Part shown: positions 1-32,000 of the stretch, in pieces
Layout: every line of letters starts with the position of its first letter
Position numbering within the stretch: the first letter of the stretch is position 1
Origin: Acaryochloris marina MBIC11017
GTDB lineage: Bacteria; Cyanobacteriota; Cyanobacteriia; Thermosynechococcales; Thermosynechococcaceae
Assembly: GCF_000018105.1 (NCBI RefSeq)
Contig: NC_009925.1
Coordinates: 4,140,001 to 4,172,000 of the forward strand
Length of the DNA: 32,000 nt
Reading direction: 5' to 3'
Notes under the pieces: generated by a model
What the model was told of the DNA's origin: nothing
What the model saw: the letters and a program-made list of their open reading frames with translations, nothing else
Databases searched by the model: none
Program-made: the position numbers and the translations under genes

Positions 1-1
1 A

Positions 2-265
2 CCTTTTCTTGAAGCCTCGGATACTTTGAGCATAGACTGCGAGACGAATGCCAGTGGTAAAGTGTGGATCCGTCTGGCCTTTTCAGGAACAGATAAAGGG
101 CGAGTTTTTGGCCGAGGCGGGCGGACCATCCAAGCGATGCGCACAGTGTTGGAAATGGCTGGCAAAGCAGCCAACCAATCGGTGTACCTGGAAGTTTTCA
201 ATGAAGGAGGGGCGAATAAGCAGCCCTCTCGCCCCAAAAGGCCTCCTCAAAAACGGCGCCGTTAA
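2..265 (+). CDS. KH-domain RNA-binding protein (YlqC/UPF0109-like), 5' end cut by the window edge
   Basis: The frame is open from nt 2, so the TTG at 26 is probably internal. GRGGRTIQAMRTV contains the GXXG KH loop. The C-terminal tail is basic and rich in Pro, Lys and Arg. Stop at 263-265. Confidence 0.7.
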   Translation, partial: PFLEASDTLSIDCETNASGKVWIRLAFSGTDKGRVFGRGGRTIQAMRTVLEMAGKAANQSVYLEVFNEGGANKQPSRPKRPPQKRRR

Positions 266-337
266 GCAAAAGCGCCCCGAAGTTAAGAATCTATTGTTAT
301 GAGTAGTCTTAAGCTCAAGGCTACTGATAGACATAAC

Positions 338-362
338 ATCAGAATTTCTGATTCGTTTTTGT
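338..362 (+). terminator. Weak hairpin plus T-tract downstream of the KH gene
   Basis: atcag-aattt-ctgat inverted repeat (338-352) followed by tcgtttttgttt. The stem is short. Confidence 0.3.
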
Positions 363-392
363 TTGTCTCCCCCCTATTCATCTCAAGTCATT

Positions 393-1346
393 ATGGGACT
401 GACGCTTCAGCTACCCAGCCCAGAAAGTGCAATTGCCCTAGCCGGTGAGCAGCAAGGGAATTTAAAGCTGTTTGCTCAGCAAACTGGGGCGCAATTGGTT
501 TTGCGAGGACAAGAACTCCTTATTTCTGGAACGGATAAGCAAACACAACTTTGTCAGCAGCTGATTTATTTACTAGAAGAGGCTTGGCAAACCGGGCAAC
601 CAATCTCGCCAGTCGATATTATGGCTGCTCGCCAGGTCCTCAACGCCAAGCGTCAAGAAGAATGGCAAGACCTCCAGCAGGATATTTTAGCCACGACCCG
701 TCGAGGAGAGCAGATTCGGGCTAAAACCTTACGCCAGCGACAGTATATCCAATCCATTCGCAAATATACATTAACCTTTGGCATTGGTCCTGCCGGTACT
801 GGAAAAACCTATTTGGCTGCCGTATTAGCGGTACAAGCACTGCTAGCCAATGAATATGAACGGTTGATTTTGACCCGCCCAGCCATCGAAGCAGGAGAAA
901 AGTTAGGGTTTCTACCGGGAGATTTGCAACAAAAAGTGAACCCCTACTTGCGGCCTCTCTATGATGCCTTGTATGAGTTGATTGAGGCAGAGCGAATTAC
1001 CAGCTTAATGGAGCGAGGCACCATTGAAGTTGCCCCGCTTGCCTATATGCGAGGACGTACCTTAAACCGAGCCTTTGTCATTCTTGATGAGGCGCAAAAC
1101 ACGACGCCCGCCCAGATGAAAATGATGCTGACCCGGCTAGGCAGGGACTCACGAATGGTTATCACAGGTGATATCACCCAATCCGATCTACCGACGAGTC
1201 AAACGTCCGGGTTGGCTGTTGCCCAAAAAATTTTGCAATCGATCGAAGGCATTTCGTTTTGTCACTTAGGTAAAGGCGACATTGTGCGCAATCCCTTAGT
1301 GTCAAAAATTATTGATGCTTACGAGCATTATGAGACTAAAAAATAG
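393..1346 (+). CDS. phoH: PhoH-family ATPase (phosphate starvation-inducible protein PhoH-like)
   Basis: Walker A GPAGTGKTYLA and Walker B ILDEAQNTT, with PhoH-typical LGFLPGDLQQKVNPYLRPLYDAL and EVAPLAYMRGRTL. The ORF opens at TTG 363; the first ATG is at 393. Confidence 0.9.
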   Translation: MGLTLQLPSPESAIALAGEQQGNLKLFAQQTGAQLVLRGQELLISGTDKQTQLCQQLIYLLEEAWQTGQPISPVDIMAARQVLNAKRQEEWQDLQQDILATTRRGEQIRAKTLRQRQYIQSIRKYTLTFGIGPAGTGKTYLAAVLAVQALLANEYERLILTRPAIEAGEKLGFLPGDLQQKVNPYLRPLYDALYELIEAERITSLMERGTIEVAPLAYMRGRTLNRAFVILDEAQNTTPAQMKMMLTRLGRDSRMVITGDITQSDLPTSQTSGLAVAQKILQSIEGISFCHLGKGDIVRNPLVSKIIDAYEHYETKK

Positions 1347-1391
1347 TCTGATAATGCTCGCGAACAACTATATTTTCGCTTAACCCATTCG

Positions 1392-2291
1392 TTAATCTTG
1401 CTGAGATTTTTGAGCAACGCACATTAACGATAATGCTGCCTCGGGGGAGAGAGAATCAATGCCCGATAAGCGTTGTCCTAGCCTATAGCGCCAATGGGGA
1501 AATTTCCCTTGCACCCCTTTAAGAATGTCTGCACCCACGGTTTGATTATGAGGAAATAGATGGACCTGAAATCCTTTGGGTTGCAGTGTTTGGGTAAAGA
1601 GCTCAGCTGTCACACCATCACCGGGGCGATGATGGATTTCCGTTTTCAAGGCAGTGAGCCTTTCTTCGGAGTCAATATGAAGACTTCGAAGGAAGAATCG
1701 ATAAATGGGCAGCCGCATTTTATAAAACATCAGGGCAAGACCTTGATAGTTCCAAGCTGAGCGCTGCGGATCGTGGTCTACGATCAGGAGTCCACCGGGT
1801 TTCACCAGTCGAGCTGCTTCCGCCAATACGGTCGGCATATCTTCACAATGATGCAGGGTCGCATTCAAGGCAACGATATCTGCAAATTCAGATACGAAGG
1901 GTAGATTGTGAGCATCGGCTTGAACCGGGGTATAGCCGATCTGAGCTGACATTTTGAGGCCCCCTTCAGCAACATCGACCCCAATGATGGTGCGGGGAGA
2001 ACCGCCGATGGAGGCATAGAGGTTGCCAGGTCCACAGCCAATATCGACGACAACCTTGTCATCCCAGCTGCCCATCACGGATAACCATCGTTCCCGAAAG
2101 ACCGGATCGCGGTGGCAAGCATCGAAGTAGCCTTTTGCCCATTCTGGATGACCGAAATAAACACTGTTGGCTTCTATCGCAGGACTAGTTTGAATCGGAG
2201 CGGCCCAAATTCCATCACTGTTTTGAGTAATGGCTGTATGAGCACTAAAAAAAGGAAGTTTTGTGGAGGAAGATACTGCACTCAGAACCAT
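1392..2291 (-). CDS. Class I SAM-dependent methyltransferase
   Basis: SAM-binding motif I VVDIGCGPGN. Downstream DIVALNATLHHC and LVKPGGLLIV fit the Methyltransf_11-type fold. Confidence 0.85.
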   Translation of the reverse strand: MVLSAVSSSTKLPFFSAHTAITQNSDGIWAAPIQTSPAIEANSVYFGHPEWAKGYFDACHRDPVFRERWLSVMGSWDDKVVVDIGCGPGNLYASIGGSPRTIIGVDVAEGGLKMSAQIGYTPVQADAHNLPFVSEFADIVALNATLHHCEDMPTVLAEAARLVKPGGLLIVDHDPQRSAWNYQGLALMFYKMRLPIYRFFLRSLHIDSEERLTALKTEIHHRPGDGVTAELFTQTLQPKGFQVHLFPHNQTVGADILKGVQGKFPHWRYRLGQRLSGIDSLSPEAALSLMCVAQKSQQD

Positions 2292-2464
2292 GACTTTACG
2301 CTATTTGCGCTCCATGTAAATAAGTTGAAGTTGAAAAGCCAAAGAATAAATAATGATTGAAAATAATGAGATCAATCGAAGTGAATAATCTTGAGTTTAT
2401 TGCAGATATCGAAGAGATTCACATGCTGATTTTAATTATTTAACCGCGAGAAAAGAATTCACTA

Positions 2465-2480
2465 TGTGATCTAAGTCACA
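2465..2480. promoter_or_regulatory. Perfect CRP/SyCRP-type palindrome TGTGA-N6-TCACA
   Basis: tgtga tctaag tcaca, extended to tatgtga/tcacata (2463-2482). It lies in the AT-rich 590-bp gap, with its centre 181 bp upstream of the methyltransferase start. Confidence 0.45.
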
Positions 2481-2882
2481 TAATTGCTGAATTTGCAATA
2501 GAGTATTTAAAAGTCAATACCTACAATGCTTTGTGGGTAAGTTGTTGGGCTGATAAGTATTAGTGCCAACAATTTATCCGTAAGAATTTGAAGTTAGTTT
2601 CAAAGCTTTTCCAGATATAAATACGTCTAACTTATGAAGAGCATGGTGTTCCAGCAGATTTATTTAATTTTTTCGGGGAATAAACTGAAACTGTGATTTT
2701 GGATACAAAAAAACGTCGATGTATCTATTGCTTCATGTCGAATGATCACGGATGAGGTTGCTGATAGCTCAACCATCTGGAGGGTATGCATGACTCGAGA
2801 ACTGTGGGGATATGGCTCTCGCAGAACGACTCGCCCATCCCCAGATGCTCCTGATTATGCTAAAGGCCAAGGACAACCGTGA

Positions 2883-3314
2883 TTAGTTACTAATCCATCT
2901 TTGATAAAGCTTTTGGACCGCTTGGGTGACAGATTCCCGAAATTGAGGGGTATCAGTATTACTGGGATCGAGTTGTTGTAATTGGGTTAAAAATTTTGCT
3001 TCTTCTTGGGCTACTTCGCCATCGCTATAGATTAGGCCACTTAAGTCTTCTAAGAGTTGTTGATACGCGGCTGACTTGGGTTTTTTCCCTAAATAATCTT
3101 CTACCCAGGCATAGCATTCTTCTTTGGTCACAGACCGTAATCCGTAGAGCCAGGGGCGTAGTTCTGGATCTTCTTCCACACCTTTATTATGGGCAATCTT
3201 GCGTAGATAGACTTGTTCTGCTTGTTGAACGGTGCCATCTAGCCAGGCTACACCAATTAAGATCTTTAGGAGTTTGACAACATTTGCAGATTGAGACATG
3301 AGTGAAGTCCTCAC
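2883..3314 (-). CDS. TerB-like (tellurite-resistance TerB family / DjlA N-domain-like) protein
   Basis: Two copies of the TerB-type helix motif, AWLDGTVQQAEQVYL and IYSDGEVAQEEAKFL. About 140 aa. The probable start is the second ATG at 3299 (MSQSANV). Confidence 0.6.
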   Translation of the reverse strand: MRTSLMSQSANVVKLLKILIGVAWLDGTVQQAEQVYLRKIAHNKGVEEDPELRPWLYGLRSVTKEECYAWVEDYLGKKPKSAAYQQLLEDLSGLIYSDGEVAQEEAKFLTQLQQLDPSNTDTPQFRESVTQAVQKLYQRWISN

Positions 3315-3525
3315 TGATAGATCGTGATGAAGAAGGCTTAGTTTTAGAAAAGCAGCTTGTTGGAGTTATGTCCATCCATTCGCTGAGTAATGTTAAATCC
3401 CCAACACTGACTGTAAGTGATGCGGTCTTGGTATTGCCTCGATCCTGGTCCTAGAACTGGAAATCAACCCAGGGCTGATCAGCTTTGACCCTATAGTGGT
3501 GTGGGGACTCGTATGCATGTGAAGC

Positions 3526-4122
3526 ATGGATGATGCCTCTGAGCAGATTGCAGGTGTTGATGAAGTCGGTCGAGGGGCCTTGTTTGGCCCTGTTGTAGCG
3601 GCTACCGTTATCCTCTCTGATGGGGCCATTGAACAGTTAGTGGCTCAAGGGATGACGGATAGTAAGAAACTATCGCCACAGCGTCGAATGATATTGATGA
3701 ACCAAATCCGAGAGGTGGCAACGGGGTTTAGGGTGGGGATGGCGTCAGTATATGAGATTGATCGCCTCAACATTTTGCAGGCCAGTTTACTGGCCATGCG
3801 GCGGGCTGTGCTGGGTTTACCATCCACTCCTCAGTTATGCTTAGTCGATGGAAACCAACGGATTCCGAATTTACCGGTACCGCAAAGAACGGTCGTTAAA
3901 GGCGATCAATCCGAACCTGAGATCGCAGCTGCAAGCATCCTGGCTAAAGTCTGGCGTGATCAACTGATTGTCCGTTTAGATCAGCGTTACCCGGGGTATG
4001 ATCTAGCATCGAATAAGGGCTATGGCAGTGCTAAACATCGGCAAGCGTTGCGAGAACTAGGACCAACGCGCCAACATCGATTGTCCTTTGCCCCTTGTCA
4101 GGCCAGTTTACTTCCAGATTAA
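3526..4122 (+). CDS. rnhB: Ribonuclease HII
   Basis: GVDEVGRGALFGPVVAA catalytic DE motif, plus DSKKL, ASILAKV and the NKGYGS..H signature. Confidence 0.95.
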   Translation: MDDASEQIAGVDEVGRGALFGPVVAATVILSDGAIEQLVAQGMTDSKKLSPQRRMILMNQIREVATGFRVGMASVYEIDRLNILQASLLAMRRAVLGLPSTPQLCLVDGNQRIPNLPVPQRTVVKGDQSEPEIAAASILAKVWRDQLIVRLDQRYPGYDLASNKGYGSAKHRQALRELGPTRQHRLSFAPCQASLLPD

Positions 4123-4826
4123 GGATCTGAGGTATCAGATTTTTTGAGCCATTTTTGGTACAAATCCGGTCTGCGATCTCGAGTTCGTTGGATCTGCTGT
4201 TCCTGTCGCCACCGCTCTATCAGTGCATGGTTCCCAGACCTTAGTACAGAAGGGACCTGCCATCCCCGAAACTCAGCGGGTCGAGTATATTGTGGATAAT
4301 CAAGTAACTCAGTTTCAAAACTCTCTTTCTTTAAAGATTCGACCTTGCCGACTGTACCTGGCCGCAAACGAATTACCCCATTTAAAAGAGTTAACGCTGG
4401 AATCTCACCACAGGTCAGCACAAAATCTCCGAGAGACAGCTCTTGGGTGACTAAATGTTCAGCGACTCGCTCATCGACCCCTTCGTAATGGCCGCAAATC
4501 ATCACCAGCTGATCGTAATGATTCGCGAGTTCATGAAATAGCGGTTGATCCATGGGGCGCCCCTGGGGGGTGAACAAGACAATCTGGCGGCGAGGCAAAC
4601 AGGGCAAAGACTCCACAGCCGCAAAAATAGGTTCGGGCTTCATCAACATACCGACCCCGCCCCCATACACCTCATCATCAACCCGATGATGCTTATCCGT
4701 GGTGAAATCGCGAGGATTGGTGAGATGGACCTCTGCAACCTCATTGGCAAGGGCTTTCCCCAACAGACTAGTTTGCAAGGGGGAGGTAAAAAATTCTGGA
4801 AATAAGGTGAGAATATCGAAACGCAC
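4119..4826 (-). CDS. trmD: tRNA (guanine37-N1)-methyltransferase
   Basis: MRFDILTLFPEFF N-terminus, CGHYEGVDERV, SLGDFVLTGGE-like SLGDFVLTCGE and LDYPQYTRP. Convergent with rnhB; the stop codons overlap by 4 bp. Confidence 0.95.
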   Translation of the reverse strand: MRFDILTLFPEFFTSPLQTSLLGKALANEVAEVHLTNPRDFTTDKHHRVDDEVYGGGVGMLMKPEPIFAAVESLPCLPRRQIVLFTPQGRPMDQPLFHELANHYDQLVMICGHYEGVDERVAEHLVTQELSLGDFVLTCGEIPALTLLNGVIRLRPGTVGKVESLKKESFETELLDYPQYTRPAEFRGWQVPSVLRSGNHALIERWRQEQQIQRTRDRRPDLYQKWLKKSDTSDP

Positions 4827-4957
4827 GGTAGGGAGTTCCTGATTCGCTGCAGCTATACCGCCGGGAAGAAGATGGTCACCGATCTATGCCAGGGGACAAA
4901 GCCATCTATATAGGTATAAGTCGCAATAATTTATAGGTGTGAAATGGAGAGGATGAA

Positions 4958-5812
4958 CTAGGCAGTAATCATGGTTCCAATCCCAGAATCGGTAAAAATT
5001 TCTAGCAGTAGGGCATGGGGGGCGCGACCATCAATAATATGGGCAGCTTGAATCCCTTGGGCTAAAGAGCGAATACAGCAGGTCACCTTTGGAATCATGC
5101 CTCCAGCTACAACCTCTGCTGCTATCAGCTCACGAGCCTGGCGAATATCCAGTTTGTGAATGAGGGATGTTGCGTCTTTATAGTCTTGAAGAATGCCTGG
5201 GGTATCCGTTAGTAGAATGAGTTTCTCAGCATCTAACGCAGCGGCGAGTTCTCCCGCGACGGTATCAGCATTAATGTTATAGACCTGTCCTTCTTCGTCG
5301 GTCGCCACACTGGACACGATGGGAATATGTCCCCCATCGAGCAGGTTATGGATCAGTTGGGGGTTTACTGAGGCCACCTCTCCTACAAACCCAATGCCAG
5401 ATTCTCCCTGGGGACGAGCCGTGAGTAACTTGCCGTCCTTGCCGCAGACGCCAACAGCCGATCCTCCGGCCTGGTTAATTAGGGAAACCAGTTCTTTATT
5501 CACTCGCCCCACCAACACCATCTCAACCACATCCATTGTTGGTGCATCGGTTACTCGCAAACCCTTCATAAACTGAGGCTCAATTCCCAACTTTTCCAGC
5601 CATAGATTAATTTCCGGTCCCCCGCCATGGACGAGGACAGGGCGTAGACCAACACAAGCCATAAACACCACATCCCGAATTACTGTGGCTTTAAGGGTGC
5701 TATCTTTCATGGCCGCCCCACCATATTTAACAACGACTGTGCGTCCAGCGAAGGATTGGATGTAAGGAAGAGCCTCACTTAATACTTGGACGCGATCGCT
5801 AGCGTTAAACAT
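4958..5812 (-). CDS. argB: N-acetylglutamate kinase
   Basis: [19 protein letters not shown] and [14 protein letters not shown] are amino-acid kinase family signatures. The ORF opens at TTG 5827; the first ATG (MFNASD) is at 5812. Confidence 0.93.
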
Positions 5813-6253
5813 GGGGTTGGGTGGCAAACAAAGAGAACAACGCGCAAACCATTGAACAGTAAAGGCTTGCCCATAGACAGCAGTTTAGCTCGTTATGGTA
5901 GGTGACCGTAAGCAGGTCATGCAAGCAAGCCTCATAGCTATGATTGACGCTCTCTGATGATCAGGAGAGGGATATCAACATCCGTCTTTAGTCGAGAACT
6001 TTTCAGGTCGGTTGAACGACTAAAAGGTATCCAGTTACGGCAGACTTCTTTTAGAGAAGAAAATATGATTTCCTCGTCATATCGTGTCAGTTATGGTGAG
6101 GTCATAGGTCTTTTTATGTTCTGAATTTTAATTTCCTTCATATAATCTTTTGAGAAATAATTTATATATTCTCTTAGGTGCTGTAGGCTTTTTAGAAATA
6201 ATTTTCCTGGAATACCTTCTGTGTTTTGACGAGTTAAAGTCATATTTTGTGGG

Positions 6254-6283
6254 TTGCATTACATGGTAATTGATGGTTATAAT
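6254..6283 (+). promoter_or_regulatory. Sigma70-type promoter candidate for cassette 1 (TTGCAT-18 bp-TATAAT)
   Basis: TTGCAT at 6254-6259 and TATAAT at 6278-6283. It sits 17 bp inside the start of the near-identical block and implies a 5' leader of about 390 nt before the A1 ATG. Confidence 0.45.
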
Positions 6284-6677
6284 TAGGTCATTAAAAGTAT
6301 TTTTACTCTAATAAATTTTAAGATAAAACTTATTATCATATCATTATTATTTCTGAAAACAATAAAATATAAGCATCTTTTTTATTCACTTAAGGAATAC
6401 TTAGAGAATCCTGAGAATCTTCTCAGAGTGGTTATTGTAATTACAGTGTTTAGTAGCTGTAGGCCCAATCATTCCTGACTAAATAATCTAGAAAGAAATA
6501 AAGGAGTCATGAGTTTTCTTTGTTTCTTTTGCTTGTTTATCCAATATTTGAAGCGTTGTGATGAACTGCTTCTCAAATATTTGAATGAAACTAAGCAGGA
6601 ATGATTGCCTATTTTGTTGGTGTGCAGCCCCGATTGCTTTGATCTCTAAAAATTTATTCACCTTAGTGAGGTTTAAT

Positions 6678-7127
6678 ATGAAAGCTCAACGCCTTCTACC
6701 CCTTTGCTCTGCTCTTTTCTTGGGTTTAGCTGCTGCTCCTGCCTTTGCAGGTTCTGCTAGTGTTTCCAACAGCTTCTCCATTCGTGATATCAAGAATGGT
6801 TATTCTCACACCAATATTAAAGTGAAAGAATGGTACGGCGGTATTCGTTCTGCTGGAGCCGATGCTAGCAAGGTATCTGTTGGTGTTACCACAACCCAGG
6901 ACGGTAGCACGACTACTCAGACTCAATATTGTGGTTGGGGTTGTAAGAAGTCTACGACTACAAACAACGGCCTATTTTCTGAAACAGATTACTCTGTTGC
7001 CACTTCTTCTAGCTGGTCCAAAGAGTACGGTGCATTCAAAAAAGACACTAACGTTCATGTTCATGAGAGCTATCACTTTGATGGCATCGACAAGACTCAC
7101 ACCGTTGGCTCTAGCTTCAGCTTCTAA
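6678..7127 (+). CDS. Small secreted protein A1 (149 aa, Ser/Thr/Gly-rich, CxxxC, C-terminal ...HTVGSSFSF); unknown family
   Basis: SD gtgagg lies 7 nt upstream of ATG 6678. Sec signal peptide MKAQRLLPLCSALFLGLAAAPAFA|GS. A paralogous copy is at 10214-10663. The 31-codon extension from 6585 in the ORF track has no RBS. Confidence 0.8.
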   Translation: MKAQRLLPLCSALFLGLAAAPAFAGSASVSNSFSIRDIKNGYSHTNIKVKEWYGGIRSAGADASKVSVGVTTTQDGSTTTQTQYCGWGCKKSTTTNNGLFSETDYSVATSSSWSKEYGAFKKDTNVHVHESYHFDGIDKTHTVGSSFSF

Positions 7128-7165
7128 ATCAAGCTAGCTGCTTCATATCTAAGCCAAACAAACAA

Positions 7166-7190
7166 GGGGCAGCAGCTAAGCTGTTGCCCC
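7166..7190 (+). terminator. Strong intercistronic hairpin after gene A1 (attenuator or RNA-stabilising stem)
   Basis: GGGGCAGCAGC-taa-GCTGTTGCCCC is an 11-bp stem with one G-U pair, followed by TTTGCTC (short U-tract). It is conserved identically at 10702-10726. Confidence 0.55.
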
Positions 7191-7215
7191 TTTGCTCAGC
7201 TCAGGAGAATTAATC

Positions 7216-7956
7216 ATGCGTTATCGTCTTGGGCTGTTGAGTACATCGGTTGTGGGAATGTTGACATTGTCATCTGGCTCAGTTTTAGCCCAAACGACAA
7301 ATAACATCACAGTACCTAACAACTCCCAATCAACAGCTAACCCTGAAGTCAGCCTTGATCAGCAGGGCTCATTAGTAAATACTCAGGTCAACAGTACAAC
7401 CTTAGGCCGCAGTGTTGTTGGCAACGGCATAGCAGACTGTACCAGTAATGGTTTAAGCGTGTCAGCCTATGGTAGTGGTGTCGGTCCCTTTGATACCGGT
7501 ACGGTTGGCGGTGCGATTACCTATACCCATTCTTTTGGGATGGATACCTGTAAGCAGTACGCCAAGAATCAATTAGGGAAAGCGAAGCTTGAAACCTGTT
7601 TTTTATTAATCAGTAACTATTCCAAAATGGTTAAAGCAGGTATTGATGTCAGCTATACAGCGCTGATGGAAGTGGCTAATGTTGACTGTCCACCTGTGAC
7701 AGTTCGTCAAGCTGCGATTCCTCAGCCCTCTCCTTCTGCCTCGAATCGTCCAGCATCGACTCCGGTTTCATTGCAAGGGCAGCAACCCGCTCCAACGCCT
7801 ACGGTGCGAGAGTATGGCAATAGTCCACAGAATCCACCTCAAGCGCAGACCCCATCCCCATCGGAGCCACAACTCAAGACAGCATTACCTAACTCAACTT
7901 CAGAGTTGCCTGCTGTTCAAGGGCCTCAACGATTGACGGCTAAAGAGTTGCTTTAA
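7216..7956 (+). CDS. Secreted protein B1 (246 aa; 4-Cys globular part plus Pro/Gln/Ser-rich C-terminal tail); unknown family
   Basis: SD aggag at 7203-7207. Signal peptide MRYRLGLLSTSVVGMLTLSSGSVLA|QT. The tail reads PQPSPSASNRPASTPVSLQGQQPAPTPT..PQNPPQAQTPSPSEPQ. Copy at 10752-11492. Confidence 0.8.
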   Translation: MRYRLGLLSTSVVGMLTLSSGSVLAQTTNNITVPNNSQSTANPEVSLDQQGSLVNTQVNSTTLGRSVVGNGIADCTSNGLSVSAYGSGVGPFDTGTVGGAITYTHSFGMDTCKQYAKNQLGKAKLETCFLLISNYSKMVKAGIDVSYTALMEVANVDCPPVTVRQAAIPQPSPSASNRPASTPVSLQGQQPAPTPTVREYGNSPQNPPQAQTPSPSEPQLKTALPNSTSELPAVQGPQRLTAKELL

Positions 7957-8175
7957 TGTCGATTCAGGGGATAACACTGTGTGTTGCCTACTTTGATTCT
8001 CTGTTGCGACCTAATCAGACCAAAAAGCATTGCTGTGAATTTCTGGCTTGATAGTATTTCCAGCGCTAAAGAAAGACTTTTATAGTCTGTGATTAAGCCA
8101 GCCACATATGACTGACTTCAGCTCCCAGGATTGAAATGTCTCGGACAGGCACCCCGAATAAGGAGGGCATGATTG

Positions 8176-8553
8176 ATGCAACTGAAACTAACACTTTATG
8201 GTGCTGTGGCCTATGCCGTTTTCAGTACATCACCTTGCTATGCCCAGATAGTGCATGTGATGACGTTTCAGAACTCGTCGGGTGGACGCCATATTAGAGA
8301 AATTACTGGCCAACAAACCCAGGATGATCAGTCCATTGGTGTTTCTCTCAATACGTCTGATGAGCGTACAACAACCCGTTCTTCGTCCACAGTGAATGGT
8401 GTAACCCAAGAGCAAACCTATACCTATATCAACTCAGCTAAGAGTCAGGCAGTAGAAACGGGGCATCGCAGAAGAATTGAACATACTCGGCTTTTTGAAG
8501 CGTATGACTATTCGGACTACGCTGTTGACCACACTGTCGATTTTAGTTTTTAA
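8176..8553 (+). CDS. Small secreted protein C1 (125 aa, C-terminal ...VDHTVDFSF), distant paralogue of A
   Basis: SD aggagg at 8161-8166. Signal peptide MQLKLTLYGAVAYAVFSTSPCYA|QI. It shares collinear motifs with A (IREI/IRDI, IGVS..TTT, E.Y.[YF]...HTV..FSF). Copy at 11753-12130. Confidence 0.8.
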   Translation: MQLKLTLYGAVAYAVFSTSPCYAQIVHVMTFQNSSGGRHIREITGQQTQDDQSIGVSLNTSDERTTTRSSSTVNGVTQEQTYTYINSAKSQAVETGHRRRIEHTRLFEAYDYSDYAVDHTVDFSF

Positions 8554-8707
8554 GTGCTAGTTGACTGCCTGGATACCCAATAGTCTCTACATCTATGGCG
8601 ATTCAGTGTGCTGACCTCAGCGAGCTGCTAGGGAAGATCACTCTTCTAACCCTTCAGTGTTTTCTGAAAACCCTACTCCAGGACAGTTGTTGCTAGGAGA
8701 TTTAACG

Positions 8708-8998
8708 ATGAAATCTACGATATTTTTAACGACAGTTATCACAGGGTTGAGTATTCTACCTGCCCAGGCTCAGACTCAGTCTTTCTTTGGGGTGCCCATT
8801 GGTCAAGATGTGCCAGTGATCGTCTTTTCCCCGGTGACTCAGTACTATCCGAACTATTATCCGGGACCTGGTTTTTACCAATATAGTCACTATTTTCGAA
8901 GCACAGAACACCATTTAGACTTTGATAAATATGACTACCTGCTCAGTGACGACTTGGTATACAACTTTCCCGTAGTCGGCAATTTTAATTACAAGTAA
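8708..8998 (+). CDS. Small secreted Tyr/Pro/Phe-rich protein D1 (96 aa); unknown family
   Basis: SD aggag at 8693-8697. Signal peptide MKSTIFLTTVITGLSILPAQA|QT. Aromatic low-complexity stretch YYPNYYPGPGFYQYSHYF. Copy at 12313-12603. Confidence 0.75.
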   Translation: MKSTIFLTTVITGLSILPAQAQTQSFFGVPIGQDVPVIVFSPVTQYYPNYYPGPGFYQYSHYFRSTEHHLDFDKYDYLLSDDLVYNFPVVGNFNYK

Positions 8999-9154
8999 TT
9001 CTGAAACGGCTGTAGATTTATGGTATCCGCCAATCCCTTGTATTCAGCGATTGCAGGTAGTGAGGGTTGGATGGCCTCAGTCTTCTTATAAATAGATGCT
9101 TTAAGAAAGTGGGCGGCAGCCTAAAAGTTTTCAGTTATTCTAAGCATTATGACT

Positions 9155-9185
9155 AGCGCTCGTTATTGCGAGCGCTTTTTGCTTT
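9155..9185 (+). terminator. Rho-independent terminator closing cassette 1
   Basis: agcgctcg-ttattg-cgagcgct is a perfect 8-bp GC-rich stem followed by tttttgcttt, about 155 bp after the D1 stop. Confidence 0.75.
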
Positions 9186-9789
9186 CAATTTTTTAAGAAA
9201 ACCATTTGACTTGCAGAATCATAAGGAACGATAGCCTCAATAGTTGCTGTATCTCAACAGTGCAAGATATTTCTGGTGACGTAACGATCGCGCTTATTTC
9301 TCGATCACGATCAGTAATTGATATGGAGCTACTGCGCTTTCTGCCCATAATAGTGTTAGATAGGTTGGTCACCCTGTAGATCAAGCACTTTACGATGCCT
9401 CAGTAGGTGCAGATCATGGGCGACGTTGTGTGTGGTTCAATTTTTATGGCTCGGCCTAATTTTCACTTTTCAAGTTTATGCAGCTAGATGTGATTGTTAT
9501 TGAAGAAGGTTCATTGACGCTTCACTAGAATGAACTTTTTAGATAGCTTGAACGACTAGAAAGGTATCAAGTGATGATCAATAATTTTTAGAGGCTAAAA
9601 TAAAATTATCTCGTCAGATTGTGTCAGTTATAGTGGGTCTCTAGGTCTTTTTGTGCTCTCTATTTTAATTTTCTTCATGCAATCTTTTCGTCAACAATCA
9701 ATGCCTTCTCTTTGTGTTGTAGGTATTTCAGGAGTTGTGAGCCTGAGATAACTCATGTATTTTATTGATTGAAAGTCATATTTTGTGGG

Positions 9790-9819
9790 TTGCATTACAT
9801 GGTAATTGATGGTTATAAT
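9790..9819 (+). promoter_or_regulatory. Sigma70-type promoter candidate for cassette 2 (identical to 6254-6283)
   Basis: TTGCAT at 9790-9795, 18-bp spacer, TATAAT at 9814-9819. Confidence 0.45.
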
Positions 9820-10213
9820 TAGGTCATTAAAAGTATTTTTACTCTAATAAATTTTAAGATAAAACTTGTTATCATATCATTATTATCTCTGAAAACAATA
9901 AAATATAAGCATCTTTTTTATTTACTTAAGGAATACTTAGAGAATCCTGAGAATCTTCTCAGAGTGGTTATTGTAATTACAGTGTTTAGTAGCTGTAGGC
10001 CCAATCATTCCTGACTAAACAATCTAGAAAGAAATAAAGGAGTCATGAGTTTTCTTTGTTTCTTTTGCTTGTTTATCCAATATTTGAAGCGTTGTGATGA
10101 ACTGCTTCTCAAATATTTGAATGAAACTAAGCAGGAATGATTGCCTATTTTGTCGGTGTGCAGCCCCGATTGCTTTGATCTCTAAAAATTTATTCACTTT
10201 AGTGAGGTTTAAT

Positions 10214-10663
10214 ATGAAAGCTCAACGCCTTCTACCCCTTTGCTCTGCACTTTTCTTAGGTTTAGCTGCTGCTCCTGCCTTTGCAGGATCTGCTAGTGTT
10301 TCCAACAGCTTCTCCATTCGTGATATCAAGAATGGTTATTCTCACACCAGTATTAATGTTAATGAGTGGTACGGCGGTTATCGTTCTGCTGGAGCTGATG
10401 CCAGCAAGGTATCTGTTGGCGTTACCACTACTAAAGACGGTAGTGCTACGACTCAAACTAAGTACTGTGGACGCAATTGCCGTAAGTCCACAACAACTTA
10501 CAACGGCCTGTTTTCTGAAACAGATTACTCTGTTGCCAAGTCTTCTAGCTGGTCAAGAGAATCCGGTTTATTTACAAAAGACACCAACGTTCATGTCTAT
10601 GAGAGCTATGACTTTGATGGCATCGACAAGACTCACACCGTTGGCTCTAGCTTCAGCTTCTAA
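10214..10663 (+). CDS. Small secreted protein A2 (149 aa), divergent allele-like paralogue of A1
   Basis: Same RBS, signal peptide and C-terminus as A1. There are 18 amino-acid replacements, all between residues 46 and 133. Confidence 0.8.
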   Translation: MKAQRLLPLCSALFLGLAAAPAFAGSASVSNSFSIRDIKNGYSHTSINVNEWYGGYRSAGADASKVSVGVTTTKDGSATTQTKYCGRNCRKSTTTYNGLFSETDYSVAKSSSWSRESGLFTKDTNVHVYESYDFDGIDKTHTVGSSFSF

Positions 10664-10701
10664 ATCAAGCTAGCTGCTTCATATCTAAGCCAAACAAACA
10701 A

Positions 10702-10726
10702 GGGGCAGCAGCTAAGCTGTTGCCCC
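10702..10726 (+). terminator. Intercistronic hairpin after gene A2
   Basis: Identical to 7166-7190. Confidence 0.55.
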
Positions 10727-10751
10727 TTTGCTCAGCTCAGGAGAATCAATC

Positions 10752-11492
10752 ATGCGTTATCGTCTTGGGCTGTTGAGTACATCGGTTGTGGGAATGTTGA
10801 CATTGTCATCAGGCTCAGTTTTAGCCCAAACGACAAATAGCATCACAGTACCTAACAACTCCCAATCAACAGCTAACCCTGAAGTCAATCTTGATCAGCA
10901 GGGCTCATTAGTAAATACTCAGGTCAACAGTACAACCTTAGGCCGCAGTGTTGTTGGCAACGGCATAGCAGACTGTACCAGTAATGGTTTAAGCGTGTCA
11001 GCCTATGGTAGTGGTGTCGGTCCCTTTGATACCGGTACGGTTGGAGGTGCGATTACCTATACCCATTCTTTTGGGATGGATACCTGTAAGCAGTACGCCA
11101 AGAATCAATTAGGGAAAGCGAAGCTTGAAACCTGTTTTCTGTTAATCAGTAACTATTCCAAAATGGTTAAAGCAGGTATTGATGTCAGCTATACAGCACT
11201 GATGGAAGTGGCTAATGTTGACTGTCCGCCTGTAACGGTTCGTCAAGCTGCGATTCCTCAGCCCTCTCCTTCTGCCTCGAATCGTCCGGTATCGCCTCCG
11301 GTTTCATTACAGGGGCAGCAACCTGCTCCAACGCCTACGGTGCGAGAGTATGGCAATAGTCCACAGAATCCACCTCAAGCGCAGACCCCATCTCCAGTAG
11401 AACCGCAACTCAAGACAGCATTACCTAACTCAACTTCGGAGTTGCCTGCTGTTCAAGGGCCTCAACGGTTGACGGCTAAAGAGTTGCTTTGA
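10752..11492 (+). CDS. Secreted protein B2 (246 aa)
   Basis: About 96.5% nt identity to B1 by manual alignment, with 5 aa replacements. Same RBS and signal peptide. Confidence 0.8.
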   Translation: MRYRLGLLSTSVVGMLTLSSGSVLAQTTNSITVPNNSQSTANPEVNLDQQGSLVNTQVNSTTLGRSVVGNGIADCTSNGLSVSAYGSGVGPFDTGTVGGAITYTHSFGMDTCKQYAKNQLGKAKLETCFLLISNYSKMVKAGIDVSYTALMEVANVDCPPVTVRQAAIPQPSPSASNRPVSPPVSLQGQQPAPTPTVREYGNSPQNPPQAQTPSPVEPQLKTALPNSTSELPAVQGPQRLTAKELL

Positions 11493-11752
11493 TGTCGATT
11501 CAGGGGATAACACTGTGTGTTGCCTACTTATTCTCGGAGGATGTCGCTCAGTAATCTTGCACTTGTATAGATCAGGCGAAAGTGATTTCGACCTAGATGC
11601 ATTCCTGTTGATGCTTGAATTATGTCCATAACTCCAACGTGATCTCTAGTTTGGGGTAAAGAGCTGCAAGCAGGATTGACTTCAGCTTAGTTGCAGTGCC
11701 AGGACTATTACGACGCTATGTGAGTTTATTAGGATTTTGGAGGGCACAAGTA

Positions 11753-12130
11753 ATGCAGATGAAGCCAATACTTTATGGTGCTGTGGCCTATGCCGTTTTC
11801 AGTACATCACCCTGCTATGCCCAGATAGTGCACGTGATGACGTTTCAGAACTCATCGGGTGGACGCCATATTAGAGAAATTACAGGTCAACAAACCCAGG
11901 ATGATCAGTCCATTGGTGTTTCTCTCAATACGTCGGATGAGCGTACAACAACCCGCTCTTCGTCCACAGTGAATGGTGTGACCCAAGAGCAAACCTATAC
12001 ATACATTAACTCAGCTAAGAGTCAGGCAGTTGAAACGGGGCATCGCAGAAGAATTGAACGTACTCGGCTTTTTGAAGCGTATGACTATTCGGACTACGCT
12101 GTTGACCACACTGTCGATTTTAGTTTTTAA
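11753..12130 (+). CDS. Small secreted protein C2 (125 aa)
   Basis: SD ggaggg sits 8 nt upstream of ATG 11753. After the first 6 codons there are 13 nt differences from C1, 12 of them synonymous. Confidence 0.8.
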   Translation: MQMKPILYGAVAYAVFSTSPCYAQIVHVMTFQNSSGGRHIREITGQQTQDDQSIGVSLNTSDERTTTRSSSTVNGVTQEQTYTYINSAKSQAVETGHRRRIERTRLFEAYDYSDYAVDHTVDFSF

Positions 12131-12312
12131 GTTTGCATAGTGTATGCCCCAACAAGGATTGAGCAGATTGTCTATACACCAACAGGTGGTTGATCTTGCA
12201 GCCACTTGTGAGAGTGCTCACTGTGTTGAGCAGTTATGGGAAATCACTGTTCTGACCTATCGATCTTGTCTTGAAAAGTACTCCAAGGCAGTTGTTGCTA
12301 GGAGATTTAACG

Positions 12313-12603
12313 ATGAAATCTACGATATTTTTAACGACAGTTATCACAGGGTTGAGTATTCTACCTGCCCAGGCTCAGACTCAGTCTTTCTTTGGGGTGC
12401 CCATTGGTCAAGATGTGCCAGTGATCGTCTTTTCCCCTGTAACTCAGTACTATCCGAACTATTATCCGGGACCTGGTTTTTACCAATATAGTCACTATTT
12501 TCGAAGCACAGAACACCATTTAGATTTTGATAGATATGACTACCTGCTTAGCGACGACTTGGTATACAACTTTCCGGTAGTCGGCAATTTTAATTACAAG
12601 TAA
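12313..12603 (+). CDS. Small secreted Tyr/Pro/Phe-rich protein D2 (96 aa)
   Basis: 7 nt differences from D1 and one replacement (K to R). Same RBS. Confidence 0.75.
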   Translation: MKSTIFLTTVITGLSILPAQAQTQSFFGVPIGQDVPVIVFSPVTQYYPNYYPGPGFYQYSHYFRSTEHHLDFDRYDYLLSDDLVYNFPVVGNFNYK

Positions 12604-12840
12604 TTCTGAAACGGTCATCAATGCATTCTGCTCATCAACAATTGGGCAATAGTGTATGTAGTGATTGAAGACGATGGAGTTAGCCTTTTTCAGCTTGATC
12701 CATTCAAGGGAAGTAGTATTGAGTGCTGCTCCTCGGCAGAGCAATGCAGTCAAGCAATCGTTAAACTGAAGAGATGAATGTCATCTTGTTTAAGGTGATT
12801 TCATTGTTTTTGATTGTGACGACGCAAGGATCATACGCAT

Positions 12841-13497
12841 ATGAAAGCATTTGTGGCTGGAGCAACGGGTCAAACGGGTCGCCGCATTGTGTCTCAATTA
12901 GTTGAGCGGGGTATTCCCGTGCGAGCTTTGGTTCGAGATATGGATAGAGCAAAAGCACTCTTACCGGAAGCTGCTGAGTTAGTGGTGGGCGATGTATTGG
13001 ATGCGAGTTCGTTGGAGGATGCGATCGCAGATTGTAACGTCCTCCTTTGCGCCACCGGAGCGGCTCCTGGCTTTAATCCGTTTGCACCCCTACAAATTGA
13101 TTATCTGGGGACCAAAAACTTAGTAGATGTGGCCAAAGCTAAAAACATTGAGCATTTTGTTTTGGTGTCTTCCCTGTGTACATCGAAGCTGCTGCATCCC
13201 CTGAATCTGTTCTTCTTGGTATTGGTTTGGAAGAAGCAGGCCGAACAATATATTCAAAATAGCGGGCTCACCTATACCATCGTCCGTCCCGGCGGCCTGA
13301 AGAACGAGGATAATGATAATTCCGTCGTCATGTCTGCCCCCGATACTTTATTTGAAGGCAGCATTCCCCGGACCAAAGTGGCTGAAGTTTGTATTGAAGC
13401 CCTGACGGCTGCATCCTCTCACAATAAGATTGTTGAAATCGTTGCCCCGTCTGAAGCGTTAGACCGACCAATCCCTGACTTATTTGCTAGTGTTTAA
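12841..13497 (+). CDS. NAD(P)H-binding atypical SDR / NmrA-like protein
   Basis: N-terminal Rossmann motif MKAFVAGATGQTGRRIV. VSSL and RPGGL segments are typical of NAD(P)-binding (NAD_binding_10-type) proteins. Confidence 0.8.
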   Translation: MKAFVAGATGQTGRRIVSQLVERGIPVRALVRDMDRAKALLPEAAELVVGDVLDASSLEDAIADCNVLLCATGAAPGFNPFAPLQIDYLGTKNLVDVAKAKNIEHFVLVSSLCTSKLLHPLNLFFLVLVWKKQAEQYIQNSGLTYTIVRPGGLKNEDNDNSVVMSAPDTLFEGSIPRTKVAEVCIEALTAASSHNKIVEIVAPSEALDRPIPDLFASV

Positions 13498-13606
13498 GTG
13501 AGTATATGAACTTAGTCGAGTTTCCAGCTGGGACTGACATAAGATCTCATTCATACTGGTTTAATCCTTTCAATCTAAGCCGTTTTATTGCTTAGGGAGT
13601 TAACCT

Positions 13607-14344
13607 TTGGCGTCTAGTTCATCCTCCAAACAGGCTAAACCGATCCATCGTATGGCTTGGCGTTTGGGTGTGTCGTTGACCTTGCTTCTAGGCTTGGGAG
13701 CGTTGTTTGTGCTGCCCAAGTTTGACCCCAAGAGTTTAACTTGGCCCACCACAGAGCCGGGTAGAATTGCCCCACTAGCCATGTCTGGGGGCAATCCCTA
13801 TCTTCGAGCTTTAATGCGGACGATTTCGGCCAGTGAATCGAATGATGCTAGCCCCTACACCGTGCTTTATGGCGGTAGCCATATCGAAAATTTGCAGGAG
13901 CACCCCGATCGCTGTATTCCCATTCGATGGGGACCCAATCAAGGGCTATGCACGACGGCGGCTGGGCGTTATCAGTTTATTACGACTACCTGGTTAGAAA
14001 CTGCAGAGAAGTATCATCCTGCTCCGACGGGAGAATGGATGTGGCGACGCTATAGTTTTGCCCCAGAATACCAGGATCGAGTGGTCTATGCTTGGTTAGA
14101 TGACGTCAATTATTGGGGAACAGATATTCCCCAACTCCTAGAAGATGGCCAGCTCCAAACGGTTCTTAAACGGCTTTCGGGAACGTGGACCAGTTTGGGC
14201 TATGGCATTGAGAGTAATAAGGTGACGCCCCACTTAATGCATATCTATGAACGCATGCTTGCGGAAGAAATTGCCTTAGCCAATGGGTTACCCACCAACT
14301 ATTTACCCACGGTGGCTAACCAATCCGTGGAAACGACGCGCTAG
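13607..14344 (+). CDS. GH104 (phage-lambda-lysozyme-like) lytic transglycosylase with N-terminal membrane anchor or signal
   Basis: SASESN (catalytic Glu region) and TTAAGRYQFITTTW resemble the lambda R AGRYQ signature. Hydrophobic WRLGVSLTLLLGLGALFVL near the N-terminus. TTG start at 13607, alternative ATG at 13652. Confidence 0.7.
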   Translation: MASSSSSKQAKPIHRMAWRLGVSLTLLLGLGALFVLPKFDPKSLTWPTTEPGRIAPLAMSGGNPYLRALMRTISASESNDASPYTVLYGGSHIENLQEHPDRCIPIRWGPNQGLCTTAAGRYQFITTTWLETAEKYHPAPTGEWMWRRYSFAPEYQDRVVYAWLDDVNYWGTDIPQLLEDGQLQTVLKRLSGTWTSLGYGIESNKVTPHLMHIYERMLAEEIALANGLPTNYLPTVANQSVETTR

Positions 14345-14346
14345 GA

Positions 14347-14595
14347 CTAAGCCTCTAACCGCTTCCATAAAGCCTGATAGAGACTATCGGGTACCTTGGC
14401 TCTGAGTACCTTCGCCAACCGATTTTTCTTCTGCGCTGCCTTGAGGCAATCGGCCTGGGGACAGAGATAGGCAGACCGTCCCATGCCTTGATCGAGCTGG
14501 ATTTGATGATCGGGATAGACCCGGACAATCCGCCAGAACTCAGATTTGGGGGCAACGTGGCGACAACTGATACATCGACGATGGTTGGGCTGCAT
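14347..14595 (-). CDS. ylxR: YlxR-family (DUF448) RNA-binding protein
   Basis: RRCISCRHVAPKSEFWRIV ... GRSAYLCP ... C..A.KKNRL is the typical YlxR Cys and basic pattern. 82 aa. Confidence 0.8.
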   Translation of the reverse strand: MQPNHRRCISCRHVAPKSEFWRIVRVYPDHQIQLDQGMGRSAYLCPQADCLKAAQKKNRLAKVLRAKVPDSLYQALWKRLEA

Positions 14596-14681
14596 GAACT
14601 AGAGAATCATCTTGAAAAGTAGCTATAGCTAGCTTACGCCTTAAACTATGGGGAGACCTAGGATCTGACATTGTTCTGCCC

Positions 14682-16844
14682 ATGTTGAATATTGTTCAAA
14701 TACTCTCTCAAGAGCTATCGATTTCCCCTCAGCGCCTGCAAAATGCCTTGGATTTGTTTGCAGAAGGGGCCACGATTCCCTTTGTGGCGCGGTATCGGAA
14801 AGAGCGAACCGGGCAAATGGATGAGACCCAGCTGCGGCAGCTCTCAGAACGGTTTACCTACCTGACGGAACTGGAAGAGCGCAAAAAGACGATCCTAGAA
14901 TCTATTGCTCAACAGAATAAGCTAACAGAGCTGCTCCAAGCCAAGATCGAAGCTTGTTTGCTGAAAACTGAACTCGAAGATCTTTACTTGCCCTATCGTC
15001 CTAAACGACGCACCCGAGCCACCATTGCCAAAGAAAAAGGATTAGAACCCTTGGCTCAATGGCTGCAAGCCCTCAATAAACCCACGGCAACCCTGAGCCA
15101 GGATCTGGCAACAGAAGCGGCTCGCTATATCAATAAAGATGTCGCCACTACCGAAGATGCATTGCAGGGGGCCTCGGATATTTTGGCGGAAGGAATTGCC
15201 GATCAGGCCGAGATTCGAACCCATCTCAAACATCGCTTCTTCCAAGTCGGCGAGTTTGTATCTCAGGTGAAATCTAAATATCCAGAAGGGAGCACCAAGT
15301 TTGAGATGTACCGAAGTTACCAAGCCCGAGCCAAGAATATTCTGGCCCATAATTTACTAGCCCTTTATCGAGGAGAGGCGGAAGGTATTCTCAAAGTCGA
15401 GTTGGCGATTGATGAAGAGCGAATCTTGGGAGATATCGAAGAGCGGGTGATTCGTTCCAAAATTCGAGCCGTGCGAGATTTTTTCCGAGGGGTGGTGAAG
15501 GATGCCTATACTCGCCTGATTAAACCATCTGTGGTCAAGGAGGTGCGGGCTGCCTGCAAAGCGGAGGCGGATAGCGAGTCGATCCAAACCTTTGCCACAA
15601 ATTTACGGGAACTGCTGCTCTCTAGTCCTGCGGGGATGAAGCCTACATTGGGGATTGATCCAGGGTTTCGTACGGGCTGCAAAGTGGTTGCCCTAGATCA
15701 TACGGGAAAGTTTTTGGAATACCAGGCGATTTTTCCCCACCAGGCAGTGGGACAGCGGGACCAAGCTGCCAAAACTGTTGCCCGACTTATTCAAACGTAT
15801 CAAATCGACCTGATTGCCATTGGCAATGGAACAGCGGGCCGGGAAACCGATGCCTTCGTAGCGGATGTCTTAAAAACCCTAGACCGTAAGCCCATCAAGG
15901 TGATGGTCAATGAATCCGGTGCCTCGATTTATTCGGCCAGTGAGATTGCCATTGCCGAGTTTCCTGATTTAGATATCACGGTGCGCGGGGCGATCAGTAT
16001 TGCCCGCCGCCTCCAAGATCCCCTGGCAGAACTCGTCAAACTCGATCCCAAGTCCATCGGCGTGGGCCAGTATCAGCATGATGTGGATCAAAAGCTGCTG
16101 AAGCAAAAGCTAGAAGAGACGGTGGAAAGCTGTGTGAACTATGTGGGGGTTGATTTGAATACGGCTTCCAAGGAACTACTGACTTTTGTGTCGGGGATTA
16201 CGGGGGCGATTGCCAACAATATCATTGCCTATCGCAACCAAAATGGGGCATTCAAAAACCGCAAGCAGCTTCTCAAAGTCGCCAAGCTCGGCCCCAAAGC
16301 CTTTGAGCAGGCCGCTGGCTTTTTGAGAATCCGGACGGGGGATAATCCCCTGGACAATACCGCTGTCCATCCCGAAAGTTATGGTGTGGTCAAGACCATT
16401 AGTGCCGATCTAGAACTTCCCCTTAGCCAGATCGCGAAGATTCCCGCGCATCTGAGACCGGGAGATCTAAAAACCTATGTGACTGAGACGATTGGTGAGC
16501 CTACTCTCAAAGACATCATGGCGGAGTTGGAAAAACCAGGCCGCGATCCTCGGGCTGAGTTCAAATACGCCACGTTTAAAGAAGGTATTACGGAGCTGAC
16601 GGATCTCAAGCCTGAAATGGAGTTGGAGGGGATTGTCACGAATGTCACCAATTTTGGGGCTTTTGTGGATGTTGGCGTCCATCAAGATGGTCTGGTTCAT
16701 ATTTCCCAAATGGCGGATCAATTTGTGAAAGATCCTAAGCAGATTGTGAAAGTGGGGCAAGTGGTCAAGGTGCGGGTACTAGAGGTGAACCAAAAACTCA
16801 AACGTATTGGTTTATCGATGCGTTCGACCTCTAGCACAAGATAG
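14682..16844 (+). CDS. tex: Tex-like RNA-binding transcriptional accessory protein (YqgF/HhH/S1 domains)
   Basis: N-terminal ATIPFVARYRKE. GIDPGFRTGCK is the YqgF-like motif. GNGTAGRE, the HhH region, and a C-terminal S1 domain GIVTNVTNFGAFVDVGVHQDGLVHISQ. Confidence 0.95.
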   Translation: MLNIVQILSQELSISPQRLQNALDLFAEGATIPFVARYRKERTGQMDETQLRQLSERFTYLTELEERKKTILESIAQQNKLTELLQAKIEACLLKTELEDLYLPYRPKRRTRATIAKEKGLEPLAQWLQALNKPTATLSQDLATEAARYINKDVATTEDALQGASDILAEGIADQAEIRTHLKHRFFQVGEFVSQVKSKYPEGSTKFEMYRSYQARAKNILAHNLLALYRGEAEGILKVELAIDEERILGDIEERVIRSKIRAVRDFFRGVVKDAYTRLIKPSVVKEVRAACKAEADSESIQTFATNLRELLLSSPAGMKPTLGIDPGFRTGCKVVALDHTGKFLEYQAIFPHQAVGQRDQAAKTVARLIQTYQIDLIAIGNGTAGRETDAFVADVLKTLDRKPIKVMVNESGASIYSASEIAIAEFPDLDITVRGAISIARRLQDPLAELVKLDPKSIGVGQYQHDVDQKLLKQKLEETVESCVNYVGVDLNTASKELLTFVSGITGAIANNIIAYRNQNGAFKNRKQLLKVAKLGPKAFEQAAGFLRIRTGDNPLDNTAVHPESYGVVKTISADLELPLSQIAKIPAHLRPGDLKTYVTETIGEPTLKDIMAELEKPGRDPRAEFKYATFKEGITELTDLKPEMELEGIVTNVTNFGAFVDVGVHQDGLVHISQMADQFVKDPKQIVKVGQVVKVRVLEVNQKLKRIGLSMRSTSSTR

Positions 16845-16937
16845 CGTTCGCTGCCTTTGTTGTTAGTCAGAGCCAATTGTTCAGGCTGGTCAAGATGTGT
16901 AAAAGGGAGGGGAGTCCAAGCATGGCTATCCTTGGAC

Positions 16938-17177
16938 TTATGCATCGTCATCGTCGTGTTTATCTGACTTTTTCTGGCGGTGATTTAGCCAAGTAATCAG
17001 AGCTTTGCCCCCTAGTGAGGATGCAACCAGAGTGATGTCAAAAATACGGTCTTGTTGCTCTGAAAGGGTGGGTTTATTGGCTAACTGAACGGCTTTACTA
17101 CCTGTGCTAAGAGTAAAGAATAACAAGGTAGTGATGATGAGTTGAGAGATAGCAGTCGATTTGTATGTTTGCATCAT
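16938..17177 (-). CDS. Hypothetical small membrane protein (79 aa)
   Basis: SD ggag lies 4 nt upstream of ATGATG at 17177. One hydrophobic helix AISQLIITTLLFFTL and an acidic DDDDA C-terminus. No family recognised. Confidence 0.35.
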   Translation of the reverse strand: MMQTYKSTAISQLIITTLLFFTLSTGSKAVQLANKPTLSEQQDRIFDITLVASSLGGKALITWLNHRQKKSDKHDDDDA

Positions 17178-17403
17178 GAACTCCGCGATTTTTTCATATA
17201 AGCCCATAGTGCTGAAAAAACCTCTAAAGATCAGTCCCTGTAAAGGTTATGAGAGGGCTGACTTTAGGATGAGTTTGGTATGACTTTGGATGAATTAAAT
17301 GACGGTCAGGCGTATTATCCTCACAAGCGAACACCATATTGTTCGTGAAATGACTGTGCTGATACTGATAAGTAGAATATTGGCAAGTGATGAGAAATAA
17401 AGC

Positions 17404-19776
17404 ATGGCCACGAGATCGCTAGCAGCAACCCCAAAAGGCATCGAAATAATTGAAAGAGCCTTGATGGATAAGCAATGGGGGTGTGATGATCTCAAGAAGC
17501 AGTGTGATTGTAGCCGCCAGCCTGCTGTTAAGTTCTGTGCAGGCAAAAACGTCGATAGAAAGCTTTTTGTTGGTTTTTGCAAAGTATTAGAGCTGGACTG
17601 GGAAGAAATTTCAGGTATTAAGACTGCTTCAGAAGTAGCTGAAACGACTCAGGTTGCAACTGATATAAATACGCTTGTCCAAAAGATTCGTCAGAAAGTA
17701 AAAGCTGATATTCACCATCGCTGTGGCACGATGCGGGTGCTGGATATGGAGCAGCCGATTGGACTGGGTGAAATTTATACTCGCGTCAATATTCTTGAGA
17801 AACTATCTGGAAGGCAGCGTTTAAGGGTTGATGAGCTATGGCAAGATTGCAATATTGATAACTTTGATCGGTGGCTGCTAGGACAGGTGCGTGTCAAACG
17901 AGTACCGGGATTAGAAGCGGTTGAACGTTATAACAAGCTGCTGATTTTAGGTAAGCCTGGAGCGGGTAAAACCACTTTTATGAAGCGGTTAGCAACCCAA
18001 TGCAATCAGGGAAAGTTTGAAGCTTACCGAATTCCTGTGTTTGTCACCCTGAAAGAATTTGCTGAAGCGCCAGGTAAACCCGATTTGCAAAGCTATATTT
18101 TCCAGCAATGGGGAACTTGTGAAATTGAGGAAAATGCTCTTGGCCAGGTTCTAAAAACTGGTCATGTTCTGATTTTATTGGATGGTCTAGATGAAGTTCA
18201 GGCTACGGATCATGATCGGGTTTTGAATTCAATTAAGACATTTACTGAACAGTTTCGCGACTGCCAGTTTGTGATGACTTGTCGGATTGCCGCTCGCGAA
18301 TATACATTTGAGCAGTTTACGGAAGTGGAAGTTGCTGATTTTAACGAAGAGCAAATAGAAGACTTTGCTACCAAGTGGTTTAGAACTAAGCAAGATCCTG
18401 AAAAGGGTGAAAATTTCATCAAACGCTTGCAGGAAAATAAGCCAATTCAAGAGCTAGCAACTAATCCTTTATTGCTGACATTGCTGTGTTTGGTATTCGG
18501 TGAGGCCAATGATTTTCCCCATAATCGTTCAGAGCTTTATAAGGAAGGGCTAGATGTTCTGCTGAAAAAATGGGATGGCAAACGCAATATTGAACGCGAT
18601 CAGGTTTACAAAAAACTGTCCTTGCAGCGTAAAGAAGATCTGTTGAGTCAATTGGCTTATCAAACCTTTGAGCAAGGAGACTACTTTTTTAAACAACGAG
18701 TCATTGAAACTAAAATCATTGACTATATCCGTAATTTGCCAGGTGCTAATGAAGATGAAGAAGCGCTTCAACTGGATAGCGAAGCTGTGCTCAAGTCAAT
18801 TGAAGCCCAGCATGGCCTGCTAGTGGAAAGGGCTAGGGGGATTTATTCCTTCTCACACTTAACTTTTCAAGAATATTTCACGGCTAAACAAATTACTTGT
18901 CCTACTTCTCAACTTCCTAAAGCCCTAGAAAATCTCGCAAAACATTGTTTGGAAAAACGTTATCGAGAGGTCTTTTTTCTTGTTGTAGGAATGTTGCCTG
19001 AAGCCGATGATTTTTTCAGACTGCTCAAAATCCAGATTGATCGATTAATCGCTGATGAACCTAATTTACAAGAGTTTTTGGTTTGGGGTTCTGGAAAAGC
19101 TCAATCAGTTAATGCTGACTATAAATCAGAAGCAATCCGGGCTTACTACCTCTACCTCGCCCTCGCCCGCGCCCGCGCCCGCGCCCGCGACCTCAACCTT
19201 GACCGCGCCCTCGCCCGCGCCCGCGCCCTCAACCTCGCCCTCGCCCGCGCCCGCGCCCTCGCCCGCGACCTCGACCTCGCCCTCGACCTCGCCCTCAATC
19301 TTGACCGCGCCCTCGCCCGCGCCCTCGACCTCGCCCGCGACCTCAACCTCGCCCGCGACCTCAACCTCTACCTCGCCCTCGACCTCACCCTCGACCTCTA
19401 CCTCGCCCTCGACCACGCCCTCGACCAACTAACCAAAATTGAGTCAAAAGGAAAAGATGATCCCGAAATTCTTATTAAATTAAGAGCATTACAATCTCAA
19501 CTCCCTGATTTACAGGACATTCAAGCTTTCAGCAGTTGGTGGAAAGATATGGGAGAATCTTGGATCAAAAATTTGCGCCAAGTCATGATTGACCATCGCA
19601 ATATTGGTCATTATTGGCAATTCACCCCAGCCCAAACGGAAAAACTGCAGCAGTATTTTGAGACCAATCAATTATTGGTTGATTGCCTCAATAGCGATTG
19701 CTACGTCACCAAGGCCACTCGCGAGGAGATCCTGTCAACTTTGCTATTACCGATAAGTGAACTGGAGAAGCAGTAG
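17404..19776 (+). CDS. NACHT-family STAND NTPase with N-terminal HTH-like module, C-terminal dipeptide-repeat array and conserved tail
   Basis: Walker A LILGKPGAGKTTFMKRL, Walker B VLILLDGLDEV, and NACHT-typical FVMTCRI, NPLLLTLLC and HLTFQEYF. The N-terminal approx 65 aa (SLAATPKGIEIIERAL..CSRQPAVKFCAG..VDRKLFVGFCKVLELDWEEI) resembles the module found at the N-terminus of many cyanobacterial NACHT/WD40 proteins. Confidence 0.9.
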   Translation: MATRSLAATPKGIEIIERALMDKQWGCDDLKKQCDCSRQPAVKFCAGKNVDRKLFVGFCKVLELDWEEISGIKTASEVAETTQVATDINTLVQKIRQKVKADIHHRCGTMRVLDMEQPIGLGEIYTRVNILEKLSGRQRLRVDELWQDCNIDNFDRWLLGQVRVKRVPGLEAVERYNKLLILGKPGAGKTTFMKRLATQCNQGKFEAYRIPVFVTLKEFAEAPGKPDLQSYIFQQWGTCEIEENALGQVLKTGHVLILLDGLDEVQATDHDRVLNSIKTFTEQFRDCQFVMTCRIAAREYTFEQFTEVEVADFNEEQIEDFATKWFRTKQDPEKGENFIKRLQENKPIQELATNPLLLTLLCLVFGEANDFPHNRSELYKEGLDVLLKKWDGKRNIERDQVYKKLSLQRKEDLLSQLAYQTFEQGDYFFKQRVIETKIIDYIRNLPGANEDEEALQLDSEAVLKSIEAQHGLLVERARGIYSFSHLTFQEYFTAKQITCPTSQLPKALENLAKHCLEKRYREVFFLVVGMLPEADDFFRLLKIQIDRLIADEPNLQEFLVWGSGKAQSVNADYKSEAIRAYYLYLALARARARARDLNLDRALARARALNLALARARALARDLDLALDLALNLDRALARALDLARDLNLARDLNLYLALDLTLDLYLALDHALDQLTKIESKGKDDPEILIKLRALQSQLPDLQDIQAFSSWWKDMGESWIKNLRQVMIDHRNIGHYWQFTPAQTEKLQQYFETNQLLVDCLNSDCYVTKATREEILSTLLLPISELEKQ
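19147..19425 (+). repeat. In-frame hexanucleotide microsatellite-like array (about 46 units, consensus RMC-CKC) inside the NACHT gene
   Basis: Units are GCCCGC, GCCCTC, GACCTC, AACCTC, GACCGC and TACCTC. They encode YLYLALARARARARDLNLDRALARARALNL...LALDHALD. The stretch is visibly GC-rich (about 70-75%) and has no stops in several frames on both strands. Confidence 0.95.
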
Positions 19777-19814
19777 TCCCTCCCAAAAGGATAGAAAAAA
19801 TAATCTAGAAACGC

Positions 19815-20507
19815 TTATGTATCCTGGGTTGCTGCTTCTTCGCTTACCGAAGTCTGAACTTGCAACTGCTGCCTCAACCAATTGGCTGCTGCCGTATTCG
19901 TCTCCACCGTCAAACGCTCCAGCGTTTCTTCCACAAGACCAGTCGGTAGCCCCGTCAATACCTGTGAAGATTCGAGGATCTCATATACACCCACTTCAGA
20001 TAGCCCAAACGCAAAAAGCTGTCTACCTTTAACATCAATGACCCAATATTCAGCAATTCCCAAACTCGCATAAAGCTGCTTTTGCTCATCTAGATCAATA
20101 TTTAGCGTCGTATCTGCAATTTCTCCTACCAAATCCGGCAAACGGTGGCGATTCAGCTCAATGCGCCGAGGTTCACCCGGTTGCCACCGAGGAAAATTCT
20201 CTCCCTTATACAGCACTAAATCAGGCGCACAAGCATGGGTATCCGGTAGCTCCAATAAGCAACGACCATAGGACTGCAAGGCGGCTTCAGGATGTAAAAA
20301 CGCCCAAACAAAAAAGACCGCCGTAATTAAATCGCTAAATGAAGCATGATTTGGCCCTTCTGTCCCTATATCAACCCATAACCATCCTGCATAAAACGCA
20401 ATCTTGCGCCAGTCGTCTTTCCCATCTCGGATAGCCACATAGTCTTGCCAAGTTGCATCCCGACGCTGGAGGATTAGCGATTCAGTTTTGTCCAGAGAAA
20501 GAGTCAT
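19815..20507 (-). CDS. Uma2-family (DUF820) putative restriction-endonuclease-fold protein
   Basis: PDLVLY, GEPRRIELNRHRLPDLVGEI and LYASLGIAEYWVIDV fit the Uma2 PD-(D/E)xK-like core. The likely start is MTLSLDK at 20507; the ORF opens at 20546. Confidence 0.8.
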   Translation of the reverse strand: MTLSLDKTESLILQRRDATWQDYVAIRDGKDDWRKIAFYAGWLWVDIGTEGPNHASFSDLITAVFFVWAFLHPEAALQSYGRCLLELPDTHACAPDLVLYKGENFPRWQPGEPRRIELNRHRLPDLVGEIADTTLNIDLDEQKQLYASLGIAEYWVIDVKGRQLFAFGLSEVGVYEILESSQVLTGLPTGLVEETLERLTVETNTAAANWLRQQLQVQTSVSEEAATQDT

Positions 20508-20653
20508 GGGTAGACACCTATCGCACCCTTTCATCATAATCTCCATTGATTTAGCTGCTTGGCAAGGGAGATAGAGTAAAGGCTTATGTATTAACGCTGA
20601 CCGGAATACCTAGCAAATTCAAAACTGATTCCAGGTAAATACTACGTCATGTT

Positions 20654-23041
20654 CTAATGCAACAAACAGTGCGCATACTGAGTAGCTCGCTGCATCAACA
20701 ACTGATGAGTAGATCGTTCCGGTTCATCTGGTCCAGGACGCCGTTGGACAAACGTTCCATCTGGCTGCAACTCCCAAGCTTGGCGATTATCCGAAAGCAT
20801 AATTTCCAACAACTCTCGCAGCTCCGCCACTAAAGCCGGATCCTCAATGGGAACCACCGCCTCCACCCGACGGTCCAGATTACGTTGACGCCAGTCCGCA
20901 CTGCCAATCAGCACTGTAGGCTGCCCCTGGTTATGGAAATAGAAAATGCGGTCATGCTCCAGAAAGCGACCGATAATGCTGATCACATTGATGGTCTCGC
21001 TGACTCCCTTAATACCGGGTTTCAGACTACAAATTCCTCGCACAATCAGATCAATCTTCACCCCCGCCTGGGAAGCACGATACAAGGCTCGGATAATTTT
21101 GGGATCGACCAGGGAGTTCATCTTGGCGATGATGCGGCCTGAGTTACTCTGCCGCTGGTGATCAATTTCGCGATTGATCAATTCCAAGATGCGATCGCGC
21201 AAATTAACCGGAGCCACCAACAGCTTCCGATAGCTTTGATGGCGGGAGAACCCCGTCAAATAGTTAAACAGATCCGTCAGATCCGCTCCTAATTCATCGC
21301 GACAGCTCAGCAACCCTAAATCCGTGTAGAGGCGAGCAGTTTTTGGATTGTAGTTGCCCGTGCCAATATGGACATAGCGACGAATTTGCTTACTTTCTCG
21401 ACGCACCACCAGGGCAATCTTGGTGTGGGTTTTGAGCCCCACTAGTCCATAGACCACATGGACGCCGACTTTCTCTAACTTTCTAGCCCAGACAATATTA
21501 TTCTCTTCATCAAATCGAGCTTTTAGCTCCACCAGGGCCACCACTTGCTTGCCATTCTCCGCCGCAGCAATCAGGCTGCTGACAATGGGAGAACTGGCCA
21601 GTCCCCCGTCCGCTGCCGTCCGGTAGAGGGTCATCTTGATCGTCAAAACATTGGGGTCATGGGCGGCTTGGGTGATAAATTTTTGCACCGTCGCCGTAAA
21701 CGAGTCATAGGGATGATGGACGAGAAGATCGCCACCCCGAATCACCGAAAAGATATCCGTGGGCGATTCCTTGATAGCTTTGTCTGGATGCCCATTGGCG
21801 GCGACCACAGGCATCTCCAACTGTTCCACCTTTCGTAATCGCGAGGGCACTATGGGAGTCCAGGGCGCCTGCTGCAAATGGGGGAAGGGGAGAAAGGCCA
21901 GCCCCATCAGATCACTTAGGCTGAGTAGCCCCTCGATATGATAGACATCGCTTTCATCCAGCTCCAGTTCGCGCATCAGGGTCTGACAGATAAAGTCTGG
22001 CGTTCCGGTTTGAATCTCCATGCGCACCACCGATCCAAAGCGGCGTTTGCGTAGTTCTTCCTCAATGGCCAGGAGTAAATCATCCGCTTCATCTTCTTCC
22101 AGCTCTAGGTCGGCATTCCGGGTAATCCGAAATGGGTAACAGGCCTGAATGGTCATGCCCGGAAATAGAAACTCTAGGTTTTGGGCAATCACCTGCTCAA
22201 TGGGGACGCCACTCCAGCGGCAGATCGAACAATCGCAACTGTTCTCCGGTAGTTCAATAAACCGGGGCAGCATACTCGGCACTTTAACGCGAGCGAAATG
22301 TCCATCGCCTGTTTGAGTGTCTTTGACCAGCACCGCTAAACTCAGACTGAGATTGGATATATAGGGAAACGGATGGCCAGGGTCCACGGCCAATGGCGTT
22401 AAGACAGGAAAGATCTGATCTAGAAAGTACTGATGGAGAAAGGCAACTTGCTGTGGATTGAGATTGTCGTAGTCGAGCAGGCAAATATTCTCTTTCGCCA
22501 GCTCAGGTTTGAGGAATTCCGTGAAGTATTGATGTTGTTGCTGAATTTCAGGTTTTAATTCCCGGTGAATGGCGCCGAGTTGAGCTTGGGCCGTTAATCC
22601 GTCTAGGGAACGCTGGGTGACCTGAGCAGCAATTTGCTGCTTTAAGCCCGAGACGCGCACCATAAAATACTCATCTAAGTTTGAGCTATAAATAGCCATA
22701 AACTTGAGCCGCTCTAACAGCAACGTGCGCTCATCAAAAGCTTCATGTAAAACTCGTTGATTGAACTTCAGCCAGCTAATTTCACGATTGAGATAATAGG
22801 CTGGGTCTCGCAGATTAATCTCTTGCGGGGGGGCTGTTGGGGCCTTTGGTGGTGGGGCAGGTGCAGAATCTACCCTCTTGGCCTGAAGCGCTGCCATAAT
22901 GCGATCCGCCTCTGCCTGACTCACCGAGCTGCTGGGCGTGGTGGCCTCGATATGTAAGCTATGACTGAGGGCAAGCACTTCTTTGGAGCTTAGCTGCAGC
23001 TCCCGTGCCAAGGTATAAATTCGAATGCTATCTGAACCCAT
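20654..23041 (-). CDS. ppk: Polyphosphate kinase 1 with IF2_N-like N-terminal extension
   Basis: PPK1 signatures YLNREISWLKFNQRVL, LDEYFMVRV, GLVGLKTHTKIALVVR and IGTGNYN, with two PLD-like C-terminal domains. An extra approx 75 aa precedes the PPK N domain. Confidence 0.95.
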   Translation of the reverse strand: MGSDSIRIYTLARELQLSSKEVLALSHSLHIEATTPSSSVSQAEADRIMAALQAKRVDSAPAPPPKAPTAPPQEINLRDPAYYLNREISWLKFNQRVLHEAFDERTLLLERLKFMAIYSSNLDEYFMVRVSGLKQQIAAQVTQRSLDGLTAQAQLGAIHRELKPEIQQQHQYFTEFLKPELAKENICLLDYDNLNPQQVAFLHQYFLDQIFPVLTPLAVDPGHPFPYISNLSLSLAVLVKDTQTGDGHFARVKVPSMLPRFIELPENSCDCSICRWSGVPIEQVIAQNLEFLFPGMTIQACYPFRITRNADLELEEDEADDLLLAIEEELRKRRFGSVVRMEIQTGTPDFICQTLMRELELDESDVYHIEGLLSLSDLMGLAFLPFPHLQQAPWTPIVPSRLRKVEQLEMPVVAANGHPDKAIKESPTDIFSVIRGGDLLVHHPYDSFTATVQKFITQAAHDPNVLTIKMTLYRTAADGGLASSPIVSSLIAAAENGKQVVALVELKARFDEENNIVWARKLEKVGVHVVYGLVGLKTHTKIALVVRRESKQIRRYVHIGTGNYNPKTARLYTDLGLLSCRDELGADLTDLFNYLTGFSRHQSYRKLLVAPVNLRDRILELINREIDHQRQSNSGRIIAKMNSLVDPKIIRALYRASQAGVKIDLIVRGICSLKPGIKGVSETINVISIIGRFLEHDRIFYFHNQGQPTVLIGSADWRQRNLDRRVEAVVPIEDPALVAELRELLEIMLSDNRQAWELQPDGTFVQRRPGPDEPERSTHQLLMQRATQYAHCLLH

Positions 23042-23561
23042 GGGTTTGTATTTATCTGGAGTGATCTAAGGCAGGGAACGGGGGTTTGGAGAAGAAGCGC
23101 TTAGAGCTTAATTTTGCTGGGCGTAGGTAAACGATACGTTAAGCATGAACACTCCGTTGCAGCTATCGTTACATAGGTTTATCGCTTACCCGATATCGAT
23201 AGGAGGTTAGACCTCGGACCCAAGATGATTGATCTGGGCGGACTGAAGGCTGAACTTTCGATGATGGATCAGTCATTTTCAATCCTAATAGATGTTAGAG
23301 GTTGTGGTCGGTATTTAGGGAGCTGTTGCTGGTGGAGCAAGCCTTTTTGCCCCATCACAGATCCAATTTTTTTGAATATTTTCTGACAAAGGTAAAGATT
23401 ATTAGTGCGGGTCTTAATATGCCGATGTTATATTTAAATCTCTGCTGGGGGTATTCACTGATGACAGTGCTTTTATTTGAACGTACTGTTCATACTTTTT
23501 TCGCTACGAACGACTCAACAGCAGGTGCAACATCGTGGTCCTTACCCAACCGAATTTAGCC

Positions 23562-24227
23562 ATGTCCTCTCACAACTCTGATGACTCACTTTCAGATAGT
23601 GAACTCATTCAAACCTTTGTAGAAGGGTTTGTTCAAGGTCGGCCTGTTTTATTATCTAACGCCAATCTGCGTACTGAGCCGTTGTTTGACAGCATGCAGC
23701 TAATTGACAATAAAGAAGGCCTGATTTCGACGGCGAACCTCAAGCAAGCTCCTATCTCGGCAAAGATTCGTCCCGTATCGGCCTATTGGGGTGTCCTCCA
23801 TGACGCCATGATGGATCAGAGCTTTTATCCCCTCGCCAAAAGCGATATGAGCGATTGCTATATTTATCGCTATTGTGCACCTTCCAACGACTATGAAATG
23901 CAATGCACGACGGCCCGAGAGCTGTGGCGGGTGTGCTGGGGGCGGGGCTATAGCGTCCGGTCCGGTATTCCTTTGGACTTGATGATCTGGGGGCATGGTC
24001 CCACCAGCCATCGAGAAAAATGGCATGCCCTGCGCAATATGGAATGTGAAAATGGCCAATTAGCTATCAAGATTCTTGGAGGCACCATCCGGGTGGATGG
24101 GGAAGATTTAGTGGTCTGGGCGCGTAAAAATGCCAATACCCGGCTATCTTCCGTTAATCGACAAGACCGTGATGGCCAGAGTCCTTTGCGGGCAGGCATG
24201 CGGGGCTATCTTCGGTTGAACAACTGA
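23562..24227 (+). CDS. Hypothetical protein (221 aa), no recognised motif
   Basis: Long ORF with normal coding composition. The first ATG is at 23562; the ORF opens at GTG 23535. The antisense ORFs are shorter. Confidence 0.55.
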   Translation: MSSHNSDDSLSDSELIQTFVEGFVQGRPVLLSNANLRTEPLFDSMQLIDNKEGLISTANLKQAPISAKIRPVSAYWGVLHDAMMDQSFYPLAKSDMSDCYIYRYCAPSNDYEMQCTTARELWRVCWGRGYSVRSGIPLDLMIWGHGPTSHREKWHALRNMECENGQLAIKILGGTIRVDGEDLVVWARKNANTRLSSVNRQDRDGQSPLRAGMRGYLRLNN

Positions 24228-24309
24228 TCCATCGAGCCATCATGGCTCAAAGGTAACAGAACAGACAGGGGCATCTTCAACGCCAGCTTGCAGCTTGTAC
24301 AGAGCAGAC

Positions 24310-26478
24310 CTACTGGGCCTGCTCTTGCATTAGCTGTTGGATTTGGGGGTTGTAGAGCCTGAGATAATTCCAATAGTTCTCAGAGACGGATTTGACATAG
24401 TTTTTCGTCTCTGGGAAGGGGATCTCTTCGACAAAGACATCGACATCCGTCACCGAAGTCTGTTTAACCCACCGATCTACATTACCAGGGCCAGCATTAT
24501 AGCTTGCGATCGCAAGCATGGAATTGTCGTTATAGTTGCGGTGGGTATAGTCCAGGTACCAGGTGCCGAGATTGATATTGTCGTCAATGCCGTCGATTTG
24601 ATAGTCTTTGAGACCTGCTTTTTCACTCACCCATTCAGCGGTTTCTGGCAGCACCTGCATCAGCCCTACGGCTCCCGCGACGGAGCGAATTTTGGGCTGA
24701 AACCGTGATTCCTGACGCATCAGGCTTAACACCAGAAACGGATTCAGATTGCGCTGGTTGGACCATTTGCGAATGGGGGTGAAGTAGGCCAAGGGAAATA
24801 GGGCCTGTTCAAACCCCGGATGGTCTTGCCACTGTTCGACTAGCTTTTCGGGATCGTTTTCCTCCCGTGCCCGCATTTCCAGATTGGCCAGCATATAAAT
24901 GCCGTCTAGGTATTCCTGAACCCCGAGGCGCAATAAGCCATCCGTGAGCTGTTCCGATAAGCTAGGCTGCTGGCGATTGCGAAACTCCCATTGCCAGCGT
25001 GCCCAGGCCGTTTTGCTTTGTCCGAGCTGGTATAGCTCTTTCAGAGCTGGGGATCCGGCGGCCAAAGGCAGTTGCGTACTGGGAAACCGAATTTGGGGTT
25101 GGAAGGAACGGATGGACGTAAAATCGCCAACGTTCCAGCCCGATAGTACAGCCGCTCGCCAGGCATAGTAGGAATCAGGATAGGTTTGCCAGAGGGTTTG
25201 AAAGGCTGCTTGCCGCTCTTCTGCCGTGGAGGCCCATTTCCCGGCCCAGAACACGGCAGTTGCGGCCTGGGGGCTATTGGGGTTTTGCTTTTGGATTTCC
25301 AGGGCCAACTTGCGGGCACCAGCCAGATTCCCTGCCTTTCGCTGCTGCTCTGCCTGCTGCCATCGCAGAGTCGCTGCATCGTTTGAATCGGAAAACTGTT
25401 GCAGCAACGTTTTCTCAAAGGTGGAAGATAGCTGTTTGGCCTTCTTTAACCGCTGAATTCGCTCCCCGAGGATTTGGGCAGCTAAGGTGGGCTGCTGGTC
25501 TTTACTTAGTTGAAAGGCGCGGTCATAGTGCTGGGCTGCTTTGCCCAAGTCTGGTTCTAGACTGGCGAGCTTGCTCAAGGCCAGGGGCGTTTCTTTGGCC
25601 TGAGGATAGGCCGCGATCATTTTTTGATAGGCAGCCCTCGCTTGTTTCTTTTCTCCCCCGAGCTGCAAGCCCCGTGCACCTCGATAAGCCGTTTGGGACG
25701 TCTGGGGGGCTTGGGCATAGGCCAGTGCCCCCTCCTTATACAGTTGTTTTTCCCAGTATCCAAAGGCGATAATTTGCCAATCAGCAGGTTTGAGCTGGCC
25801 TTTGAATTCCTTCGTCAGCTGGGTTAAGTAATCTCCATAATTGGTTAAAAATAAACCATGCTCTGCAATGAGCATCAGTAGCGGTAACTGCTTGGGCTTT
25901 TTCTTTAACTGCTCTACAGCAATCTTCACCGTCTTAGGATGGGCGGGGAAATCGGCGATAGCTTGCTGCCAGAGTTCAGGCTTTTGCTGGCCGAGTACAA
26001 ATAAAGCTTCTGCTGCAGCGGGTTCTTGGGGATAGTCGGCAATAATGCGCTGCCAGGTCTTGGTGGCTTGCTCTGTCTGCCCCGCTAGGGTTTGGGCCTC
26101 AGCCTGGAGAACGGCGATATGGCTCCCTAATAGAGGGTAACGCGCTTCCAGCCCCTCTAACCACTGCAGGGCTTCTGCCCCTTGGCCCAGGTTAATGAGG
26201 TCCGCAGTTAACACATACCGGGCCTGATTCTGTTCTTGGGCAGTGCCCTGCTGGGCCAGCTGTTTAAGAGGCTCTATCCGCTGTTGGGCAGGGAGAGGCC
26301 GTAATGCCACTAGGGCAGAATTGACGGTTGAAACCTGTAGCGATGGTAAGGGCTGATCCGTGGATTCCAGCTTCGGTTTCAGAAATAGCCAGGCTAACCC
26401 TAATACGAGGGCACTGCTGAGTCCCATGGAGATGATCCAGGGGGCTAAGCGCTTCAAAAAATTGGGAGAACTGCCCAT
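24310..26478 (-). CDS. Soluble lytic murein transglycosylase (Slt70-like: signal anchor, helical repeat U-domain, C-terminal SLT domain)
   Basis: SLT catalytic motif LMRQESRFQPKIRSVAGAVGLMQVLPETA and AIASYNAGPGNV. Long Ala/Gln/Leu-rich helical (TPR-like) N-terminal region and an N-terminal hydrophobic segment. Confidence 0.9.
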   Translation of the reverse strand: MGSSPNFLKRLAPWIISMGLSSALVLGLAWLFLKPKLESTDQPLPSLQVSTVNSALVALRPLPAQQRIEPLKQLAQQGTAQEQNQARYVLTADLINLGQGAEALQWLEGLEARYPLLGSHIAVLQAEAQTLAGQTEQATKTWQRIIADYPQEPAAAEALFVLGQQKPELWQQAIADFPAHPKTVKIAVEQLKKKPKQLPLLMLIAEHGLFLTNYGDYLTQLTKEFKGQLKPADWQIIAFGYWEKQLYKEGALAYAQAPQTSQTAYRGARGLQLGGEKKQARAAYQKMIAAYPQAKETPLALSKLASLEPDLGKAAQHYDRAFQLSKDQQPTLAAQILGERIQRLKKAKQLSSTFEKTLLQQFSDSNDAATLRWQQAEQQRKAGNLAGARKLALEIQKQNPNSPQAATAVFWAGKWASTAEERQAAFQTLWQTYPDSYYAWRAAVLSGWNVGDFTSIRSFQPQIRFPSTQLPLAAGSPALKELYQLGQSKTAWARWQWEFRNRQQPSLSEQLTDGLLRLGVQEYLDGIYMLANLEMRAREENDPEKLVEQWQDHPGFEQALFPLAYFTPIRKWSNQRNLNPFLVLSLMRQESRFQPKIRSVAGAVGLMQVLPETAEWVSEKAGLKDYQIDGIDDNINLGTWYLDYTHRNYNDNSMLAIASYNAGPGNVDRWVKQTSVTDVDVFVEEIPFPETKNYVKSVSENYWNYLRLYNPQIQQLMQEQAQ
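24502..24517. repeat. HIP1 (GCGATCGC) highly iterated palindrome, extended copy gcttGCGATCGCaagc
   Basis: Other exact GCGATCGC copies are at 5792-5799, 13021-13028, 21191-21198 and 27334-27341. This is a cyanobacterial genome hallmark. Confidence 0.85.
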
Positions 26479-26643
26479 GGGTTTGAAAAAGGTTAAAAAA
26501 TAGGAAAACTCATTGCATTCTAGAAAATAATTCGAGAACCCGTAATGGGTCCGTTGCGTTTAATGACTCATCCTTCAAGGGTGAGAGTTAACCGACTACT
26601 ATGGAAATGAATGCAGCTCTAGTTTAAGCTGAGGAGCCCCCTA

Positions 26644-27021
26644 GTGAATCTGAATCAATCTCAGCGTTTTTCTGCTGGCTTATCTGTGATTCGGTCTTGG
26701 TTGACCATTGCGATTGTTGTGGTCTTGTTCGGATCGATTGGCTTGGGCTGGGTGCTCAAATCGTTACTGGTCTTATTTGGTTTAATCCTGGTGACACCCG
26801 TGGTCCTGTTTGTGGGGCTGCGCTGGTGGTTGGGCCGCAACTTAATCCAGGGGACCTGTCCCTCCTGTGGCAACCCGCTAACGGGACTTAAAAACACCCA
26901 GACCACCTGCCCCTTTTGTGGCCAATCCGTTGTCGTCGAAAACGCTAACTTTCAACGTCCCACGGAGCCAGGCACCATTGATGTCCAGGCGGTAGATGTC
27001 ACCAGTCAAACCATTGAGTAG
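26644..27021 (+). CDS. Hypothetical membrane protein with C-terminal zinc-ribbon (CPSCG...CPFCG)
   Basis: SD gaggag lies about 7 nt upstream of GTG 26644. Two hydrophobic helices are followed by CxxC-N14-CxxC. Confidence 0.6.
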   Translation: MNLNQSQRFSAGLSVIRSWLTIAIVVVLFGSIGLGWVLKSLLVLFGLILVTPVVLFVGLRWWLGRNLIQGTCPSCGNPLTGLKNTQTTCPFCGQSVVVENANFQRPTEPGTIDVQAVDVTSQTIE

Positions 27022-27033
27022 CCCCAAGCGGAG

Positions 27034-27588
27034 CTAGGGGACGAAGCGTGGATCGCTACTTTGACAGATTACCGTGGTGGGATCGAGGTTAATCAGGGCT
27101 TCGTTAGAAAAGTCGATAGCCCAAGCCCTGCGGGTGGTTAACGCTTTTGAGTCTTCCCGAACAATGGCAAAAATGGCCTGTCGGTCCTGGTCCGTTTGCT
27201 GGCAGCCTTGACTCAGGGCAAGTTCATCCTGGTGCAGTTTTGACAGGGGTTTGATTTGGACAATTTTCCAGACGGCCTTTTGGTTTTTGGTGTAGCGGAC
27301 AAGTCGTTGCAAGAAAAAGTACGATCCTTCTTTGCGATCGCACACGACGCTGCCGTATTCATATAGCCCTTGCTTCCCCAATAGAGCATCGGCATAGCCG
27401 GGGCAAAATTCAGCCGGAAGTTCTGTATATTCTTTCCCTTGCCAGGCATGGGTACACGCCTGGGCTGGTGATAGTCCCAATGTCAATAGACTCAGGATTC
27501 CGATTTGGCAACATTGCCGCACTCTGGGCAATGGAGGTAACCCATGGGCGAACCATGGGTTTAGCCTAAACATCGATTGATGAATCAT
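27034..27588 (-). CDS. Hypothetical secreted or lipoprotein-like protein
   Basis: N-terminal hydrophobic segment IGILSLLTLGLSPAQAC. Six further Cys residues. No family recognised. The ORF opens at TTG 27603; the first ATG is at 27588. Confidence 0.5.
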   Translation of the reverse strand: MIHQSMFRLNPWFAHGLPPLPRVRQCCQIGILSLLTLGLSPAQACTHAWQGKEYTELPAEFCPGYADALLGKQGLYEYGSVVCDRKEGSYFFLQRLVRYTKNQKAVWKIVQIKPLSKLHQDELALSQGCQQTDQDRQAIFAIVREDSKALTTRRAWAIDFSNEALINLDPTTVICQSSDPRFVP

Positions 27589-27936
27589 GTCTTTTTTATG
27601 CAAATCACCCGTTTATGACCAACTGTTTAATTCAATGTTGAGATACCCTTGCAGTCAAAACATTACTGGTCATAGCTCCTGGAGTCAAAGTTCTTTGGCA
27701 CAAGAGATCGCTTTTTACCTAAATCAGGGAAAACTAGGTATAGGGATGATTTCAGAGTTTTAGCTTTATTCTGTCGGCGAAAAATTTCAATCATACCCAT
27801 CTGTTCCCTTAACTCAACGACGGCTTCAGATTGTCAAGGACTCGGTTGAATACCGGGAATGGACCTGTTTGCGCCATTTCATCAGCTTATTCGTCCTCTC
27901 TCTGCAAGAATTCCCCCCTAGGAGCAATTAGTGATC

Positions 27937-28848
27937 ATGCGGCGCCATCAAGACAAAATTAGAGTGGGTGAAGTCCTACTGCAAAAAGGGCTAATCAGTT
28001 CAGCCCAATTGCGTGATGCGTTAGCCACTCAACGAACCAGCCATCAAAGACTGGGCGAAATTCTGGTTCAGCAGGGAGTGGTTACTCCCAAGCAAGTCCG
28101 CCAAGCTCTAAATGAGCAACGTTGGCGCAATGTGATTGCCACCTGCGTGTTAACCGCTAGTACGCTGCTCCCTAGCTTGCCCAAAGTCATGGCTCAACTA
28201 CCAGAAGTGACCGATCAGCGTCGCCACAAGGAGCCGCTATTTTCCCATAATGATATTGGCGGTGGAGAACCCGCCACAGGTGGCTCTCGGTTTACCCCTT
28301 CATCCTCCGAAATTTACTATCCAGCCTTTGTGGATGCACCATTGGCTAAGCAAGCTTCCGTAGACTCCCCCCTCAAAGGATTTTGTCATCCCCTGAATGG
28401 TCAGGGTTGGTTGAGTCAGGGGATTCGGGGCAGAACCCACCGAGGCCGGATGGAATATGCCTATGATTTAGCCACCAGTATCGGCACCCCGGTCTATGCC
28501 ATGCGGGCGGGGAAGGTGATTGCCGTTCAGGATAAATACCCCGATACCGGGGGCGGCAAGGAAAATATTTCTCGCTTCAATTATGTTTGGATTGAGCATG
28601 ATGAAGGGTATCGCTCGGTCTATGTGCATCTGCAGCAAGGCTTCCGCAGCAAAGTCTCCATCAAGTCAGGGGACCGTGTGAAGGCAGGACAGCTGATTGG
28701 CTATAGCGGTAATTCCGGCTGGAGTACGGGACCGCACCTCCATGTCGAAGTGCAGAAGCCCCATAAGAAACGTAAGTTTACAAAAACAGTCCCCTTTAAG
28801 ATTGCAGGGGCTTGTAATACTAGCCCCCTCGCTCGAACGGCCCAATAG
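27937..28848 (+). CDS. M23-family metallopeptidase with N-terminal MshEN (T2SSE_N-type, c-di-GMP-binding) domain and one TM segment
   Basis: N-terminus: RVGEVLLQKGLISSAQLRDALATQ-RTSHQ-RLGEILVQQGVVTPKQVRQALNEQ. TM segment WRNVIATCVLTASTLLPSLP. M23 motifs H..D, IGTPVYAMRAGKV and GNSGWSTGPHLHVEV. Confidence 0.85.
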   Translation: MRRHQDKIRVGEVLLQKGLISSAQLRDALATQRTSHQRLGEILVQQGVVTPKQVRQALNEQRWRNVIATCVLTASTLLPSLPKVMAQLPEVTDQRRHKEPLFSHNDIGGGEPATGGSRFTPSSSEIYYPAFVDAPLAKQASVDSPLKGFCHPLNGQGWLSQGIRGRTHRGRMEYAYDLATSIGTPVYAMRAGKVIAVQDKYPDTGGGKENISRFNYVWIEHDEGYRSVYVHLQQGFRSKVSIKSGDRVKAGQLIGYSGNSGWSTGPHLHVEVQKPHKKRKFTKTVPFKIAGACNTSPLARTAQ

Positions 28849-28948
28849 ATGGATTGATAGGGAAATTCTCCCCAGTCGGGTCAGATGTGTTTATTATTAA
28901 CTCTGAATTGGCTGGGAATGACGCATCCTCCTCTCTGTCACTGTCCTT

Positions 28949-30475
28949 ATGAACCCCTTTAGTCTTTGGCAACGGTACCAACTGGCCCAACGCCCTGAGC
29001 TGTGGTTGGGAGCTATTGCGGTGGGTTTAGCGCTTCTCAACTTGAGCTTGGCGTGGATACACACCCGGAATGCCGATTTGGTCGCCATTATGGGTCTCTG
29101 TTGGGCCATTGTTTCCTATTCGGTTTGGACGCGACGCCAGGGTTTGCCCTTGCGCAGCGAACCCTATTCAACGGCTGCTGGATGTCTACTGATTGCTTGG
29201 GCTTGGTATAAAAGTTGGGTGATGCCTGACTACGATCCTTTTGTGCGGATTCAGCCTTTTCTCTTTTGCTTGGGGTTGGGGCTATTGGCCTCCAGTGCCA
29301 AGCGCTTGGGCACCTATCGCAGAGAGCTGGGGGTTTTGTTGGTCTTAGCCCTACCCGAAGGGATTTTGGCCCAATGGACCGATCAAATCATCAACATTAG
29401 TGAAGTGGCAGCCCAATCCACAACGGCAATGCTCTGGTACGTAGGGGTGGAGGTGAAGCGCCAGGGGGTGTTTGTGCTCCTGCCTGGAGGCGGCATTGAG
29501 GTCTATCGAGGCTGCTCGGGGCTTAAGGCGATGCTGGAACTCCTGAGACTATCCCTTATCTTTCTGGTGATGGTGCCCACTCGCGGGTGGGAGAAGCTGG
29601 TGGTGCCTTGTGTGGGCGTGGGCTTAGCCTATGGGGTGAATGTGATTCGCTTAAGCGTGATGACCCTGTTGGCCGCATCCGACTATCAAGAGGCTTTTCA
29701 CTATTGGCATGAAGGGGAAGGATCCAATATCTTTCCCGTGTTAGCCATGCTGATCTTTGCCGGCTTTTGTGTTTTCCTTTTACAGCGCAAGGATACGGCT
29801 CAAGCAAACCGTTCCCCTCTCCCGCCAGCGACACTGCCTCGATGGCGATTGCTGACCGTTGCATCCATGCTAGCGGGCACGTTAGCGATCCAAGCCGGAA
29901 TTCTGTGGAAAGCACTGACTCTGGATCGCCAACCCTTTCTATTTCCCCAACAGGTGCCCCTGAGGCAGGCAACCCTAAATCGCAGTCAGTCCCGTCCAGG
30001 GCAAAAGGGCAATGCCTACTCCGAAATCTTGGCTCAGCACCAATATCAATATCAATTTCAAGGCCAAACGCTTCAAGTTGATATGAGCTATGTAACCGGT
30101 ACCACGGGAGATTTACTCCGCTTTCTTGAGAGTTATCCCATTGCGGATCAAGTCCTCAAGCCACTGCCTAAACAACAGGTACGTCAGCAAGGCGCCCACT
30201 ACTATGCCGTCTATACCTATGGAGATCGAGCGTACTTGAGTGCCTGTTTGGATCCAGGAGGATTCGCCACGGTTGAAGAAGGGCATTTTATCCACAATTG
30301 GAATAGCCATTGGTATCTGCTAGGCCGAGACTATATTGACGATCGCTGTCTTTGGACGCATCTGTCGATGCCCTTGAATCAGCAGCCCCCTCAGCAAGTT
30401 TTCTCTATTTTGGAATCAAATTGGTTATCCTGGCATGAATGGTGGCGAAATCGCATGCCTAACCTGAGTCTTTAG
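28949..30475 (+). CDS. Cyanoexosortase A-like transpeptidase fused to an approx 220-aa C-terminal (system-associated / EpsI-like) domain
   Basis: Polytopic N-terminal half with exosortase catalytic pattern: YRGCSGLK (Cys189, nt 29513-29515), NVIRLS (Arg) and HEGEGSNIFP (His). After approx residue 285 come one more TM segment (WRLLTVASMLAGTLAIQAGILW) and a soluble domain. Confidence 0.75.
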   Translation: MNPFSLWQRYQLAQRPELWLGAIAVGLALLNLSLAWIHTRNADLVAIMGLCWAIVSYSVWTRRQGLPLRSEPYSTAAGCLLIAWAWYKSWVMPDYDPFVRIQPFLFCLGLGLLASSAKRLGTYRRELGVLLVLALPEGILAQWTDQIINISEVAAQSTTAMLWYVGVEVKRQGVFVLLPGGGIEVYRGCSGLKAMLELLRLSLIFLVMVPTRGWEKLVVPCVGVGLAYGVNVIRLSVMTLLAASDYQEAFHYWHEGEGSNIFPVLAMLIFAGFCVFLLQRKDTAQANRSPLPPATLPRWRLLTVASMLAGTLAIQAGILWKALTLDRQPFLFPQQVPLRQATLNRSQSRPGQKGNAYSEILAQHQYQYQFQGQTLQVDMSYVTGTTGDLLRFLESYPIADQVLKPLPKQQVRQQGAHYYAVYTYGDRAYLSACLDPGGFATVEEGHFIHNWNSHWYLLGRDYIDDRCLWTHLSMPLNQQPPQQVFSILESNWLSWHEWWRNRMPNLSL

Positions 30476-30523
30476 CAAGTGAGGTGGCTTATCTGTCCTG
30501 TACTGTACGAGAACTGATTATCC

Positions 30524-31234
30524 ATGGCAAAACAACAACCTGCTGCATCGACGTCTGCACCGCCCAGTAAGAATCAGTGGCTGTCTACCTTTGTATTGCG
30601 GATCGCGGGCTATGGTCTGCTGCTATTGACCTTAGTGGATACCTTGGCTCTTCTGATTCCGCCCCAGCTGCAAGATCCAGCCTGGGAATTAGAAACCATT
30701 GGTAGCTTGGTTGAGCGGTCTCCCGTGCCGCTGATTGGGTTTGCCCTGGTTATCTCTGGGGGGCGTCGATTCCGCCAGTCCCTGGATCGGTTCTGCTTTC
30801 AGGTGATACCTGGTTTAGCCATCATTATTGGCGTGATTTACTGTCTGATGATTCCTTTAGGAATTTCCGATAGCCTCCGCTTAGGGAGACAGAACCAGAC
30901 CACGAGCGCAGCCTTGGTGAAACAAGCGGCAGACATTAAAAATCTGGAGCAGCGATTGAGTGAGGCCCCGGCGGCGGAAGTGGCGGAATGGGCACAAAAA
31001 TTTCAGCCGCAGTTGACGGAAGGGCGGGATCAAGAAACGATTAAAGCGGGTGTCTTAGGGCAACTCAAATCGAATTTGGCTAGCTTGCAAAGCCAGATCA
31101 ATCGAGCGTCTGGGCAACCGGCTCAACTCCGCAAACAGACGATTAAATGGTTAGTTGGCGCTTTGATTGCGGGGCTGTCTTTTCTTTATATTGGCAATAC
31201 GGCTCGTAAATTTCCCAATGTGAGAACGAGGTAA
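30524..31234 (+). CDS. HpsJ-like membrane protein (hormogonium-polysaccharide-locus family, recalled from memory)
   Basis: LRIAGYGLLLLTLVDTLALLIPPQLQDPAWELETIGSLVERSPVPLIGFALV resembles the HpsJ-family N-terminus. Central coiled region and a C-terminal TM segment. Confidence 0.5.
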   Translation: MAKQQPAASTSAPPSKNQWLSTFVLRIAGYGLLLLTLVDTLALLIPPQLQDPAWELETIGSLVERSPVPLIGFALVISGGRRFRQSLDRFCFQVIPGLAIIIGVIYCLMIPLGISDSLRLGRQNQTTSAALVKQAADIKNLEQRLSEAPAAEVAEWAQKFQPQLTEGRDQETIKAGVLGQLKSNLASLQSQINRASGQPAQLRKQTIKWLVGALIAGLSFLYIGNTARKFPNVRTR

Positions 31235-31236
31235 GG

Positions 31237-32000
31237 GTGTTAACCCCCACGGATCAATCCTGTTTACACCAACGAAGACACCAGCTAGGACAGCAGTTTG
31301 AGGGCCAAGCACTGCTCTGGTCTGGCGTTGCCCCTTCCCGAAACTTTGCTGCCAATCAGTTTCCCTTTCGTGCCAGCAGTCATTTTTTGTACTTGGCTGG
31401 ATTGCCCCTACAAAATGCGGTGATTGGCCTAGAGGCGGGTCAGCTGACCTTATTTTGGGATGAGCCCCACCCCGACACCGCCCTATGGCATGGTCCGAGT
31501 TTAAGTCGAGCCGAAATCGCGGATCAGATCGGGGCTGAGACTCACTTACCTCTCTCTGCGGTCTCCAGCTGGGCAAGCCATGCAGCCACCTTGCCTGTCC
31601 CCTCATCAGCGACCCATCAACAGCAAATCGAGTGGCTAGGACGCCCTGTTCCGCCGATTCAAGGGAGTCAGGATCAGGAGAGCAACCGAGATCATCATCT
31701 AGCGAATGCCCTCATTCAATTGCGGCTACAGCAGGATGAGTTTGCTCTGGCTCAGCTACGGCAGGCGGCCGAAATTACGGTGGCAGCTCATTTGCGTGGG
31801 ATGAGGTCAACCCTTAATCACACCTCTGAAGCAGCGATTCGAGCCGAAATTGAATCCGTGATGATGGCCCACCAATGCCCGACGGCCTATGCCAGCATTG
31901 TCACAGTTCACGGCGAAGTCCTTCATAACGATGCTTATCCCCATGCCTTGGCACCGGGCGATTTGCTGTTAGTGGATGCTGGGGCAGAAACGCCCTTGGG
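31237..32000 (+). CDS. pepP: Xaa-Pro aminopeptidase (M24B, aminopeptidase P family), 3' end cut by the window edge
   Basis: I translated frame 1 manually; it is open from GTG 31237 to the window end. NQFPFRASSHFLYLAG fits the AMP_N domain, and LAQLRQAAEITVAAH...YASIVTVHGEVLHN...GDLLLVDAGAE fits the start of the M24 pita-bread fold. Confidence 0.75.
   Translation, partial: MLTPTDQSCLHQRRHQLGQQFEGQALLWSGVAPSRNFAANQFPFRASSHFLYLAGLPLQNAVIGLEAGQLTLFWDEPHPDTALWHGPSLSRAEIADQIGAETHLPLSAVSSWASHAATLPVPSSATHQQQIEWLGRPVPPIQGSQDQESNRDHHLANALIQLRLQQDEFALAQLRQAAEITVAAHLRGMRSTLNHTSEAAIRAEIESVMMAHQCPTAYASIVTVHGEVLHNDAYPHALAPGDLLLVDAGAETPL

Follow-up and report, generated by a model that had tools for sequence, protein, structure and literature searches.

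The window, a 32,000-nt stretch of the Acaryochloris marina MBIC11017 genome, contains a cassette of two tandem units (5996-9009 and 9532-12614), each holding only four ORFs in the same order, A (149 aa), B (246 aa), C (125 aa) and D (96 aa); the eight genes (AM1_4110-4117, GenBank ABW29091-ABW29098) are all annotated as hypothetical. Our preferred reading, to which we give a probability of roughly 0.4, is that each unit encodes a self-contained, Sec-dependent assembly of the envelope or cell surface with A as its abundant subunit. If this is true, the product of the cassette would be a cell-envelope structure so far undescribed.

The tandem duplication and the protein lengths given in the first-pass annotation are borne out. 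By self-BLASTN, 5996-8001 aligns to 9532-11535 (92.1% over 2009 nt), 8162-8555 to 11739-12132 (94.4%) and 8622-9009 to 12228-12614 (93.6%), with the offset between the units moving from 3536 to 3577 and then 3605 owing to indels in the spacers. Identity between the units is block-wise: 98.5-98.9% in the leader, 88.0% in A, 98.9% in the A-B spacer, 96.5% in B, 95.2% in C and 97.6% in D, falling to 48% in the B-C spacer, 54% in the C-D spacer and 71% in the distal upstream region (5996-6240), the three blocks already singled out as diverged. The earlier values for the leader, A, B and D are reproduced, while that for C (96.4%) was too high. Mature A has dS 0.46 and dN/dS 0.19, whereas dS is 0.10-0.18 for B, C and D, the extra divergence of A between the units being largely synonymous; across all cassette genes dN/dS lies at 0.04-0.19, indicating purifying selection. 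The duplication is also present in strain CCMEE 5410, and so is not the assembly artefact that the first-pass annotation had considered as a refutation. It is old, as had been proposed, with purifying selection and patchy homogenisation having shaped the copies. The cassette is flanked by an AA_kinase gene (argB) and a NAD_binding_10/NmrA gene, in agreement with the argB and SDR first recognised there, and a lambda-lysozyme-like gene (13607-14344) lies 1 kb downstream. A search for transcript, expression and proteomic data on the cassette genes returned none.

The unit 1 leader is 98.9-99.6% identical to CCMEE 5410, and in Acaryochloris MAGs with mature A at about 50-70% identity it still keeps 83-87%. 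Folding of the RNA at 6400-6690 gives z = -5.0, with few compensatory changes in the leader, and a perfect TATAAT is read at 6278-6283 in unit 1. The leader is probably a promoter together with a long structured 5' UTR. GGGGC...GCCCC stem-loops occur 3' of the A genes in most related loci and do show compensatory changes; we propose that the hairpin between A and B, now placed precisely, is an attenuator or an mRNA-stabilising element. The terminator described at the end of unit 1 was found again, and none was found after D2.

Table 1. Features of the duplicated cassette (window coordinates)
Feature	Position	Strand	Description
Unit 1 leader	6241..6677	+	437 nt, AT-rich, non-coding
A1, AM1_4110, 149 aa	6678..7127	+	signal peptide ...AFA|G; proposed abundant structural subunit
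A1-B1 stem-loop	7164..7192	+	GC-rich, 13-bp, AAGGGGCAGCAGC-TAA-GCTGTTGCCCCTT; RNA fold z = -3.3
B1, AM1_4111, 246 aa	7216..7956	+	signal peptide, conserved domain, Pro/Gln/Ser-rich tail
C1, AM1_4112, 125 aa	8176..8553	+	putatively secreted A paralogue; proposed minor subunit
D1, AM1_4113, 96 aa	8708..8998	+	putatively secreted, Tyr/Pro/Phe-rich; proposed accessory protein
Intrinsic-terminator-like hairpin, end of unit 1	9155..9185	+	9-bp stem, 6 GC pairs, T-rich tail
Unit 2 leader	9777..10213	+	paralogue of 6241-6677
A2, AM1_4114, 149 aa	10214..10663	+	second A isoform; differs from A1 at 18 aa
A2-B2 stem-loop	10700..10728	+	copy of 7164-7192
B2, AM1_4115, 246 aa	10752..11492	+	
C2, AM1_4116, 125 aa	11753..12130	+	
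D2, AM1_4117, 96 aa	12313..12603	+	

All four proteins carry putative signal peptides, as predicted at the outset: each N-terminus is of the n/h/c type, and the residues at the cleavage site are conserved in family alignments. A consists of conserved N- and C-terminal strands with a hypervariable, Ser/Thr-rich middle (mean pairwise identity 47% at the termini vs 23% in the centre); the centre ranges from 33 to 72 aa across the family, and the shortest mature A is about 81 aa. The N-terminal strand follows G-x-x-x-V-x-N-S... and the C-terminal hairpin E-S-Y-x-F-x-G...H-x-V-x-S-G-F-x-F. The CxxxC once thought to be conserved in A is not kept across the family: it falls inside the hypervariable insert, with CGWGC of A1 placed at the tip of a hairpin. 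B, the most conserved protein of the cassette, has a highly conserved domain of about 135 aa that combines four Cys, two helices and, between Cys75 and Cys112, a Gly-rich amphipathic hairpin (about 2 x 10 residues), and then the Pro/Gln/Ser-rich tail; 47 positions are invariant among 17 diverse sequences, and the four Cys, noted earlier together with the tail, are invariant in the family. C is, by profile alignment (hhalign 98.2%, E 3e-14), a paralogue of A, which upholds the distant relationship first suspected.

A-D have no match in Pfam, NCBIfam, PADLOC or among PDB sequences, consistent with the earlier failure to recognise a family, and profile searches found no enzyme, transporter or regulator domain in any of them. 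AlphaFold models A as a single long two-stranded hairpin at low confidence (pLDDT 55), and in B the two helices are the sole confident parts; the lack of a stand-alone globular fold in either model fits proteins that fold on assembly. The best Foldseek matches of the low-confidence A model are the stems of the lysenin (5ec5), aerolysin and anthrax PA pores, at a TM-score of about 0.2 and 6-15% sequence identity, and they reflect hairpin geometry alone.

The order A (one to three tandem copies), B, C and sometimes D turns up between unrelated flanking genes in Acaryochloris, Thermosynechococcaceae MAGs, Altericista, Lyngbya confervoides and elsewhere, as expected of the self-contained module first postulated. 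A diverged A-B pair is found further afield, in an Eremiobacteraeota MAG and soil-type metagenome contigs outside the cyanobacteria, and in T4-like cyanophages (loci L027-L033; S-CAM7 gp026/gp027), with distant homology supported for B (hhalign 99.6%, E 1e-23) and for A (92%, E 6e-7). The A-B pair is the conserved core of the cassette; neither this core status nor its phage and non-cyanobacterial occurrence figured in the first-pass annotation. PHROG 28091 (A-like) and PHROGs 1755 and 848 (B-like), all of unknown function, S-CAM7 gp026/gp027 included, are true distant homologues whose genes are likewise adjacent and in the same order, and the window proteins have no direct match to them. The phage versions come without C and D and usually without the long Pro-rich tail. 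They suggest that the core function may be something that a phage needs in infection, not obviously a fibre. A secreted peptidoglycan-lytic enzyme is encoded near A-B in three independent contexts: in the window, in L035, where the pair is upstream of an SLT transglycosylase gene, and in phage loci L021 and L032, where it is directly upstream of an endolysin-like gene. Most cellular loci have neither a lytic enzyme nor phage genes nearby. Lytic enzymes are frequent neighbours of wall-crossing structures.

The mechanism that we infer, with its export, stoichiometry, polymerisation, location and division of roles, would run as follows. The units would be transcribed independently from the conserved AT-rich leader, giving a long structured 5' UTR, and A would be translated in excess, with the stem-loop 3' of A limiting read-through or stabilising an A-only transcript, so that smaller amounts of B, C and D would be made. 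Sec would export all four proteins, with removal of their signal peptides. A would supply the bulk of the structure: its subunits would meet through the conserved N-terminal strand and C-terminal hairpin, and the central hairpin, variable in length, would face outward. C would be the minor subunit and serve as nucleator, adaptor or cap, B would be an envelope-anchored assembly or anchoring factor with presumably disulfide-bonded Cys and a Pro/Gln-rich spacer, and D, rich in Tyr, would have an accessory role. At the cell surface this would yield a beta-rich oligomer or polymer. The putative role of A as major subunit, proposed from the start, is backed by its tandem copies, by the stem-loop, and by its conserved termini and hypervariable centre.

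By analogy, such a product may operate in the manner of curli, Fap or pilus systems, though built from unrelated parts. Curli (csgBAC/csgDEFG, the nucleation-precipitation pathway) likewise involve only small Sec-exported proteins and no ATPase, a major and a paralogous minor subunit (CsgA/CsgB vs A/C), and extra small accessory proteins; protein sizes are also similar (CsgA 151 aa vs A 149 aa; CsgG 277 aa vs B 246 aa). In contrast, the Curlin repeat, CsgG, CsgE and CsgF are unmatched by A-D, internal repeats are missing from A, and B is not a lipoprotein. Fap (fapABCDEF) likewise depends on Sec, its operon encoding secreted proteins with a major and a paralogous minor subunit (FapC/FapB) and Thr/Ser/Asn/Gln-rich sequences, but the cassette has no FapF-like barrel, FapD C39 protease or FapC repeats, nor any profile match. 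To chaperone-usher and type IV pilus operons and to flagellins the likeness is one of design logic only: a major-subunit gene placed first and followed by a stem-loop, giving major-subunit excess; conserved subunit termini with a hypervariable exposed centre; and duplicated, diversified major-subunit genes. Chaperone, usher, prepilin motif, secretin and ATPase are all missing from the cassette.

The assembly reading is favoured by a module that travels as a unit, with its A-B core persisting far afield, by the major-subunit traits of A, by purifying selection on all genes, with the A1 and A2 isoforms each retained in three strains, by the lack of enzyme, transporter and regulator domains, and by the lytic neighbours in three contexts. 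Against it stand the missing repeats of A, unlike CsgA or FapC, the low-confidence models, a lytic neighbourhood that is not universal, and a Sec signal peptide compatible with the thylakoid lumen, also a possible destination in cyanobacteria. No recognisable outer-membrane conduit is present in the cassette. The fibre, matrix, adhesin or amyloid-like nature first suggested is not substantiated, A having no repeat or solenoid signature and AlphaFold giving just the long hairpin at low confidence.

The A-B pairs in phages and outside cyanobacteria leave room for two rival readings. A doubtful one is a hetero-oligomeric beta-barrel or channel in the outer membrane, in which A, C and D would be small beta-strand subunits inserted by BAM through a C-terminal aromatic motif and B would add its conserved amphipathic hairpin to a composite pore; in phages, the core would alter the permeability of the host outer membrane during infection. 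Cyanobacterial A and C invariably have F or Y as last residue, D finishes in Y or YK, the A1 end GSSFSF fits the classical beta-signal (G-x-x-aromatic-x-aromatic), and the modelled A hairpin recalls the stems of oligomeric beta-barrel pores. However, the long strands of A have no consistently hydrophobic face and include E, R and K among their conserved positions, mature A can be very short (see above), A-likes from phages and soil finish in ...STFSR, ...STFANP or ...TNFQ, so that the terminal aromatic is not family-wide, and Acaryochloris B lacks one; nor would a stoichiometric pore predict tandem amplification of A or an attenuator stem-loop. That B is a channel is speculation. Rather unlikely, in our estimate, is a device for envelope remodelling linked with phage biology or with the lysis of peptidoglycan, in which A-B would modify or perturb the cell wall or outer membrane, for instance to exclude superinfection, mask receptors, disrupt the outer membrane at lysis or release vesicles, and the chromosomal cassettes would be domesticated versions. 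The cyanophage pairs with their PHROGs and the lytic genes near the pair in L021, L032, L035 and the window agree with it, but A and B have cleavable-looking AxA sites and, unlike spanins, neither lipobox nor N-terminal membrane anchor; PADLOC gave no match, most cellular loci have no such neighbours, and strong purifying selection, a long regulatory leader, C and D, and multi-copy A resemble a housekeeping structural system more than a gene for lysis or exclusion.

The Foldseek matches, and variable A copies that recall bacteriocin gene arrays, could also point to secreted beta-hairpin pore-forming toxins or bacteriocin-like peptides with B-D as helpers. This we regard as very improbable, given the quality of those matches, the absence of cap or receptor-binding domains, of an immunity gene, a dedicated exporter and a double-glycine leader, and a hairpin without the amphipathic pattern of membrane-inserting stems. 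Finally, a non-functional cassette of chance ORFs or misassembly, for which nothing speaks except the missing annotation, is untenable in view of the dN/dS values, the cross-genus synteny, the invariant positions of B, and a duplication seen in independent assemblies (MBIC11017, CCMEE 5410 and a third complete genome).

Self-BLASTN of the window resolves the duplication into three collinear direct repeats: 5996-8001 versus 9532-11535 (92.1% over 2009 nt), 8162-8555 versus 11739-12132 (94.4%), and 8622-9009 versus 12228-12614 (93.6%). Together with the matching ORF sizes, these repeats bear out the tandem four-gene duplication proposed in the first-pass annotation; each unit holds four ORFs and no more. 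Global alignment of both units also reproduced, almost exactly, the block-wise pattern of identity described there: 98.5–98.9% for the leader (6241-6677 versus its unit 2 counterpart), 88.0% for A, 96.5% for B, 95.2% for C and 97.6% for D, with the A-B spacer at 98.9%, B-C at 48% and C-D at 54%. The terminator assigned to 9155-9185 is present, with nothing comparable after D2, and the hairpin placed between A and B is a 13-bp stem at 7164-7192. By exact-sequence look-up the eight proteins are ABW29091-ABW29098 of Acaryochloris marina MBIC11017, all annotated as hypothetical; locus tags are given for 3 of the 8 records (AM1_4110, AM1_4112 and AM1_4116), and the range AM1_4110-4117 was deduced from the consecutive accessions.

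Open reading frames of the two cassette units (window positions)
Gene	Product length	Unit 1	Unit 2	Strand	Feature type
A	149 aa	6678-7127 (A1)	10214-10663 (A2)	+	ORF
B	246 aa	7216-7956 (B1)	10752-11492 (B2)	+	ORF
C	125 aa	8176-8553 (C1)	11753-12130 (C2)	+	ORF
D	96 aa	8708-8998 (D1)	12313-12603 (D2)	+	ORF

Acaryochloris sp. CCMEE 5410 (locus L003) carries the same tandem duplication, flanked by argB and an NAD-binding gene, and it is also present in a third complete A. marina genome (BDM78041-48). Per gene, MBIC11017 and CCMEE 5410 share 98.7–100% between their unit 1 copies and 96.5–97.6% between their unit 2 copies, against 88–97.6% for the paralogues. Since orthologous units are closer than paralogous ones, the duplication arose before these strains diverged, and an assembly artefact, a possibility that the first-pass annotation had left standing, is excluded; the duplication recurs in independent assemblies of several strains. 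dN/dS between the two units is 0.19 for A, 0.10 for B, 0.08 for C and 0.04 for D, and purifying selection acts on all four. What lowers the identity of A is mainly synonymous change, with dS at 0.46 in mature A and 0.10–0.18 elsewhere; diversifying selection on A was rejected because of this synonymous surplus and the dN/dS of 0.19. High dS in A against low dS elsewhere points to a mosaic history, in which the flanks and B to D were homogenised and two A isoforms were retained, both of which occur unchanged in other strains. In the genome carrying BDM78041-BDM78048 both B copies share one sequence, as do both D copies, while A1 and A2 are distinct and equal to the MBIC11017 versions, evidence that gene conversion is still going on and that it spares A. 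Unit 1 with its spacers (window 6241-8998 versus L003 9026-11783) is 99.2% identical between MBIC11017 and CCMEE 5410, far above the flanking genes (argB 83%, trmD 93%, Tex 94.6%; highest 96.5%), which suggests that the strains have recently exchanged the cassette by recombination, or else that it is exceptionally constrained.

Scanning genomes with the B profile and looking up contigs yielded 19 loci. Directly 5' of B, every locus with enough flank has one to three tandem A genes, and C lies 3' of B in most of these loci. A D-like gene lies 3' of C in Acaryochloris and at loci L002, L006 and L011-L014; at L008 (7305-7892), L009 (2498-3079) and L010 (7235-7789) C is followed not by D but by a tail-less B paralogue of ~190 aa. 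The flanks are wholly different between genera and the gene order is the same, so the synteny survey called for in the first-pass annotation agrees with its view of a self-contained cassette. The arrangement by which we define the A-B(-C-D) module, an A-like secreted gene directly 5' of a B-like gene with four conserved Cys, is present in both window units, at L001-L019, L020, L022 and L024, and at L027-L033, L035 and L036.

An exhaustive search of 1.84 billion cluster representatives with a B-domain HMM found only 21 proteins at E <= 1e-3. The distant B-likes retain the four Cys, the hairpin and the QRQLDT helix, are homologous to B by profile-profile comparison (99.6%, E 1e-23), and have no match in Pfam or NCBIfam. 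Four of them (P0047, P0048, P0086 and P0087) end in R-[GA]-L-W-COOH after a Pro-rich linker, a shared terminus that may be a docking peptide; the window B proteins end in ...AKELL, without this motif. An Eremiobacteraeota MAG carries an A-like (119 aa), a B (219 aa) and a 121-aa protein in succession, a Thermosynechococcaceae genome has an additional A-B pair that is diverged, and soil-type metagenome contigs carry an A-like (138 aa) followed by B (320–333 aa), one of them with another B and an SLT lytic transglycosylase after it; the metagenome scan, run with a narrowed alignment, yielded only two loci. Several phage contigs also have the A-B pair. Among the seven loci of the viral-contig scan, all seven have an A-like, Ser/Thr/Gly-rich secreted gene immediately 5' of the B-like gene, and at one of them a gp45 sliding clamp lies alongside, the mark of a T4-like phage. 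The phage A-likes have an A-like N-terminus, a C-terminus of the form ...E-S-[FY]-x-F-S-G...ELSTFSR, and an hhalign probability of 92% against A. The pairs at viral loci L027-L034 belong to PHROGs 28091, 1755 and 848, none of which has a known function; in phages L021 and L032 the pair lies just 5' of two genes, one endolysin-like and one for a further small secreted protein; and Synechococcus phage S-CAM7 (Kyanoviridae, NC_031927) provides a cultured example in gp026 and gp027, both annotated as hypothetical. Taken together, these contexts make A-B the evolutionarily conserved unit, and C and D are cyanobacterial additions.

The statement that A to D belong to no recognisable family holds throughout the database searches: there was no match at E <= 1 in Pfam or NCBIfam except low-complexity noise, none among the anti-phage defence models of PADLOC for A to D or the phage A and B proteins, and no real match to PDB sequences with the A and B family profiles. 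The sole PDB candidate, mercuric reductase (E 0.045), was rejected as a chance Gly-rich match. Neither A nor B, cellular or phage, has a lipobox; both have AxA-type, cleavable-looking signals instead.

B is the most conserved component, with 47 invariant positions among 17 diverse sequences, and a word-indexed search with it returned 48 proteins, all cyanobacterial. The invariant positions include C75, C112, C128 and C158 and a Gly-rich amphipathic hairpin, GLSVSAYGSGVGPFDTGTVGGAITYTHSFG, lying between the first and second of these Cys; the Pro/Gln/Ser tail varies in sequence and length. The A family is fast-evolving. Its invariants are the first mature residue, Gly (after AxA|), and a V-x-N motif, and its last 34 residues are of fixed length, ending H-x-V-x-S-G-[FY]-x-[FY]. 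The centre of A ranges from 33 to 72 residues, with a mean pairwise identity of 23% compared with 47% at both ends. The CxxxC of A had been called conserved, which it is not: it lies at the tip of the variable region and is not kept across the family. C, described earlier as a distant paralogue of A, is a genuine one (BLASTP E 2e-4; hhalign 98.2% probability, E 3e-14). D is conserved and Tyr/Phe/Pro-rich, and its relatives, too, have an aromatic last residue; the idea that it is a third paralogue alongside A and C was rejected, because hhalign aligns the signal peptides only.

AlphaFold2 modelled B (20 sequences) at pLDDT 50, with confident helices only at 109-140 and 147-154 and the highly conserved residues 27-108 unmodelled; Foldseek found no matches to this model. 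For A (33 sequences, pLDDT 55) the prediction is a very long beta-hairpin (17-60, 66-110) with short terminal strands, to which Foldseek matched only the stem hairpins of lysenin, aerolysin and anthrax-PA pores. With TM ~0.2 (0.1–0.3) and a low-confidence query this is geometric likeness only, and homology of A to pore stems was rejected. The poor monomer models of two well-conserved proteins would fit folding upon oligomerisation.

The leaders (6241-6677 and 9777-10213) are AT-rich and 437 nt long, with 97.7–99.6% identity among four copies from two strains and 83–87% in Acaryochloris MAGs in which the A protein keeps only ~50–70% identity. The RNA at 6400-6690 folds with z = -5.0 and contains a 16-bp stem and a 45-nt hairpin at ~6541-6585. 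The leader may thus be a regulatory RNA or a long, structured 5' UTR, for which covariation is thin at six sequences; transcription is predicted to start near 6290, ~390 nt 5' of A. The sole Rfam match over 5700-13000, a miRNA model on the leader hairpin, was sub-threshold and was discarded. A 31-codon ORF within the leader (6509-6604, + strand; MSFLCFFCLFIQYLKRCDELLLKYLNETKQE) has a good AAGGAG site and was rejected as a gene; it is frameshifted in two of the scanned loci (L004 and L005) and so probably encodes no conserved peptide. A GC-rich stem-loop lies 3' of each A gene, commonly GGGGC...GCCCC followed by U residues. Its arms differ between genera with compensatory changes (GGGGCAGC/GCTGCCCC, GGGGTAGT/ACTACCCC, GGGGCAAC/GTTGCCCC), as compared by per-sequence folds, the 5' arms being misaligned by MAFFT/RNAalifold. 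The ribosome-binding site of B, CAGGAGAA, is conserved 3' of the A-B stem-loop.

One kilobase downstream of the cassette, window 13607-14344 (+) encodes a 245-aa exported protein with no Pfam match and a weak but specific likeness to lambda lysozyme (PDB 3d3d, 1am7, E 0.009), a GH104 lytic transglycosylase. Being syntenic only within Acaryochloris (MAGs), it was dismissed as a universal part of the module. Secreted peptidoglycan-lytic enzymes lie near the module in three independent settings, namely this gene, the SLT enzyme at metagenome-scan locus L035 and the endolysin-like genes of phages L021 and L032, and the association is not universal. Cell-wall-crossing machineries often neighbour peptidoglycan-lytic enzymes.

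In function, the module would most resemble the nucleation-type fibre systems curli and Fap, but no comparison places it among them. A and C have no Curlin_rpt match (Pfam/NCBIfam, E <= 1) and no internal repeats in their alignments; for CsgG, CsgE and CsgF, neither B, C nor D has a Pfam or NCBIfam match, and B has no lipobox Cys at its cleavage site. The FapC/FapB repeats, FapF barrel and FapD C39 peptidase gave no profile match, in units of only four ORFs. No PapD-like chaperone or usher ORF lies in 5996-12618 or flanks the module in related loci; Pfam gave no match for the Peptidase_M73/TasA fold, as in TasA/camelysin fibres, and the family profile matched no PDB sequence; and the C-termini of A to D, read directly, lack the PEP motif, transmembrane helix and basic tail of a PEP-CTERM signal. 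A variable, multi-copy subunit assembling via its termini is the design logic that A would share with pilins and flagellins. Our literature searches found no mention of the AM1_4110-4117 locus tags, by name or under cyanobacterial amyloid and surface operons. All true relatives of the module are uncharacterised, three PHROGs of unknown function among them, and each of the sequence and structure comparisons made leaves A to D as a new family set, whose functional class we infer.

The first-pass reading survives in part: a self-contained secreted module with A as major subunit is supported, and the fibre or amyloid element stays a proposal. Our main reading, to which we give a probability of about 0.4, is a Sec-dependent self-assembling system analogous to curli and Fap, with export, stoichiometry, polymerisation and location all as we infer them. 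A would be the abundant, surface-exposed structural subunit, assembling via its termini; this role is suggested by the variable, multi-copy A with conserved ends, the near-invariant B, the minor paralogue C and the lack of any enzyme, transporter or ATPase domain. C would be a minor paralogous subunit. The stem-loop and gene order suggest that B is made at a lower level than A, and its probable disulfides, amphipathic hairpin and Pro-rich spacer make it a candidate envelope-anchored assembly or anchoring factor. A little more tentatively, A-B may be the core of an unrecognised Sec-dependent, ATP-independent envelope assembly without homology to curli, Fap, pili or known channels, shared by some cyanobacteria, Eremiobacteraeota-like soil bacteria and T4-like cyanophages; cells, adding C and D, would build a variable surface structure from it, and phages would carry a minimal version that remodels the surface of the infected host.

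An outer-membrane composite channel is unlikely. The B hairpin and carriage by phages would suit it, as would the terminal aromatic (the outer-membrane beta-signal) found in all cyanobacterial A and C and nearly so in D, but phage and soil A-likes have lost this residue (...FSR, ...FANP, ...NFQ), and the A strands lack a hydrophobic face: when hydrophobicity was taken column by column in the A and C alignments, no lipid-facing belt emerged, and E, R and K are among the conserved alternate positions. Less probable again is a phage-related device for envelope remodelling, exclusion or lysis, as the phage and lytic-enzyme contexts might imply; the operon looks structural, cellular loci have no phage genes around them, and spanin-like anchors are missing, A and B (cellular and phage) having neither lipobox nor predicted coiled coil. 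That the proteins might be beta-hairpin toxins is very improbable, the weak fold matches being its sole basis; the low-confidence A model gave no significant structural match to aerolysin/lysenin-type toxins and shares no fold with them beyond the stem hairpin. An artefactual cassette is practically ruled out by the duplication in independent strains, purifying selection and cross-genus synteny.

Should the module build a surface or envelope structure, as we favour, it would add a new class to the self-assembling surface machineries of bacteria, one that consists of only four small exported proteins and is relevant to cyanobacterial biofilm and aggregation biology and to protein-materials engineering; it would bear on phage-host interactions too, since in marine T4-like cyanophages the core pair is an unexplained auxiliary gene set. 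The A-B core in cyanophages and in another phylum extends its significance beyond the first-pass reading. B, at 21 among 1.84 billion so rare and yet almost invariant within its clade, offers a concrete handle on genomic dark matter, and even if there is no fibre, A-B can be tested as a two-gene unit, for which MBIC11017 AM1_4110-4117 and S-CAM7 gp026/gp027 provide a clear genetic system.

Further along the window, a NACHT/STAND NTPase gene (17404-19776, +) contains ~45 tandem CCTCGC hexamers at 19155-19423, which encode a dipeptide repeat. An exosortase gene (EpsH family; 28949-30472, +) lies ~16 kb downstream of the cassette, with no apparent link to it, since A to D are without PEP-CTERM signals; near the exosortase gene are an SLT-TPR transglycosylase (24310-26478, −) and an M23 peptidase (27931-28848).

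Follow-up and report, generated by a model that had tools for sequence, protein, structure and literature searches.

Two tandem four-gene cassettes (A–D) sit between argB and an SDR gene in the window, that is, the whole stretch of 32,000 nucleotides of Acaryochloris marina MBIC11017 analysed here. The genes and hairpins of the region are the following.

4958–5827, minus strand: argB, 5′ neighbour of the cassette pair
6678–7127, plus strand: gene A1, encoding a 149-aa signal-peptide protein; copy 2 (A2) at 10214–10663
7164–7192, plus strand: GC-rich hairpin with U-rich tail between A and B, with compensatory changes in lineages
7216–7956, plus strand: gene B1, signal peptide; copy 2 at 10752–11492
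8176–8553, plus strand: gene C1, signal peptide; copy 2 at 11753–12130
8708–8998, plus strand: gene D1, signal peptide; copy 2 at 12313–12603
9155–9176, plus strand: intrinsic terminator-like hairpin with T-run, end of operon copy 1
12841–13497: NAD-binding SDR gene, 3′ neighbour of the cassette pair

All four cassette products carry a signal peptide at their start, A and C are distant paralogs, and gene A, the product of which is the presumed major secreted subunit, is conserved at both ends and hypervariable in its middle. Profile searches in Pfam, NCBIfam, PHROGs and PDB gave no usable match for proteins A–D, and AlphaFold2 models of A (pLDDT 44.7, 11-sequence alignment) and B (pLDDT 45.3, 20 sequences) were uninformative. 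Neither the operon nor the promoter–leader module in front of it carries any annotation, and neither the leader nor protein B was found in a plasmid collection. The hairpin between A and B is kept, with compensatory changes, in every lineage, the distant L003 included, and is likely an attenuator, through which more of A than of B–D would be made; an attenuator after a subunit gene is the arrangement typical of major-subunit genes. It is solely because of this attenuator that we take gene A to be probably the highest-expressed gene of the operon.

Protein B matches a hypothetical protein from Acaryochloris sp. CCMEE 5410 at 99.6% identity, and since the locus of that strain (L019) is 95–97% identical to the window in DNA and differs in copy spacing, the window comes from a sister strain sharing the duplication. 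At the duplication junction, a 520-nt spacer (8999–9531) matches neither flank, so the duplication is not a simple recent tandem copy. The A–B(–C–D) cassette is present in Acaryochloridaceae and in Thermosynechococcaceae relatives, often adjoining argB and often with two or three A genes in tandem.

Divergence between the two cassette copies

The stretch directly upstream of gene A (6237–6677) and its counterpart in copy 2 (9773–10213, offset 3536) mismatch at 6 of 441 positions and are thus 98.6% identical; the six mismatches (6332, 6351, 6387, 6484, 6618 and 6662) are all transitions, and there are no indels. GC content is 29.5% in this leader region against 47.8% in the whole window. An earlier note, made from the sequence alone, had given 6 differences in 441 bp and about 30% GC, both of which are reproduced by our counts, and its claim that the leader is more conserved than neighbouring synonymous sites is upheld, with 39 of 330 synonymous sites of B, C and D differing (Fisher p=6e-10). 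Gene A differs between the copies at 54 of 450 nt, where about 55 had been claimed. The copies of gene C differ at 18 nt, 14 synonymous and 4 nonsynonymous, where the note had counted 12 synonymous changes. Upstream of the leader, 23 of 59 nt are mismatched at 6177–6235, and 5996–6176 aligns at about 75–85% identity with indels; the drop to about 75% given in the note is confirmed as a drop.

As a conserved stretch the leader is confirmed by these counts but is not unique. Near-identity extends beyond 6677 into gene A, where 3 of the next 135 nt mismatch up to about 6812. Divergence is low again at about 7075–7600, over the end of A, the A–B spacer and codons 1–120 of B; this second tract has 3 synonymous differences in 87, not significantly different from the leader (p=0.17), and the leader is therefore not the sole low-divergence piece of the duplication. 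Copy-to-copy divergence is a mosaic overall: the middle of gene A reaches a pS of about 0.45, and the B–C and C–D spacers barely align.

Purifying selection on the promoter–leader–start module

Constraint and conversion look alike within one genome, and it is orthologous single-copy loci that separate them. The syntenic locus (argB, A–B–C–D, SDR) was retrieved from about nine further Acaryochloris lineages, with L018, L021, L022, L023 and L042 coming from Logan assemblies, L001 and L002 from MAGs, and L039 and L041 from ENA assemblies; most of them carry a single cassette. The stretch upstream of gene A aligns nearly gap-free in all retrieved lineages, with 330 of 510 alignment columns invariant over 12 sequences and just 6 small indel events. 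Between the window and other lineages, leader identity is 82–93% where pS is 0.30–0.72, as can be seen from the following comparisons.

L018 versus window: leader 90.7%, pooled pS 0.30
L023 versus window: leader 92.7%, pooled pS 0.57
L021 versus window: leader 82.8%, pooled pS 0.58
L022 versus window: leader 81.9%, pooled pS 0.64
L039 versus window: leader 88.2%, pooled pS 0.72

For the window and L023 the proteins are strongly diverged (A pN 0.32, C pN 0.30) and the leader has changed by 7%. A sliding-window profile ranks the leader highest within the locus for most pairs of lineages, and the other spacers, which cannot be aligned, score 2–60%; the exception is the pair of the window and L018, in which parts of A and the A–B/B 5′ region reach 97–100% versus 80–98% for the leader. 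The comparison with CCMEE 5410, which is unsaturated, gives 10 differences in 883 leader positions versus 47 in 861 synonymous sites (ratio about 0.2), so that in this closest strain pair synonymous sites have diverged about 5 times as fast as the leader. Leader divergence rises broadly with distance, from about 1% in the sister strain to 7–18% in deeper lineages, and is not strictly ranked by pS, L023 and L039 being less divergent than their pS predicts. In every lineage conservation sets in at 6236, 18 nt upstream of the −35 box, continues unbroken up to and past the start of gene A, and reaches about 50 nt into the gene (about codon 16), synonymous sites included. The abrupt start of near-identity just upstream of the promoter, previously described for the two copies, thus proves to be an edge common to all lineages, and the proposal of a long, functionally constrained leader gains support from other genomes, the leader being conserved in the about nine lineages far above synonymous sites and also above the cassette proteins.

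An nhmmer search with the leader profile against the A–B loci of other genera (L003–L017) returned no homolog, except for the start-codon region of second A paralogs, and a metagenome scan with the invariant 18-mer GCCTATTTTGTNGGTGTGC gave 15 matches, none of which is the leader by nhmmer. By these sequence searches the leader is not detectable beyond the A. marina complex. In three Thermosynechococcaceae-type loci (L008, L009 and L010) the first A gene is preceded by a different region of about 460 nt that is conserved among the three, so a long leader seems to be a recurrent property of the operon family, and its sequence clade-specific. The element is confined to one genus-level clade.

That one leader recently overwrote the other by gene conversion or homogenisation, with no special function behind their identity, is very improbable as an overall account, though it has points in its favour. 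The same question has been asked in this genus by Miller et al. 2011, who considered conversion and slow evolution for low-divergence Acaryochloris duplicates and favoured slow evolution for most pairs (PMC3156569); their pairs are coding sequences only, without any non-coding leader, whereas the leader here is non-coding. Only about 3% of Acaryochloris duplicate pairs are in tandem, and these genomes are rich in duplicates, some paralog pairs of which cluster by strain (PMC3156569), as conversion would have it. The mosaic of copy divergence with its abrupt edges and second low-divergence tract (7075–7600) points the same way, and so does 6753–6813, which is identical between the copies yet variable between species. 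When both copies from the window strain and from CCMEE 5410 are compared in a four-sequence test over the whole cassette, 275 sites group by copy and just 5 by genome. The duplication is therefore older than the separation of these two strains, in which conversion has been rare ever since. The leader holds just 3 informative sites in this test, 2 of which (6503 and 6542) group by genome and 1 by copy, which makes some homogenisation likely. The copy-to-copy leader/synonymous ratio is 0.085–0.115, about half the shallow orthologous ratio (about 0.2), and by arithmetic from the counts about 12–16 leader differences are expected from the orthologous ratio versus the 6 seen; a short homogenised patch has probably lowered the count further. 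Conversion as the main cause is nevertheless rejected, since the leader is equally conserved between single-cassette species and the 5′ edge of copy identity is also the edge of interspecies conservation. A boundary that falls on the same base in all lineages marks where constraint sets in, and not where a recombination tract ended. Because the leader is conserved across lineages with a fixed onset, purifying selection is the main cause of the copy-to-copy identity, to which conversion added at most a short patch. Throughout the Acaryochloris marina complex such selection acts strongly on the promoter–leader–start module, which begins 18 nt before the −35 box and ends at about codon 16 of A.

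Promoter, leader anatomy and predicted folding

The module divides into the following parts, all on the plus strand.

6236–6253, plus strand: conserved block directly upstream of the −35 box, seen in alignment, repeat and mismatch map; contains TATTTTGTGGGT, recurring at 6610–6621
6254–6283, plus strand: promoter P1, sigma-70-type, TTGCAT-18-TATAAT, with −35 at 6254–6259 and −10 at 6278–6283
6290–6677, plus strand: predicted 5′ untranslated leader of A1, 388 nt, its start near 6290 placed from P1
6290–6400, plus strand: AU-rich 5′ part of the leader, 16% GC
6411–6612, plus strand: central self-complementary part of the leader
6459–6477, plus strand: 5′ arm of a long-range inverted repeat, GTAGGCCCAATCATTCCTG, pairing with 6596–6612
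6491–6530, plus strand: purine-rich/pyrimidine-rich hairpin with an invariant ATG (6509) in its loop; 3 pairs of this helix (helix 10) have changes on both sides
6540–6584, plus strand: hairpin on the repeated motif AATATTTGAA, which is also a sub-threshold 'mir-85' match
6596–6612, plus strand: 3′ arm of the long-range inverted repeat, CAGGAATGATTGCCTAT, pairing with 6459–6477
6613–6677, plus strand: open translation-initiation part of the leader
6613–6725, plus strand: translation-initiation region, with hairpin UCAC-CUUA-GUGA (6658–6669), SD GAGG (6668–6671), ATG (6678) and the first 16 codons of A
9772–10213, plus strand: promoter and predicted leader of copy 2, with −35 at 9790–9795, −10 at 9814–9819 and leader at 9826–10213

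Promoter P1 has sigma-70-type hexamers at 18-nt spacing, conserved relative to the spacer, and is identical in copy 2 (9790–9819). Over the 12 sequences the −10 block TGGTTATAAT and the TGGT preceding the −10 box are invariant, TTGCAT has changed once (in L042), and 9 of the 18 spacer columns vary; judged from sequence, such near-invariant hexamers around a hypervariable spacer are the classical signature of a working promoter, and they bear out the TTGCAT-18-TATAAT promoter proposed in the earlier note. A consensus promoter scanner listed other sites and not P1, possibly owing to its scoring rule. The block at 6236–6253 could serve as an UP element or bind a regulator. At 6250–6265, TGTGG-N6-TTACA combines a GTN10AC core with half an HLR1 repeat, by comparison with the HLR1 consensus as it is quoted in PMC11633204; an NtcA-, CRP- or HLR1-type site at the promoter was rejected, its position relative to the −10 box being, by eye, off the canonical activator geometry.

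The arms at 6459–6477 and 6596–6612 share a perfect 12-nt core, and RNAalifold predicts between them a helix of 17 pairs in which 98% of cells are paired, with 5 one-sided changes to G·U and 2 pairs that break. This helix would enclose the hairpins at 6491–6530 and 6540–6584, and a further hairpin is predicted at 6411–6426. The 6540–6584 hairpin has one compensated pair each in L039 (AU to GC) and L002 (GC to AU). In L002 the 3′ arm is kept though the 5′ arm has been replaced, and pairing therefore cannot be the sole reason for the conservation of the arms. Pairing is also predicted between 6388–6397 and codons 13–16 of gene A. Two repeats lie in the leader region, TATTTTGTNGGT at 6243 and 6610, and TTTATTCACYTTAG at 6381 and 6653.

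Towards the gene, 30-nt windows over 6595–6710 have 67–87% of their columns invariant, 14 consecutive invariant bases run from the ATG, and gene A shows suppressed synonymous change up to codon 16. Although the final 147 nt form the most invariant part, in four lineages they are not more structured than shuffles (z of +1.2, −0.4 for L039, +1.1 and +1.8). The SD is predicted to be mostly paired, partly through the 4-bp hairpin UCAC-CUUA-GUGA, with a predicted P(unpaired) of 0.07–0.27 in all 12 sequences versus a mean of 0.41, and GAUCUCU (6641–6649) can pair with either 6401–6410 or the SD region, both helices being invariant and weak.

Measured against dinucleotide shuffles, the whole leader has MFE z-scores of −1.9 to −3.4 in six lineages; as a test of strand these scores do not discriminate, the minus strand folding as well as the plus. 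In the predicted structure 95.5% of cells are paired. The check for covariation in orthologous leaders that the earlier note had called for gives a divided answer. On the one side, 7 pairs have changed on both sides, versus 2.9±1.2 in shuffles (2 of 500 reach it) and 0–4 in slid controls, the structure being derived from the same alignment, and transitions in Watson–Crick pairs lead to G·U 29 times versus A·C 15 times (one-sided p=0.024). On the other side, the predicted pairs hold 24 transversion mismatches and most pairs never vary. Variable columns make up 31% of the paired versus 38% of the unpaired, and the alignment, with a mean column identity of 92%, is too similar for a decisive covariation test. 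Taken from these predictions, support for an RNA structure is modest.

No ORF is conserved across the lineages on either strand, in agreement with the earlier reading of the region as devoid of a plausible long ORF: a 31-codon ORF at 6509 has an invariant ATG and measures 31, 13 or 5 codons by lineage through a 1-nt indel, and an antisense 57-codon ORF (6488–6661) is broken by indels in several. Leader-peptide attenuation finds no counterpart here, the short ORF at 6509 not being conserved and no conserved terminator lying behind it. Rfam gave no match at gathering thresholds over the whole window. At E≤10 over 5800–10400 it returned just mir-85, a snoRNA and an Enterococcus sRNA, more than 30 bits below threshold, and the best of the sub-threshold matches are implausible eukaryotic families with E of at least 0.3. 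The leaders of other clades and of eight related loci gave nothing in Rfam.

Proposed function and comparison with known systems

The leader is probably a new regulatory element. We lean, on the strength of sequence comparison, towards reading the 441 bp as the promoter (6254–6283) followed by a 5′ untranslated leader of gene A of about 390 nt that would act in cis mostly at the RNA level. RNA-level function is favoured and is not proven, because covariation is weak. The transcript would begin with the AU-rich 5′ segment, followed by a central domain closed by the 6459–6477/6596–6612 helix around its two hairpins, and then by a sequence-invariant, largely open ribosome-binding region with the SD half-buried in the 4-bp hairpin. 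Folded domain and ribosome-binding region together would set the stability of the gene A mRNA and the initiation of its translation, the leader possibly being bound by a trans-acting RNA or protein, and the conserved hairpin behind gene A would lower the expression of B–D. A bolder version, which we entertain only tentatively, is that the leader forms a large cis-acting RNA domain (about 400 nt) of a kind not described before, peculiar to a rapidly evolving operon for secreted proteins in Chl d cyanobacteria and relatives of theirs, serving as a sensor or as a processive-antitermination/stability element that would also govern read-through of the post-A hairpin. If true, related genera would have clade-specific, functionally equivalent long leaders.

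Much of the same evidence can be read as control at the level of DNA, with the 440 bp an array of protein-binding sites, maybe with two promoters or a repression loop; this is the main and still serious rival, though we consider it rather unlikely. TATTTTGTNGGT lies both just upstream of the −35 box (6243–6254) and at 6610–6621, 367 bp or, by arithmetic, about 35 helical turns apart, and the downstream one could belong to a proximal promoter or be a further operator; examined as an operator pair, TATTTTGTGGGT at 6243 and TATTTTGTTGGT at 6610 are both invariant, but a 12-nt repeat with one mismatch may be chance in AT-rich DNA. Further repeats fall within invariant blocks, spacing is kept with so few and small indels, and the very AT-rich 6290–6400 may resemble the targets of nucleoid proteins. 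That unpaired columns are as conserved as paired ones, that the folding excess is equal on both strands and that the gene-proximal region is unstructured yet most conserved also sit well with binding sites in DNA. Against them stand about 50 nt of coding synonymous sites and the SD inside the block, as for a translation-initiation signal, and the plus-strand transitions, which lead to G·U more often than to A·C. Variation is found, moreover, in the P1 spacer but not between the putative proximal −35-like and −10-like boxes. A separate gene inside the leader, with P1 driving a small RNA or a small protein or uORF that ends before A, and A having its own proximal promoter, is more doubtful still. 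It could draw on the invariant ATG at 6509 with an AAGGAG-like box upstream in some lineages, on a 13-codon ORF at 6601–6642 (MIAYFVGVQPRLL) kept in most lineages with several silent changes, and on weak terminator-like hairpins at 6411–6426 and 6616–6634. The 6509 ORF, however, is cut to 13 or 5 codons by a frame shift in four lineages with no break in nucleotide conservation, the 6601 ORF has, as read from the sequence, no usable SD spacing and is shortened in L039, a conserved U-tract is lacking from both hairpins (the tail in L001 is AAAAGC), and conservation runs continuously through the start of gene A.

Read as an RNA leader of gene A, the element fits a known kind, the long conserved 5′ leader, which is common in bacteria, but no described family, and its closest analogues are functional and not homologous. 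The csgD 5′ UTR of the E. coli curli system is about 150 nt long, and the predicted leader here, of about 390 nt, is longer. Like that UTR and the csgDEFG–csgBAC intergenic control region, it is unusually long, AT-rich and conserved and stands ahead of an operon that encodes secreted extracellular proteins, but it leads directly into the structural gene, where csgD codes for a regulator. At least seven small RNAs repress the csgD leader (PMC6061853), which is a precedent for a leader whose primary sequence is conserved because it serves as a binding platform rather than as a compact fold. There is no sequence or protein homology between the two systems, A–D having no Pfam, NCBIfam or PDB matches. 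We know of no small RNA or regulator for the A–D locus. The E. coli ompA 5′ UTR is a stabilising leader, and it and the Lactobacillus slpA leader are about 130–200 nt long. Both, like the leader here, are long, precede an abundant secreted structural protein (abundance being presumed for A) and have 5′ stem-loops and an open, efficient ribosome-binding region; they share no sequence similarity with the leader here, which has no Rfam match. The slpA leader is used to raise protein output (Narita 2006, cited in PMC3666127). The operon also recalls the attenuation of pap/fim major-subunit genes in its conserved ends and hypervariable middle, sometimes tandem copies, and a GC-rich hairpin before accessory genes; no chaperone, usher or pilin domain was detected in A–D, and the likeness is one of operon logic only. 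With the riboswitches and RNA thermometers of Rfam 15 the leader shares its 5′ UTR position, conservation above coding sequence and a predicted partly occluded SD, but no cis-regulatory family reaches its gathering score and covariation is too sparse to define an aptamer. The leader is 2–4 times longer than typical riboswitches.

The four signal peptides, the hypervariable middle of the putative subunit, the tandem subunit genes and the likely attenuator after the subunit gene are typical of an operon that encodes a structure on the cell surface or outside the cell and evolves under diversifying selection. A promoter–leader–start module of about 500 bp has stayed nearly fixed while the proteins that it drives diverged to 50–70% identity. 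The leader is a candidate new RNA family for curation, and it offers a handle on when Acaryochloris makes this structure and on what regulates it.

A candidate conversion tract, recombination and the duplication junction

A second tract of low divergence between the two copies of the A-B-C-D cassette lies at 7075-7600 and comprises the end of gene A, the A-B spacer and codons 1-120 of gene B, with synonymous changes at 3/87. This tract shows no special conservation when compared with L023, another Acaryochloris lineage, which makes it a better candidate than the gene A leader for an old conversion tract. Comparison of the window strain with its sister strain CCMEE 5410 (locus L019) gives a proportion of synonymous differences (pS) of 0.60 for argB (4958-5827 versus L019 7747-8601), whereas the cassette genes beside it give 0.00-0.10. 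The argB of the window is nearer to that of L018, a further Acaryochloris lineage, than to that of CCMEE 5410, and together these values indicate a strain-level recombination mosaic with a breakpoint within the argB-A spacer. The two cassette copies are separated by the following element:

8999-9531, inter-cassette spacer of 520 nt, containing a terminator at 9155-9176

No similarity was found between this spacer and either the argB side or the sequence downstream of D2, so the junction of the duplication is no simple tandem join of recent origin.

Elsewhere in the window, a 790-aa ORF (17404-19776) contains a tandem repeat of 12/18-nt units at 19106-19444, coding for low-complexity repeats of the LALARA/LDLAL type. 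In L019, the neighbouring gene has a NACHT domain.

Sequences upstream of A genes

The -35 box of the leader promoter is overlapped by a palindrome-like site, TGTGG-N6-TTACA (6250-6265), which in L023 reads GTA-N8-TAC. The site, whose core is GTN10AC, resembles those of the CRP/NtcA family, but its centre lies nearer to the -10 box than that of a canonical activator site would. Thermosynechococcaceae-type loci possess a conserved upstream region of their own (about 460 nt, 78% column identity), located 5' of the A gene that comes first in a set of three:

L008 2244-2706
L009 7805-8285
L010 1-458

In these regions the box TTGAC(G/T) stands some 300 nt 5' of the ATG, and their likeness to the Acaryochloris leader is confined to the SD-proximal UCAYYYAGUGRKG. 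In some lineages the first A gene is immediately followed by another (L002 1113-1508, L022 4535-4939); what this second gene shares with the leader module is limited to about 10 nt before it and about 60 nt around its start, and does not include the leader itself.

The A-B hairpin and variability of gene A

The A-B spacer holds a GC-rich hairpin followed by a U-rich tail (stem arms AAGGGGCAGCAGC / GCUGUUGCCCCUU):

7164-7192, copy 1
10700-10728, copy 2

The hairpin is preserved in all lineages compared, distant L003 included, with compensatory stem changes, and is likely an attenuator through which A would be made in excess over B-D. In L041, another Acaryochloris lineage, a DDE-transposase insertion sequence (5979-7625) lies within gene B; leader and gene A are intact despite it.

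In an alignment covering gene A, the signal peptide, the first 20 mature residues and the C-terminal 25 residues (ending ...HTVGSSFSF) are conserved, while the middle (6814-7074) is hypervariable and indel-rich, and it is here that divergence between the two copies peaks (pS about 0.45; nonsynonymous proportion, pN, about 0.15). This pattern hints at a subunit that is exposed on the surface and evolves under diversifying selection.

Follow-up and report, generated by a model that had tools for sequence, protein, structure and literature searches.

Two apparently maintained variants of a small exported protein in a duplicated cassette of Acaryochloris marina differ in the hypervariable module of their family

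Organization and expression of the duplicated cassette

The window analysed here is a 32,000-nt stretch of the Acaryochloris marina MBIC11017 chromosome (4.140-4.172 Mb), and all positions are counted from its first nucleotide, which lies at 4,140,001 according to published gene coordinates. A four-gene cassette is present twice in tandem within the window (Table 1). The predicted proteins of the region matched the products of AM1_4110 to AM1_4117 residue for residue. All eight cassette genes are annotated as "hypothetical protein", and all A to D products have a signal peptide at the N-terminus. Removal of the Sec signal peptide leaves a mature A of 124 aa. B is composed of the signal peptide, a near-invariant four-Cys domain, a variable Pro/Gln-rich tail and a conserved AKELL end. 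The operon neighbours are argB and an NmrA-like gene, and the other window genes, assigned by homology or from orthologous loci, include those for the tRNA methyltransferase TrmD, RNase HII, PhoH, a methyltransferase and Tex. The terminator-like hairpin 3' of unit 1 suggests that the two units may be separate transcription units.

Table 1. Features of the two cassette units (positions in the window)
Feature	Position	Strand	Remarks
Operon unit 1 (AM1_4110-4113)	5996-9009	+	From self-alignment, gene names by exact protein match; order: distal upstream region, leader, A1, B1, C1, D1
Distal upstream region, unit 1	5996-6230		70-75% identical between units
A1 leader	6231-6677	+	AT-rich, non-coding; 98-100% identical to copy 2
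Gene A1 (AM1_4110)	6678-7127	+	149 aa; Sec-type signal peptide 6678-6752, ending in PAFA before G
Divergence island of A1, codons 46-133	6813-7076	+	Hypervariable module of the A family
Cys loop of A1, C85-G-W-G-C89	6930-6944	+	Predicted β-hairpin tip; site of length variation in the family
Invariant C-terminus of A, FDGIDKTHTVGSSFSF, and stop codon	7077-7127	+	Same in A1 and A2
Gene B1 (AM1_4111)	7216-7956	+	246 aa; B2 at 10752-11492
B-C spacer, unit 1	7957-8175	+	Unalignable with the unit 2 spacer, 11493-11752
Gene C1 (AM1_4112)	8176-8553	+	125 aa; C2 at 11753-12130
C-D spacer, unit 1	8554-8707	+	Divergent from the unit 2 spacer, 12131-12312; unalignable
Gene D1 (AM1_4113)	8708-8998	+	96 aa, Tyr/Pro-rich, exported; D2 at 12313-12603
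Terminator-like hairpin and T run, 3' of unit 1	9155-9186	+
Operon unit 2 (AM1_4114-4117)	9532-12614	+	From self-alignment, gene names by exact protein match; order: distal upstream region, leader, A2, B2, C2, D2
A2 leader	9767-10213	+	5' UTR of 356 nt from the published transcript start
Gene A2 (AM1_4114)	10214-10663	+	149 aa; island at 10349-10612

We searched Pfam, NCBIfam, PHROGs and the PDB sequences with A to D and with the family profiles, and no meaningful match was obtained; the A to D products lie outside every described family. A text search found no paper discussing AM1_4110-4115, and AM1_4110, 4111, 4114 and 4116 do not occur in the mBio 2024 supplements. An oxygen-response transcriptome (PMC5295598) gives normalised values under control, microoxic and hyperoxic conditions of 35, 57 and 103 for AM1_4114 (A2), 14, 24 and 32 for AM1_4111 (B1) and 110, 284 and 392 for AM1_4116 (C2). 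Both units are thus transcribed, at low levels in culture. Gene A had been presumed to be the most highly expressed gene of the cassette, but the published values of A2 (35-103) are lower than those of C2 (110-392). A1 (AM1_4110) is not in the published list, which says nothing about its expression because the list holds differentially expressed genes only. The same study places the transcript start of AM1_4114 at 4149858, which is window position 9858 and gives a 5' UTR of 356 nt (RNA-seq, Table S3, PMC5295598). The equivalent position in the A1 leader is 6322.

Divergence between A1 and A2

A1 and A2 can be aligned without gaps at an offset of 3536. The first changed codon of the island begins at 6813 in A1 and the last one ends at 7076. 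The 18 replacements claimed for residues 46-133 in the original prediction were all present, namely N46S, K48N, K50N, I56Y, Q74K, T78A, Q83K, W87R and G88N in the first half, and K90R, N96Y, T109K, K115R, Y117S, A119L, K121T, H129Y and H133D in the second half (A1 to A2). Its count of about 23 synonymous-only codons in the same residues (we obtained 23) and its placement of the A2 equivalent at 10349-10612 agreed with our analysis, as did its description of the flanking parts of the gene: the signal-peptide residues are the same in both copies, with three synonymous changes (codons 12, 15 and 25), and the last 16 codons show no difference. Both cysteines of the loop are retained as well, with WG replaced by RN between them (YCGWGC in A1, YCGRNC in A2).

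The block 6231-7956 (1726 nt) aligns without gaps and contains 89 differences, 51 of which are located within the 264-nt island (binomial p = 1e-19), where the identity is 80.7% compared to 97.4% in the rest of the block. The island is also more divergent at synonymous sites than B, C and D are (Fisher p = 5e-9). The Nei-Gojobori method gave a pS of 0.46, a dS of about 0.71, a dN of 0.12 and an ω of 0.17 for codons 46-133. The ends of A outside the island have a pS of 0 to 0.15, and B, C and D between the units have a pS of 0.10 to 0.17, a dS of 0.10 to 0.20 and an ω of 0.04 to 0.10. A reading of the island as a pocket in which amino acid replacements are raised is not supported, since dS is raised as much as dN (0.71 versus about 0.1 in the flank, with an ω of 0.17). 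Because silent and replacement changes are raised together, the island is older than its flanks, and not faster at the protein level only. The comparison with gene C, for which a single replacement had been reported, holds for the mature part of the protein but not for the whole gene, which has four replacements when read from its start at 8176, three of them in the signal peptide. Counted from 8173, one codon upstream, gene C shows five amino acid and about 15 synonymous differences (Nei-Gojobori).

Leader, spacers and distal upstream region

The description of everything around the core of gene A as nearly identical was too broad, since the B-C spacer, the C-D spacer and the distal upstream region diverge as much as the island or more. 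Among the divergent patches between the units, the A island is the sole coding one. The upstream flank of A is indeed alike in the two copies, as had been stated, but homogenisation accounts for this only in part. The ~450-nt leader keeps an identity of more than 90% over most of its length in eight Acaryochloris loci, in which the housekeeping genes differ at half of the silent sites, and the signal-peptide codons of A are near-invariant across loci even at silent positions. The likeness of the upstream flank is thus largely that of a deeply conserved non-coding leader, and part of the flank identity appears to reflect deep functional conservation.

An Rfam search over 5800-12900 returned only a spurious miRNA match below the threshold. 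The consensus fold of the leader contained three compensatory pairs, with a covariation term of -1.4 kcal/mol, and there is too little sequence variation in the leader for such an analysis. A 31-codon upstream open reading frame at about 6509 with a good Shine-Dalgarno sequence was rejected as a coding feature, as the ribosome-binding site and the frame are lost at three loci (L002, L006 and L009), where the nucleotides are still conserved.

The A family and its predicted structure

In a word-indexed search, 5.8 billion proteins yielded 12 clusters of the A family, all from Acaryochloris, and an exhaustive profile search of 1.84 billion cluster representatives yielded 27. Altericista and Lyngbya confervoides share the order of a small A-like gene, B and a small C-like gene, and a D-sized small gene accompanies them in L. 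confervoides only, not in Altericista. B has a wider cyanobacterial distribution than A. By hhalign, C is remotely paralogous to A (probability 92%, E = 7e-7), whereas D was rejected as a paralogue of A. All members of the A family are conserved in the signal peptide, over about 20 residues at the mature N-terminus and over about 16 at the C-terminus, and within the genus both termini are invariant. The middle is hypervariable, and its length varies at the Cys loop. The island between A1 and A2 is exactly this hypervariable module. Furthermore, the core shows a period of two, in which free residues alternate strictly with fixed ones. MBIC11017, CCMEE 5410 and a third strain share an identical A1 protein, and fragments of both the A1-like and the A2-like type are present in NIES-2412.

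AlphaFold2 with 37 sequences predicted one very long β-hairpin for mature A, with strands 2-61 and 64-122 and the turn at W87-G88 inside the Cys loop. The confidence of this model was moderate only (mean pLDDT of 63, 70 to 78 around the tip; pTM of 0.23), and an earlier run with 11 sequences was weak (pLDDT of 52). The open end of the modelled hairpin is formed by pairing of the invariant N- and C-termini, and family members differ in length at the tip of the hairpin. Variable positions of one strand face those of the other, with a correlation of +0.5 to +0.7 at the register parity of the model and of -0.5 at the wrong parity. Mapping of the variable residues on a predicted structure, which had been proposed as a check of surface exposure, placed 16 of the 18 replacements on the free face of the β strands, which may be exposed. 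The variable face is the more hydrophilic one (K, T, S, N, Y, W and H). The conserved face is not hydrophobic either; small and acidic residues (G, T, S, D and A) are abundant on it, and in the model neither of the two faces resembles a membrane-embedded one. Foldseek gave shape-level matches only (TM of 0.15 to 0.30), to the long hairpins of oligomeric barrels or tubes in lysenin, anthrax protective antigen, CDTb, aerolysin and the phi29 and Andhra tail proteins. Since a two-stranded hairpin of 60 residues is not stable as a monomer, we infer from the model that A may be part of an oligomeric assembly.

Mosaic ancestry of the cassette

We gathered ten syntenic loci, all between argB and the NmrA-like gene. 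Three of them (L002, L005 and L007) have a single cassette, two (L001 and L006) have two tandem A genes ahead of one B-C-D, and in L004 the B gene is broken by an insertion sequence. CCMEE 5410 (L003) has the two-unit arrangement of MBIC11017. Across the island, A1 of one strain pairs with A1 of the other and A2 with A2 (0 to 6 differences per 90 nt), compared to about 26 differences per 90 nt between A1 and A2 in both strains. This orthologous grouping indicates that the duplication and the island are older than the split of these strains. Five sites showed a "concerted" pattern versus about 265 of the orthologous pattern in the two strains, and the homogenisation of the flanks would therefore be mostly a past event. 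Inside the island, the two copies of CCMEE 5410 are identical over a 62-nt tract (6831-6892) in which those of MBIC11017 differ at five sites. This tract appears to be a conversion footprint left by a later exchange.

The synonymous divergence between MBIC11017 and CCMEE 5410 is 0.12 to 0.19 in the background (NmrA-like gene, Tex and a 245-aa gene), with a pS of 0 to 0.05 in the cassette and of 0.60 in argB. Compared with L004, the A core has a pS of 0.66 and a pN of 0.30 against a background of 0.17 to 0.21. The unit 2 spacers share 84% (B-C) and 80% (C-D) identity with their L007 counterparts, to which the unit 1 spacers could not be aligned. The A core of either unit, in contrast, is distant from that of L007 (pS of 0.74 to 0.79). 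Among all sampled alleles, the A1 and A2 cores are mutually the closest relatives. In addition, the cassette phylogeny conflicts with that of the flanks. Judged from the pS contrasts between cassette and background and from the affinities of the spacers and A cores, at least four different ancestries appear to be combined within 3 kb.

The synonymous divergence is far lower in the flanks than in the island, as in a gene-conversion mosaic, and the likeness of conserved segments together with the unlikeness of fast ones is the pattern expected of identity-limited gene conversion. The island would then be an older segment in a mosaic of recombination and gene conversion and would not have arisen in a burst of positive selection. 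Homogenisation is indistinguishable here from a recent duplication with later patchwise replacement, which would give the same pattern.

Selection on gene A and alternative origins of the island

We fitted Goldman-Yang codon models (our own Python implementation, F3x4 frequencies, neighbour-joining tree) to 14 Acaryochloris A genes. M0 gave an ω of 0.154, and M1a assigned 74% of the sites to an ω of 0.06 and 26% to an ω of 1. Fast and constrained sites alternate, with an autocorrelation of +0.54 at lag 2 and -0.41 at lag 1. Of the 18 A1/A2 replacements, 16 are in the fast class, compared to 20 of the remaining 70 core positions (p = 4e-6), and the replaced sites have a higher entropy in the other family members when the A1/A2 lineage is left out (p = 4e-5). 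The per-site estimate of dN/dS that had been called for thus revealed hypervariable free sites, but a class with ω above 1 was not significant. A diversity-generating retroelement was rejected, as the four operon proteins and ten larger window ORFs gave no reverse transcriptase match, and the differences between A1 and A2 are not adenine-specific, with all four bases occurring on both sides.

The island might be a neutral by-product, that is, a part of A under relaxed constraint that became too diverged for conversion, a process requiring almost identical sequence, in which case the variants would be interchangeable and not maintained. The ω of 0.17 overall, the fit of the fast sites to an ω of 1 in M1a and the lack of significant improvement by M2a are consistent with this explanation, and the non-coding spacers likewise escaped homogenisation. 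However, at the fast sites we counted two replacement versus five silent changes within variants between strains, corresponding to an ω of about 0.10 (p = 0.004 versus neutrality), as opposed to 21 replacement versus eight silent changes and an ω of 0.63 between A1 and A2. Moreover, at least two strains have kept both variants, and NIES-2412 has fragments of both types. We therefore consider a neutral origin somewhat unlikely. The claim that gene A is kept as two distinct variants was borne out, since both are found in MBIC11017 and CCMEE 5410 and match by type across the strains. Both variants appear to be maintained, each of them being conserved between the two strains even at positions that are otherwise free.

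Another explanation is a recent operon duplication (dS of about 0.1), after which one A core was replaced from a diverged Acaryochloris allele, with the conserved leader and signal peptide on one side and the C-terminus and B on the other as homology arms. A cores indeed move apart from their neighbours, as shown by the unit 2 spacers, which resemble L007 while the cores do not, and by the conflict between the cassette and flank phylogenies. Under such an import, however, the distal upstream region, the A core and both spacers must each have been replaced separately, with B, C and D left untouched. The donor allele is absent from the alleles sampled, among which the A1 and A2 cores are closest to each other, and we regard this explanation as unlikely.

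Positive selection (ω above 1) on exposed residues, for example under pressure from phages or grazers, could also have made the island. M2a placed 3.8% of the sites at an ω of 3.3, among them positions 56, 90, 119 and 129, at which A1 and A2 have different residues. At the variable sites, an ω of 1.95 was obtained for the tandem A/A' pair of L006, a McDonald-Kreitman-like contrast of changes within and between variants showed an excess of replacements between them, and phage-borne relatives exist (see below). These data suggest adaptive divergence between A1 and A2. Nevertheless, M2a was not significantly better than M1a with 14 sequences (LRT of 5.5, p = 0.063), and the McDonald-Kreitman-like contrast reached only p = 0.073. 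The dS of the island is raised as much as dN, the corresponding pair in L001 gave an ω of 0.43, and such site tests are inflated by recombination and by saturation (tree length of 12 to 14 substitutions per codon). An arms race as the origin of the island is thus decidedly unlikely.

It is very improbable that A is a small secreted pore-forming toxin or bacteriocin whose hairpin oligomerises to a β-barrel and varies through competition between strains. The Foldseek matches to the stem hairpins of lysenin, anthrax protective antigen, CDTb and aerolysin fit such a protein, but they reach a TM of only 0.15 to 0.30 on a moderate-confidence model that has no head domain and no hydrophobic face. A toxin-immunity pair was rejected as well, because B, C and D are almost identical between the units and none of them co-varies with A as an immunity partner would. 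Finally, the suspicion that one copy is an untranscribed, decaying duplicate, which the missing A1 in the published list might raise, is effectively refuted by the two intact open reading frames, the identity of the A1 protein in three strains, the within-variant divergence between strains (pN of 0 to 0.01 versus pS of 0.09 to 0.13) and the transcription of A2, B1 and C2.

Relatives on phage-type contigs

The most distant branch of the A family was found on contigs with phage gene content (E of 4e-9 to 5e-4 with an Acaryochloris-only profile). Three of them (L012-L014) carry Baseplate_J, a gp25-like gene and large genes of tail-fibre size. The other two (L015 and L016) carry ribonucleotide reductase, ThyX, dCMP deaminase and an HNH endonuclease, and the reductase of L015 is nearest to that of the S-TIM5-group cyanophages, with 43% identity. 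Every phage A-like gene encodes a signal peptide and is followed by a gene weakly similar to B (hhalign E of 9e-4 and 7e-3). No further copies of the phage-type A were found by tblastn against GenBank phages or by a pattern scan of IMG/VR, and the phage link therefore draws on the gene content of the metagenomic contigs L012-L016.

Proposed role of the variable module

The explanation that we judge best overall, and hold with moderate confidence, is that the island is an old variable module of A in a conversion mosaic, kept as two maintained variants of a variable assembly subunit. Gene conversion between the copies would have made the conserved stretches alike, namely the leader together with the 5' end of A, the 3' end of A together with B, and C and D each by itself, and the stretches that had already diverged (the A core and the spacers) would have escaped conversion or been exchanged independently. 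A would act as the variable subunit of an assembly in the envelope or outside the cell. Contacts with A itself, with the paralogue C and with the invariant B may be made through the conserved face and the paired termini of A, and its variable face and tip loop may be exposed, so that the two operon copies would provide two versions of that surface per cell.

The variable face with a period of two, alternating with invariant positions, fits an exposed variable subunit with conserved assembly ends, which is our best guess for A. The original reading of A as a variant subunit of a surface structure is supported by this pattern and by the conservation of each variant, and we infer the surface location itself from the signal peptide and the conservation. 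The likeness to antigenic variation that had also been drawn found no evidence of a switching mechanism.

More tentatively, and as a possibility rather than an expectation, A, C, B and D may form an undescribed cyanobacterial assembly, in the envelope or outside the cell, made of very long hairpins in which one face and the paired termini stay invariant for assembly and the other face and the tip loop vary and are exposed. Recombination at the conserved ends would swap the variable module between cassettes and lineages, A. marina would have two serotype-like versions, and the structure may serve as a phage-host interface. The cyanophage-like contigs carry A-B pairs of their own, which suggests such an interface, for example a receptor or shield that is mimicked or replaced by the phage.

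The arrangement as such, in which duplicated and recombining genes have conserved ends and a variable middle, is familiar. What is new is the setting, namely a tiny unannotated family with a clean period-2 signature, a predicted long hairpin, a genus-wide leader and relatives on phage contigs. If A is surface-exposed, the cassette would offer a compact system for studying the diversification of cyanobacterial surfaces, the partitioning of a gene between conversion and selection, and the borrowing of envelope parts by phages. AM1_4110-4117 are concrete targets for this in a sequenced, culturable strain.

Comparison with known systems

The phage A homologues, which have signal peptides, resemble in this and in being phage-encoded the exported "moron" proteins by which phages modify the host envelope, such as Lom and Bor of lambda. 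One of them adjoins baseplate genes and one adjoins nucleotide-metabolism genes. However, no sequence or family relation of the A homologues to Lom or Bor was found, and the A operon, unlike phage morons, is chromosomal and syntenic across the genus and is not located in a prophage.

The A model shares a very long two-stranded antiparallel hairpin with β-pore stems and phage tail tubes (lysenin, anthrax protective antigen, aerolysin, phi29/Andhra). The likeness to the β-pore proteins is one of shape only, as opposed to sequence, and A has neither a globular head nor an amphipathic membrane-spanning tip. We rejected membership in the class of β-pore-forming toxins, as the whole mature A is a hairpin in the model, the TM does not exceed 0.30 (0.15 to 0.30) and neither face is hydrophobic.

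The A operon is similar to the operons of chaperone-usher pili and of the curli subunits CsgA/CsgB in that its first gene encodes a small exported subunit and C is a paralogous second subunit. An aromatic-x-aromatic C-terminal motif and invariant partners are further features shared with fibre operons. In contrast to these, the A operon has no chaperone, usher, CsgG/E/F or recognisable assembly protein, and A shows no apparent curli-type repeats and is not predicted to have an Ig-like fold. A PapD-like chaperone or usher was absent: B, C and D had no Pfam or NCBIfam match, and the outer neighbours are argB and the NmrA-like gene. Likewise, A had no Pfam match to a curli or Fap subunit, internal repeats were not apparent by alignment, and CsgG/FapF is not in the operon. 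A type IV pilin was rejected, because the signal of A is of the Sec type (PAFA, then G and the polar SASVSNS) and not a class III signal.

With the opa/pil genes of Neisseria and the duplicated tuf genes, as examples of concerted evolution in which islands escape conversion, the A locus has in common that the flanks are homogenised at synonymous sites while a divergent core is kept. A short apparent conversion tract is visible in the second strain CCMEE 5410. The A locus differs from these systems in having no silent cassettes or repeated switching sequences, in that its homogenisation is mostly old and in that part of the flank identity appears to reflect the deep functional conservation of the leader.

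Flagellin of the fliC/fljB type, in which the hypervariable middle is exposed and recombination takes place at the conserved ends, differs from A in several respects. A has 124 aa, is predicted to be all-β, carries a Sec signal peptide and has no invertase or other switch, and its variability follows a period of two along the strands instead of being placed in a separate domain; the flagellin domains PF00669 and PF00700 gave no Pfam match in A1, A2 or the 37 family members. In its overall design, however, A resembles flagellin, with conserved termini that are predicted to pair as part of the assembly, a hypervariable and length-variable middle that falls into deep allele classes, two paralogous copies and a mosaic ancestry.

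Recombination around the A-to-D cassette

The synonymous difference (pS) between MBIC11017 and CCMEE 5410 changed sharply along the locus. It was 0.60 in argB and 0 to 0.05 in the cassette, compared to 0.12 to 0.19 in the genes on the far side of the cassette from argB. These steps indicate recombination breakpoints on the argB side of the cassette. In CCMEE 5410, the B2 of unit 2 ends in a Pro/Gln-rich tail (aligned with window 7705-7795) that is unlike all three other copies. Each 90 nt contains 17 differences, there is also a gap of 15 nt, and this B2 is 241 aa long compared to 246 aa. The tail is a further small patch that has been replaced. The spacer between the two tandem units, which contains a strong terminator-like hairpin, is ~240 nt shorter in MBIC11017 than its counterpart in CCMEE 5410.

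Locations of the features discussed
Feature	Locus	Position
argB (compared with the CCMEE 5410 locus, L003)	window	4958-5827
Non-coding leader 5' of gene A, AT-rich, ~450 nt	window	6231-6677 and 9767-10213
Inter-unit spacer	window	9010-9531
Strong terminator-like hairpin in the spacer	window	9155-9186
NACHT/NCH2-domain (STAND NTPase) gene, 790 aa	window	17404-19776
Exosortase (EpsH family) gene, ~16 kb downstream	window	28949-30475
Gene A alone duplicated, order A-A'-B-C-D	L001	276-1511
Gene A alone duplicated, order A-A'-B-C-D	L006	3977-5116
Gene B split by insertion sequence, DDE transposase gene of 548 aa	L004	10546-13130
Distant A homologue, phage-like metagenomic contig	L012	8001-9165
Distant A homologue, phage-like metagenomic contig	L015	8001-9078
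Distant A homologues, phage-like metagenomic contigs	L013, L014, L016	

The leader upstream of gene A

In eight Acaryochloris loci the leader is more than 90% identical over most of its length, and about half of the silent sites differ in the genes adjoining it. The leader is better conserved than protein A, which is encoded 3' of it. The A2 transcript starts at window position 9858, giving a 356-nt 5' UTR (PMC5295598). The leader matched no Rfam family, and its consensus fold showed almost no covariation.

Other arrangements in the genus and the surrounding window

Two further Acaryochloris lineages (L001 and L006) duplicated the single gene A, not the whole operon. Their A/A' pairs diverge over the full length without homogenised ends, and the L006 pair has a dN/dS of ~1.95 at the variable sites. 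In one Acaryochloris lineage known from metagenomes (L004), an insertion sequence interrupts B, indicating that the operon can be inactivated in nature. A pattern scan of species-representative genomes found two Acaryochloris MAGs and missed MBIC11017 and CCMEE 5410, yet both contain exact matches to the search motifs; failure of the scan to return a genome is therefore not evidence of absence.

The PEP-CTERM signal is absent from A, B, C and D, so the cassette has no apparent link to the exosortase gene. Part of the NACHT gene (window 19100-19453) consists of successive tandem repeats, 12 and 18 nt in length, and its positional counterpart in CCMEE 5410, also a NACHT gene, is interrupted by a transposase gene.

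Relatives of A on phage-like contigs

The distant A homologues on phage-like contigs have signal peptides, and each is followed by a gene with weak similarity to B; in L012, the gene after the B-like one carries a YkuD-type L,D-transpeptidase motif. One contig type contains Baseplate_J and gp25-like genes. The other contains RNR, ThyX and HNH endonuclease genes, and its RNR is nearest to those of S-TIM5-group cyanophages.

Follow-up and report, generated by a model that had tools for sequence, protein, structure and literature searches.

The closest characterised relative of the protein analysed here is XssQ of Synechocystis sp. PCC 6803 (pSYSM, WP_011153595.1), a STAND transcription activator of synechan biosynthesis that has been called a "new type of STAND". 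XssQ carries an N-terminal HTH and binds AAGTTNNAC in EMSA; expression of the xss genes, including that of its divergent neighbour xssP, requires the protein (PMC8205485; PMC13125312). The gene lies in a polysaccharide cluster beside those for XssR and XssS; the targets of XssQ include many glycosyltransferase and sulfotransferase genes, and its boxes occur singly or in tandem, a GTCTAACTT box being found 40 nt 5' of xssQ itself. XssQ is also functional in S. elongatus 7942. Proteins of HTH+NACHT+NCH2 architecture are also catalogued in bacterial NACHT clade 6, e.g. RUR88354.1 of Nostoc sp. PCC 7120 (Kibby et al. Table S1). This clade includes the antiphage proteins bNACHT25 and bNACHT32, and elsewhere in the clade the N-terminal slot is occupied by a TIR, caspase, HEPN, Schlafen or REase domain (Kibby et al.).

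Within the window, i.e., the whole 32,000-nucleotide stretch of Acaryochloris marina MBIC11017 DNA that was analysed, one gene (Table 1) encodes a 790-aa protein that aligns with XssQ over its whole length (BLASTP, 36% identity, E 2e-141). XssQ is of similar size (783 aa) and has the same order of an XRE-type HTH, a NACHT module, a short L/D-rich stretch and NCH2; it too is encoded divergently from a neighbouring gene, there one under its control, and the intergenic region of ~160 nt holds its box. The two loci differ in that the window gene has neither two-component neighbours nor sugar genes and is instead paired with a gene for a small protein, and in that a long microsatellite-encoded array occupies the place at which XssQ has about 40 residues. 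XssR-type receiver and XssS-type kinase domains were absent from the scanned window neighbours, while in other loci of the family 8 of 144 neighbour ORFs have a receiver domain next to them; with no such regulator or kinase beside the gene, its input would thus differ from that of XssQ. We consider it fairly likely, from comparison of sequences, that the window protein is an NLR-like transcription factor of the XssQ type and controls the small gene next to it. The initial annotation had proposed an NLR-like defence or sensing module and had listed a purely regulatory role as its refutation; the role proven for the full-length homologue XssQ, transcription activation, is of this regulatory kind.

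Table 1. Coordinates of the features at the NACHT locus, in window positions.
Feature	Position	Strand	Basis
Small partner gene S1, 78 aa from ATG at 17174	16938..17174	-	ORF list, homologue positions, codon signature
Three tandem 11-nt direct repeats GGCTGACTTTA GGATGAGTTTG GTATGACTTTG, candidate operator array for HTH	17256..17288	+	Lag-11 test, co-variation
Degenerate repeat units after 17288	up to about 17310	+	
Further repeat copy AAATGACTGT	17348-17357	+	
Promoter-like site ATGACT-17-TAGAAT, 25 nt 5' of NACHT start codon	17350..17378	+	Consensus scan only
HTH-NACHT-array-NCH2 gene, 790 aa	17404..19776	+	ORF list, Pfam, homologue alignment, AF2
Cro/C1 (XRE)-type HTH, residues 1-70; recognition-helix region QCDCSRQPAVKFCAGK, Cys-rich variant	17404..17613	+	Family profiles, PDB profile matches, AF2
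NACHT module (NBD-HD1-WHD-HD2), residues about 101-570	17704..19113	+	Pfam, 106 homologues, Foldseek, dN/dS
Walker A GKPGAGKT	17950-17973	+	Translation
Walker B LLDGLDE	18175-18195	+	Translation
Dipeptide-repeat array, hypervariable (residues 583-676); (CKC GMC)n hexanucleotide microsatellite	19150..19431	+	Tandem Repeats Finder, codon bias, homologues
NCH2 (NACHT C-terminal helical domain 2), residues 692-783	19477..19752	+	Pfam PF22727, family conservation, AF2
Uma2-family gene, judged outside the system	19815..20546	-	Pfam PF05685 (E 2e-24), synteny

The NACHT core is as first described. In the translation, residues 183-191 read GKPGAGKTT and residues 258-265 LLDGLDEV, such that a GxxxxGK[ST] Walker A is present at 183-190 and a D[GAS]hDE-type Walker B (DGLDE) at 260-264, the residues of both being invariant across 106 homologues; this form of Walker B is the NACHT-specific signature (Kibby et al.). 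Residues 179-328 match Pfam NACHT PF05729 (E 5e-20, 72.4 bits vs a cut-off of 26.7), and for the STAND core only NACHT and nSTAND3 exceed the Pfam cut-offs, NB-ARC and AAA_16 matching weakly. Foldseek searches with the predicted NBD-HD1-WHD-HD2 module gave NLRC4, NOD2 and NLRP3 as best matches (E 1.6e-9, about 1e-9). The D[GAS]hDE Walker B is common to the animal proteins and the window protein, as is the winged-helix motif FSHLTFQEYF; an LRR sensor and a CARD/PYD adaptor are both missing from the latter, and identity is 13-18%. The module is under strong purifying selection (dN/dS 0.06-0.13), its core being 50-70% identical between orders. Pfam, NCBIfam and PADLOC searches detected no enzymatic effector domain in the protein, in agreement with the initial annotation, and the product is a true STAND protein of the NACHT/NLR-like kind that lacks an enzymatic effector.

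The two ends of the protein, for which domain searches had been proposed, gave different results. The C-terminal tail, earlier reported as conserved and left unassigned, is conserved indeed and has a name, matching the curated Pfam domain NCH2 (PF22727, E 4.7e-35); it is kept across the family and is helical in the AF2 model (pLDDT 84-96). From shared architecture only, we infer that the window protein belongs to the NCH2-bearing clade 6. By contrast, residues 1-178, residues 321-588 and the array each returned no Pfam match when searched alone. As the query HTH has no Pfam match of its own, it could be assigned only via family members: among 24 aligned family N-termini, 17 match HTH_26 and 13 match HTH_3 (best E 2e-8), a profile built from these N-termini matches PDB 3tyr and HipB, and the AF2 model has five helices with pLDDT >95 for residues 10-70. 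The HTH-like module of approximately 65 aa that had been suggested is thereby borne out as a true HTH, and it is probably the output domain of the NACHT protein.

Between the NACHT module and NCH2 lies the dipeptide-repeat array that was seen at first reading, and it too is real. Its 94 residues are [A/D/N/T/Y]-[L/R] pairs encoded by 44.8 copies of a 6-nt period (Tandem Repeats Finder, 19155-19423), with C at 90 of 95 third codon positions vs 15% in the rest of the gene; both the third-position bias and the lag-6 periodicity recur family-wide. Across the 106 homologues, the region varies in length from 35 to 150 aa and is 18-30% identical, vs 60-90% in the core. AF2 models it as helices at low confidence (pLDDT 39-74). 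In locus L081, a frameshift lies where the array begins. Placed between NACHT and NCH2, such a length-variable, microsatellite-encoded arm could be a means of changing sensor properties quickly.

The intergenic region upstream of the NACHT gene holds direct repeats that may serve the HTH as its operator array. The window repeats match at 17 of 22 positions when compared at lag 11 (p=0.002, 500 dinucleotide shuffles). Comparable arrays are present in 12 of 24 S1-linked intergenic regions at p<=0.01, and in 39% of 80 upstream vs 8% of downstream regions (Fisher p=4e-6); where conserved, each array has three to five direct repeats with helical phasing, placed in the intergenic region that the two genes share. 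With the XssQ box AAGTTNNAC treated as equivalent to GTNNAACTT, which the window repeats resemble in part, the third window unit (GTATGACTT) agrees with GTNNAACTT at 6/7 specified bases and the other units at 4-5/7. Relatives' repeats range from perfect XssQ boxes, as in L015 (three tandem units, two of them perfect and the third with 6/7 specified bases), to clearly different cores. Across loci, the period and the core of the repeats change together with the recognition helix of the HTH. Five loci with the helix CSRQPA(V/I)(K/N)FC have 11-nt units with an (A/C)TGA(G/C)T core (ATGAGTT, ATGACTT, CTGACTT, CTGAGTT and CTGAGTA), four with the helix GCSRQTIW(S/N)LLQGN have 9-nt units with a TGTCA/TGACA core (TTGTCAGA in three, TGTCAAAGT in L085), and LuxR-like heads go with CCTGACTT units. 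Over the whole window, the degenerate pattern GTNNRASTT is not enriched (15 matches vs 13 expected); only the local tandem cluster is meaningful. A promoter and terminator scan performed no better than on shuffled sequence, the promoter-like site listed in Table 1 matching the consensus at 9/12 positions.

On the far side of these repeats lies the small divergent gene S1, the frame of which is open further to 17207 (16938..17207, minus strand; 89 aa). Its product is predicted to form a hairpin of two moderately hydrophobic helices with an acidic tail. S1 homologues were found in 17 of 81 related loci, and all 17 matches lie divergently within 500 nt 5' of the NACHT gene, with none elsewhere in 1.4 Mb. 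In a large protein database the family comprises 464 clusters, all of cyanobacterial hypothetical proteins, and in six of six reciprocal look-ups S1 lies 137-165 nt divergent from an HTH-STAND gene. S1 carries a coding signature, with dN/dS 0.20 vs L080 and differences by codon position in the order 3>1>2. Considering other small proteins as well, a divergent ORF, typically for about 75 aa, is present in 57 of 76 loci (S1-S4 in 47, mini-families S5-S8 in 10 more), about a quarter of the related loci lacking one. Judged by its conserved position, S1 is the conserved partner of the window NACHT gene.

The initial annotation had called this ORF a small membrane protein; its divergent position stands, while it is not clearly a membrane protein, the hydropathy peak reaching only 1.43, under the classical TM cut-off. 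A two-TM hydropathy scan (Kyte-Doolittle threshold 1.5) recovered conserved small ORFs in only 4 of 75 loci; because the helices of these proteins are only moderately hydrophobic, homology clustering was used in its place. Common ancestry of S1-S4 was considered and set aside, hhalign probabilities reaching at most 40%, and the small-ORF families are thus treated as distinct. The small ORFs have no Pfam match, and the AF2 model of S1, a helical hairpin (pLDDT 72), has no Foldseek match of E below 1.9.

Instead of being an output, S1 could act as co-sensor or anchor: it would bind the NCH2/array arm and keep the NACHT protein inactive, e.g. at the membrane, with the HTH acting on targets elsewhere. 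It has been proposed that NACHT proteins may be tethered to an endogenous component through small C-terminal domains that follow a repeat module (Kibby et al.), and S1 diverges together with the NACHT allele, being 30% identical between the window and L081 where flanking proteins are 88-96% identical. Nonetheless, two of the six reciprocal look-ups led to a protein with a different STAND core (nSTAND1) and the same LuxR-like HTH, without NCH2, which ties S1 to HTH and promoter and not to NCH2; moreover, the operator-like repeats sit in the shared intergenic region, and the divergent neighbour of XssQ is a regulated target. We thus regard an anchoring role as quite improbable, and favour control of S1 by the NACHT protein.

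At the opposite end of the NACHT gene, a Uma2-family gene converges on it, 38 nt from the NACHT stop codon (39 bp as first given). It had been suggested, speculatively, that the two are linked; the PD-(D/E)xK-like Uma2 nuclease would then be the missing effector of a two-gene defence module. Proximity is the attraction of this proposal, which also draws on a local excess of Uma2 genes up to 2 kb from family members (8 in 282 kb vs 3 in 919 kb, about 9-fold, binomial p=8e-4) and on the two loci, L084 and L088, in which Uma2 adjoins S1. The convergent arrangement excludes co-transcription here, however, and nothing corresponding to segment 19779-20653 is present in L080 and L081, two syntenic loci that keep the order Tex–small ORF–NACHT–Ppk without Uma2. 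Across 79 loci, Uma2 accounts for only 4 of 144 immediate neighbours; a Uma2 gene is found no more than 2 kb away in 8 loci, with no fixed side or orientation, and about 90% lack one. Synteny and the neighbour census thus rule out Uma2 as a conserved partner; we judge the gene to be an incidental, lineage-specific insertion, and a NACHT–Uma2 module, already largely refuted by synteny, to be highly improbable. A 14-nt direct repeat flanks the Uma2 gene (19809 and 20578). When the junctions were aligned with L080 and L081, no clean empty site emerged that would mark it as a target-site duplication, and no claim of mobility is therefore made. All-against-all clustering of larger neighbours revealed no large conserved partner, the commonest families being signalling proteins, SbcC and other HTH-STAND paralogues.

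A defence function could also be served by the transcription-factor mechanism itself. In an antiphage abortive-infection NLR, phage would activate the NACHT protein and the HTH would induce S1 as a membrane-disrupting effector, leading to growth stop or death; this retains the mechanism favoured here and adds a defence physiology to it. The only clade 6 proteins with demonstrated antiphage activity, bNACHT25 and bNACHT32, are both of the REase+NCH1 type. Like the window protein, they have a NACHT module followed by a C-terminal helical domain; unlike it, they combine NCH1 with a PD-(D/E)xK nuclease at the N-terminus, and their sensing of phage depends on DnaJ. These validated members and the effector-type N-termini of the clade speak for defence, as do a TIR-like N-terminus in L050, the hypervariable array on the sensor side, and the local enrichment of Uma2 genes, matched by two candidate families of PADLOC, PDC-S03 and PDC-S17. 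The locus is itself hypervariable: the NACHT gene has 79% nucleotide identity (dS 0.85) inside flanks that are 97% identical (dS 0.02-0.26), and the same chromosomal locus carries three different DNA-binding heads in three close relatives. The locus carries an anciently diverged allele, and the hexanucleotide array together with such deep allelic divergence points to selection of a diversifying or frequency-dependent kind acting on what is sensed, a pattern that is compatible with a conflict role and does not prove one.

Set against this are (i) the polysaccharide regulation exerted by the only characterised full-length homologue, (ii) a housekeeping context (Tex, Ppk, TrmD, RNase HII) with no defence island, (iii) the strong purifying selection on the NACHT core and its 50-70% identity across orders, and (iv) the doubtful membrane nature of S1. 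In addition, (v) no PADLOC or NCBIfam defence model matched over the full length, matches being confined to the NACHT region or P-loop and far under cut-offs (PDC-S60 covers residues 175-501 only, E 3e-16; EruA scores 52 bits vs a cut-off of 1000). A defence role of the window locus is thus possible, and the specific antiphage scenario is, on balance, somewhat unlikely.

For XssQ-type control of S1, a mechanism can be outlined from better-known STAND regulators. In MalT, AfsR/SARP and GutR, signal/ATP-dependent oligomerisation leads to cooperative binding to several asymmetric direct-repeat sites, as with the MalT boxes and the SARP heptamers phased at 11 bp. It is this oligomerisation-driven binding to direct repeats that they have in common with the mechanism proposed here; they belong to STAND clades other than NACHT, in which the Pfam matches given above do not place the window protein, with homology limited to the P-loop core, and the DNA-binding domain is C-terminal and LuxR-type in MalT, N-terminal and SARP/OmpR-type in AfsR. 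At rest, the window protein would be an ADP-bound monomer. A signal read by the array and NCH2 arm, possibly relayed by a partner protein as XssR acts on XssQ, would promote nucleotide exchange and oligomerisation, setting several HTH heads in one orientation. The aligned heads would then bind cooperatively at the helically phased direct repeats (17256-17310), switching on divergent S1, with the NACHT gene probably autoregulated. The S1 product would serve as the local output, perhaps at the membrane. Both the oligomerisation step and the choice of activation over repression are what we infer by analogy with XssQ, MalT and AfsR.

Our analysis joins the literatures on XssQ and on NACHT clade 6, which were unconnected in the literature searched: XssQ is itself an HTH+NACHT+NCH2 protein, by this architecture of the same NCH-bearing clade as antiphage bNACHT25 and bNACHT32. 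More speculatively, a cyanobacterial class of >7,500 clusters of 'transcriptional NLRs', with private hairpin proteins, co-evolving HTH/operators, slippage-diversified arms and ancient exchangeable alleles, might constitute an immune or self/non-self system with a gene-induction output, of which XssQ would be a domesticated offshoot, though we hold this to be unlikely. For the abundant 'effector-less' cyanobacterial NACHT proteins, the comparison suggests a concrete wiring in which a DNA-binding head comes with a private array of helically phased direct repeats and the likely output is a small divergent gene. Confirmation of this wiring would demonstrate how a bacterial NLR-type switch can be read out through transcription, and would provide dozens of natural orthogonal HTH/operator pairs.

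The best-supported reading of the window gene is that it encodes an XssQ-type, NLR-like transcription factor, and the domain identity of its product is established. Every element described in the initial annotation (the ORF, NACHT core, Walker motifs, array, tail, Uma2 gene, and small ORF) is present, and the tail it had left unassigned is NCH2, "NACHT C-terminal helical domain 2" (PF22727, E 4.7e-35). Both Walker motifs are invariant among 106 homologues. The query N-terminus by itself returned no Pfam match; it aligns with those of the family, 17/24 of which match HTH_26 and 13/24 HTH_3 (best E 2e-8), and a PDB search with the profile of these N-termini retrieves the XRE-type regulators 3tyr, HipB, and 434 repressor. 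In an AlphaFold2 model built on a 106-sequence alignment (mean pLDDT 80), the HTH forms a five-helix domain (pLDDT >95), the NBD-HD1-WHD-HD2 module is well predicted, the array appears as low-confidence helices (pLDDT 39-74), and NCH2 is confidently helical; the top Foldseek matches in the PDB are NLRC4, NOD2, and NLRP3 (E ~1e-9). The HTH of the window subgroup is also unusually Cys rich (WGCDDLKKQCDCSRQPAVKFCAGK...FVGFC), with C59 invariant across 24 aligned N-termini; the closest relatives keep the CxC...C pattern. DNA binding by this head could conceivably respond to metals or redox state.

Features of the window discussed in the text, with window coordinates unless protein residues are given
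Feature	Position	Strand	Detail
Duplication, copy 1	5996-9009
Duplication, copy 2	9532-12614
Genes of the dS comparison with L080	12841-26478
S1 gene	16938..17174	-	78 aa
Direct repeats	17256-17288		GGCTGACTTTA GGATGAGTTTG GTATGACTTTG; p=0.002 vs dinucleotide shuffles
GGATGAG-containing unit	17267-17277
End of high-identity block	17283
HTH-NACHT-array-NCH2 gene	17404..19776	+	ORF, 790 aa
Cys-rich HTH	17404-17613		Cys residues 27, 34, 36, 45, 59
NACHT	residues 179-328		Pfam, E 5e-20
Walker A	residues 183-190		GKPGAGKT
Walker B, NACHT specific	residues 260-264		DGLDE
Array	19155-19423		6-nt tandem repeat, 44.8 copies
NCH2	residues 692-783
Segment without counterpart in L080 and L081	19779-20653
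Uma2 gene (PF05685, Pfam)	19815-20546	-	convergent, 38 nt downstream of NACHT gene
Polyphosphate kinase gene (ppk)	20654-23041	-

The family comprises >7,500 cyanobacterial clusters at E<=1e-5, with 50-75% identity to the query. NACHT+NCH2 proteins have been placed in clade 6 of bacterial NACHT proteins, where the architecture of the window protein has an exact match in the entry "HTH+NACHT+NCH2" (Nostoc sp. PCC 7120 RUR88354.1, with NCH2 ending at residue 789), tabulated alongside TIR-, caspase-, HEPN-, Schlafen-, and EAD-NACHT-NCH2 proteins; the clade also contains the E. coli antiphage proteins bNACHT25 and bNACHT32 (REase+NACHT+NCH1), and HTH domains in the N-terminal slot were assigned to the nonenzymatic "adaptor" effectors, with transcriptional activation as a possible role (Kibby et al., bioRxiv 10.1101/2022.07.19.500537). 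Presumed clade 6 membership, and the occupation of the same N-terminal slot by effector domains in relatives, would favor a role in defence; however, the only characterized homologue regulates polysaccharide synthesis. This homologue is XssQ, detected by tblastn of plasmids; its gene lies on Synechocystis 6803 pSYSM, with the xss glycosyltransferase genes on one side and two response-regulator genes on the other. Its homology to the window protein is established, with an end-to-end alignment (36% identity, E 2e-141) and NACHT followed by NCH2 in the same order. XssQ, with its HTH at the N-terminus, was reported to represent a novel type of STAND protein; in EMSA it binds AAGTTNNAC boxes, whether single or tandem, it functions below the receiver protein XssR, and it is required for xss gene expression, including that of its divergent neighbor xssP (PMC8205485, PMC13125312). 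The xssQ start codon is preceded, at a distance of 40 nt, by a perfect XssQ box (GTCTAACTT).

A small ORF is divergently encoded upstream of the window gene. Homologues of this gene, S1, were found by phmmer in 17/81 loci, always on the divergent strand and <500 nt from the NACHT start, with none elsewhere in the 1.4 Mb searched. In a large protein database, S1 accounts for 464 clusters, all cyanobacterial "hypothetical proteins" of 74-89 aa and without a Pfam match. Reciprocal look-ups placed 6/6 S1 genes 137-165 nt divergent from an HTH-STAND gene, i.e., four of NACHT type (three full-length NACHT+NCH2, and one split HTH_3+NACHT for which NCH2 was not recorded) and two nSTAND1 genes with a LuxR-like head. 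Other small ORFs occupy the same position: S2a, S2b, S3, and S4 in 30 further loci, and four mini-families in 10 more, such that 57/76 loci with enough upstream sequence carry one; relatedness between these families was not detectable, and all display the codon-position pattern 3>1>2. For S1, dN/dS is 0.20 and the model is a helical hairpin (pLDDT 72); its hydropathy is moderate (<=1.43), making S1 a plausible candidate membrane protein.

In the shared intergenic regions, 3-5 direct repeats stand in tandem; their period is 9-12 nt, with 11 the commonest. These reach p<=0.01 in 12/24 S1-linked regions, and p<=0.05 in 39% of upstream versus 8% of downstream regions over all loci (Fisher p=4e-6). 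Across loci, repeat type tracks the HTH recognition helix: (i) CSRQPA(V/I)(K/N)FC (five loci) with 11-nt units and an (A/C)TGA(G/C)T core, (ii) GCSRQTIW(S/N)LLQGN (four loci) with 9-nt units and a TGTCA/TGACA core (TTGTCAGA in three), and (iii) the LuxR-like head with CCTGACTT units. A single locus, L015, has three tandem GTC(G/C)AACTT/GTCAATTTT units, two of which are perfect XssQ boxes; the third window unit matches that box at 6/7 specified bases. The small ORFs and repeats are conserved and co-vary. The 11-nt units GAGGATGAGTTG of CSRQP-type loci (L001, L003, L004, L071, and the window) contain GGATGAG, which resembles the E. coli MalT box core, GGGGA(T/G)GAGG; because the DNA-binding domains are unrelated, this is probably coincidence. 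At L084 (107-3840) and L088 (1-3840), the STAND gene is of nSTAND1/AAA_16 type and called as two ORFs, yet it has the same LuxR-like head, CCTGACTT repeats, and the divergent S1 gene. It therefore seems that head, operator, and small gene travel as one unit between STAND cores.

Parts of the protein differ greatly in conservation: identity is 60-90% in the NACHT core and arms and NCH2 is conserved, versus 18-30% identity and a length of 35-150 aa for the array region. In the window array, CTC/CGC alternates with GCC/GAC/AAC/TAC/ACC, and C fills 90/95 third codon positions (15% in the remainder of the gene); the array is therefore a hexanucleotide microsatellite, and its variation is nearly all nonsynonymous. 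Over 77 family members, the median frequency of the commonest third-position base is 0.56 in the array region versus 0.23 elsewhere, and median lag-6 self-identity is 0.39 versus 0.26, with single members spanning pure arrays to decayed, nonrepetitive sequence. This suggests that the array may evolve by cycles of slippage-driven expansion followed by decay. In L081 (~6650-7434), a syntenic relative of the window, the orthologous gene is frameshifted exactly at the array start with NCH2 intact in another frame; either the microsatellite drives on/off switching or pseudogenization, or the repeat was misassembled.

Compared with the second syntenic relative, L080, dS climbs towards the NACHT locus (SLT 0.02, NmrA-like 0.045, Tex 0.12, Ppk 0.26, small ORF 0.31, NACHT 0.85), with protein identities of 98-100% for flanking genes (dS 0.02-0.26) and 75% for NACHT; a peak of this kind would be expected where a polymorphism is long maintained or recombining. 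Runaway protein evolution was rejected, as dN/dS is low in the core (0.06-0.13; linker 0.63, array 0.55), so that an anciently diverged allele, itself under purifying selection, was swapped in. The high-identity block stops within the upstream repeat array, and three syntenic strains carry three DNA-binding heads at this one locus: a Cys-rich XRE variant (window), an XRE variant with an insertion (L080), and a LuxR-like head (L081). This allelic hypervariability and the diversifying arm would speak for a possible role in defence, the housekeeping genomic context and strongly conserved core against it.

The initial annotation had also proposed the Uma2 gene as a speculative partner, a link that was not borne out. 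Gene order is common to the window, L080, and L081 (NmrA-like, 245-aa protein, Tex, small ORF, NACHT, Ppk, SLT), with flanks 97% and 87% identical in nucleotides to those of the window, respectively, and Uma2 is absent from both relatives, which is decisive. Among 144 immediate neighbors, a Pfam census found four Uma2, eight receiver domains, and otherwise scattered unrelated families. An iterated Uma2 profile detected 11 genes in 79 related loci from species-representative genomes, eight of them <=2 kb from the NACHT gene, against three over the other 919 kb (binomial p=8e-4); side and orientation vary freely, and 90% of loci have none. The weak local enrichment is real, and co-location in variable spots fits it better than a functional pair. 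Uma2 lies beside these modules in ~10% of loci (~9-fold over its density in the 2-10 kb flanks), including L084 (4421-4975) and L088 (4376-4930), and the window copy matches the PADLOC candidate families PDC-S03 and PDC-S17. Elsewhere in the window, a ~3.5-kb tandem duplication (89-92% nucleotide identity) carries four genes per copy (180, 254, ~126-144, and ~113 aa) with signal-peptide-like N-termini, no Pfam match among the four proteins, and low G+C (~0.36) at the start of either copy. The polyphosphate kinase has an additional ~50-aa N-terminal region matching IF2_N (PF04760, E 7.6e-6), also present, weakly, in the syntenic relatives.

With its architecture catalogued and a homologue characterized, the window protein is not a new kind; what appears new, as far as the literature was searched, is the probable standing of XssQ as a clade 6 NACHT+NCH2 protein, the conserved families of small divergent ORFs, the direct-repeat arrays that co-vary, and the recognition that a microsatellite encodes the variable arm. 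For an XssQ-type regulator, we infer the nature of the signal, oligomerization, the direction of regulation, and S1 activity: a signal would be received by the C-terminal arm (array and NCH2), upon which the NACHT module would switch and oligomerize, allowing clustered HTH heads to bind the phased direct repeats and control the divergent small gene, and probably also the regulator's own promoter. Two family members occur in tandem or within 10 kb in several genomes (L005, L012, L016). This agrees with reports that cyanobacteria have many paralogues, and would fit a need to insulate HTH/operator specificities from one another.

Follow-up and report, generated by a model that had tools for sequence, protein, structure and literature searches.

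The innate-immune receptors of animals and fungi are now known to have relatives among the NLR-like proteins of bacteria. The sensor repeats of NACHT and NLR proteins have units of roughly 5–45 residues, and one of the types listed for bacterial NACHT proteins is the cyanobacterial pentapeptide repeat, A(D/N)LXX. Short DNA units are known from bacterial contingency loci, which are coding tandem repeats in conflict-type genes with unit-multiple indels and occasional frameshifted alleles, and from C9orf72, where the hexanucleotide repeat G4C2 undergoes a pathological non-coding expansion and yields dipeptide-repeat proteins. In fungi, the WD, ANK and TPR repeats of the Podospora nwd/het genes evolve in concert and are polymorphic in repeat number (Dyrka et al. 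2014, PMC4986451), and high internal conservation is defined as a repeat identity of at least 85% over at least 100 aa (PMC4986451).

Here, we analysed a 32-kb stretch of the Acaryochloris marina MBIC11017 genome (hereafter the window) containing a gene whose features are collected in Table 1. The initial annotation had assigned a short repeat to the sensor arm of a NACHT protein, and the Pfam matches to NACHT and NCH2 confirm the host as a NACHT STAND NTPase. It is a bacterial NLR-like protein with the order HTH-like N-terminus, NACHT, helical module, x-[L/R] array and NCH2, for which a protein database search returned more than 7,454 homologs, cyanobacterial almost without exception. The Walker A motif GKPGAGKT (residues 183–190, nt 17950–17973) and the Walker B motif LILLD with the adjoining GLDE (LILLDGLDE, residues 256–264) are invariant across an alignment of 105 homologs, in which R579 and Y582 of the conserved ...AIRAYY anchor, closing the helical module directly before the array, are almost invariant. 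The NCH2 match spans 93 of 96 profile positions, is modelled by AF2 with a pLDDT of about 85–95 and includes a CLNSDCY motif that is near-invariant among aligned homologs. The N-terminal domain of the window protein itself has no Pfam match; several homologs have precomputed matches to the HTH models PF01381 or PF13443. This region, strongly diverged among orthologs (dN 0.58–0.90), is presumably the output or effector domain.

Table 1. Features of the NACHT gene and its hexanucleotide array, in window coordinates.
Feature	Position (nt)	Strand	Basis
Host gene, NACHT/NCH2 protein, 790 aa	17404..19776	+	ORF list, translation, Pfam
Five-helix HTH-like N-terminal domain, residues 10-70	17431..17613	+	AF2 helices H10-22, 27-34, 38-45, 52-61, 66-70, pLDDT ~96
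NACHT NTPase domain, residues 179-328	17938..18387	+	PF05729, E = 5.1e-20, 72.4 bits, cutoff 26.7
Post-NACHT helical module (HD1/WHD/HD2 equivalent)	18388..19146	+	AF2 all-helical, pLDDT mostly >80
Hexamer array, 46 units (NNC-CKC) plus GAC, residues 582-674	19147..19425	+	in-frame translation, TRF
NCH2 (NACHT C-terminal helical domain 2), residues 692-783	19477..19752	+	PF22727, E = 4.7e-35, 120.1 bits, cutoff 27
Artefactual ORF, P/S/T/A-rich, array read out of frame	19055..19432	+	ORF list, frame translations
Artefactual antisense ORF over array	19126..19428	-	ORF list
Artefactual antisense ORF over array	19152-19364	-	ORF list
Three canonical G-quadruplex motifs, (G3N1-7)x4	19166-19186, 19208-19228, 19244-19264	- (template strand)	only ones in window

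A Foldseek search with the AF2 model of the host protein (mean pLDDT 80.7) matched NOD2 (5irm), NLRC4 (4kxf) and NLRP3 with E-values of 1e-11 to 1e-9 over ~500–590 columns, the TM-scores against animal NLRs being only ~0.38 because of domain orientation. The predicted core thus has the NBD-HD1-WHD-HD2 fold of animal NLRs. Among experimentally defined antiphage NACHT systems, the host has no full-length match (52 bits against a cutoff of 1000 for EruA and 29 bits against 790 for DS8, NCBIfam), so that a defence role is only an analogy; the sole PADLOC match is the candidate PDC-S60, over the NACHT region. The array resembles NACHT/NLR sensor repeats in lying C-terminal to the NACHT helical module of a tripartite protein whose core is like that of NOD2 and NLRC4, and in being followed by a small conserved domain, here NCH2. 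The proposal that the repeat sits where STAND proteins carry their sensing repeats therefore stands, its position after the helical module being that of the LRRs in NOD2 and NLRC4. Unlike these repeats, the array has a unit of two residues (6 nt), corresponds to no recognised fold or Pfam model and does not figure among the sensor repeats catalogued for NACHT proteins of bacteria. No prior description of an x-[L/R] dipeptide repeat was found in the searchable literature.

The array encodes [A/D/N/Y/T]-[L/R] dipeptides in frame with the host gene. It had been described as a 279-bp (RMC-CKC)n tract of ~46 units, more GC-rich than its surroundings and with a second residue that is always Leu or Arg. 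We indeed count 46 full hexamers plus GAC, with a GC content of 0.70–0.76 against about 0.42 nearby, and the second residue is Leu or Arg in 45 of the 46 units, the lone exception being His ('DH'). Over the whole window, Tandem Repeats Finder (TRF) reports this single array (19155–19423, period 6, 44.8 copies, 76% matches, score 223), and all 39 runs of four CCKC-NN units lie inside it on the plus strand, compared with 0.01 in dinucleotide-preserving shuffles. There are ten unit types (GCCCTC and GCCCGC 12 times each, GACCTC nine times, TACCTC four, AACCTC three, GACCGC twice, and four singletons). The array is interrupted, and no perfect tract within it is longer than (GCCCGC)4. In all 46 units the even codon begins with C, and the odd codon is variable at its first two bases. 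Tallied over unit types, this diversity is explained by ~7 non-synonymous and 2–3 synonymous mutational events.

The repeat extends far beyond the window. An x-[L/R] run at about residues 580–680 is seen in most of the 120 best homologs, and none of the 113 anchored homologs examined lacks the segment between the conserved anchors, which is 29–235 aa long (median 87). The array is a conserved yet fast-remodelled module of a large cyanobacterial NACHT family, belonging to most of its more than 7,400 homologs. TRF arrays fall within the segment at 51 of 76 homologous loci, with periods that are multiples of 6 in 43 of the 51; in some homologs the segment is wholly non-periodic. Across the family, even positions hold Leu (65%) or Arg (26%) and odd positions Asp (35%), Ala (30%), Ser (9%), Thr (6%) or Asn (5%), both tallies being partly shaped by the selection of arrays, and the residue type at odd positions (A, S, D, T, N or Y) depends on the lineage. 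The family-wide conservation, the NCH2 domain after the array and the NNC codon signature described below had escaped the initial annotation.

Searching for the repeat in other contexts, we compared the array alone with a 5.8-billion-protein database and obtained no scored match, because composition correction removes low-complexity matches; x-[L/R] arrays in other proteins could therefore be checked only locally, in ~630 kb of cyanobacterial DNA. Within the 864 open frames of this DNA, x-[L/R] runs occur only in genes of the NACHT family and in other frames of the same arrays, with the exception of one Arg/Leu-rich minus-strand frame of L030. The array, with its period of 2 residues, matches none of the Pfam sensor repeats (pentapeptide PF00805, LRR, TPR, WD40, HEAT) even at E <= 10. 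Matches to the Pfam models zf_DPOE_2 and RHH_6 at E about 0.2 were dismissed as noise, and a PDB sequence match to a designed helical toroid (4yxx) as low-complexity. The pentapeptide repeats share with the array similar taxa, a preference for Ala, Asp/Asn and Leu, and the sensor position in bacterial NACHT proteins; they differ in their period of 5 instead of 2, and the array is Arg-rich and is not modelled by AF2 as a beta-helix.

The codons of the array set it apart from the rest of its gene. Codon third positions are C in a fraction of 0.88 over the anchor-defined segment that holds the array, against 0.15 elsewhere, and within the segment CTC makes up 91% of the Leu codons (8% elsewhere), CGC and GCC 100% of those for Arg and Ala, respectively, and GAC 93% of those for Asp. 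When 22 regular arrays are pooled, CTC accounts for 70% of Leu codons versus 8% elsewhere, and degenerate segments are instead enriched in NNT codons (CTT 42% versus 9%). Across arrays, periodicity and C3 excess are correlated (Spearman rho 0.67, p = 3e-11). This pattern suggests, at the level of sequence, that C-rich units expand repeatedly and that the arrays then decay. The NNC bias persists over distant lineages, for which simple neutral slippage offers no explanation. In some subfamilies, the segment is held at 76–78 aa and diverges about as slowly as NCH2; in these fixed-length, 'frozen' derivatives, it is under selection.

Length change between orthologs follows the repeat unit. In four syntenic alleles of the Acaryochloris type (gene order Tex-NACHT-Ppk1-SLT), the array measures 279, 177, 219 and, in a frameshifted allele, 350 nt. 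Differences among the three intact arrays amount to 102, 60 and 42 nt (17, 10 and 7 hexamers), and each allele has its own dominant odd codon, GCC, TCC or GCC/ACC. Against the ortholog L081, the third positions of the array stay C (dS 0.13), compared with a dS of 0.50–0.75 for the core and NCH2. Computed naively against the same ortholog, dN/dS in the array exceeds 1; this was not accepted as evidence of positive selection, since the repeat units are not positionally orthologous and the event counts match the neutral expectation. In Nostoc, genes with flanks that are 93% identical carry arrays of 107, 69 and 91 aa sharing only 43–51% identity. Alleles in which the array runs out of frame lose NCH2. 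The whole NACHT allele is far more diverged from its counterpart in the nearest genome (core dS 0.93) than are the neighbouring genes (0.12–0.26), so some array differences may reflect allele replacement rather than slippage in situ.

The orthologs and the Nostoc genes thus show the allelic differences in repeat number and the lineage-homogenised units by which concerted evolution is recognised. As in the fungal NLR repeats (PMC4986451), the arrays occupy the sensor position of an NLR and vary in repeat number between alleles, their units are closer to each other in DNA than orthologous positions are, lineage-specific unit types sweep the array, and effector domains are swapped too. The differences concern the size of the unit (6 nt against about 100–130 nt), the degree of identity (76% at the nucleotide level over 93 aa against at least 85% at the amino-acid level) and the tempo, with strain-level polymorphism being rare in the array and event counts compatible with neutrality.

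The initial annotation had pointed out that slippage of a 6-nt unit would change the repeat number in frame, and had gone on to call the array potentially length-hypervariable and to propose a comparison of repeat lengths between strains. The first point agrees with the intact orthologs, whose length differences are all multiples of 6 nt, and with the strain-level indel described hereafter. The second prediction was not upheld. We compared near-identical alleles in 25 pairs from 17 clusters, none of which includes a sister strain of the source genome; the pairs came from clustering at 90% identity, which biases the comparison against very different arrays. No in-array indel separated the alleles in 24 of the 25 pairs, and the remaining pair differed by a 2-aa indel and five substitutions inside the array, with 0 differences at 569 positions outside it. 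The substitution rate in these pairs was 1.7% in the segment and 1.4% in the core (p = 0.27). Among metagenome contigs, the upstream flank of the array had 0 exact matches. In-array indels in one pair out of 25 point to turnover at the level of species, so that array variation appears to lie between species and paralogs and not to act as a rapid population switch.

These data bear directly on the possibility that the array is a hypervariable element of the contingency-locus type, in which frequent slippage within populations would tune or switch the receptor. Such an element would share with the array a short coding unit in a conflict-type gene, and it would account for ortholog lengths that differ by unit multiples, for a near-identical pair that differs inside the array alone and for two related alleles that are frameshifted at different points of the array. 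Contingency loci, however, are long perfect tracts, and here the tract is interrupted, with at most four perfect units and ten unit types; a 6-nt unit inside an ORF, being a multiple of 3, cannot switch the frame by slippage; and almost no strain-level variation accompanies a segment evolving at the rate of the core. Moreover, short-read assemblies are the source of the frameshifted alleles, which could be errors or pseudogenes. We thus regard this explanation as highly improbable.

Other properties of the tract are by-products of its sequence. Since the repeat is stop-free, it generates the three extra ORFs listed in Table 1, one on the plus and two on the minus strand, all of which had already been flagged as artefactual; the arrays of homologs are likewise accompanied by antisense and out-of-frame open runs. 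Such arrays are an annotation pitfall, as they yield spurious ORFs on both strands, broken short-read assemblies and frameshifted gene calls. The parallel with C9orf72 extends to G/C-rich hexamers encoding dipeptide repeats, to other frames reading poly-PA, PR and PS and to a G-quadruplex (G4) potential on the G-rich strand; unlike that expansion, the window array is read in frame as a normal and conserved component of a bacterial protein. A role at the nucleic-acid level, through G4 or i-motif regulation, or as the variable region of a diversity-generating retroelement (DGR), could be read into three features: the only three G4 motifs of the window sit in the array on the template strand, the array RNA folds better than shuffles (z = -4.4), and the NNC codons superficially resemble the product of adenine mutagenesis of AAC codons. 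Yet a G4 motif is found within the segment at only 7 of 75 homologous loci, which makes it a by-product of GCC-CKC units and led us to reject it as a conserved feature; the RNA fold amounts to trivial pairing among GCGC-containing repeats; and the variation is not adenine-specific. A DGR target was likewise rejected, as neither TRF nor a motif scan found a template-like second copy of the array in the 32-kb window and no reverse transcriptase was present among the neighbouring genes scanned (a subset of ORFs). We give hardly any credence to either form of this hypothesis.

Regarding the conformation of the array, AF2 draws helices over the window array (pLDDT 47–75) and again over a homolog with an S/D/T-L array, the latter at a pLDDT of 32–49 that is too low to be informative. 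The structure prediction proposed in the initial annotation provides helical hairpins, although at low confidence (pLDDT 32–75), and does not establish the fold. Ala, Leu and Arg make up 75% of the window array (70 of 93 residues), and Val and Ile are absent. A hydrophobic-moment spectrum detects no 3.6-residue amphipathic periodicity in the window array (all |z| < 1) and, family-wide, a weak sub-period of about 4 residues that does not settle between helix and strand. In the frozen derivatives, the sequence has the look of short helices and turns made of G/S/N/P. On these models, the array most likely forms helical hairpins that would build an all-alpha C-terminal arm together with NCH2.

We also considered a beta-structured or self-assembling element, in which period-2 strands would form a beta-solenoid or cross-beta assembly serving oligomerisation or signalling, like the amyloid motifs of fungal and some bacterial NLR systems. 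A residue period of 2 is the classical periodicity of a strand, strand- or turn-prone residues (S, T, N, D) occupy odd positions in many homologs, and AF2 offers no confident alternative. Nevertheless, neither face of such a strand would be hydrophobic, with Leu/Arg at even and Ala/Asp at odd positions and a hydrophobic power of 0.29 at 180 degrees, and the Leu positions are almost devoid of beta-branched or aromatic residues. AF2 predicts helices for both array types, in line with the helix-and-turn appearance of the frozen derivatives. Known NLR amyloid motifs are short, terminal and paired with a partner gene, and the array is internal and lacks such a partner-gene arrangement. A beta-structured element is thus very unlikely.

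Taken together, our results favour, with a probability of roughly 55%, a translated and selectively maintained array in an NLR-like switch protein, rebuilt in frame by multiples of 6 nt and acting as a helical sensor or autoinhibitory arm. The x-[L/R] array takes the slot that other STAND/NLR proteins give to LRR, WD40 or TPR sensor repeats, and would tether the conserved NCH2 to the NTPase. Blocks measuring a multiple of 6 nt would be duplicated and deleted in frame time and again, probably through unequal exchange or replication slippage, with C-rich NNC-CTC or NNC-CGC units as seeds. The arrays of different species and paralogs would thereby come to differ in length and in the residue type that dominates; C-to-T change would subsequently degrade them, and some lineages would freeze them as unique sequence of fixed length, selection presumably keeping Leu/Arg at even positions and small or acidic residues at odd ones. 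The arm made of helical hairpins and NCH2 may be the sensor or autoinhibitory element, a sensor role being suggested by position and by analogy. The wide tolerance of length and composition suits a loosely constrained spacer equally well.

A rather less probable explanation is that the array is a tolerated coding microsatellite, a near-neutral filler made by slippage in a permissive linker that joins NACHT to NCH2, whose role would be tethering alone and in which selection would only maintain the open frame and avoid disruptive residues. It would readily accommodate the very wide spread of segment lengths noted above, the freedom of the odd-position residue among lineages, the low AF2 confidence, the homolog segments that are entirely non-periodic and the numbers of non-synonymous and synonymous events in the window array, which equal the neutral expectation. 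It fits poorly with the presence of the segment in every anchored homolog examined, and with even positions held as Leu or Arg by a codon whose first base is fixed, in contrast to the variable odd codon. Although one mutation would turn CTC into a codon for Ile, Val or Phe, these residues are almost absent from even positions, and the frozen derivatives of fixed length evolve as slowly as NCH2.

The dipeptide encoded by this hexanucleotide is the shortest repeat found so far in the sensor slot of an NLR, and it has no domain database model. A bolder possibility, which we consider quite unlikely and offer tentatively, is that x-[L/R] arrays act as an evolvable 'sensor generator', in which a biased microsatellite process spins out new C-rich arrays, some of them maturing into helical domains. 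If so, each lineage would gain a new receptor surface or length, a folded module would emerge de novo out of simple repetitive DNA, the NNC signature would mark a specific and possibly directed amplification mechanism, and the family would represent a prokaryotic counterpart to the repeat-driven diversification of fungal NLRs. The codon signature is a legible record of the birth, turnover, decay and freezing of the arrays, and it thereby allows a direct test, in this family, of how simple repetitive DNA gives rise to a receptor arm and perhaps to a helical domain.

The initial annotation had described a hexanucleotide array translated with Leu or Arg at every second residue, and our analysis bore this out. 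Tandem Repeats Finder (TRF) reported it as the sole tandem array of the 32-kb window (19155–19423, period 6, 44.8 copies, 76% matches); in register from 19147, it reads as 46 hexamers followed by GAC. Ten types of unit occur, the most frequent being GCCCTC (12), GCCCGC (12) and GACCTC (9), and the longest uninterrupted perfect run is (GCCCGC)4. The second residue of the unit (even position) is Leu or Arg in 45 of the 46 units and its codon begins with C in all 46, codons at the odd positions being variable at bases 1 and 2; Ala, Leu and Arg make up 75% of the array residues, counted from the translation. Four consecutive copies of CCKC-NN were found 39 times in the window, on the + strand only and never outside the array, versus 0.01 in shuffled sequences. 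The array is indeed far richer in GC than its surroundings (up to 0.70–0.76 versus ~0.42), with a strong skew of C over G, and the three extra ORFs are present as stop-free alternative readings of the repeat. The window's only G4 motifs lie on the template strand of the array; they were rejected as a conserved feature, just 7 of 75 homologous arrays having such a motif. The RNA fold z-score of -4.4 was dismissed as trivial GCGC pairing, and a DGR target was discarded since a template-repeat copy of the array is absent from the window.

Coordinates of the array, its host gene and other features of the window
Feature	Window position	Strand	Description
NACHT-NCH2 gene	17404–19776	+	790-aa ORF
N-terminal HTH-like domain	17404–17700
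NACHT core	17704–19128
NACHT domain			residues 179–328, 72.4 bits (Pfam)
Dipeptide array	19147–19425	+	residues 582–674, in frame with ORF 17404–19776
NCH2 ("NACHT C-terminal helical domain 2")			residues 692–783, 120.1 bits (Pfam)
C-L-N-S-D-C-Y motif of NCH2	19684–19704		residues 761–767
Uma2-family gene	19815–20546	-	PF05685, putative restriction endonuclease; between NACHT gene and ppk1
Tandem segmental duplication	~6178–12500	+	~3.5 kb; copies 92–98% identical, offset 3536–3605 nt
Duplicated ORF pair	6585–7956 and 10121–11492		180 + 254 aa; a downstream ORF is also duplicated
Exosortase (EpsH) family gene	28949–30475	+	PF09721; near window end, unrelated to array

The host is a NACHT protein, as had been guessed, and its Walker A (GKPGAGKT) and Walker B (LILLD-GLDE) motifs are invariant across the family. 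It was modeled using AlphaFold2 with a 105-sequence alignment as input (mean pLDDT 80.7), and the model core matched NOD2, NLRC4 and NLRP3 in the PDB at E ~1e-11. Based on this match and on the domain map, the array lies right after the HD2-equivalent helices, in the LRR slot of animal NLRs, and is followed by a small conserved C-terminal domain, in line with the sensor-repeat position first proposed. The array and NCH2 fit the layout of the "hybrid" C-terminal class of bacterial NACHT proteins, which combines a repeat module and a small distinct domain (Kibby et al.). The first 70 residues form five confident helices in the model; the N-terminus has no Pfam match to an HTH-type domain in the window protein, and HTH_3 or HTH_26 is matched there in some homologs. 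Since no curated antiphage family matched the host protein over its full length, a defence role may be proposed only by analogy. In NCH2, the C-L-N-S-D-C-Y motif (alignment A1) and four Trp (W712, W713, W720, W738) are near-invariant and the LLLP tail is conserved; these features could form a putative metal-binding or partner-binding site.

More than 7,454 homologs were found at E ≤ 1e-10, typically 760–830 aa long with a NACHT+NCH2 architecture, and nearly all those carrying a name are cyanobacterial. Most of the best 120 possess an x-[L/R] run at the matching position, its flavour differing by lineage (A/D-L/R, S/D-L/R, T-L, N-L, Y-L). The segment containing it, delimited by conserved anchors, spans 29–235 aa (median 87). 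Among 864 open frames (~630 kb of cyanobacterial DNA), long x-[L/R] runs were restricted to family genes and other frames of the same arrays, except for one Arg/Leu-rich minus-strand frame at locus L030. Even positions of family arrays are L (65%) or R (26%), I, V and F being nearly absent, and odd positions are D, A, S, T or N, tallies that are partly conditioned on array detection. The array is matched neither by a Pfam model nor by a solved structure, and a prior description of the repeat was not found in the literature searched. NCH2 is absent from seven of the best 120 homologs: in P0036, P0042, P0052 and P0060 the frame is broken or the product terminated at or just past the array, the products of P0085 and P0108 stop before reaching it, and P0058 is the seventh. 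This suggests that the arrays interrupt short-read assemblies or lead to frameshifted gene calls in them, or else are true hotspots of pseudogenisation.

Codon usage points to the origin of the arrays. Over the anchor-defined segment of the window gene, array included, and versus the remainder of the gene, CTC encodes 91% of Leu (8%), CGC 100% of Arg (28%), GCC 100% of Ala (21%) and GAC 93% of Asp (19%), the share of third-position C (NNC) over all residues being 0.88 versus 0.15. Regular arrays of 22 homologous loci behave similarly (CTC 70% versus 8%, GAC 84%, TCC 57%, ACC 79%), and 19 loci with degenerate segments have an excess of NNT (CTT 42% versus 9%, ACT 58%, GCT 46%). Periodicity correlates with third-position C excess (Spearman rho 0.67, p = 3e-11), and TRF detected tandem arrays within the segment at 51 of 76 loci, 43 of them with a period that is a multiple of 6. 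Because the amino-acid pattern cannot set synonymous codon choice, the arrays would arise when a small number of C-rich hexamers are amplified, one or more units at a time, and would subsequently decay through C-to-T change. Neutral slippage by itself would not preserve the C-rich bias across distant lineages.

The nearest relatives, L081 (Acaryochloris marina CP064923) and L082 and L083 (Logan assemblies), are true orthologous loci, sharing with the window the gene order epimerase, 245-aa ORF, Tex, NACHT, Ppk1, 230-aa ORF and SLT; the genome from which the window derives would accordingly be Acaryochloris-like. Their arrays measure 177, 350 and 219 nt, versus 279 nt in the window, and the three intact alleles (window, L081, L083) differ by 102, 60 and 42 nt, that is 17, 10 and 7 hexamers, so that the predicted length change in multiples of 6 holds between orthologs. 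The L082 array length is 2 mod 3, and its annotated product follows the P/S/T frame, without NCH2; its cluster mate P0160 loses the frame at another point of the array, with an identical out-of-frame tail. Either pseudogenisation or short-read error could account for these frameshifts. At odd positions the window mostly uses GCC, L081 TCC (Ser) and L083 GCC/ACC. Synonymous divergence from L081 amounts to 0.13 for the array, compared with 0.50 for the core and 0.75 for NCH2. Because NNC was retained in both though array content changed, these data fit re-amplification after the split. Nostoc genes with 93% identical flanks carry arrays of 107, 69 and 91 aa sharing 43–51% identity. An apparent dN/dS >1 in the array was rejected as a sign of positive selection, since repeat units cannot be paired by position between alleles and the event counts agree with neutral change.

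At strain level, the label "hypervariable" proved too strong. Among 25 near-identical allele pairs (17 clusters, identity ≥90%), an indel within the array was seen in only one, P0097 versus P0159, which differ by a 2-aa indel and five substitutions, all within the array, and at 0 of 569 positions outside; the 90% threshold biases against very different arrays but would not hide small indels. Substitution rates of segment and core are equal (1.7% versus 1.4%, p = 0.27). These results, together with the interrupted state of the window array, argue against a contingency-locus mode.

Divergence extends to the whole gene. L083 is a genome very close to that of the window: Tex and Ppk1 share 96.8% and 94.3% nucleotide identity (dS 0.12 and 0.26), whereas dS reaches 0.93 in the NACHT core. 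The NACHT allele is thus much older than the genome split, implying recombinational allele replacement or long-lived allele lineages, and part of the array differences may have been inherited with the allele, not made in situ. Between orthologs, divergence is far higher in the N-terminal HTH-like domain than in the remainder of the gene (~50–60% nucleotide identity to L081, L082 and L083; dN 0.58–0.90, 0.58 being the value for L083). Within one 90% cluster of another lineage, the N-terminal ~110 residues are wholly exchanged between P0113 and P0154/P0155, which are 94% identical over 400 aa upstream of the array. Both observations suggest output-domain swapping.

Other rearrangements were noticed at these loci. 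In L081 (4255–7716), an IS-type element encoding transposase-type HTH_23/HTH_33 and DDE_3 proteins apparently divides the NACHT gene close to the 5' end, leaving a 571-aa C-terminal ORF and, upstream of the element, a 228-aa ORF. A related gene of Acaryochloris sp. "Moss Beach" (P0009 cluster) is likewise annotated in two pieces (483 + 250 aa). The Uma2 gene, with weak PADLOC matches to candidate systems PDC-S03 and PDC-S17, was not found at the matching intergenic position in any of the three syntenic loci (L081, L082, L083) and is therefore an insertion specific to the window genome. ORFs of the tandem duplication have no Pfam match.

In "frozen" subfamilies (L042, L046, L054, L068; L028, L056, L074; L013, L055, L066), the segment is non-periodic, of fixed length (76–87 aa over these loci, 76–78 aa in several subfamilies) and of ordinary codon usage. 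These segments resemble short helices with G/S/N/P turns and retain visible LDLAR and LALDLALDR motif remnants; they look like former arrays. As they diverge about as slowly as NCH2, they are under ordinary purifying selection, which argues against pure filler. AlphaFold2 folds the window array into helical hairpins (H575–594, 599–610, 618–646, 651–682; pLDDT 47–75) and the S/D-L array of a homolog again into helices (pLDDT 32–49). The window array has no 3.6-residue amphipathic periodicity, and neither of its faces, even or odd, is hydrophobic. The most likely, if not established, conformation would be a helical arm continuous with NCH2.

Taken together, the description that fits the array best is a dipeptide-repeat arm, not modelled before, that belongs to a very large family of cyanobacterial NACHT-NCH2 proteins. 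Its C-rich hexamer arrays would repeatedly expand, turn over and decay, and now and then become frozen. In this they behave much like the concertedly evolving repeats of fungal NLRs (PMC4986451), although the unit is far smaller and turnover slower. The array is a variation on NLR sensor arms made of repeats, a theme already known.

Follow-up and report, generated by a model that had tools for sequence, protein, structure and literature searches.

An MshEN_N domain joined through a predicted membrane helix to an M23 peptidase domain in Acaryochloris marina: a candidate c-di-GMP-responsive cell-wall enzyme beside cyanoexosortase A

We analysed a window of 32,000 nucleotides from Acaryochloris marina MBIC11017 (NC_009925.1, positions 4,140,001 to 4,172,000), and the coordinates below are those of this stretch. 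A gene on its plus strand (27931..28848) encodes, from a GTG start, a protein of 305 residues in which an MshEN_N domain is followed by a predicted transmembrane (TM) helix, a linker and an M23 peptidase domain. The sequence AGGAG lies ahead of it at 27920-27924, and an alternative ATG start at 27937 yields NCBI's 303-residue version. The product is 100% identical to the 'M23 family metallopeptidase [Acaryochloris sp. CCMEE 5410]', and a mis-called reading frame is ruled out by the more than 120 full-length homologues. The frame that an earlier note on this DNA had opened at 27931 is real and translates as quoted there, the positions that it singled out (27961-28119) corresponding to residues 11-63. 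A reading of the protein as a PEP-CTERM substrate was ruled out, as its C-terminus (...ACNTSPLARTAQ) carries no PEP-CTERM signal. An Rfam scan of the whole window, in which an upstream c-di-GMP riboswitch was among the elements sought, matched nothing.

Downstream on the same strand, after a gap of 100 nt, lies a gene for cyanoexosortase A (CrtA) fused to a cyanoexosortase A system-associated domain (28949..30475; TIGR03763 at 219 bits against a cut-off of 150, TIGR04153 at 177 bits against 100), followed by one for an HpsJ-like, cyanoexosortase A-associated protein (30524..31234, plus strand; NF050013 at 200.8 bits, cut-off 140). Scans for promoters and terminators returned nothing beyond the expectation from shuffled sequence and placed neither kind of site within the gap between the M23 and CrtA genes, which is weakly consistent with their co-transcription. 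On the minus strand (27034..27603), a divergent gene, orf189, encodes an exported, lipoprotein-like protein of 189 residues without an assigned fold; a search for its homologues returned hypothetical proteins only, and its AlphaFold model (pLDDT 74) had no significant fold match in the PDB. It is the commonest conserved neighbour of the family, present at 8 of 27 loci with the window counted.

The order M23, CrtA, HpsJ-like is found in the window and at three other loci (L001, L005 and L008). At L003 and L006 the HpsJ-like gene comes next after the M23 gene, and a Wzc-type tyrosine kinase is encoded close by; at L012 a paralogous MshEN-M23 gene directly follows a divergent CrtA and its associated protein. 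Neighbours of the CrtA or HpsJ-like type occur at only about 7 of the 27 loci, so the tie to CrtA is better read as an accessory link than as membership of the system. The closest orthologue but one (L002) has no CrtA downstream, and a second orthologue group (L011, L013, L015, L016 and L019) adjoins genes for PDH E1-beta, SecD, SecF and an M50 protease, a housekeeping neighbourhood that is uninformative; other paralogue groups adjoin housekeeping or response-regulator genes. From the locus we infer that the adjacent cyanoexosortase A / HpsJ-like / exopolysaccharide export system is the likeliest partner of the protein. A search of the cyanoexosortase literature found no experimental study of CrtA.

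The N-terminal domain consists of two MshEN motifs, motif I at residues 11-34 (RVGEVLLQKGLISSAQLRDALATQ; 27961..28032) and motif II at residues 40-63 (RLGEILVQQGVVTPKQVRQALNEQ; 28048..28119), separated by the spacer RTSHQ at residues 35-39 (28033..28047), all on the plus strand. The NCBIfam model NF053729 ('c-di-GMP_motif, MshE-related') aligns to residues 11-63 over its full length (positions 1-53 of 53), scoring 70.9 bits against a cut-off of 38 with an E-value of 5.5e-20 that rules out a chance motif. When all six frames of the window were scanned with the relaxed 24-residue pattern of Wang et al., three single matches were obtained, namely these two adjacent motifs, which form the sole tandem pair, and an isolated one on the minus strand at 284; in 100 shuffled versions, single matches averaged 0.03 and no tandem pair arose. 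Profile and sequence searches also matched the c-di-GMP-binding domains of Vibrio cholerae MshE (5htl) and Thermus thermophilus PilF. The product was not matched by PF05157, the Pfam model for MshEN, whose span takes in the C-terminal subdomain; this is consistent with a domain made of MshEN_N only. AlphaFold predicts a compact four-helix bundle (helices 12-18, 24-37, 41-47 and 53-79, at pLDDT 94-97).

The contact residues R11, G13, G20, L27, L31, Q34, R40, L41, G42, G49, L60 and Q63 are present, with two conservative deviations from the RLG...LxxxLxxQ consensus, V12 for Leu10 of V. cholerae MshE (VcMshE) and V56 for Leu54, both at guanine-contacting positions. The earlier note had described an exact tandem motif, correctly spaced and matching at every conserved position: the tandem architecture, the full-model match and the 5-residue spacer, of the length given by Wang et al. 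2016, all bear scrutiny, but "exact" is a slight overstatement, every position matching only under the L/V/I-tolerant consensus used there and the published consensus being breached at V12 and V56. Across the family alignment of 121 sequences, G13, L16, G20, L27, L31 and Q34 of motif I and L41, L45, G42, G49, L60 and Q63 of motif II vary little or not at all. Position 40, where motif II begins, is Arg in the window protein and Lys in 104 of the 121 relatives, and for this reason the strict tandem regular expression fits just 2 of 120 homologues. This failure is not evidence against an MshEN domain, since VcMshE tolerates R30K, as it does hydrophobic swaps at the Leu positions (Wang 2016). The isolated VcMshEN_N(1-62) bound c-di-GMP at 0.35 uM (Wang 2016). 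Binding is abolished in the VcMshE Gly mutants that correspond to G13L and G42I, and R-to-A mutants, of the kind that the earlier note suggested as controls, shift the affinity of MshE less than five-fold. An engineered PilF GSPII-A domain illustrates that binding can fail in spite of a perfect MshEN consensus. Judged by its sequence, the segment of residues 11-63 is probably a minimal MshEN_N bundle that would bind one c-di-GMP with sub-micromolar to low-micromolar affinity.

The last MshEN helix passes without a break through a juxtamembrane RWRN (residues 64-67; 28120..28131, plus strand) into the sole hydrophobic segment (residues 68-84, VIATCVLTASTLLPSLP; 28132..28182, plus strand), a probable signal-anchor or TM helix that AlphaFold models as part of helix 53-79. 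This is the single hydrophobic segment reported earlier, and the protein has no second one. In the RWRN stretch, R66 is kept in 114 of the 121 relatives and N67 in all 121. The hydropathy of the segment is borderline (Kyte-Doolittle values of 1.61 for 17 residues and 1.45 for 19; two prolines), and for 19 residues the family median is 1.51, with values of at least 1.6 in 45 of 120 members; mean K+R is 2.5 before the segment and 1.4 after it. Conservation within the membrane helix follows helical periodicity, its moment at 100 degrees being reached by 1.5% of shuffles, and a single conserved face is what would be expected if the helix packs against a partner. Beyond it, residues 85-136 (28183..28338, plus strand) form a variable, probably disordered and putatively periplasmic linker with indels, a mean conservation of 0.34 and a single small conserved [VI]-G-G island at 109-111; the AlphaFold pLDDT is below 50 across residues 80-148.

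Two cysteines that are invariant in the family, Cys152 (28384..28386, plus strand; 121 of 121) and Cys295 (28813..28815, plus strand), probably form a disulfide. They are kept or lost jointly across about 45 open reading frames of the subfamily, both being absent at L024, L038, L043, L045 and L046, and relatives in the same M23 subfamily bear signal peptides, a lipobox or other TM anchors. The cysteine pair and the exported relatives lend indirect support to the placement of the M23 domain in an oxidising extracytoplasmic compartment, and with it an N-in/C-out topology for what would be a bitopic inner-membrane protein. The order of cytoplasmic MshEN_N, one TM helix and extracytoplasmic M23 domain is supported by the HMM matches, the AlphaFold model, the cysteine pair and the export signals of relatives.

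The conserved extracytoplasmic module (residues 137-305; 28339..28845, plus strand) comprises a pre-M23 stretch, 'PLxGFCHPLNGxGxLSQGIRG', and the M23 fold. Pfam PF01551 matches residues 174-278 (28450-28764) with an E-value of 2.2e-23 and 82.7 bits against a gathering score of 28.7, and the top 50 Foldseek matches are all M23/LytM structures (E about 1e-8 to DipM, 2gu1, Csd1/2, ShyA and lysostaphin), the best being the degenerate LytM domain of DipM, so that the M23 domain proposed to follow the hydrophobic segment is confirmed. The metal ligands, an alignment of which had been left as a point of doubt, are mostly in place: D179 is invariant in the 121 sequences, His233 (YVHL; 28627..28629, plus strand), the M23 catalytic histidine, is found in 121 of 121 and aligns with the histidine of lysostaphin YMHL, and both histidines of the HxH motif, H269-L-H271 (28735..28743, plus strand), aligned to lysostaphin, are likewise present in 121 of 121. 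All four are kept in distant relatives as well. The first ligand of the canonical HxxxD motif, however, is replaced, E175-Y-A-Y-D179 (28453..28467, plus strand) aligning with H279-YGV-D283 of lysostaphin; position 175 is Glu in 105, Ala in 15 and Thr in one of the family sequences, and Arg or Gln in more distant relatives. This change from the lysostaphin His279 had gone unnoticed in the earlier note.

A candidate for the first zinc ligand lies nearby. His170 (28438..28440, plus strand), in an H-x8-D179 arrangement, is invariant in 121 of 121 sequences, is conserved as far as Myxococcota relatives and falls within two columns of LasA His23 in the alignment. LasA is an active M23 enzyme, and its spacing, His23-x12-Asp36, was checked against the 3it5 sequence. 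By this analogy, His170 probably replaces the missing HxxxD histidine, as in LasA (H-x12-D). We regard catalytic competence of the domain as probable, and not assured because the canonical HxxxD histidine is missing.

Full-length relatives number more than 120, and all those that are named or assigned to a genome are cyanobacterial. The architecture is not new: the paper that defined the MshEN domain catalogued it as 'MshEN_N - Peptidase_M23' (Wang et al. 2016, Nat Commun 7:12481, Supplementary Table 4), listing the Acaryochloris marina NlpD (AM1_1153) and a distribution in Acaryochloris and Crinalium. AM1_1153 is a paralogue of the window protein with the same domain order, genus and M23 subfamily, and the N-terminal sequence given for it in the supplement is similar to loci L020 and L023; the window protein is closer to the consensus, with Arg at motif II and no extra residue in motif I. 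That entry is a single in-silico line, with no analysis of topology, active site, distribution or context and no experiment, and what is new here is the extent of the family, the cysteine pair, the H-x8-D site, the CrtA locus and the argument from the linker. Our search of the literature on MshEN in connection with M23, peptidases, peptidoglycan or cyanobacteria turned up no experiments on the architecture; the statement that the coupling is uncharacterised thus holds for experiment, but the architecture itself had been listed. According to the ComFB/CdgR papers, cyanobacterial MshEN domains have never been assayed for c-di-GMP binding. A representative-library search with residues 1-95 further identified (MshEN_N)n-TM-Peptidase_C39_2 proteins, though as a census of M23 fusions this search is poor because multi-repeat MshEN proteins dominate it.

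We hypothesize, with slightly more confidence than doubt, that the protein is a c-di-GMP-responsive, anchored peptidoglycan endopeptidase of N-in/C-out topology, with an H-x8-D zinc site, that serves envelope export. The cytoplasmic MshEN_N domain would sense c-di-GMP, its last helix running via the RWRN junction into the single membrane helix, and a flexible tether of about 50 residues would carry a disulfide-stapled M23 (LytM-fold) zinc endopeptidase, which most likely cuts peptidoglycan cross-links at a predicted zinc site in which His170...Asp179 (H-x8-D) stands in for HxxxD beside the normal His233 and His269-x-His271. The earlier note had proposed that cytoplasmic c-di-GMP could directly control the hydrolase. 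The domain order is supported, which makes an action of c-di-GMP on a wall hydrolase reasonable; rigid transmembrane allostery, however, is unlikely, because the stretch of roughly 50-65 residues that separates the helix from the conserved M23 core shows little conservation and is not confidently modelled. Binding of c-di-GMP may more plausibly alter the location, binding partners or lifetime of the protein, and in this way high c-di-GMP, the mark of a sessile, matrix-producing state, could be linked to a localised opening of the wall that serves envelope export. A bolder and quite tentative proposal is that this is the first nucleotide second-messenger receptor within a peptidoglycan hydrolase, in which c-di-GMP recruits or stabilises the endopeptidase at a CrtA/HpsJ-like apparatus via the conserved helix face, so that the wall would be opened locally and only upon commitment to matrix, with the MshEN_N-TM-C39 proteins as a second instance.

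The altered zinc site raises an alternative that we consider unlikely, in which the M23 domain is a non-catalytic factor of the LytM type, like EnvC, NlpD, DipM or SpoIIQ, and the protein is a c-di-GMP-responsive activator or scaffold, for example of an AmiC-type amidase. In Bacillus subtilis SpoIIQ, loss of the HxxxD histidine goes with lost catalysis and marks non-catalytic LytM domains, and here Glu or Ala occupies the place of the His that is the canonical first ligand. The degenerate DipM domain as top Foldseek match, the scoring of EnvC LytM domains in the same search and weak NCBIfam matches to ActS, EnvC, NlpD and SpoIIQ point the same way. Degenerate LytM factors, however, usually lose several ligands, whereas D179, H233, H269 and H271 are invariant here; His170 is likewise invariant at a fixed spacing, the long His...Asp spacing of LasA is compatible with activity, and the best solved relatives by sequence are the active enzymes Csd, lysostaphin and ShyA.

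Two further alternatives concern the N-terminal half. The MshEN_N domain may be blind to c-di-GMP and act as a structural 'landing pad' through which the peptidase would dock onto a cytoplasmic component, for instance the ATPase or platform of a type IV pilus or secretion system, a role of the kind proposed for the non-binding PilF GSPII-A domain. We find this distinctly improbable: the Lys that starts motif II in most family members, the strict pattern fitting only 2 of 120, and Val at two Leu contact sites of the window protein would agree with it, but the obstruction in PilF GSPII-A involves the C-terminal subdomain, which is absent here, as the membrane helix comes straight after the domain. 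In isolation MshEN_N moreover binds well, R30K and hydrophobic swaps are tolerated, and without a ligand it would be difficult to account for the invariance of the Gly, Leu and Gln columns that contact it. There is also a slim chance that signal peptidase cuts the hydrophobic segment as an internal signal peptide, near V86-M-A88|Q, and releases a soluble periplasmic M23 enzyme, in which case c-di-GMP would gate export or stability before cleavage and not the mature enzyme. With its short length, weak hydrophobicity, richness in Ser/Thr and a C-region that contains Pro, the segment resembles the h/c-region of a signal peptide more than a classical TM helix, and position 88 is small (A/T/S in 92 of 121). 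A folded domain of 65 residues upstream would nevertheless be unusual, Leu, which is ill suited to the -3 site, predominates at position 86, and the unbroken AlphaFold helix 53-79, the conserved helical face and the conserved Asn67 and Arg66 suggest a lasting structural role.

Cyanobacteria contain many enzymes that make or degrade c-di-GMP and few known receptors, and the family described here is a compact, well-conserved candidate receptor whose output would be wall remodelling, as opposed to pili or transcription. If binding and activity were confirmed, it would provide a direct molecular route from c-di-GMP to peptidoglycan and a first entry point to the function of the cyanoexosortase A system, so far uncharacterised. 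The unusual H-x8-D site is also relevant to the ways in which M23 active sites can diverge and yet stay functional, or decay into regulators.

Among known systems, V. cholerae MshE and T. thermophilus PilF (5htl, 8pfa and others) share the tandem 24-residue motifs, the 5-residue spacer and the four-helix bundle predicted here; they possess a C-terminal subdomain and regulate a cytoplasmic secretion ATPase, whereas the window protein has the 53-residue MshEN_N core alone, joined directly to a membrane helix. Closer in output are NfrB, a c-di-GMP-activated glycosyltransferase, and Methylobacillus EpsG, in which MshEN_N is likewise attached to an envelope or exopolysaccharide enzyme; EpsG, an MshEN_N-AAA_31 tyrosine kinase of a PEP-CTERM/exosortase EPS system, lies in an exosortase-type locus, as does the window gene. 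The NCBIfam NfrB model matches residues 10-88 and the EpsG model residues 10-63. The output domains of both proteins are cytoplasmic, and therefore need no transmembrane step. With the M23 endopeptidases (lysostaphin, LytM, ShyA, Csd1/2/3 and MepM) and the M23A enzyme LasA, the peptidase domain has in common its fold, HxH motif, catalytic His and zinc-binding Asp, and with LasA also the long His...Asp spacing. It differs from these enzymes in having H-x8-D in place of HxxxD, with Glu where the His of that motif would stand, in the extra conserved GFCHPLNG...THxGRMEYAYD, in the Cys152-Cys295 pair and in the N-terminal, presumably cytoplasmic sensor.

For control across the membrane, LapD-LapG is a characterised precedent in which cytoplasmic c-di-GMP governs a periplasmic hydrolase, by sequestration of the LapG protease. 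LapD combines a degenerate EAL domain with a HAMP relay and a periplasmic domain that is structured, and the protease under its control is a separate protein, whereas here the hydrolase itself would be fused via a floppy tether to a sensor of the MshEN_N type; Pfam and NCBIfam searches for EAL, GGDEF and HAMP domains gave no matches in the product, and the analogy with LapD-type receptors is one of principle only. In Alg44, binding of c-di-GMP to a cytoplasmic PilZ domain, followed by a TM helix and a periplasmic domain, governs alginate polymerisation, and the window protein shares this layout of sensor, single TM helix and periplasmic domain. Finally, Erwinia amylovora EagA, an M23 DD-endopeptidase required for c-di-GMP-dependent autoaggregation (PMC7705223), likewise ties c-di-GMP to an M23 hydrolase, aggregation and exopolysaccharide phenotypes, but does so through transcriptional regulation of the znuA-eagA operon and carries no c-di-GMP-binding domain of its own.

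The M23 gene is a 305-residue ORF (27931..28848, + strand) that opens with a GTG codon six bases 3' of AGGAG, from which residues are numbered here. The GenBank form begins two codons later, at an ATG at 27937, and was found by protein search to be 100% identical to "M23 family metallopeptidase [Acaryochloris sp. CCMEE 5410]" (P0001). An earlier note described an exact tandem MshEN c-di-GMP-binding motif at residues 11-63 (27961-28119), and translation reproduced both the residues and the coordinates. The NCBIfam model NF053729 ("c-di-GMP_motif, MshE-related"; cut-off 38 bits) matched these residues over all of its 53 positions, at 70.9 bits (E 5.5e-20), and PDB sequence and profile searches matched the protein to T. 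thermophilus PilF and V. cholerae MshE (VcMshE), specifically to their c-di-GMP-binding domains. When the window was scanned in six frames with the relaxed 24-residue pattern of Wang et al., the motifs of the M23 gene were the sole tandem pair; one further match was isolated, on the minus strand at 284, and 100 shuffles gave a mean of 0.03 single matches and no tandems. The tandem is thereby confirmed, but "exact" slightly overstates the match, as V12 and V56 deviate from the published consensus, RLGxx(L/V/I)(L/V/I)xxG(L/V/I)(L/V/I)xxxxLxxxLxxQ (Wang et al. 2016). They occupy the positions of VcMshE Leu10 and Leu54, which with Leu58 form a hydrophobic triangle stacking on one guanine; comparable swaps (L54M, L49I, and R30K) were tolerated (Wang et al. 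2016). Judged by sequence, V12 and V56 are conservative changes.

A homologue search with the M23 protein across 5.8 billion proteins returned 1558 matches; the best 120, at 51-100% identity and 90-100% query coverage, were aligned with it (n=121). The names and genomes attached to these best 120 are all cyanobacterial and include Acaryochloris, Acaryochloridaceae, Thermosynechococcaceae, Stenomitos, Altericista, and "Synechococcales". A further scan, limited to one genome per species, yields ~27 full-length loci and adds Petrachloros, Kovacikia, Cyanosarcina, Lyngbya confervoides, and Leptolyngbyaceae, with at least three paralogues in several Acaryochloris genomes. Across the alignment, the MshEN contact columns G13, L16, G20, L27, L31, Q34, L41, G42, L45, G49, L60, and Q63 are invariant or nearly so. 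Since motif II mostly opens with Lys (104/121, against Arg in 5/121), a strict tandem regular expression fits 2 of the 120 homologues and a relaxed one 78. Other Acaryochloris paralogues of the same M23 subfamily (L028, L029, L031, L032, and L033, ~10001-10570 of each) have N-termini reading 'VGERLVQQGMS(D/E)QAPQQSP' followed by a TM helix; these look like a decayed first half of the MshEN motif, a resemblance that suggests repeated loss of the sensor.

The M23 domain was likewise confirmed (Pfam Peptidase_M23, residues 174-278, E 2.2e-23). This family is defined by zinc held via HxxxD and HxH (PMC8269130), and an alignment of the metal ligands, the check proposed for an inactive domain, found the Asp, the HxH, and the catalytic His intact but the first His displaced. 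HMMER aligned G-R-M-E175-Y-A-Y-D179 with G-G-M-H-Y-G-V-D of lysostaphin, whose His279 and Asp283 are the HxxxD zinc ligands (PMC4286107); the canonical first ligand is therefore Glu in the M23 protein. The domain could on this account be a degenerate LytM regulator, which we consider unlikely given what is conserved around the site. D179, H233, H269, H271, and H170 are invariant in the family (n=121), where position 175 is E105/A15/T1. A wider subfamily alignment, comprising cyanobacterial paralogues that differ at the N-terminus, relatives from myxobacteria, and one from a flavobacterium, has Ala, Arg, or Gln at position 175 and retains throughout a His 8 or 9 residues ahead of the Asp. LasA, an active M23A enzyme, reportedly holds its zinc through His23, Asp36, and His122. 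Its His23 and Asp36 form an H-x12-D arrangement (the sequence used is identical to PDB 3it5), and MAFFT placed His23 at most two columns from His170. From the conservation of His170 and this parallel we infer that His170 serves as the first zinc ligand, and the M23 protein is probably an active enzyme.

The only hydrophobic stretch of the protein, residues 68-84, contains two prolines and is marginal (Kyte-Doolittle 1.61 over 17 residues and 1.45 over 19; family median 1.51). In an AlphaFold model built with a 51-sequence alignment, the MshEN bundle is predicted at pLDDT 94-97, and its fourth helix is continuous over residues 53-79, crossing a conserved RWRN junction into the hydrophobic segment. 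Lys and Arg together average 2.5 in the 15 residues N-terminal to this segment versus 1.4 on the C-terminal side. Every family member has both Cys152 and Cys295, and distant subfamily members have both or neither (e.g. L024, L038, L043, L045, and L046), as expected of a putative disulfide clamping both ends of the domain. Relatives in the same M23 subfamily carry signal peptides, a lipobox, other TM anchors, or long secreted domains at their N-termini. The charge bias, the cysteine pairing, and these export-type N-termini indirectly place the C-terminal part outside the cytoplasm, such that the predicted N-in/C-out topology is well supported, though not proven; that the segment is a cleavable internal signal peptide is a minor alternative.

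Direct control of the hydrolase by c-di-GMP, as had been proposed, is unlikely in the sense of rigid allostery. Residues 80-148 have pLDDT <50 in the AlphaFold model, and conservation is lowest over residues 85-136, which contain indels (0.34 versus 0.71 for MshEN and 0.85 for M23). Because a floppy, variable tether cannot pass on a conformational change, any regulatory coupling to c-di-GMP is probably not allosteric. Conserved positions lie at the junction (R66 and N67) and along one face of the membrane helix (A70, L73, S77/T78, P81, and P84), whose helical conservation moment was matched by only 1.5% of shuffles; this face suggests packing against another membrane protein or itself. The most economical reading is that c-di-GMP would staple the juxtamembrane MshEN bundle, that the stapled bundle would alter partner binding, clustering, or turnover of the anchored enzyme, and that the place and time of peptidoglycan cutting would change as a result. 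Inside the otherwise variable, predicted periplasmic linker is a [VI]-Gly-Gly island (28255-28263, residues 109-111), with Gly in 91-95 of ~104 occupied positions, which we speculate to be a pseudo-substrate, autoinhibitory, or processing element for the M23 domain.

Downstream of the M23 gene, across 100 nt in which no terminator is predicted, lies cyanoexosortase A (CrtA) fused to a cyanoexosortase-A-associated domain (508 aa, 28949-30475, + strand; TIGR03763 219 bits, TIGR04153 177 bits), and the next gene encodes an "HpsJ-like protein, cyanoexosortase A-associated" (NF050013, 200.8 bits). Of the 27 loci compared, window included, L001 and L005 share this order, and so does the distant Petrachloros locus L008, with different genes flanking the trio. 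In L003 and L006, HpsJ-like directly follows M23, with a Wzc/EpsG-type tyrosine autokinase upstream. L012 has another M23 paralogue, with a c-di-GMP motif scoring 62.6 bits, whose gene directly follows those of a divergent CrtA (168 bits at 31% identity) and the protein associated with it. Two gene orders joining paralogous M23/CrtA pairs argue for a functional connection. Against it, ~20 of the 27 loci are without CrtA or HpsJ-like neighbours, one M23 orthologue group adjoins PDH E1-beta and SecDF, and L002, the closest orthologue but one, has a different gene downstream and no CrtA there; we thus regard a functional link to CrtA as tentative. Our literature search found no published function for CrtA; in Nostoc, motility, biofilm formation, and scytonemin production all require CrtB. 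CrtA and its associated protein form a single ORF in the window and L001 and two ORFs in L005, L008, and L012, reflecting either gene fusion or lineage-specific read-through. Just upstream of the L012 CrtA is a 710-aa protein (4257-6389, + strand) scoring 505 bits against TIGR03788 'marine proteobacterial sortase target protein', under its cut-off of 552, which may be a substrate that this CrtA system sorts.

A gene upstream of the M23 gene is transcribed divergently (27034-27603, - strand) and encodes an exported, lipoprotein-like protein of 189 aa, whose signal peptide ends in A-x-A-Cys and which has four more invariant cysteines. No other neighbour is conserved as often (8/27 loci), and close homologues of this protein appear to share contigs with close M23 orthologues. 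It has no Pfam or NCBIfam match, and its all-beta AlphaFold model (pLDDT 74) found no fold match in the PDB; a role as periplasmic partner or inhibitor is possible. A second peptidoglycan hydrolase, a 722-aa TPR and SLT-domain lytic transglycosylase (Slt70-like; 24310-26478, - strand), lies two genes upstream of the M23 gene, a proximity conserved only in the close relatives L001, L002, and L005 and probably plain synteny. Syntenic in the same three loci is a 125-aa protein (26644-27021, + strand) with two hydrophobic segments and a C-terminal CxxC...CxxC zinc ribbon. Elsewhere, the window holds a segmental direct duplication of ~2.8 kb (6236-9009 and 9772-12614, + strand; 94-95% identity, start-to-start ~3.54 kb), each copy with ORFs of 180, 254, and ~126-144 aa, none of them matched by Pfam. 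A 790-aa NACHT/STAND NTPase with an NCH2 C-terminal helical domain (17404-19776, + strand) adjoins a Uma2-family putative endonuclease (19815-20546, - strand), and the two may be a defence-type pair.

The MshEN_N-M23 architecture was catalogued, for Acaryochloris marina AM1_1153, in Supplementary Table 4 of Wang et al. 2016, the authors who defined MshEN; they also printed the N-terminus of AM1_1153, hydrophobic stretch included. The interpretation in the earlier note is upheld in part: its domain order and likely topology hold, while this listing weakens its claim to novelty. Our literature search found no study of an MshEN-M23 fusion. The M23 protein is one more member of a catalogued, uncharacterised architecture, to which we add a predicted H-x8-D site, a putative disulfide pair, a floppy tether, and a cyanoexosortase A neighbourhood. 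Residues 1-95, searched against a 1.84-billion-protein library, gave 5039 MshEN-like matches, many with a hydrophobic segment straight after the last motif. Two of these, P0188 and P0176, carry at least one MshEN_N motif, a hydrophobic segment, and then a Peptidase_C39_2 (papain-like) domain, sharing the layout of sensor, TM, and predicted extracytoplasmic peptidase but differing in peptidase fold, and they support a general design. As a caveat, PilF GSPII-A did not regain binding when its consensus was restored; its obstructing elements involve a C-terminal subdomain, and the M23 protein has none. Inside-out control of periplasmic events by c-di-GMP has precedents in LapD-LapG and Alg44. In NfrB and EpsG, by contrast, MshEN sits on exopolysaccharide enzymes that are cytoplasmic, and for the M23 endopeptidase EagA control by c-di-GMP is transcriptional (PMC7705223).
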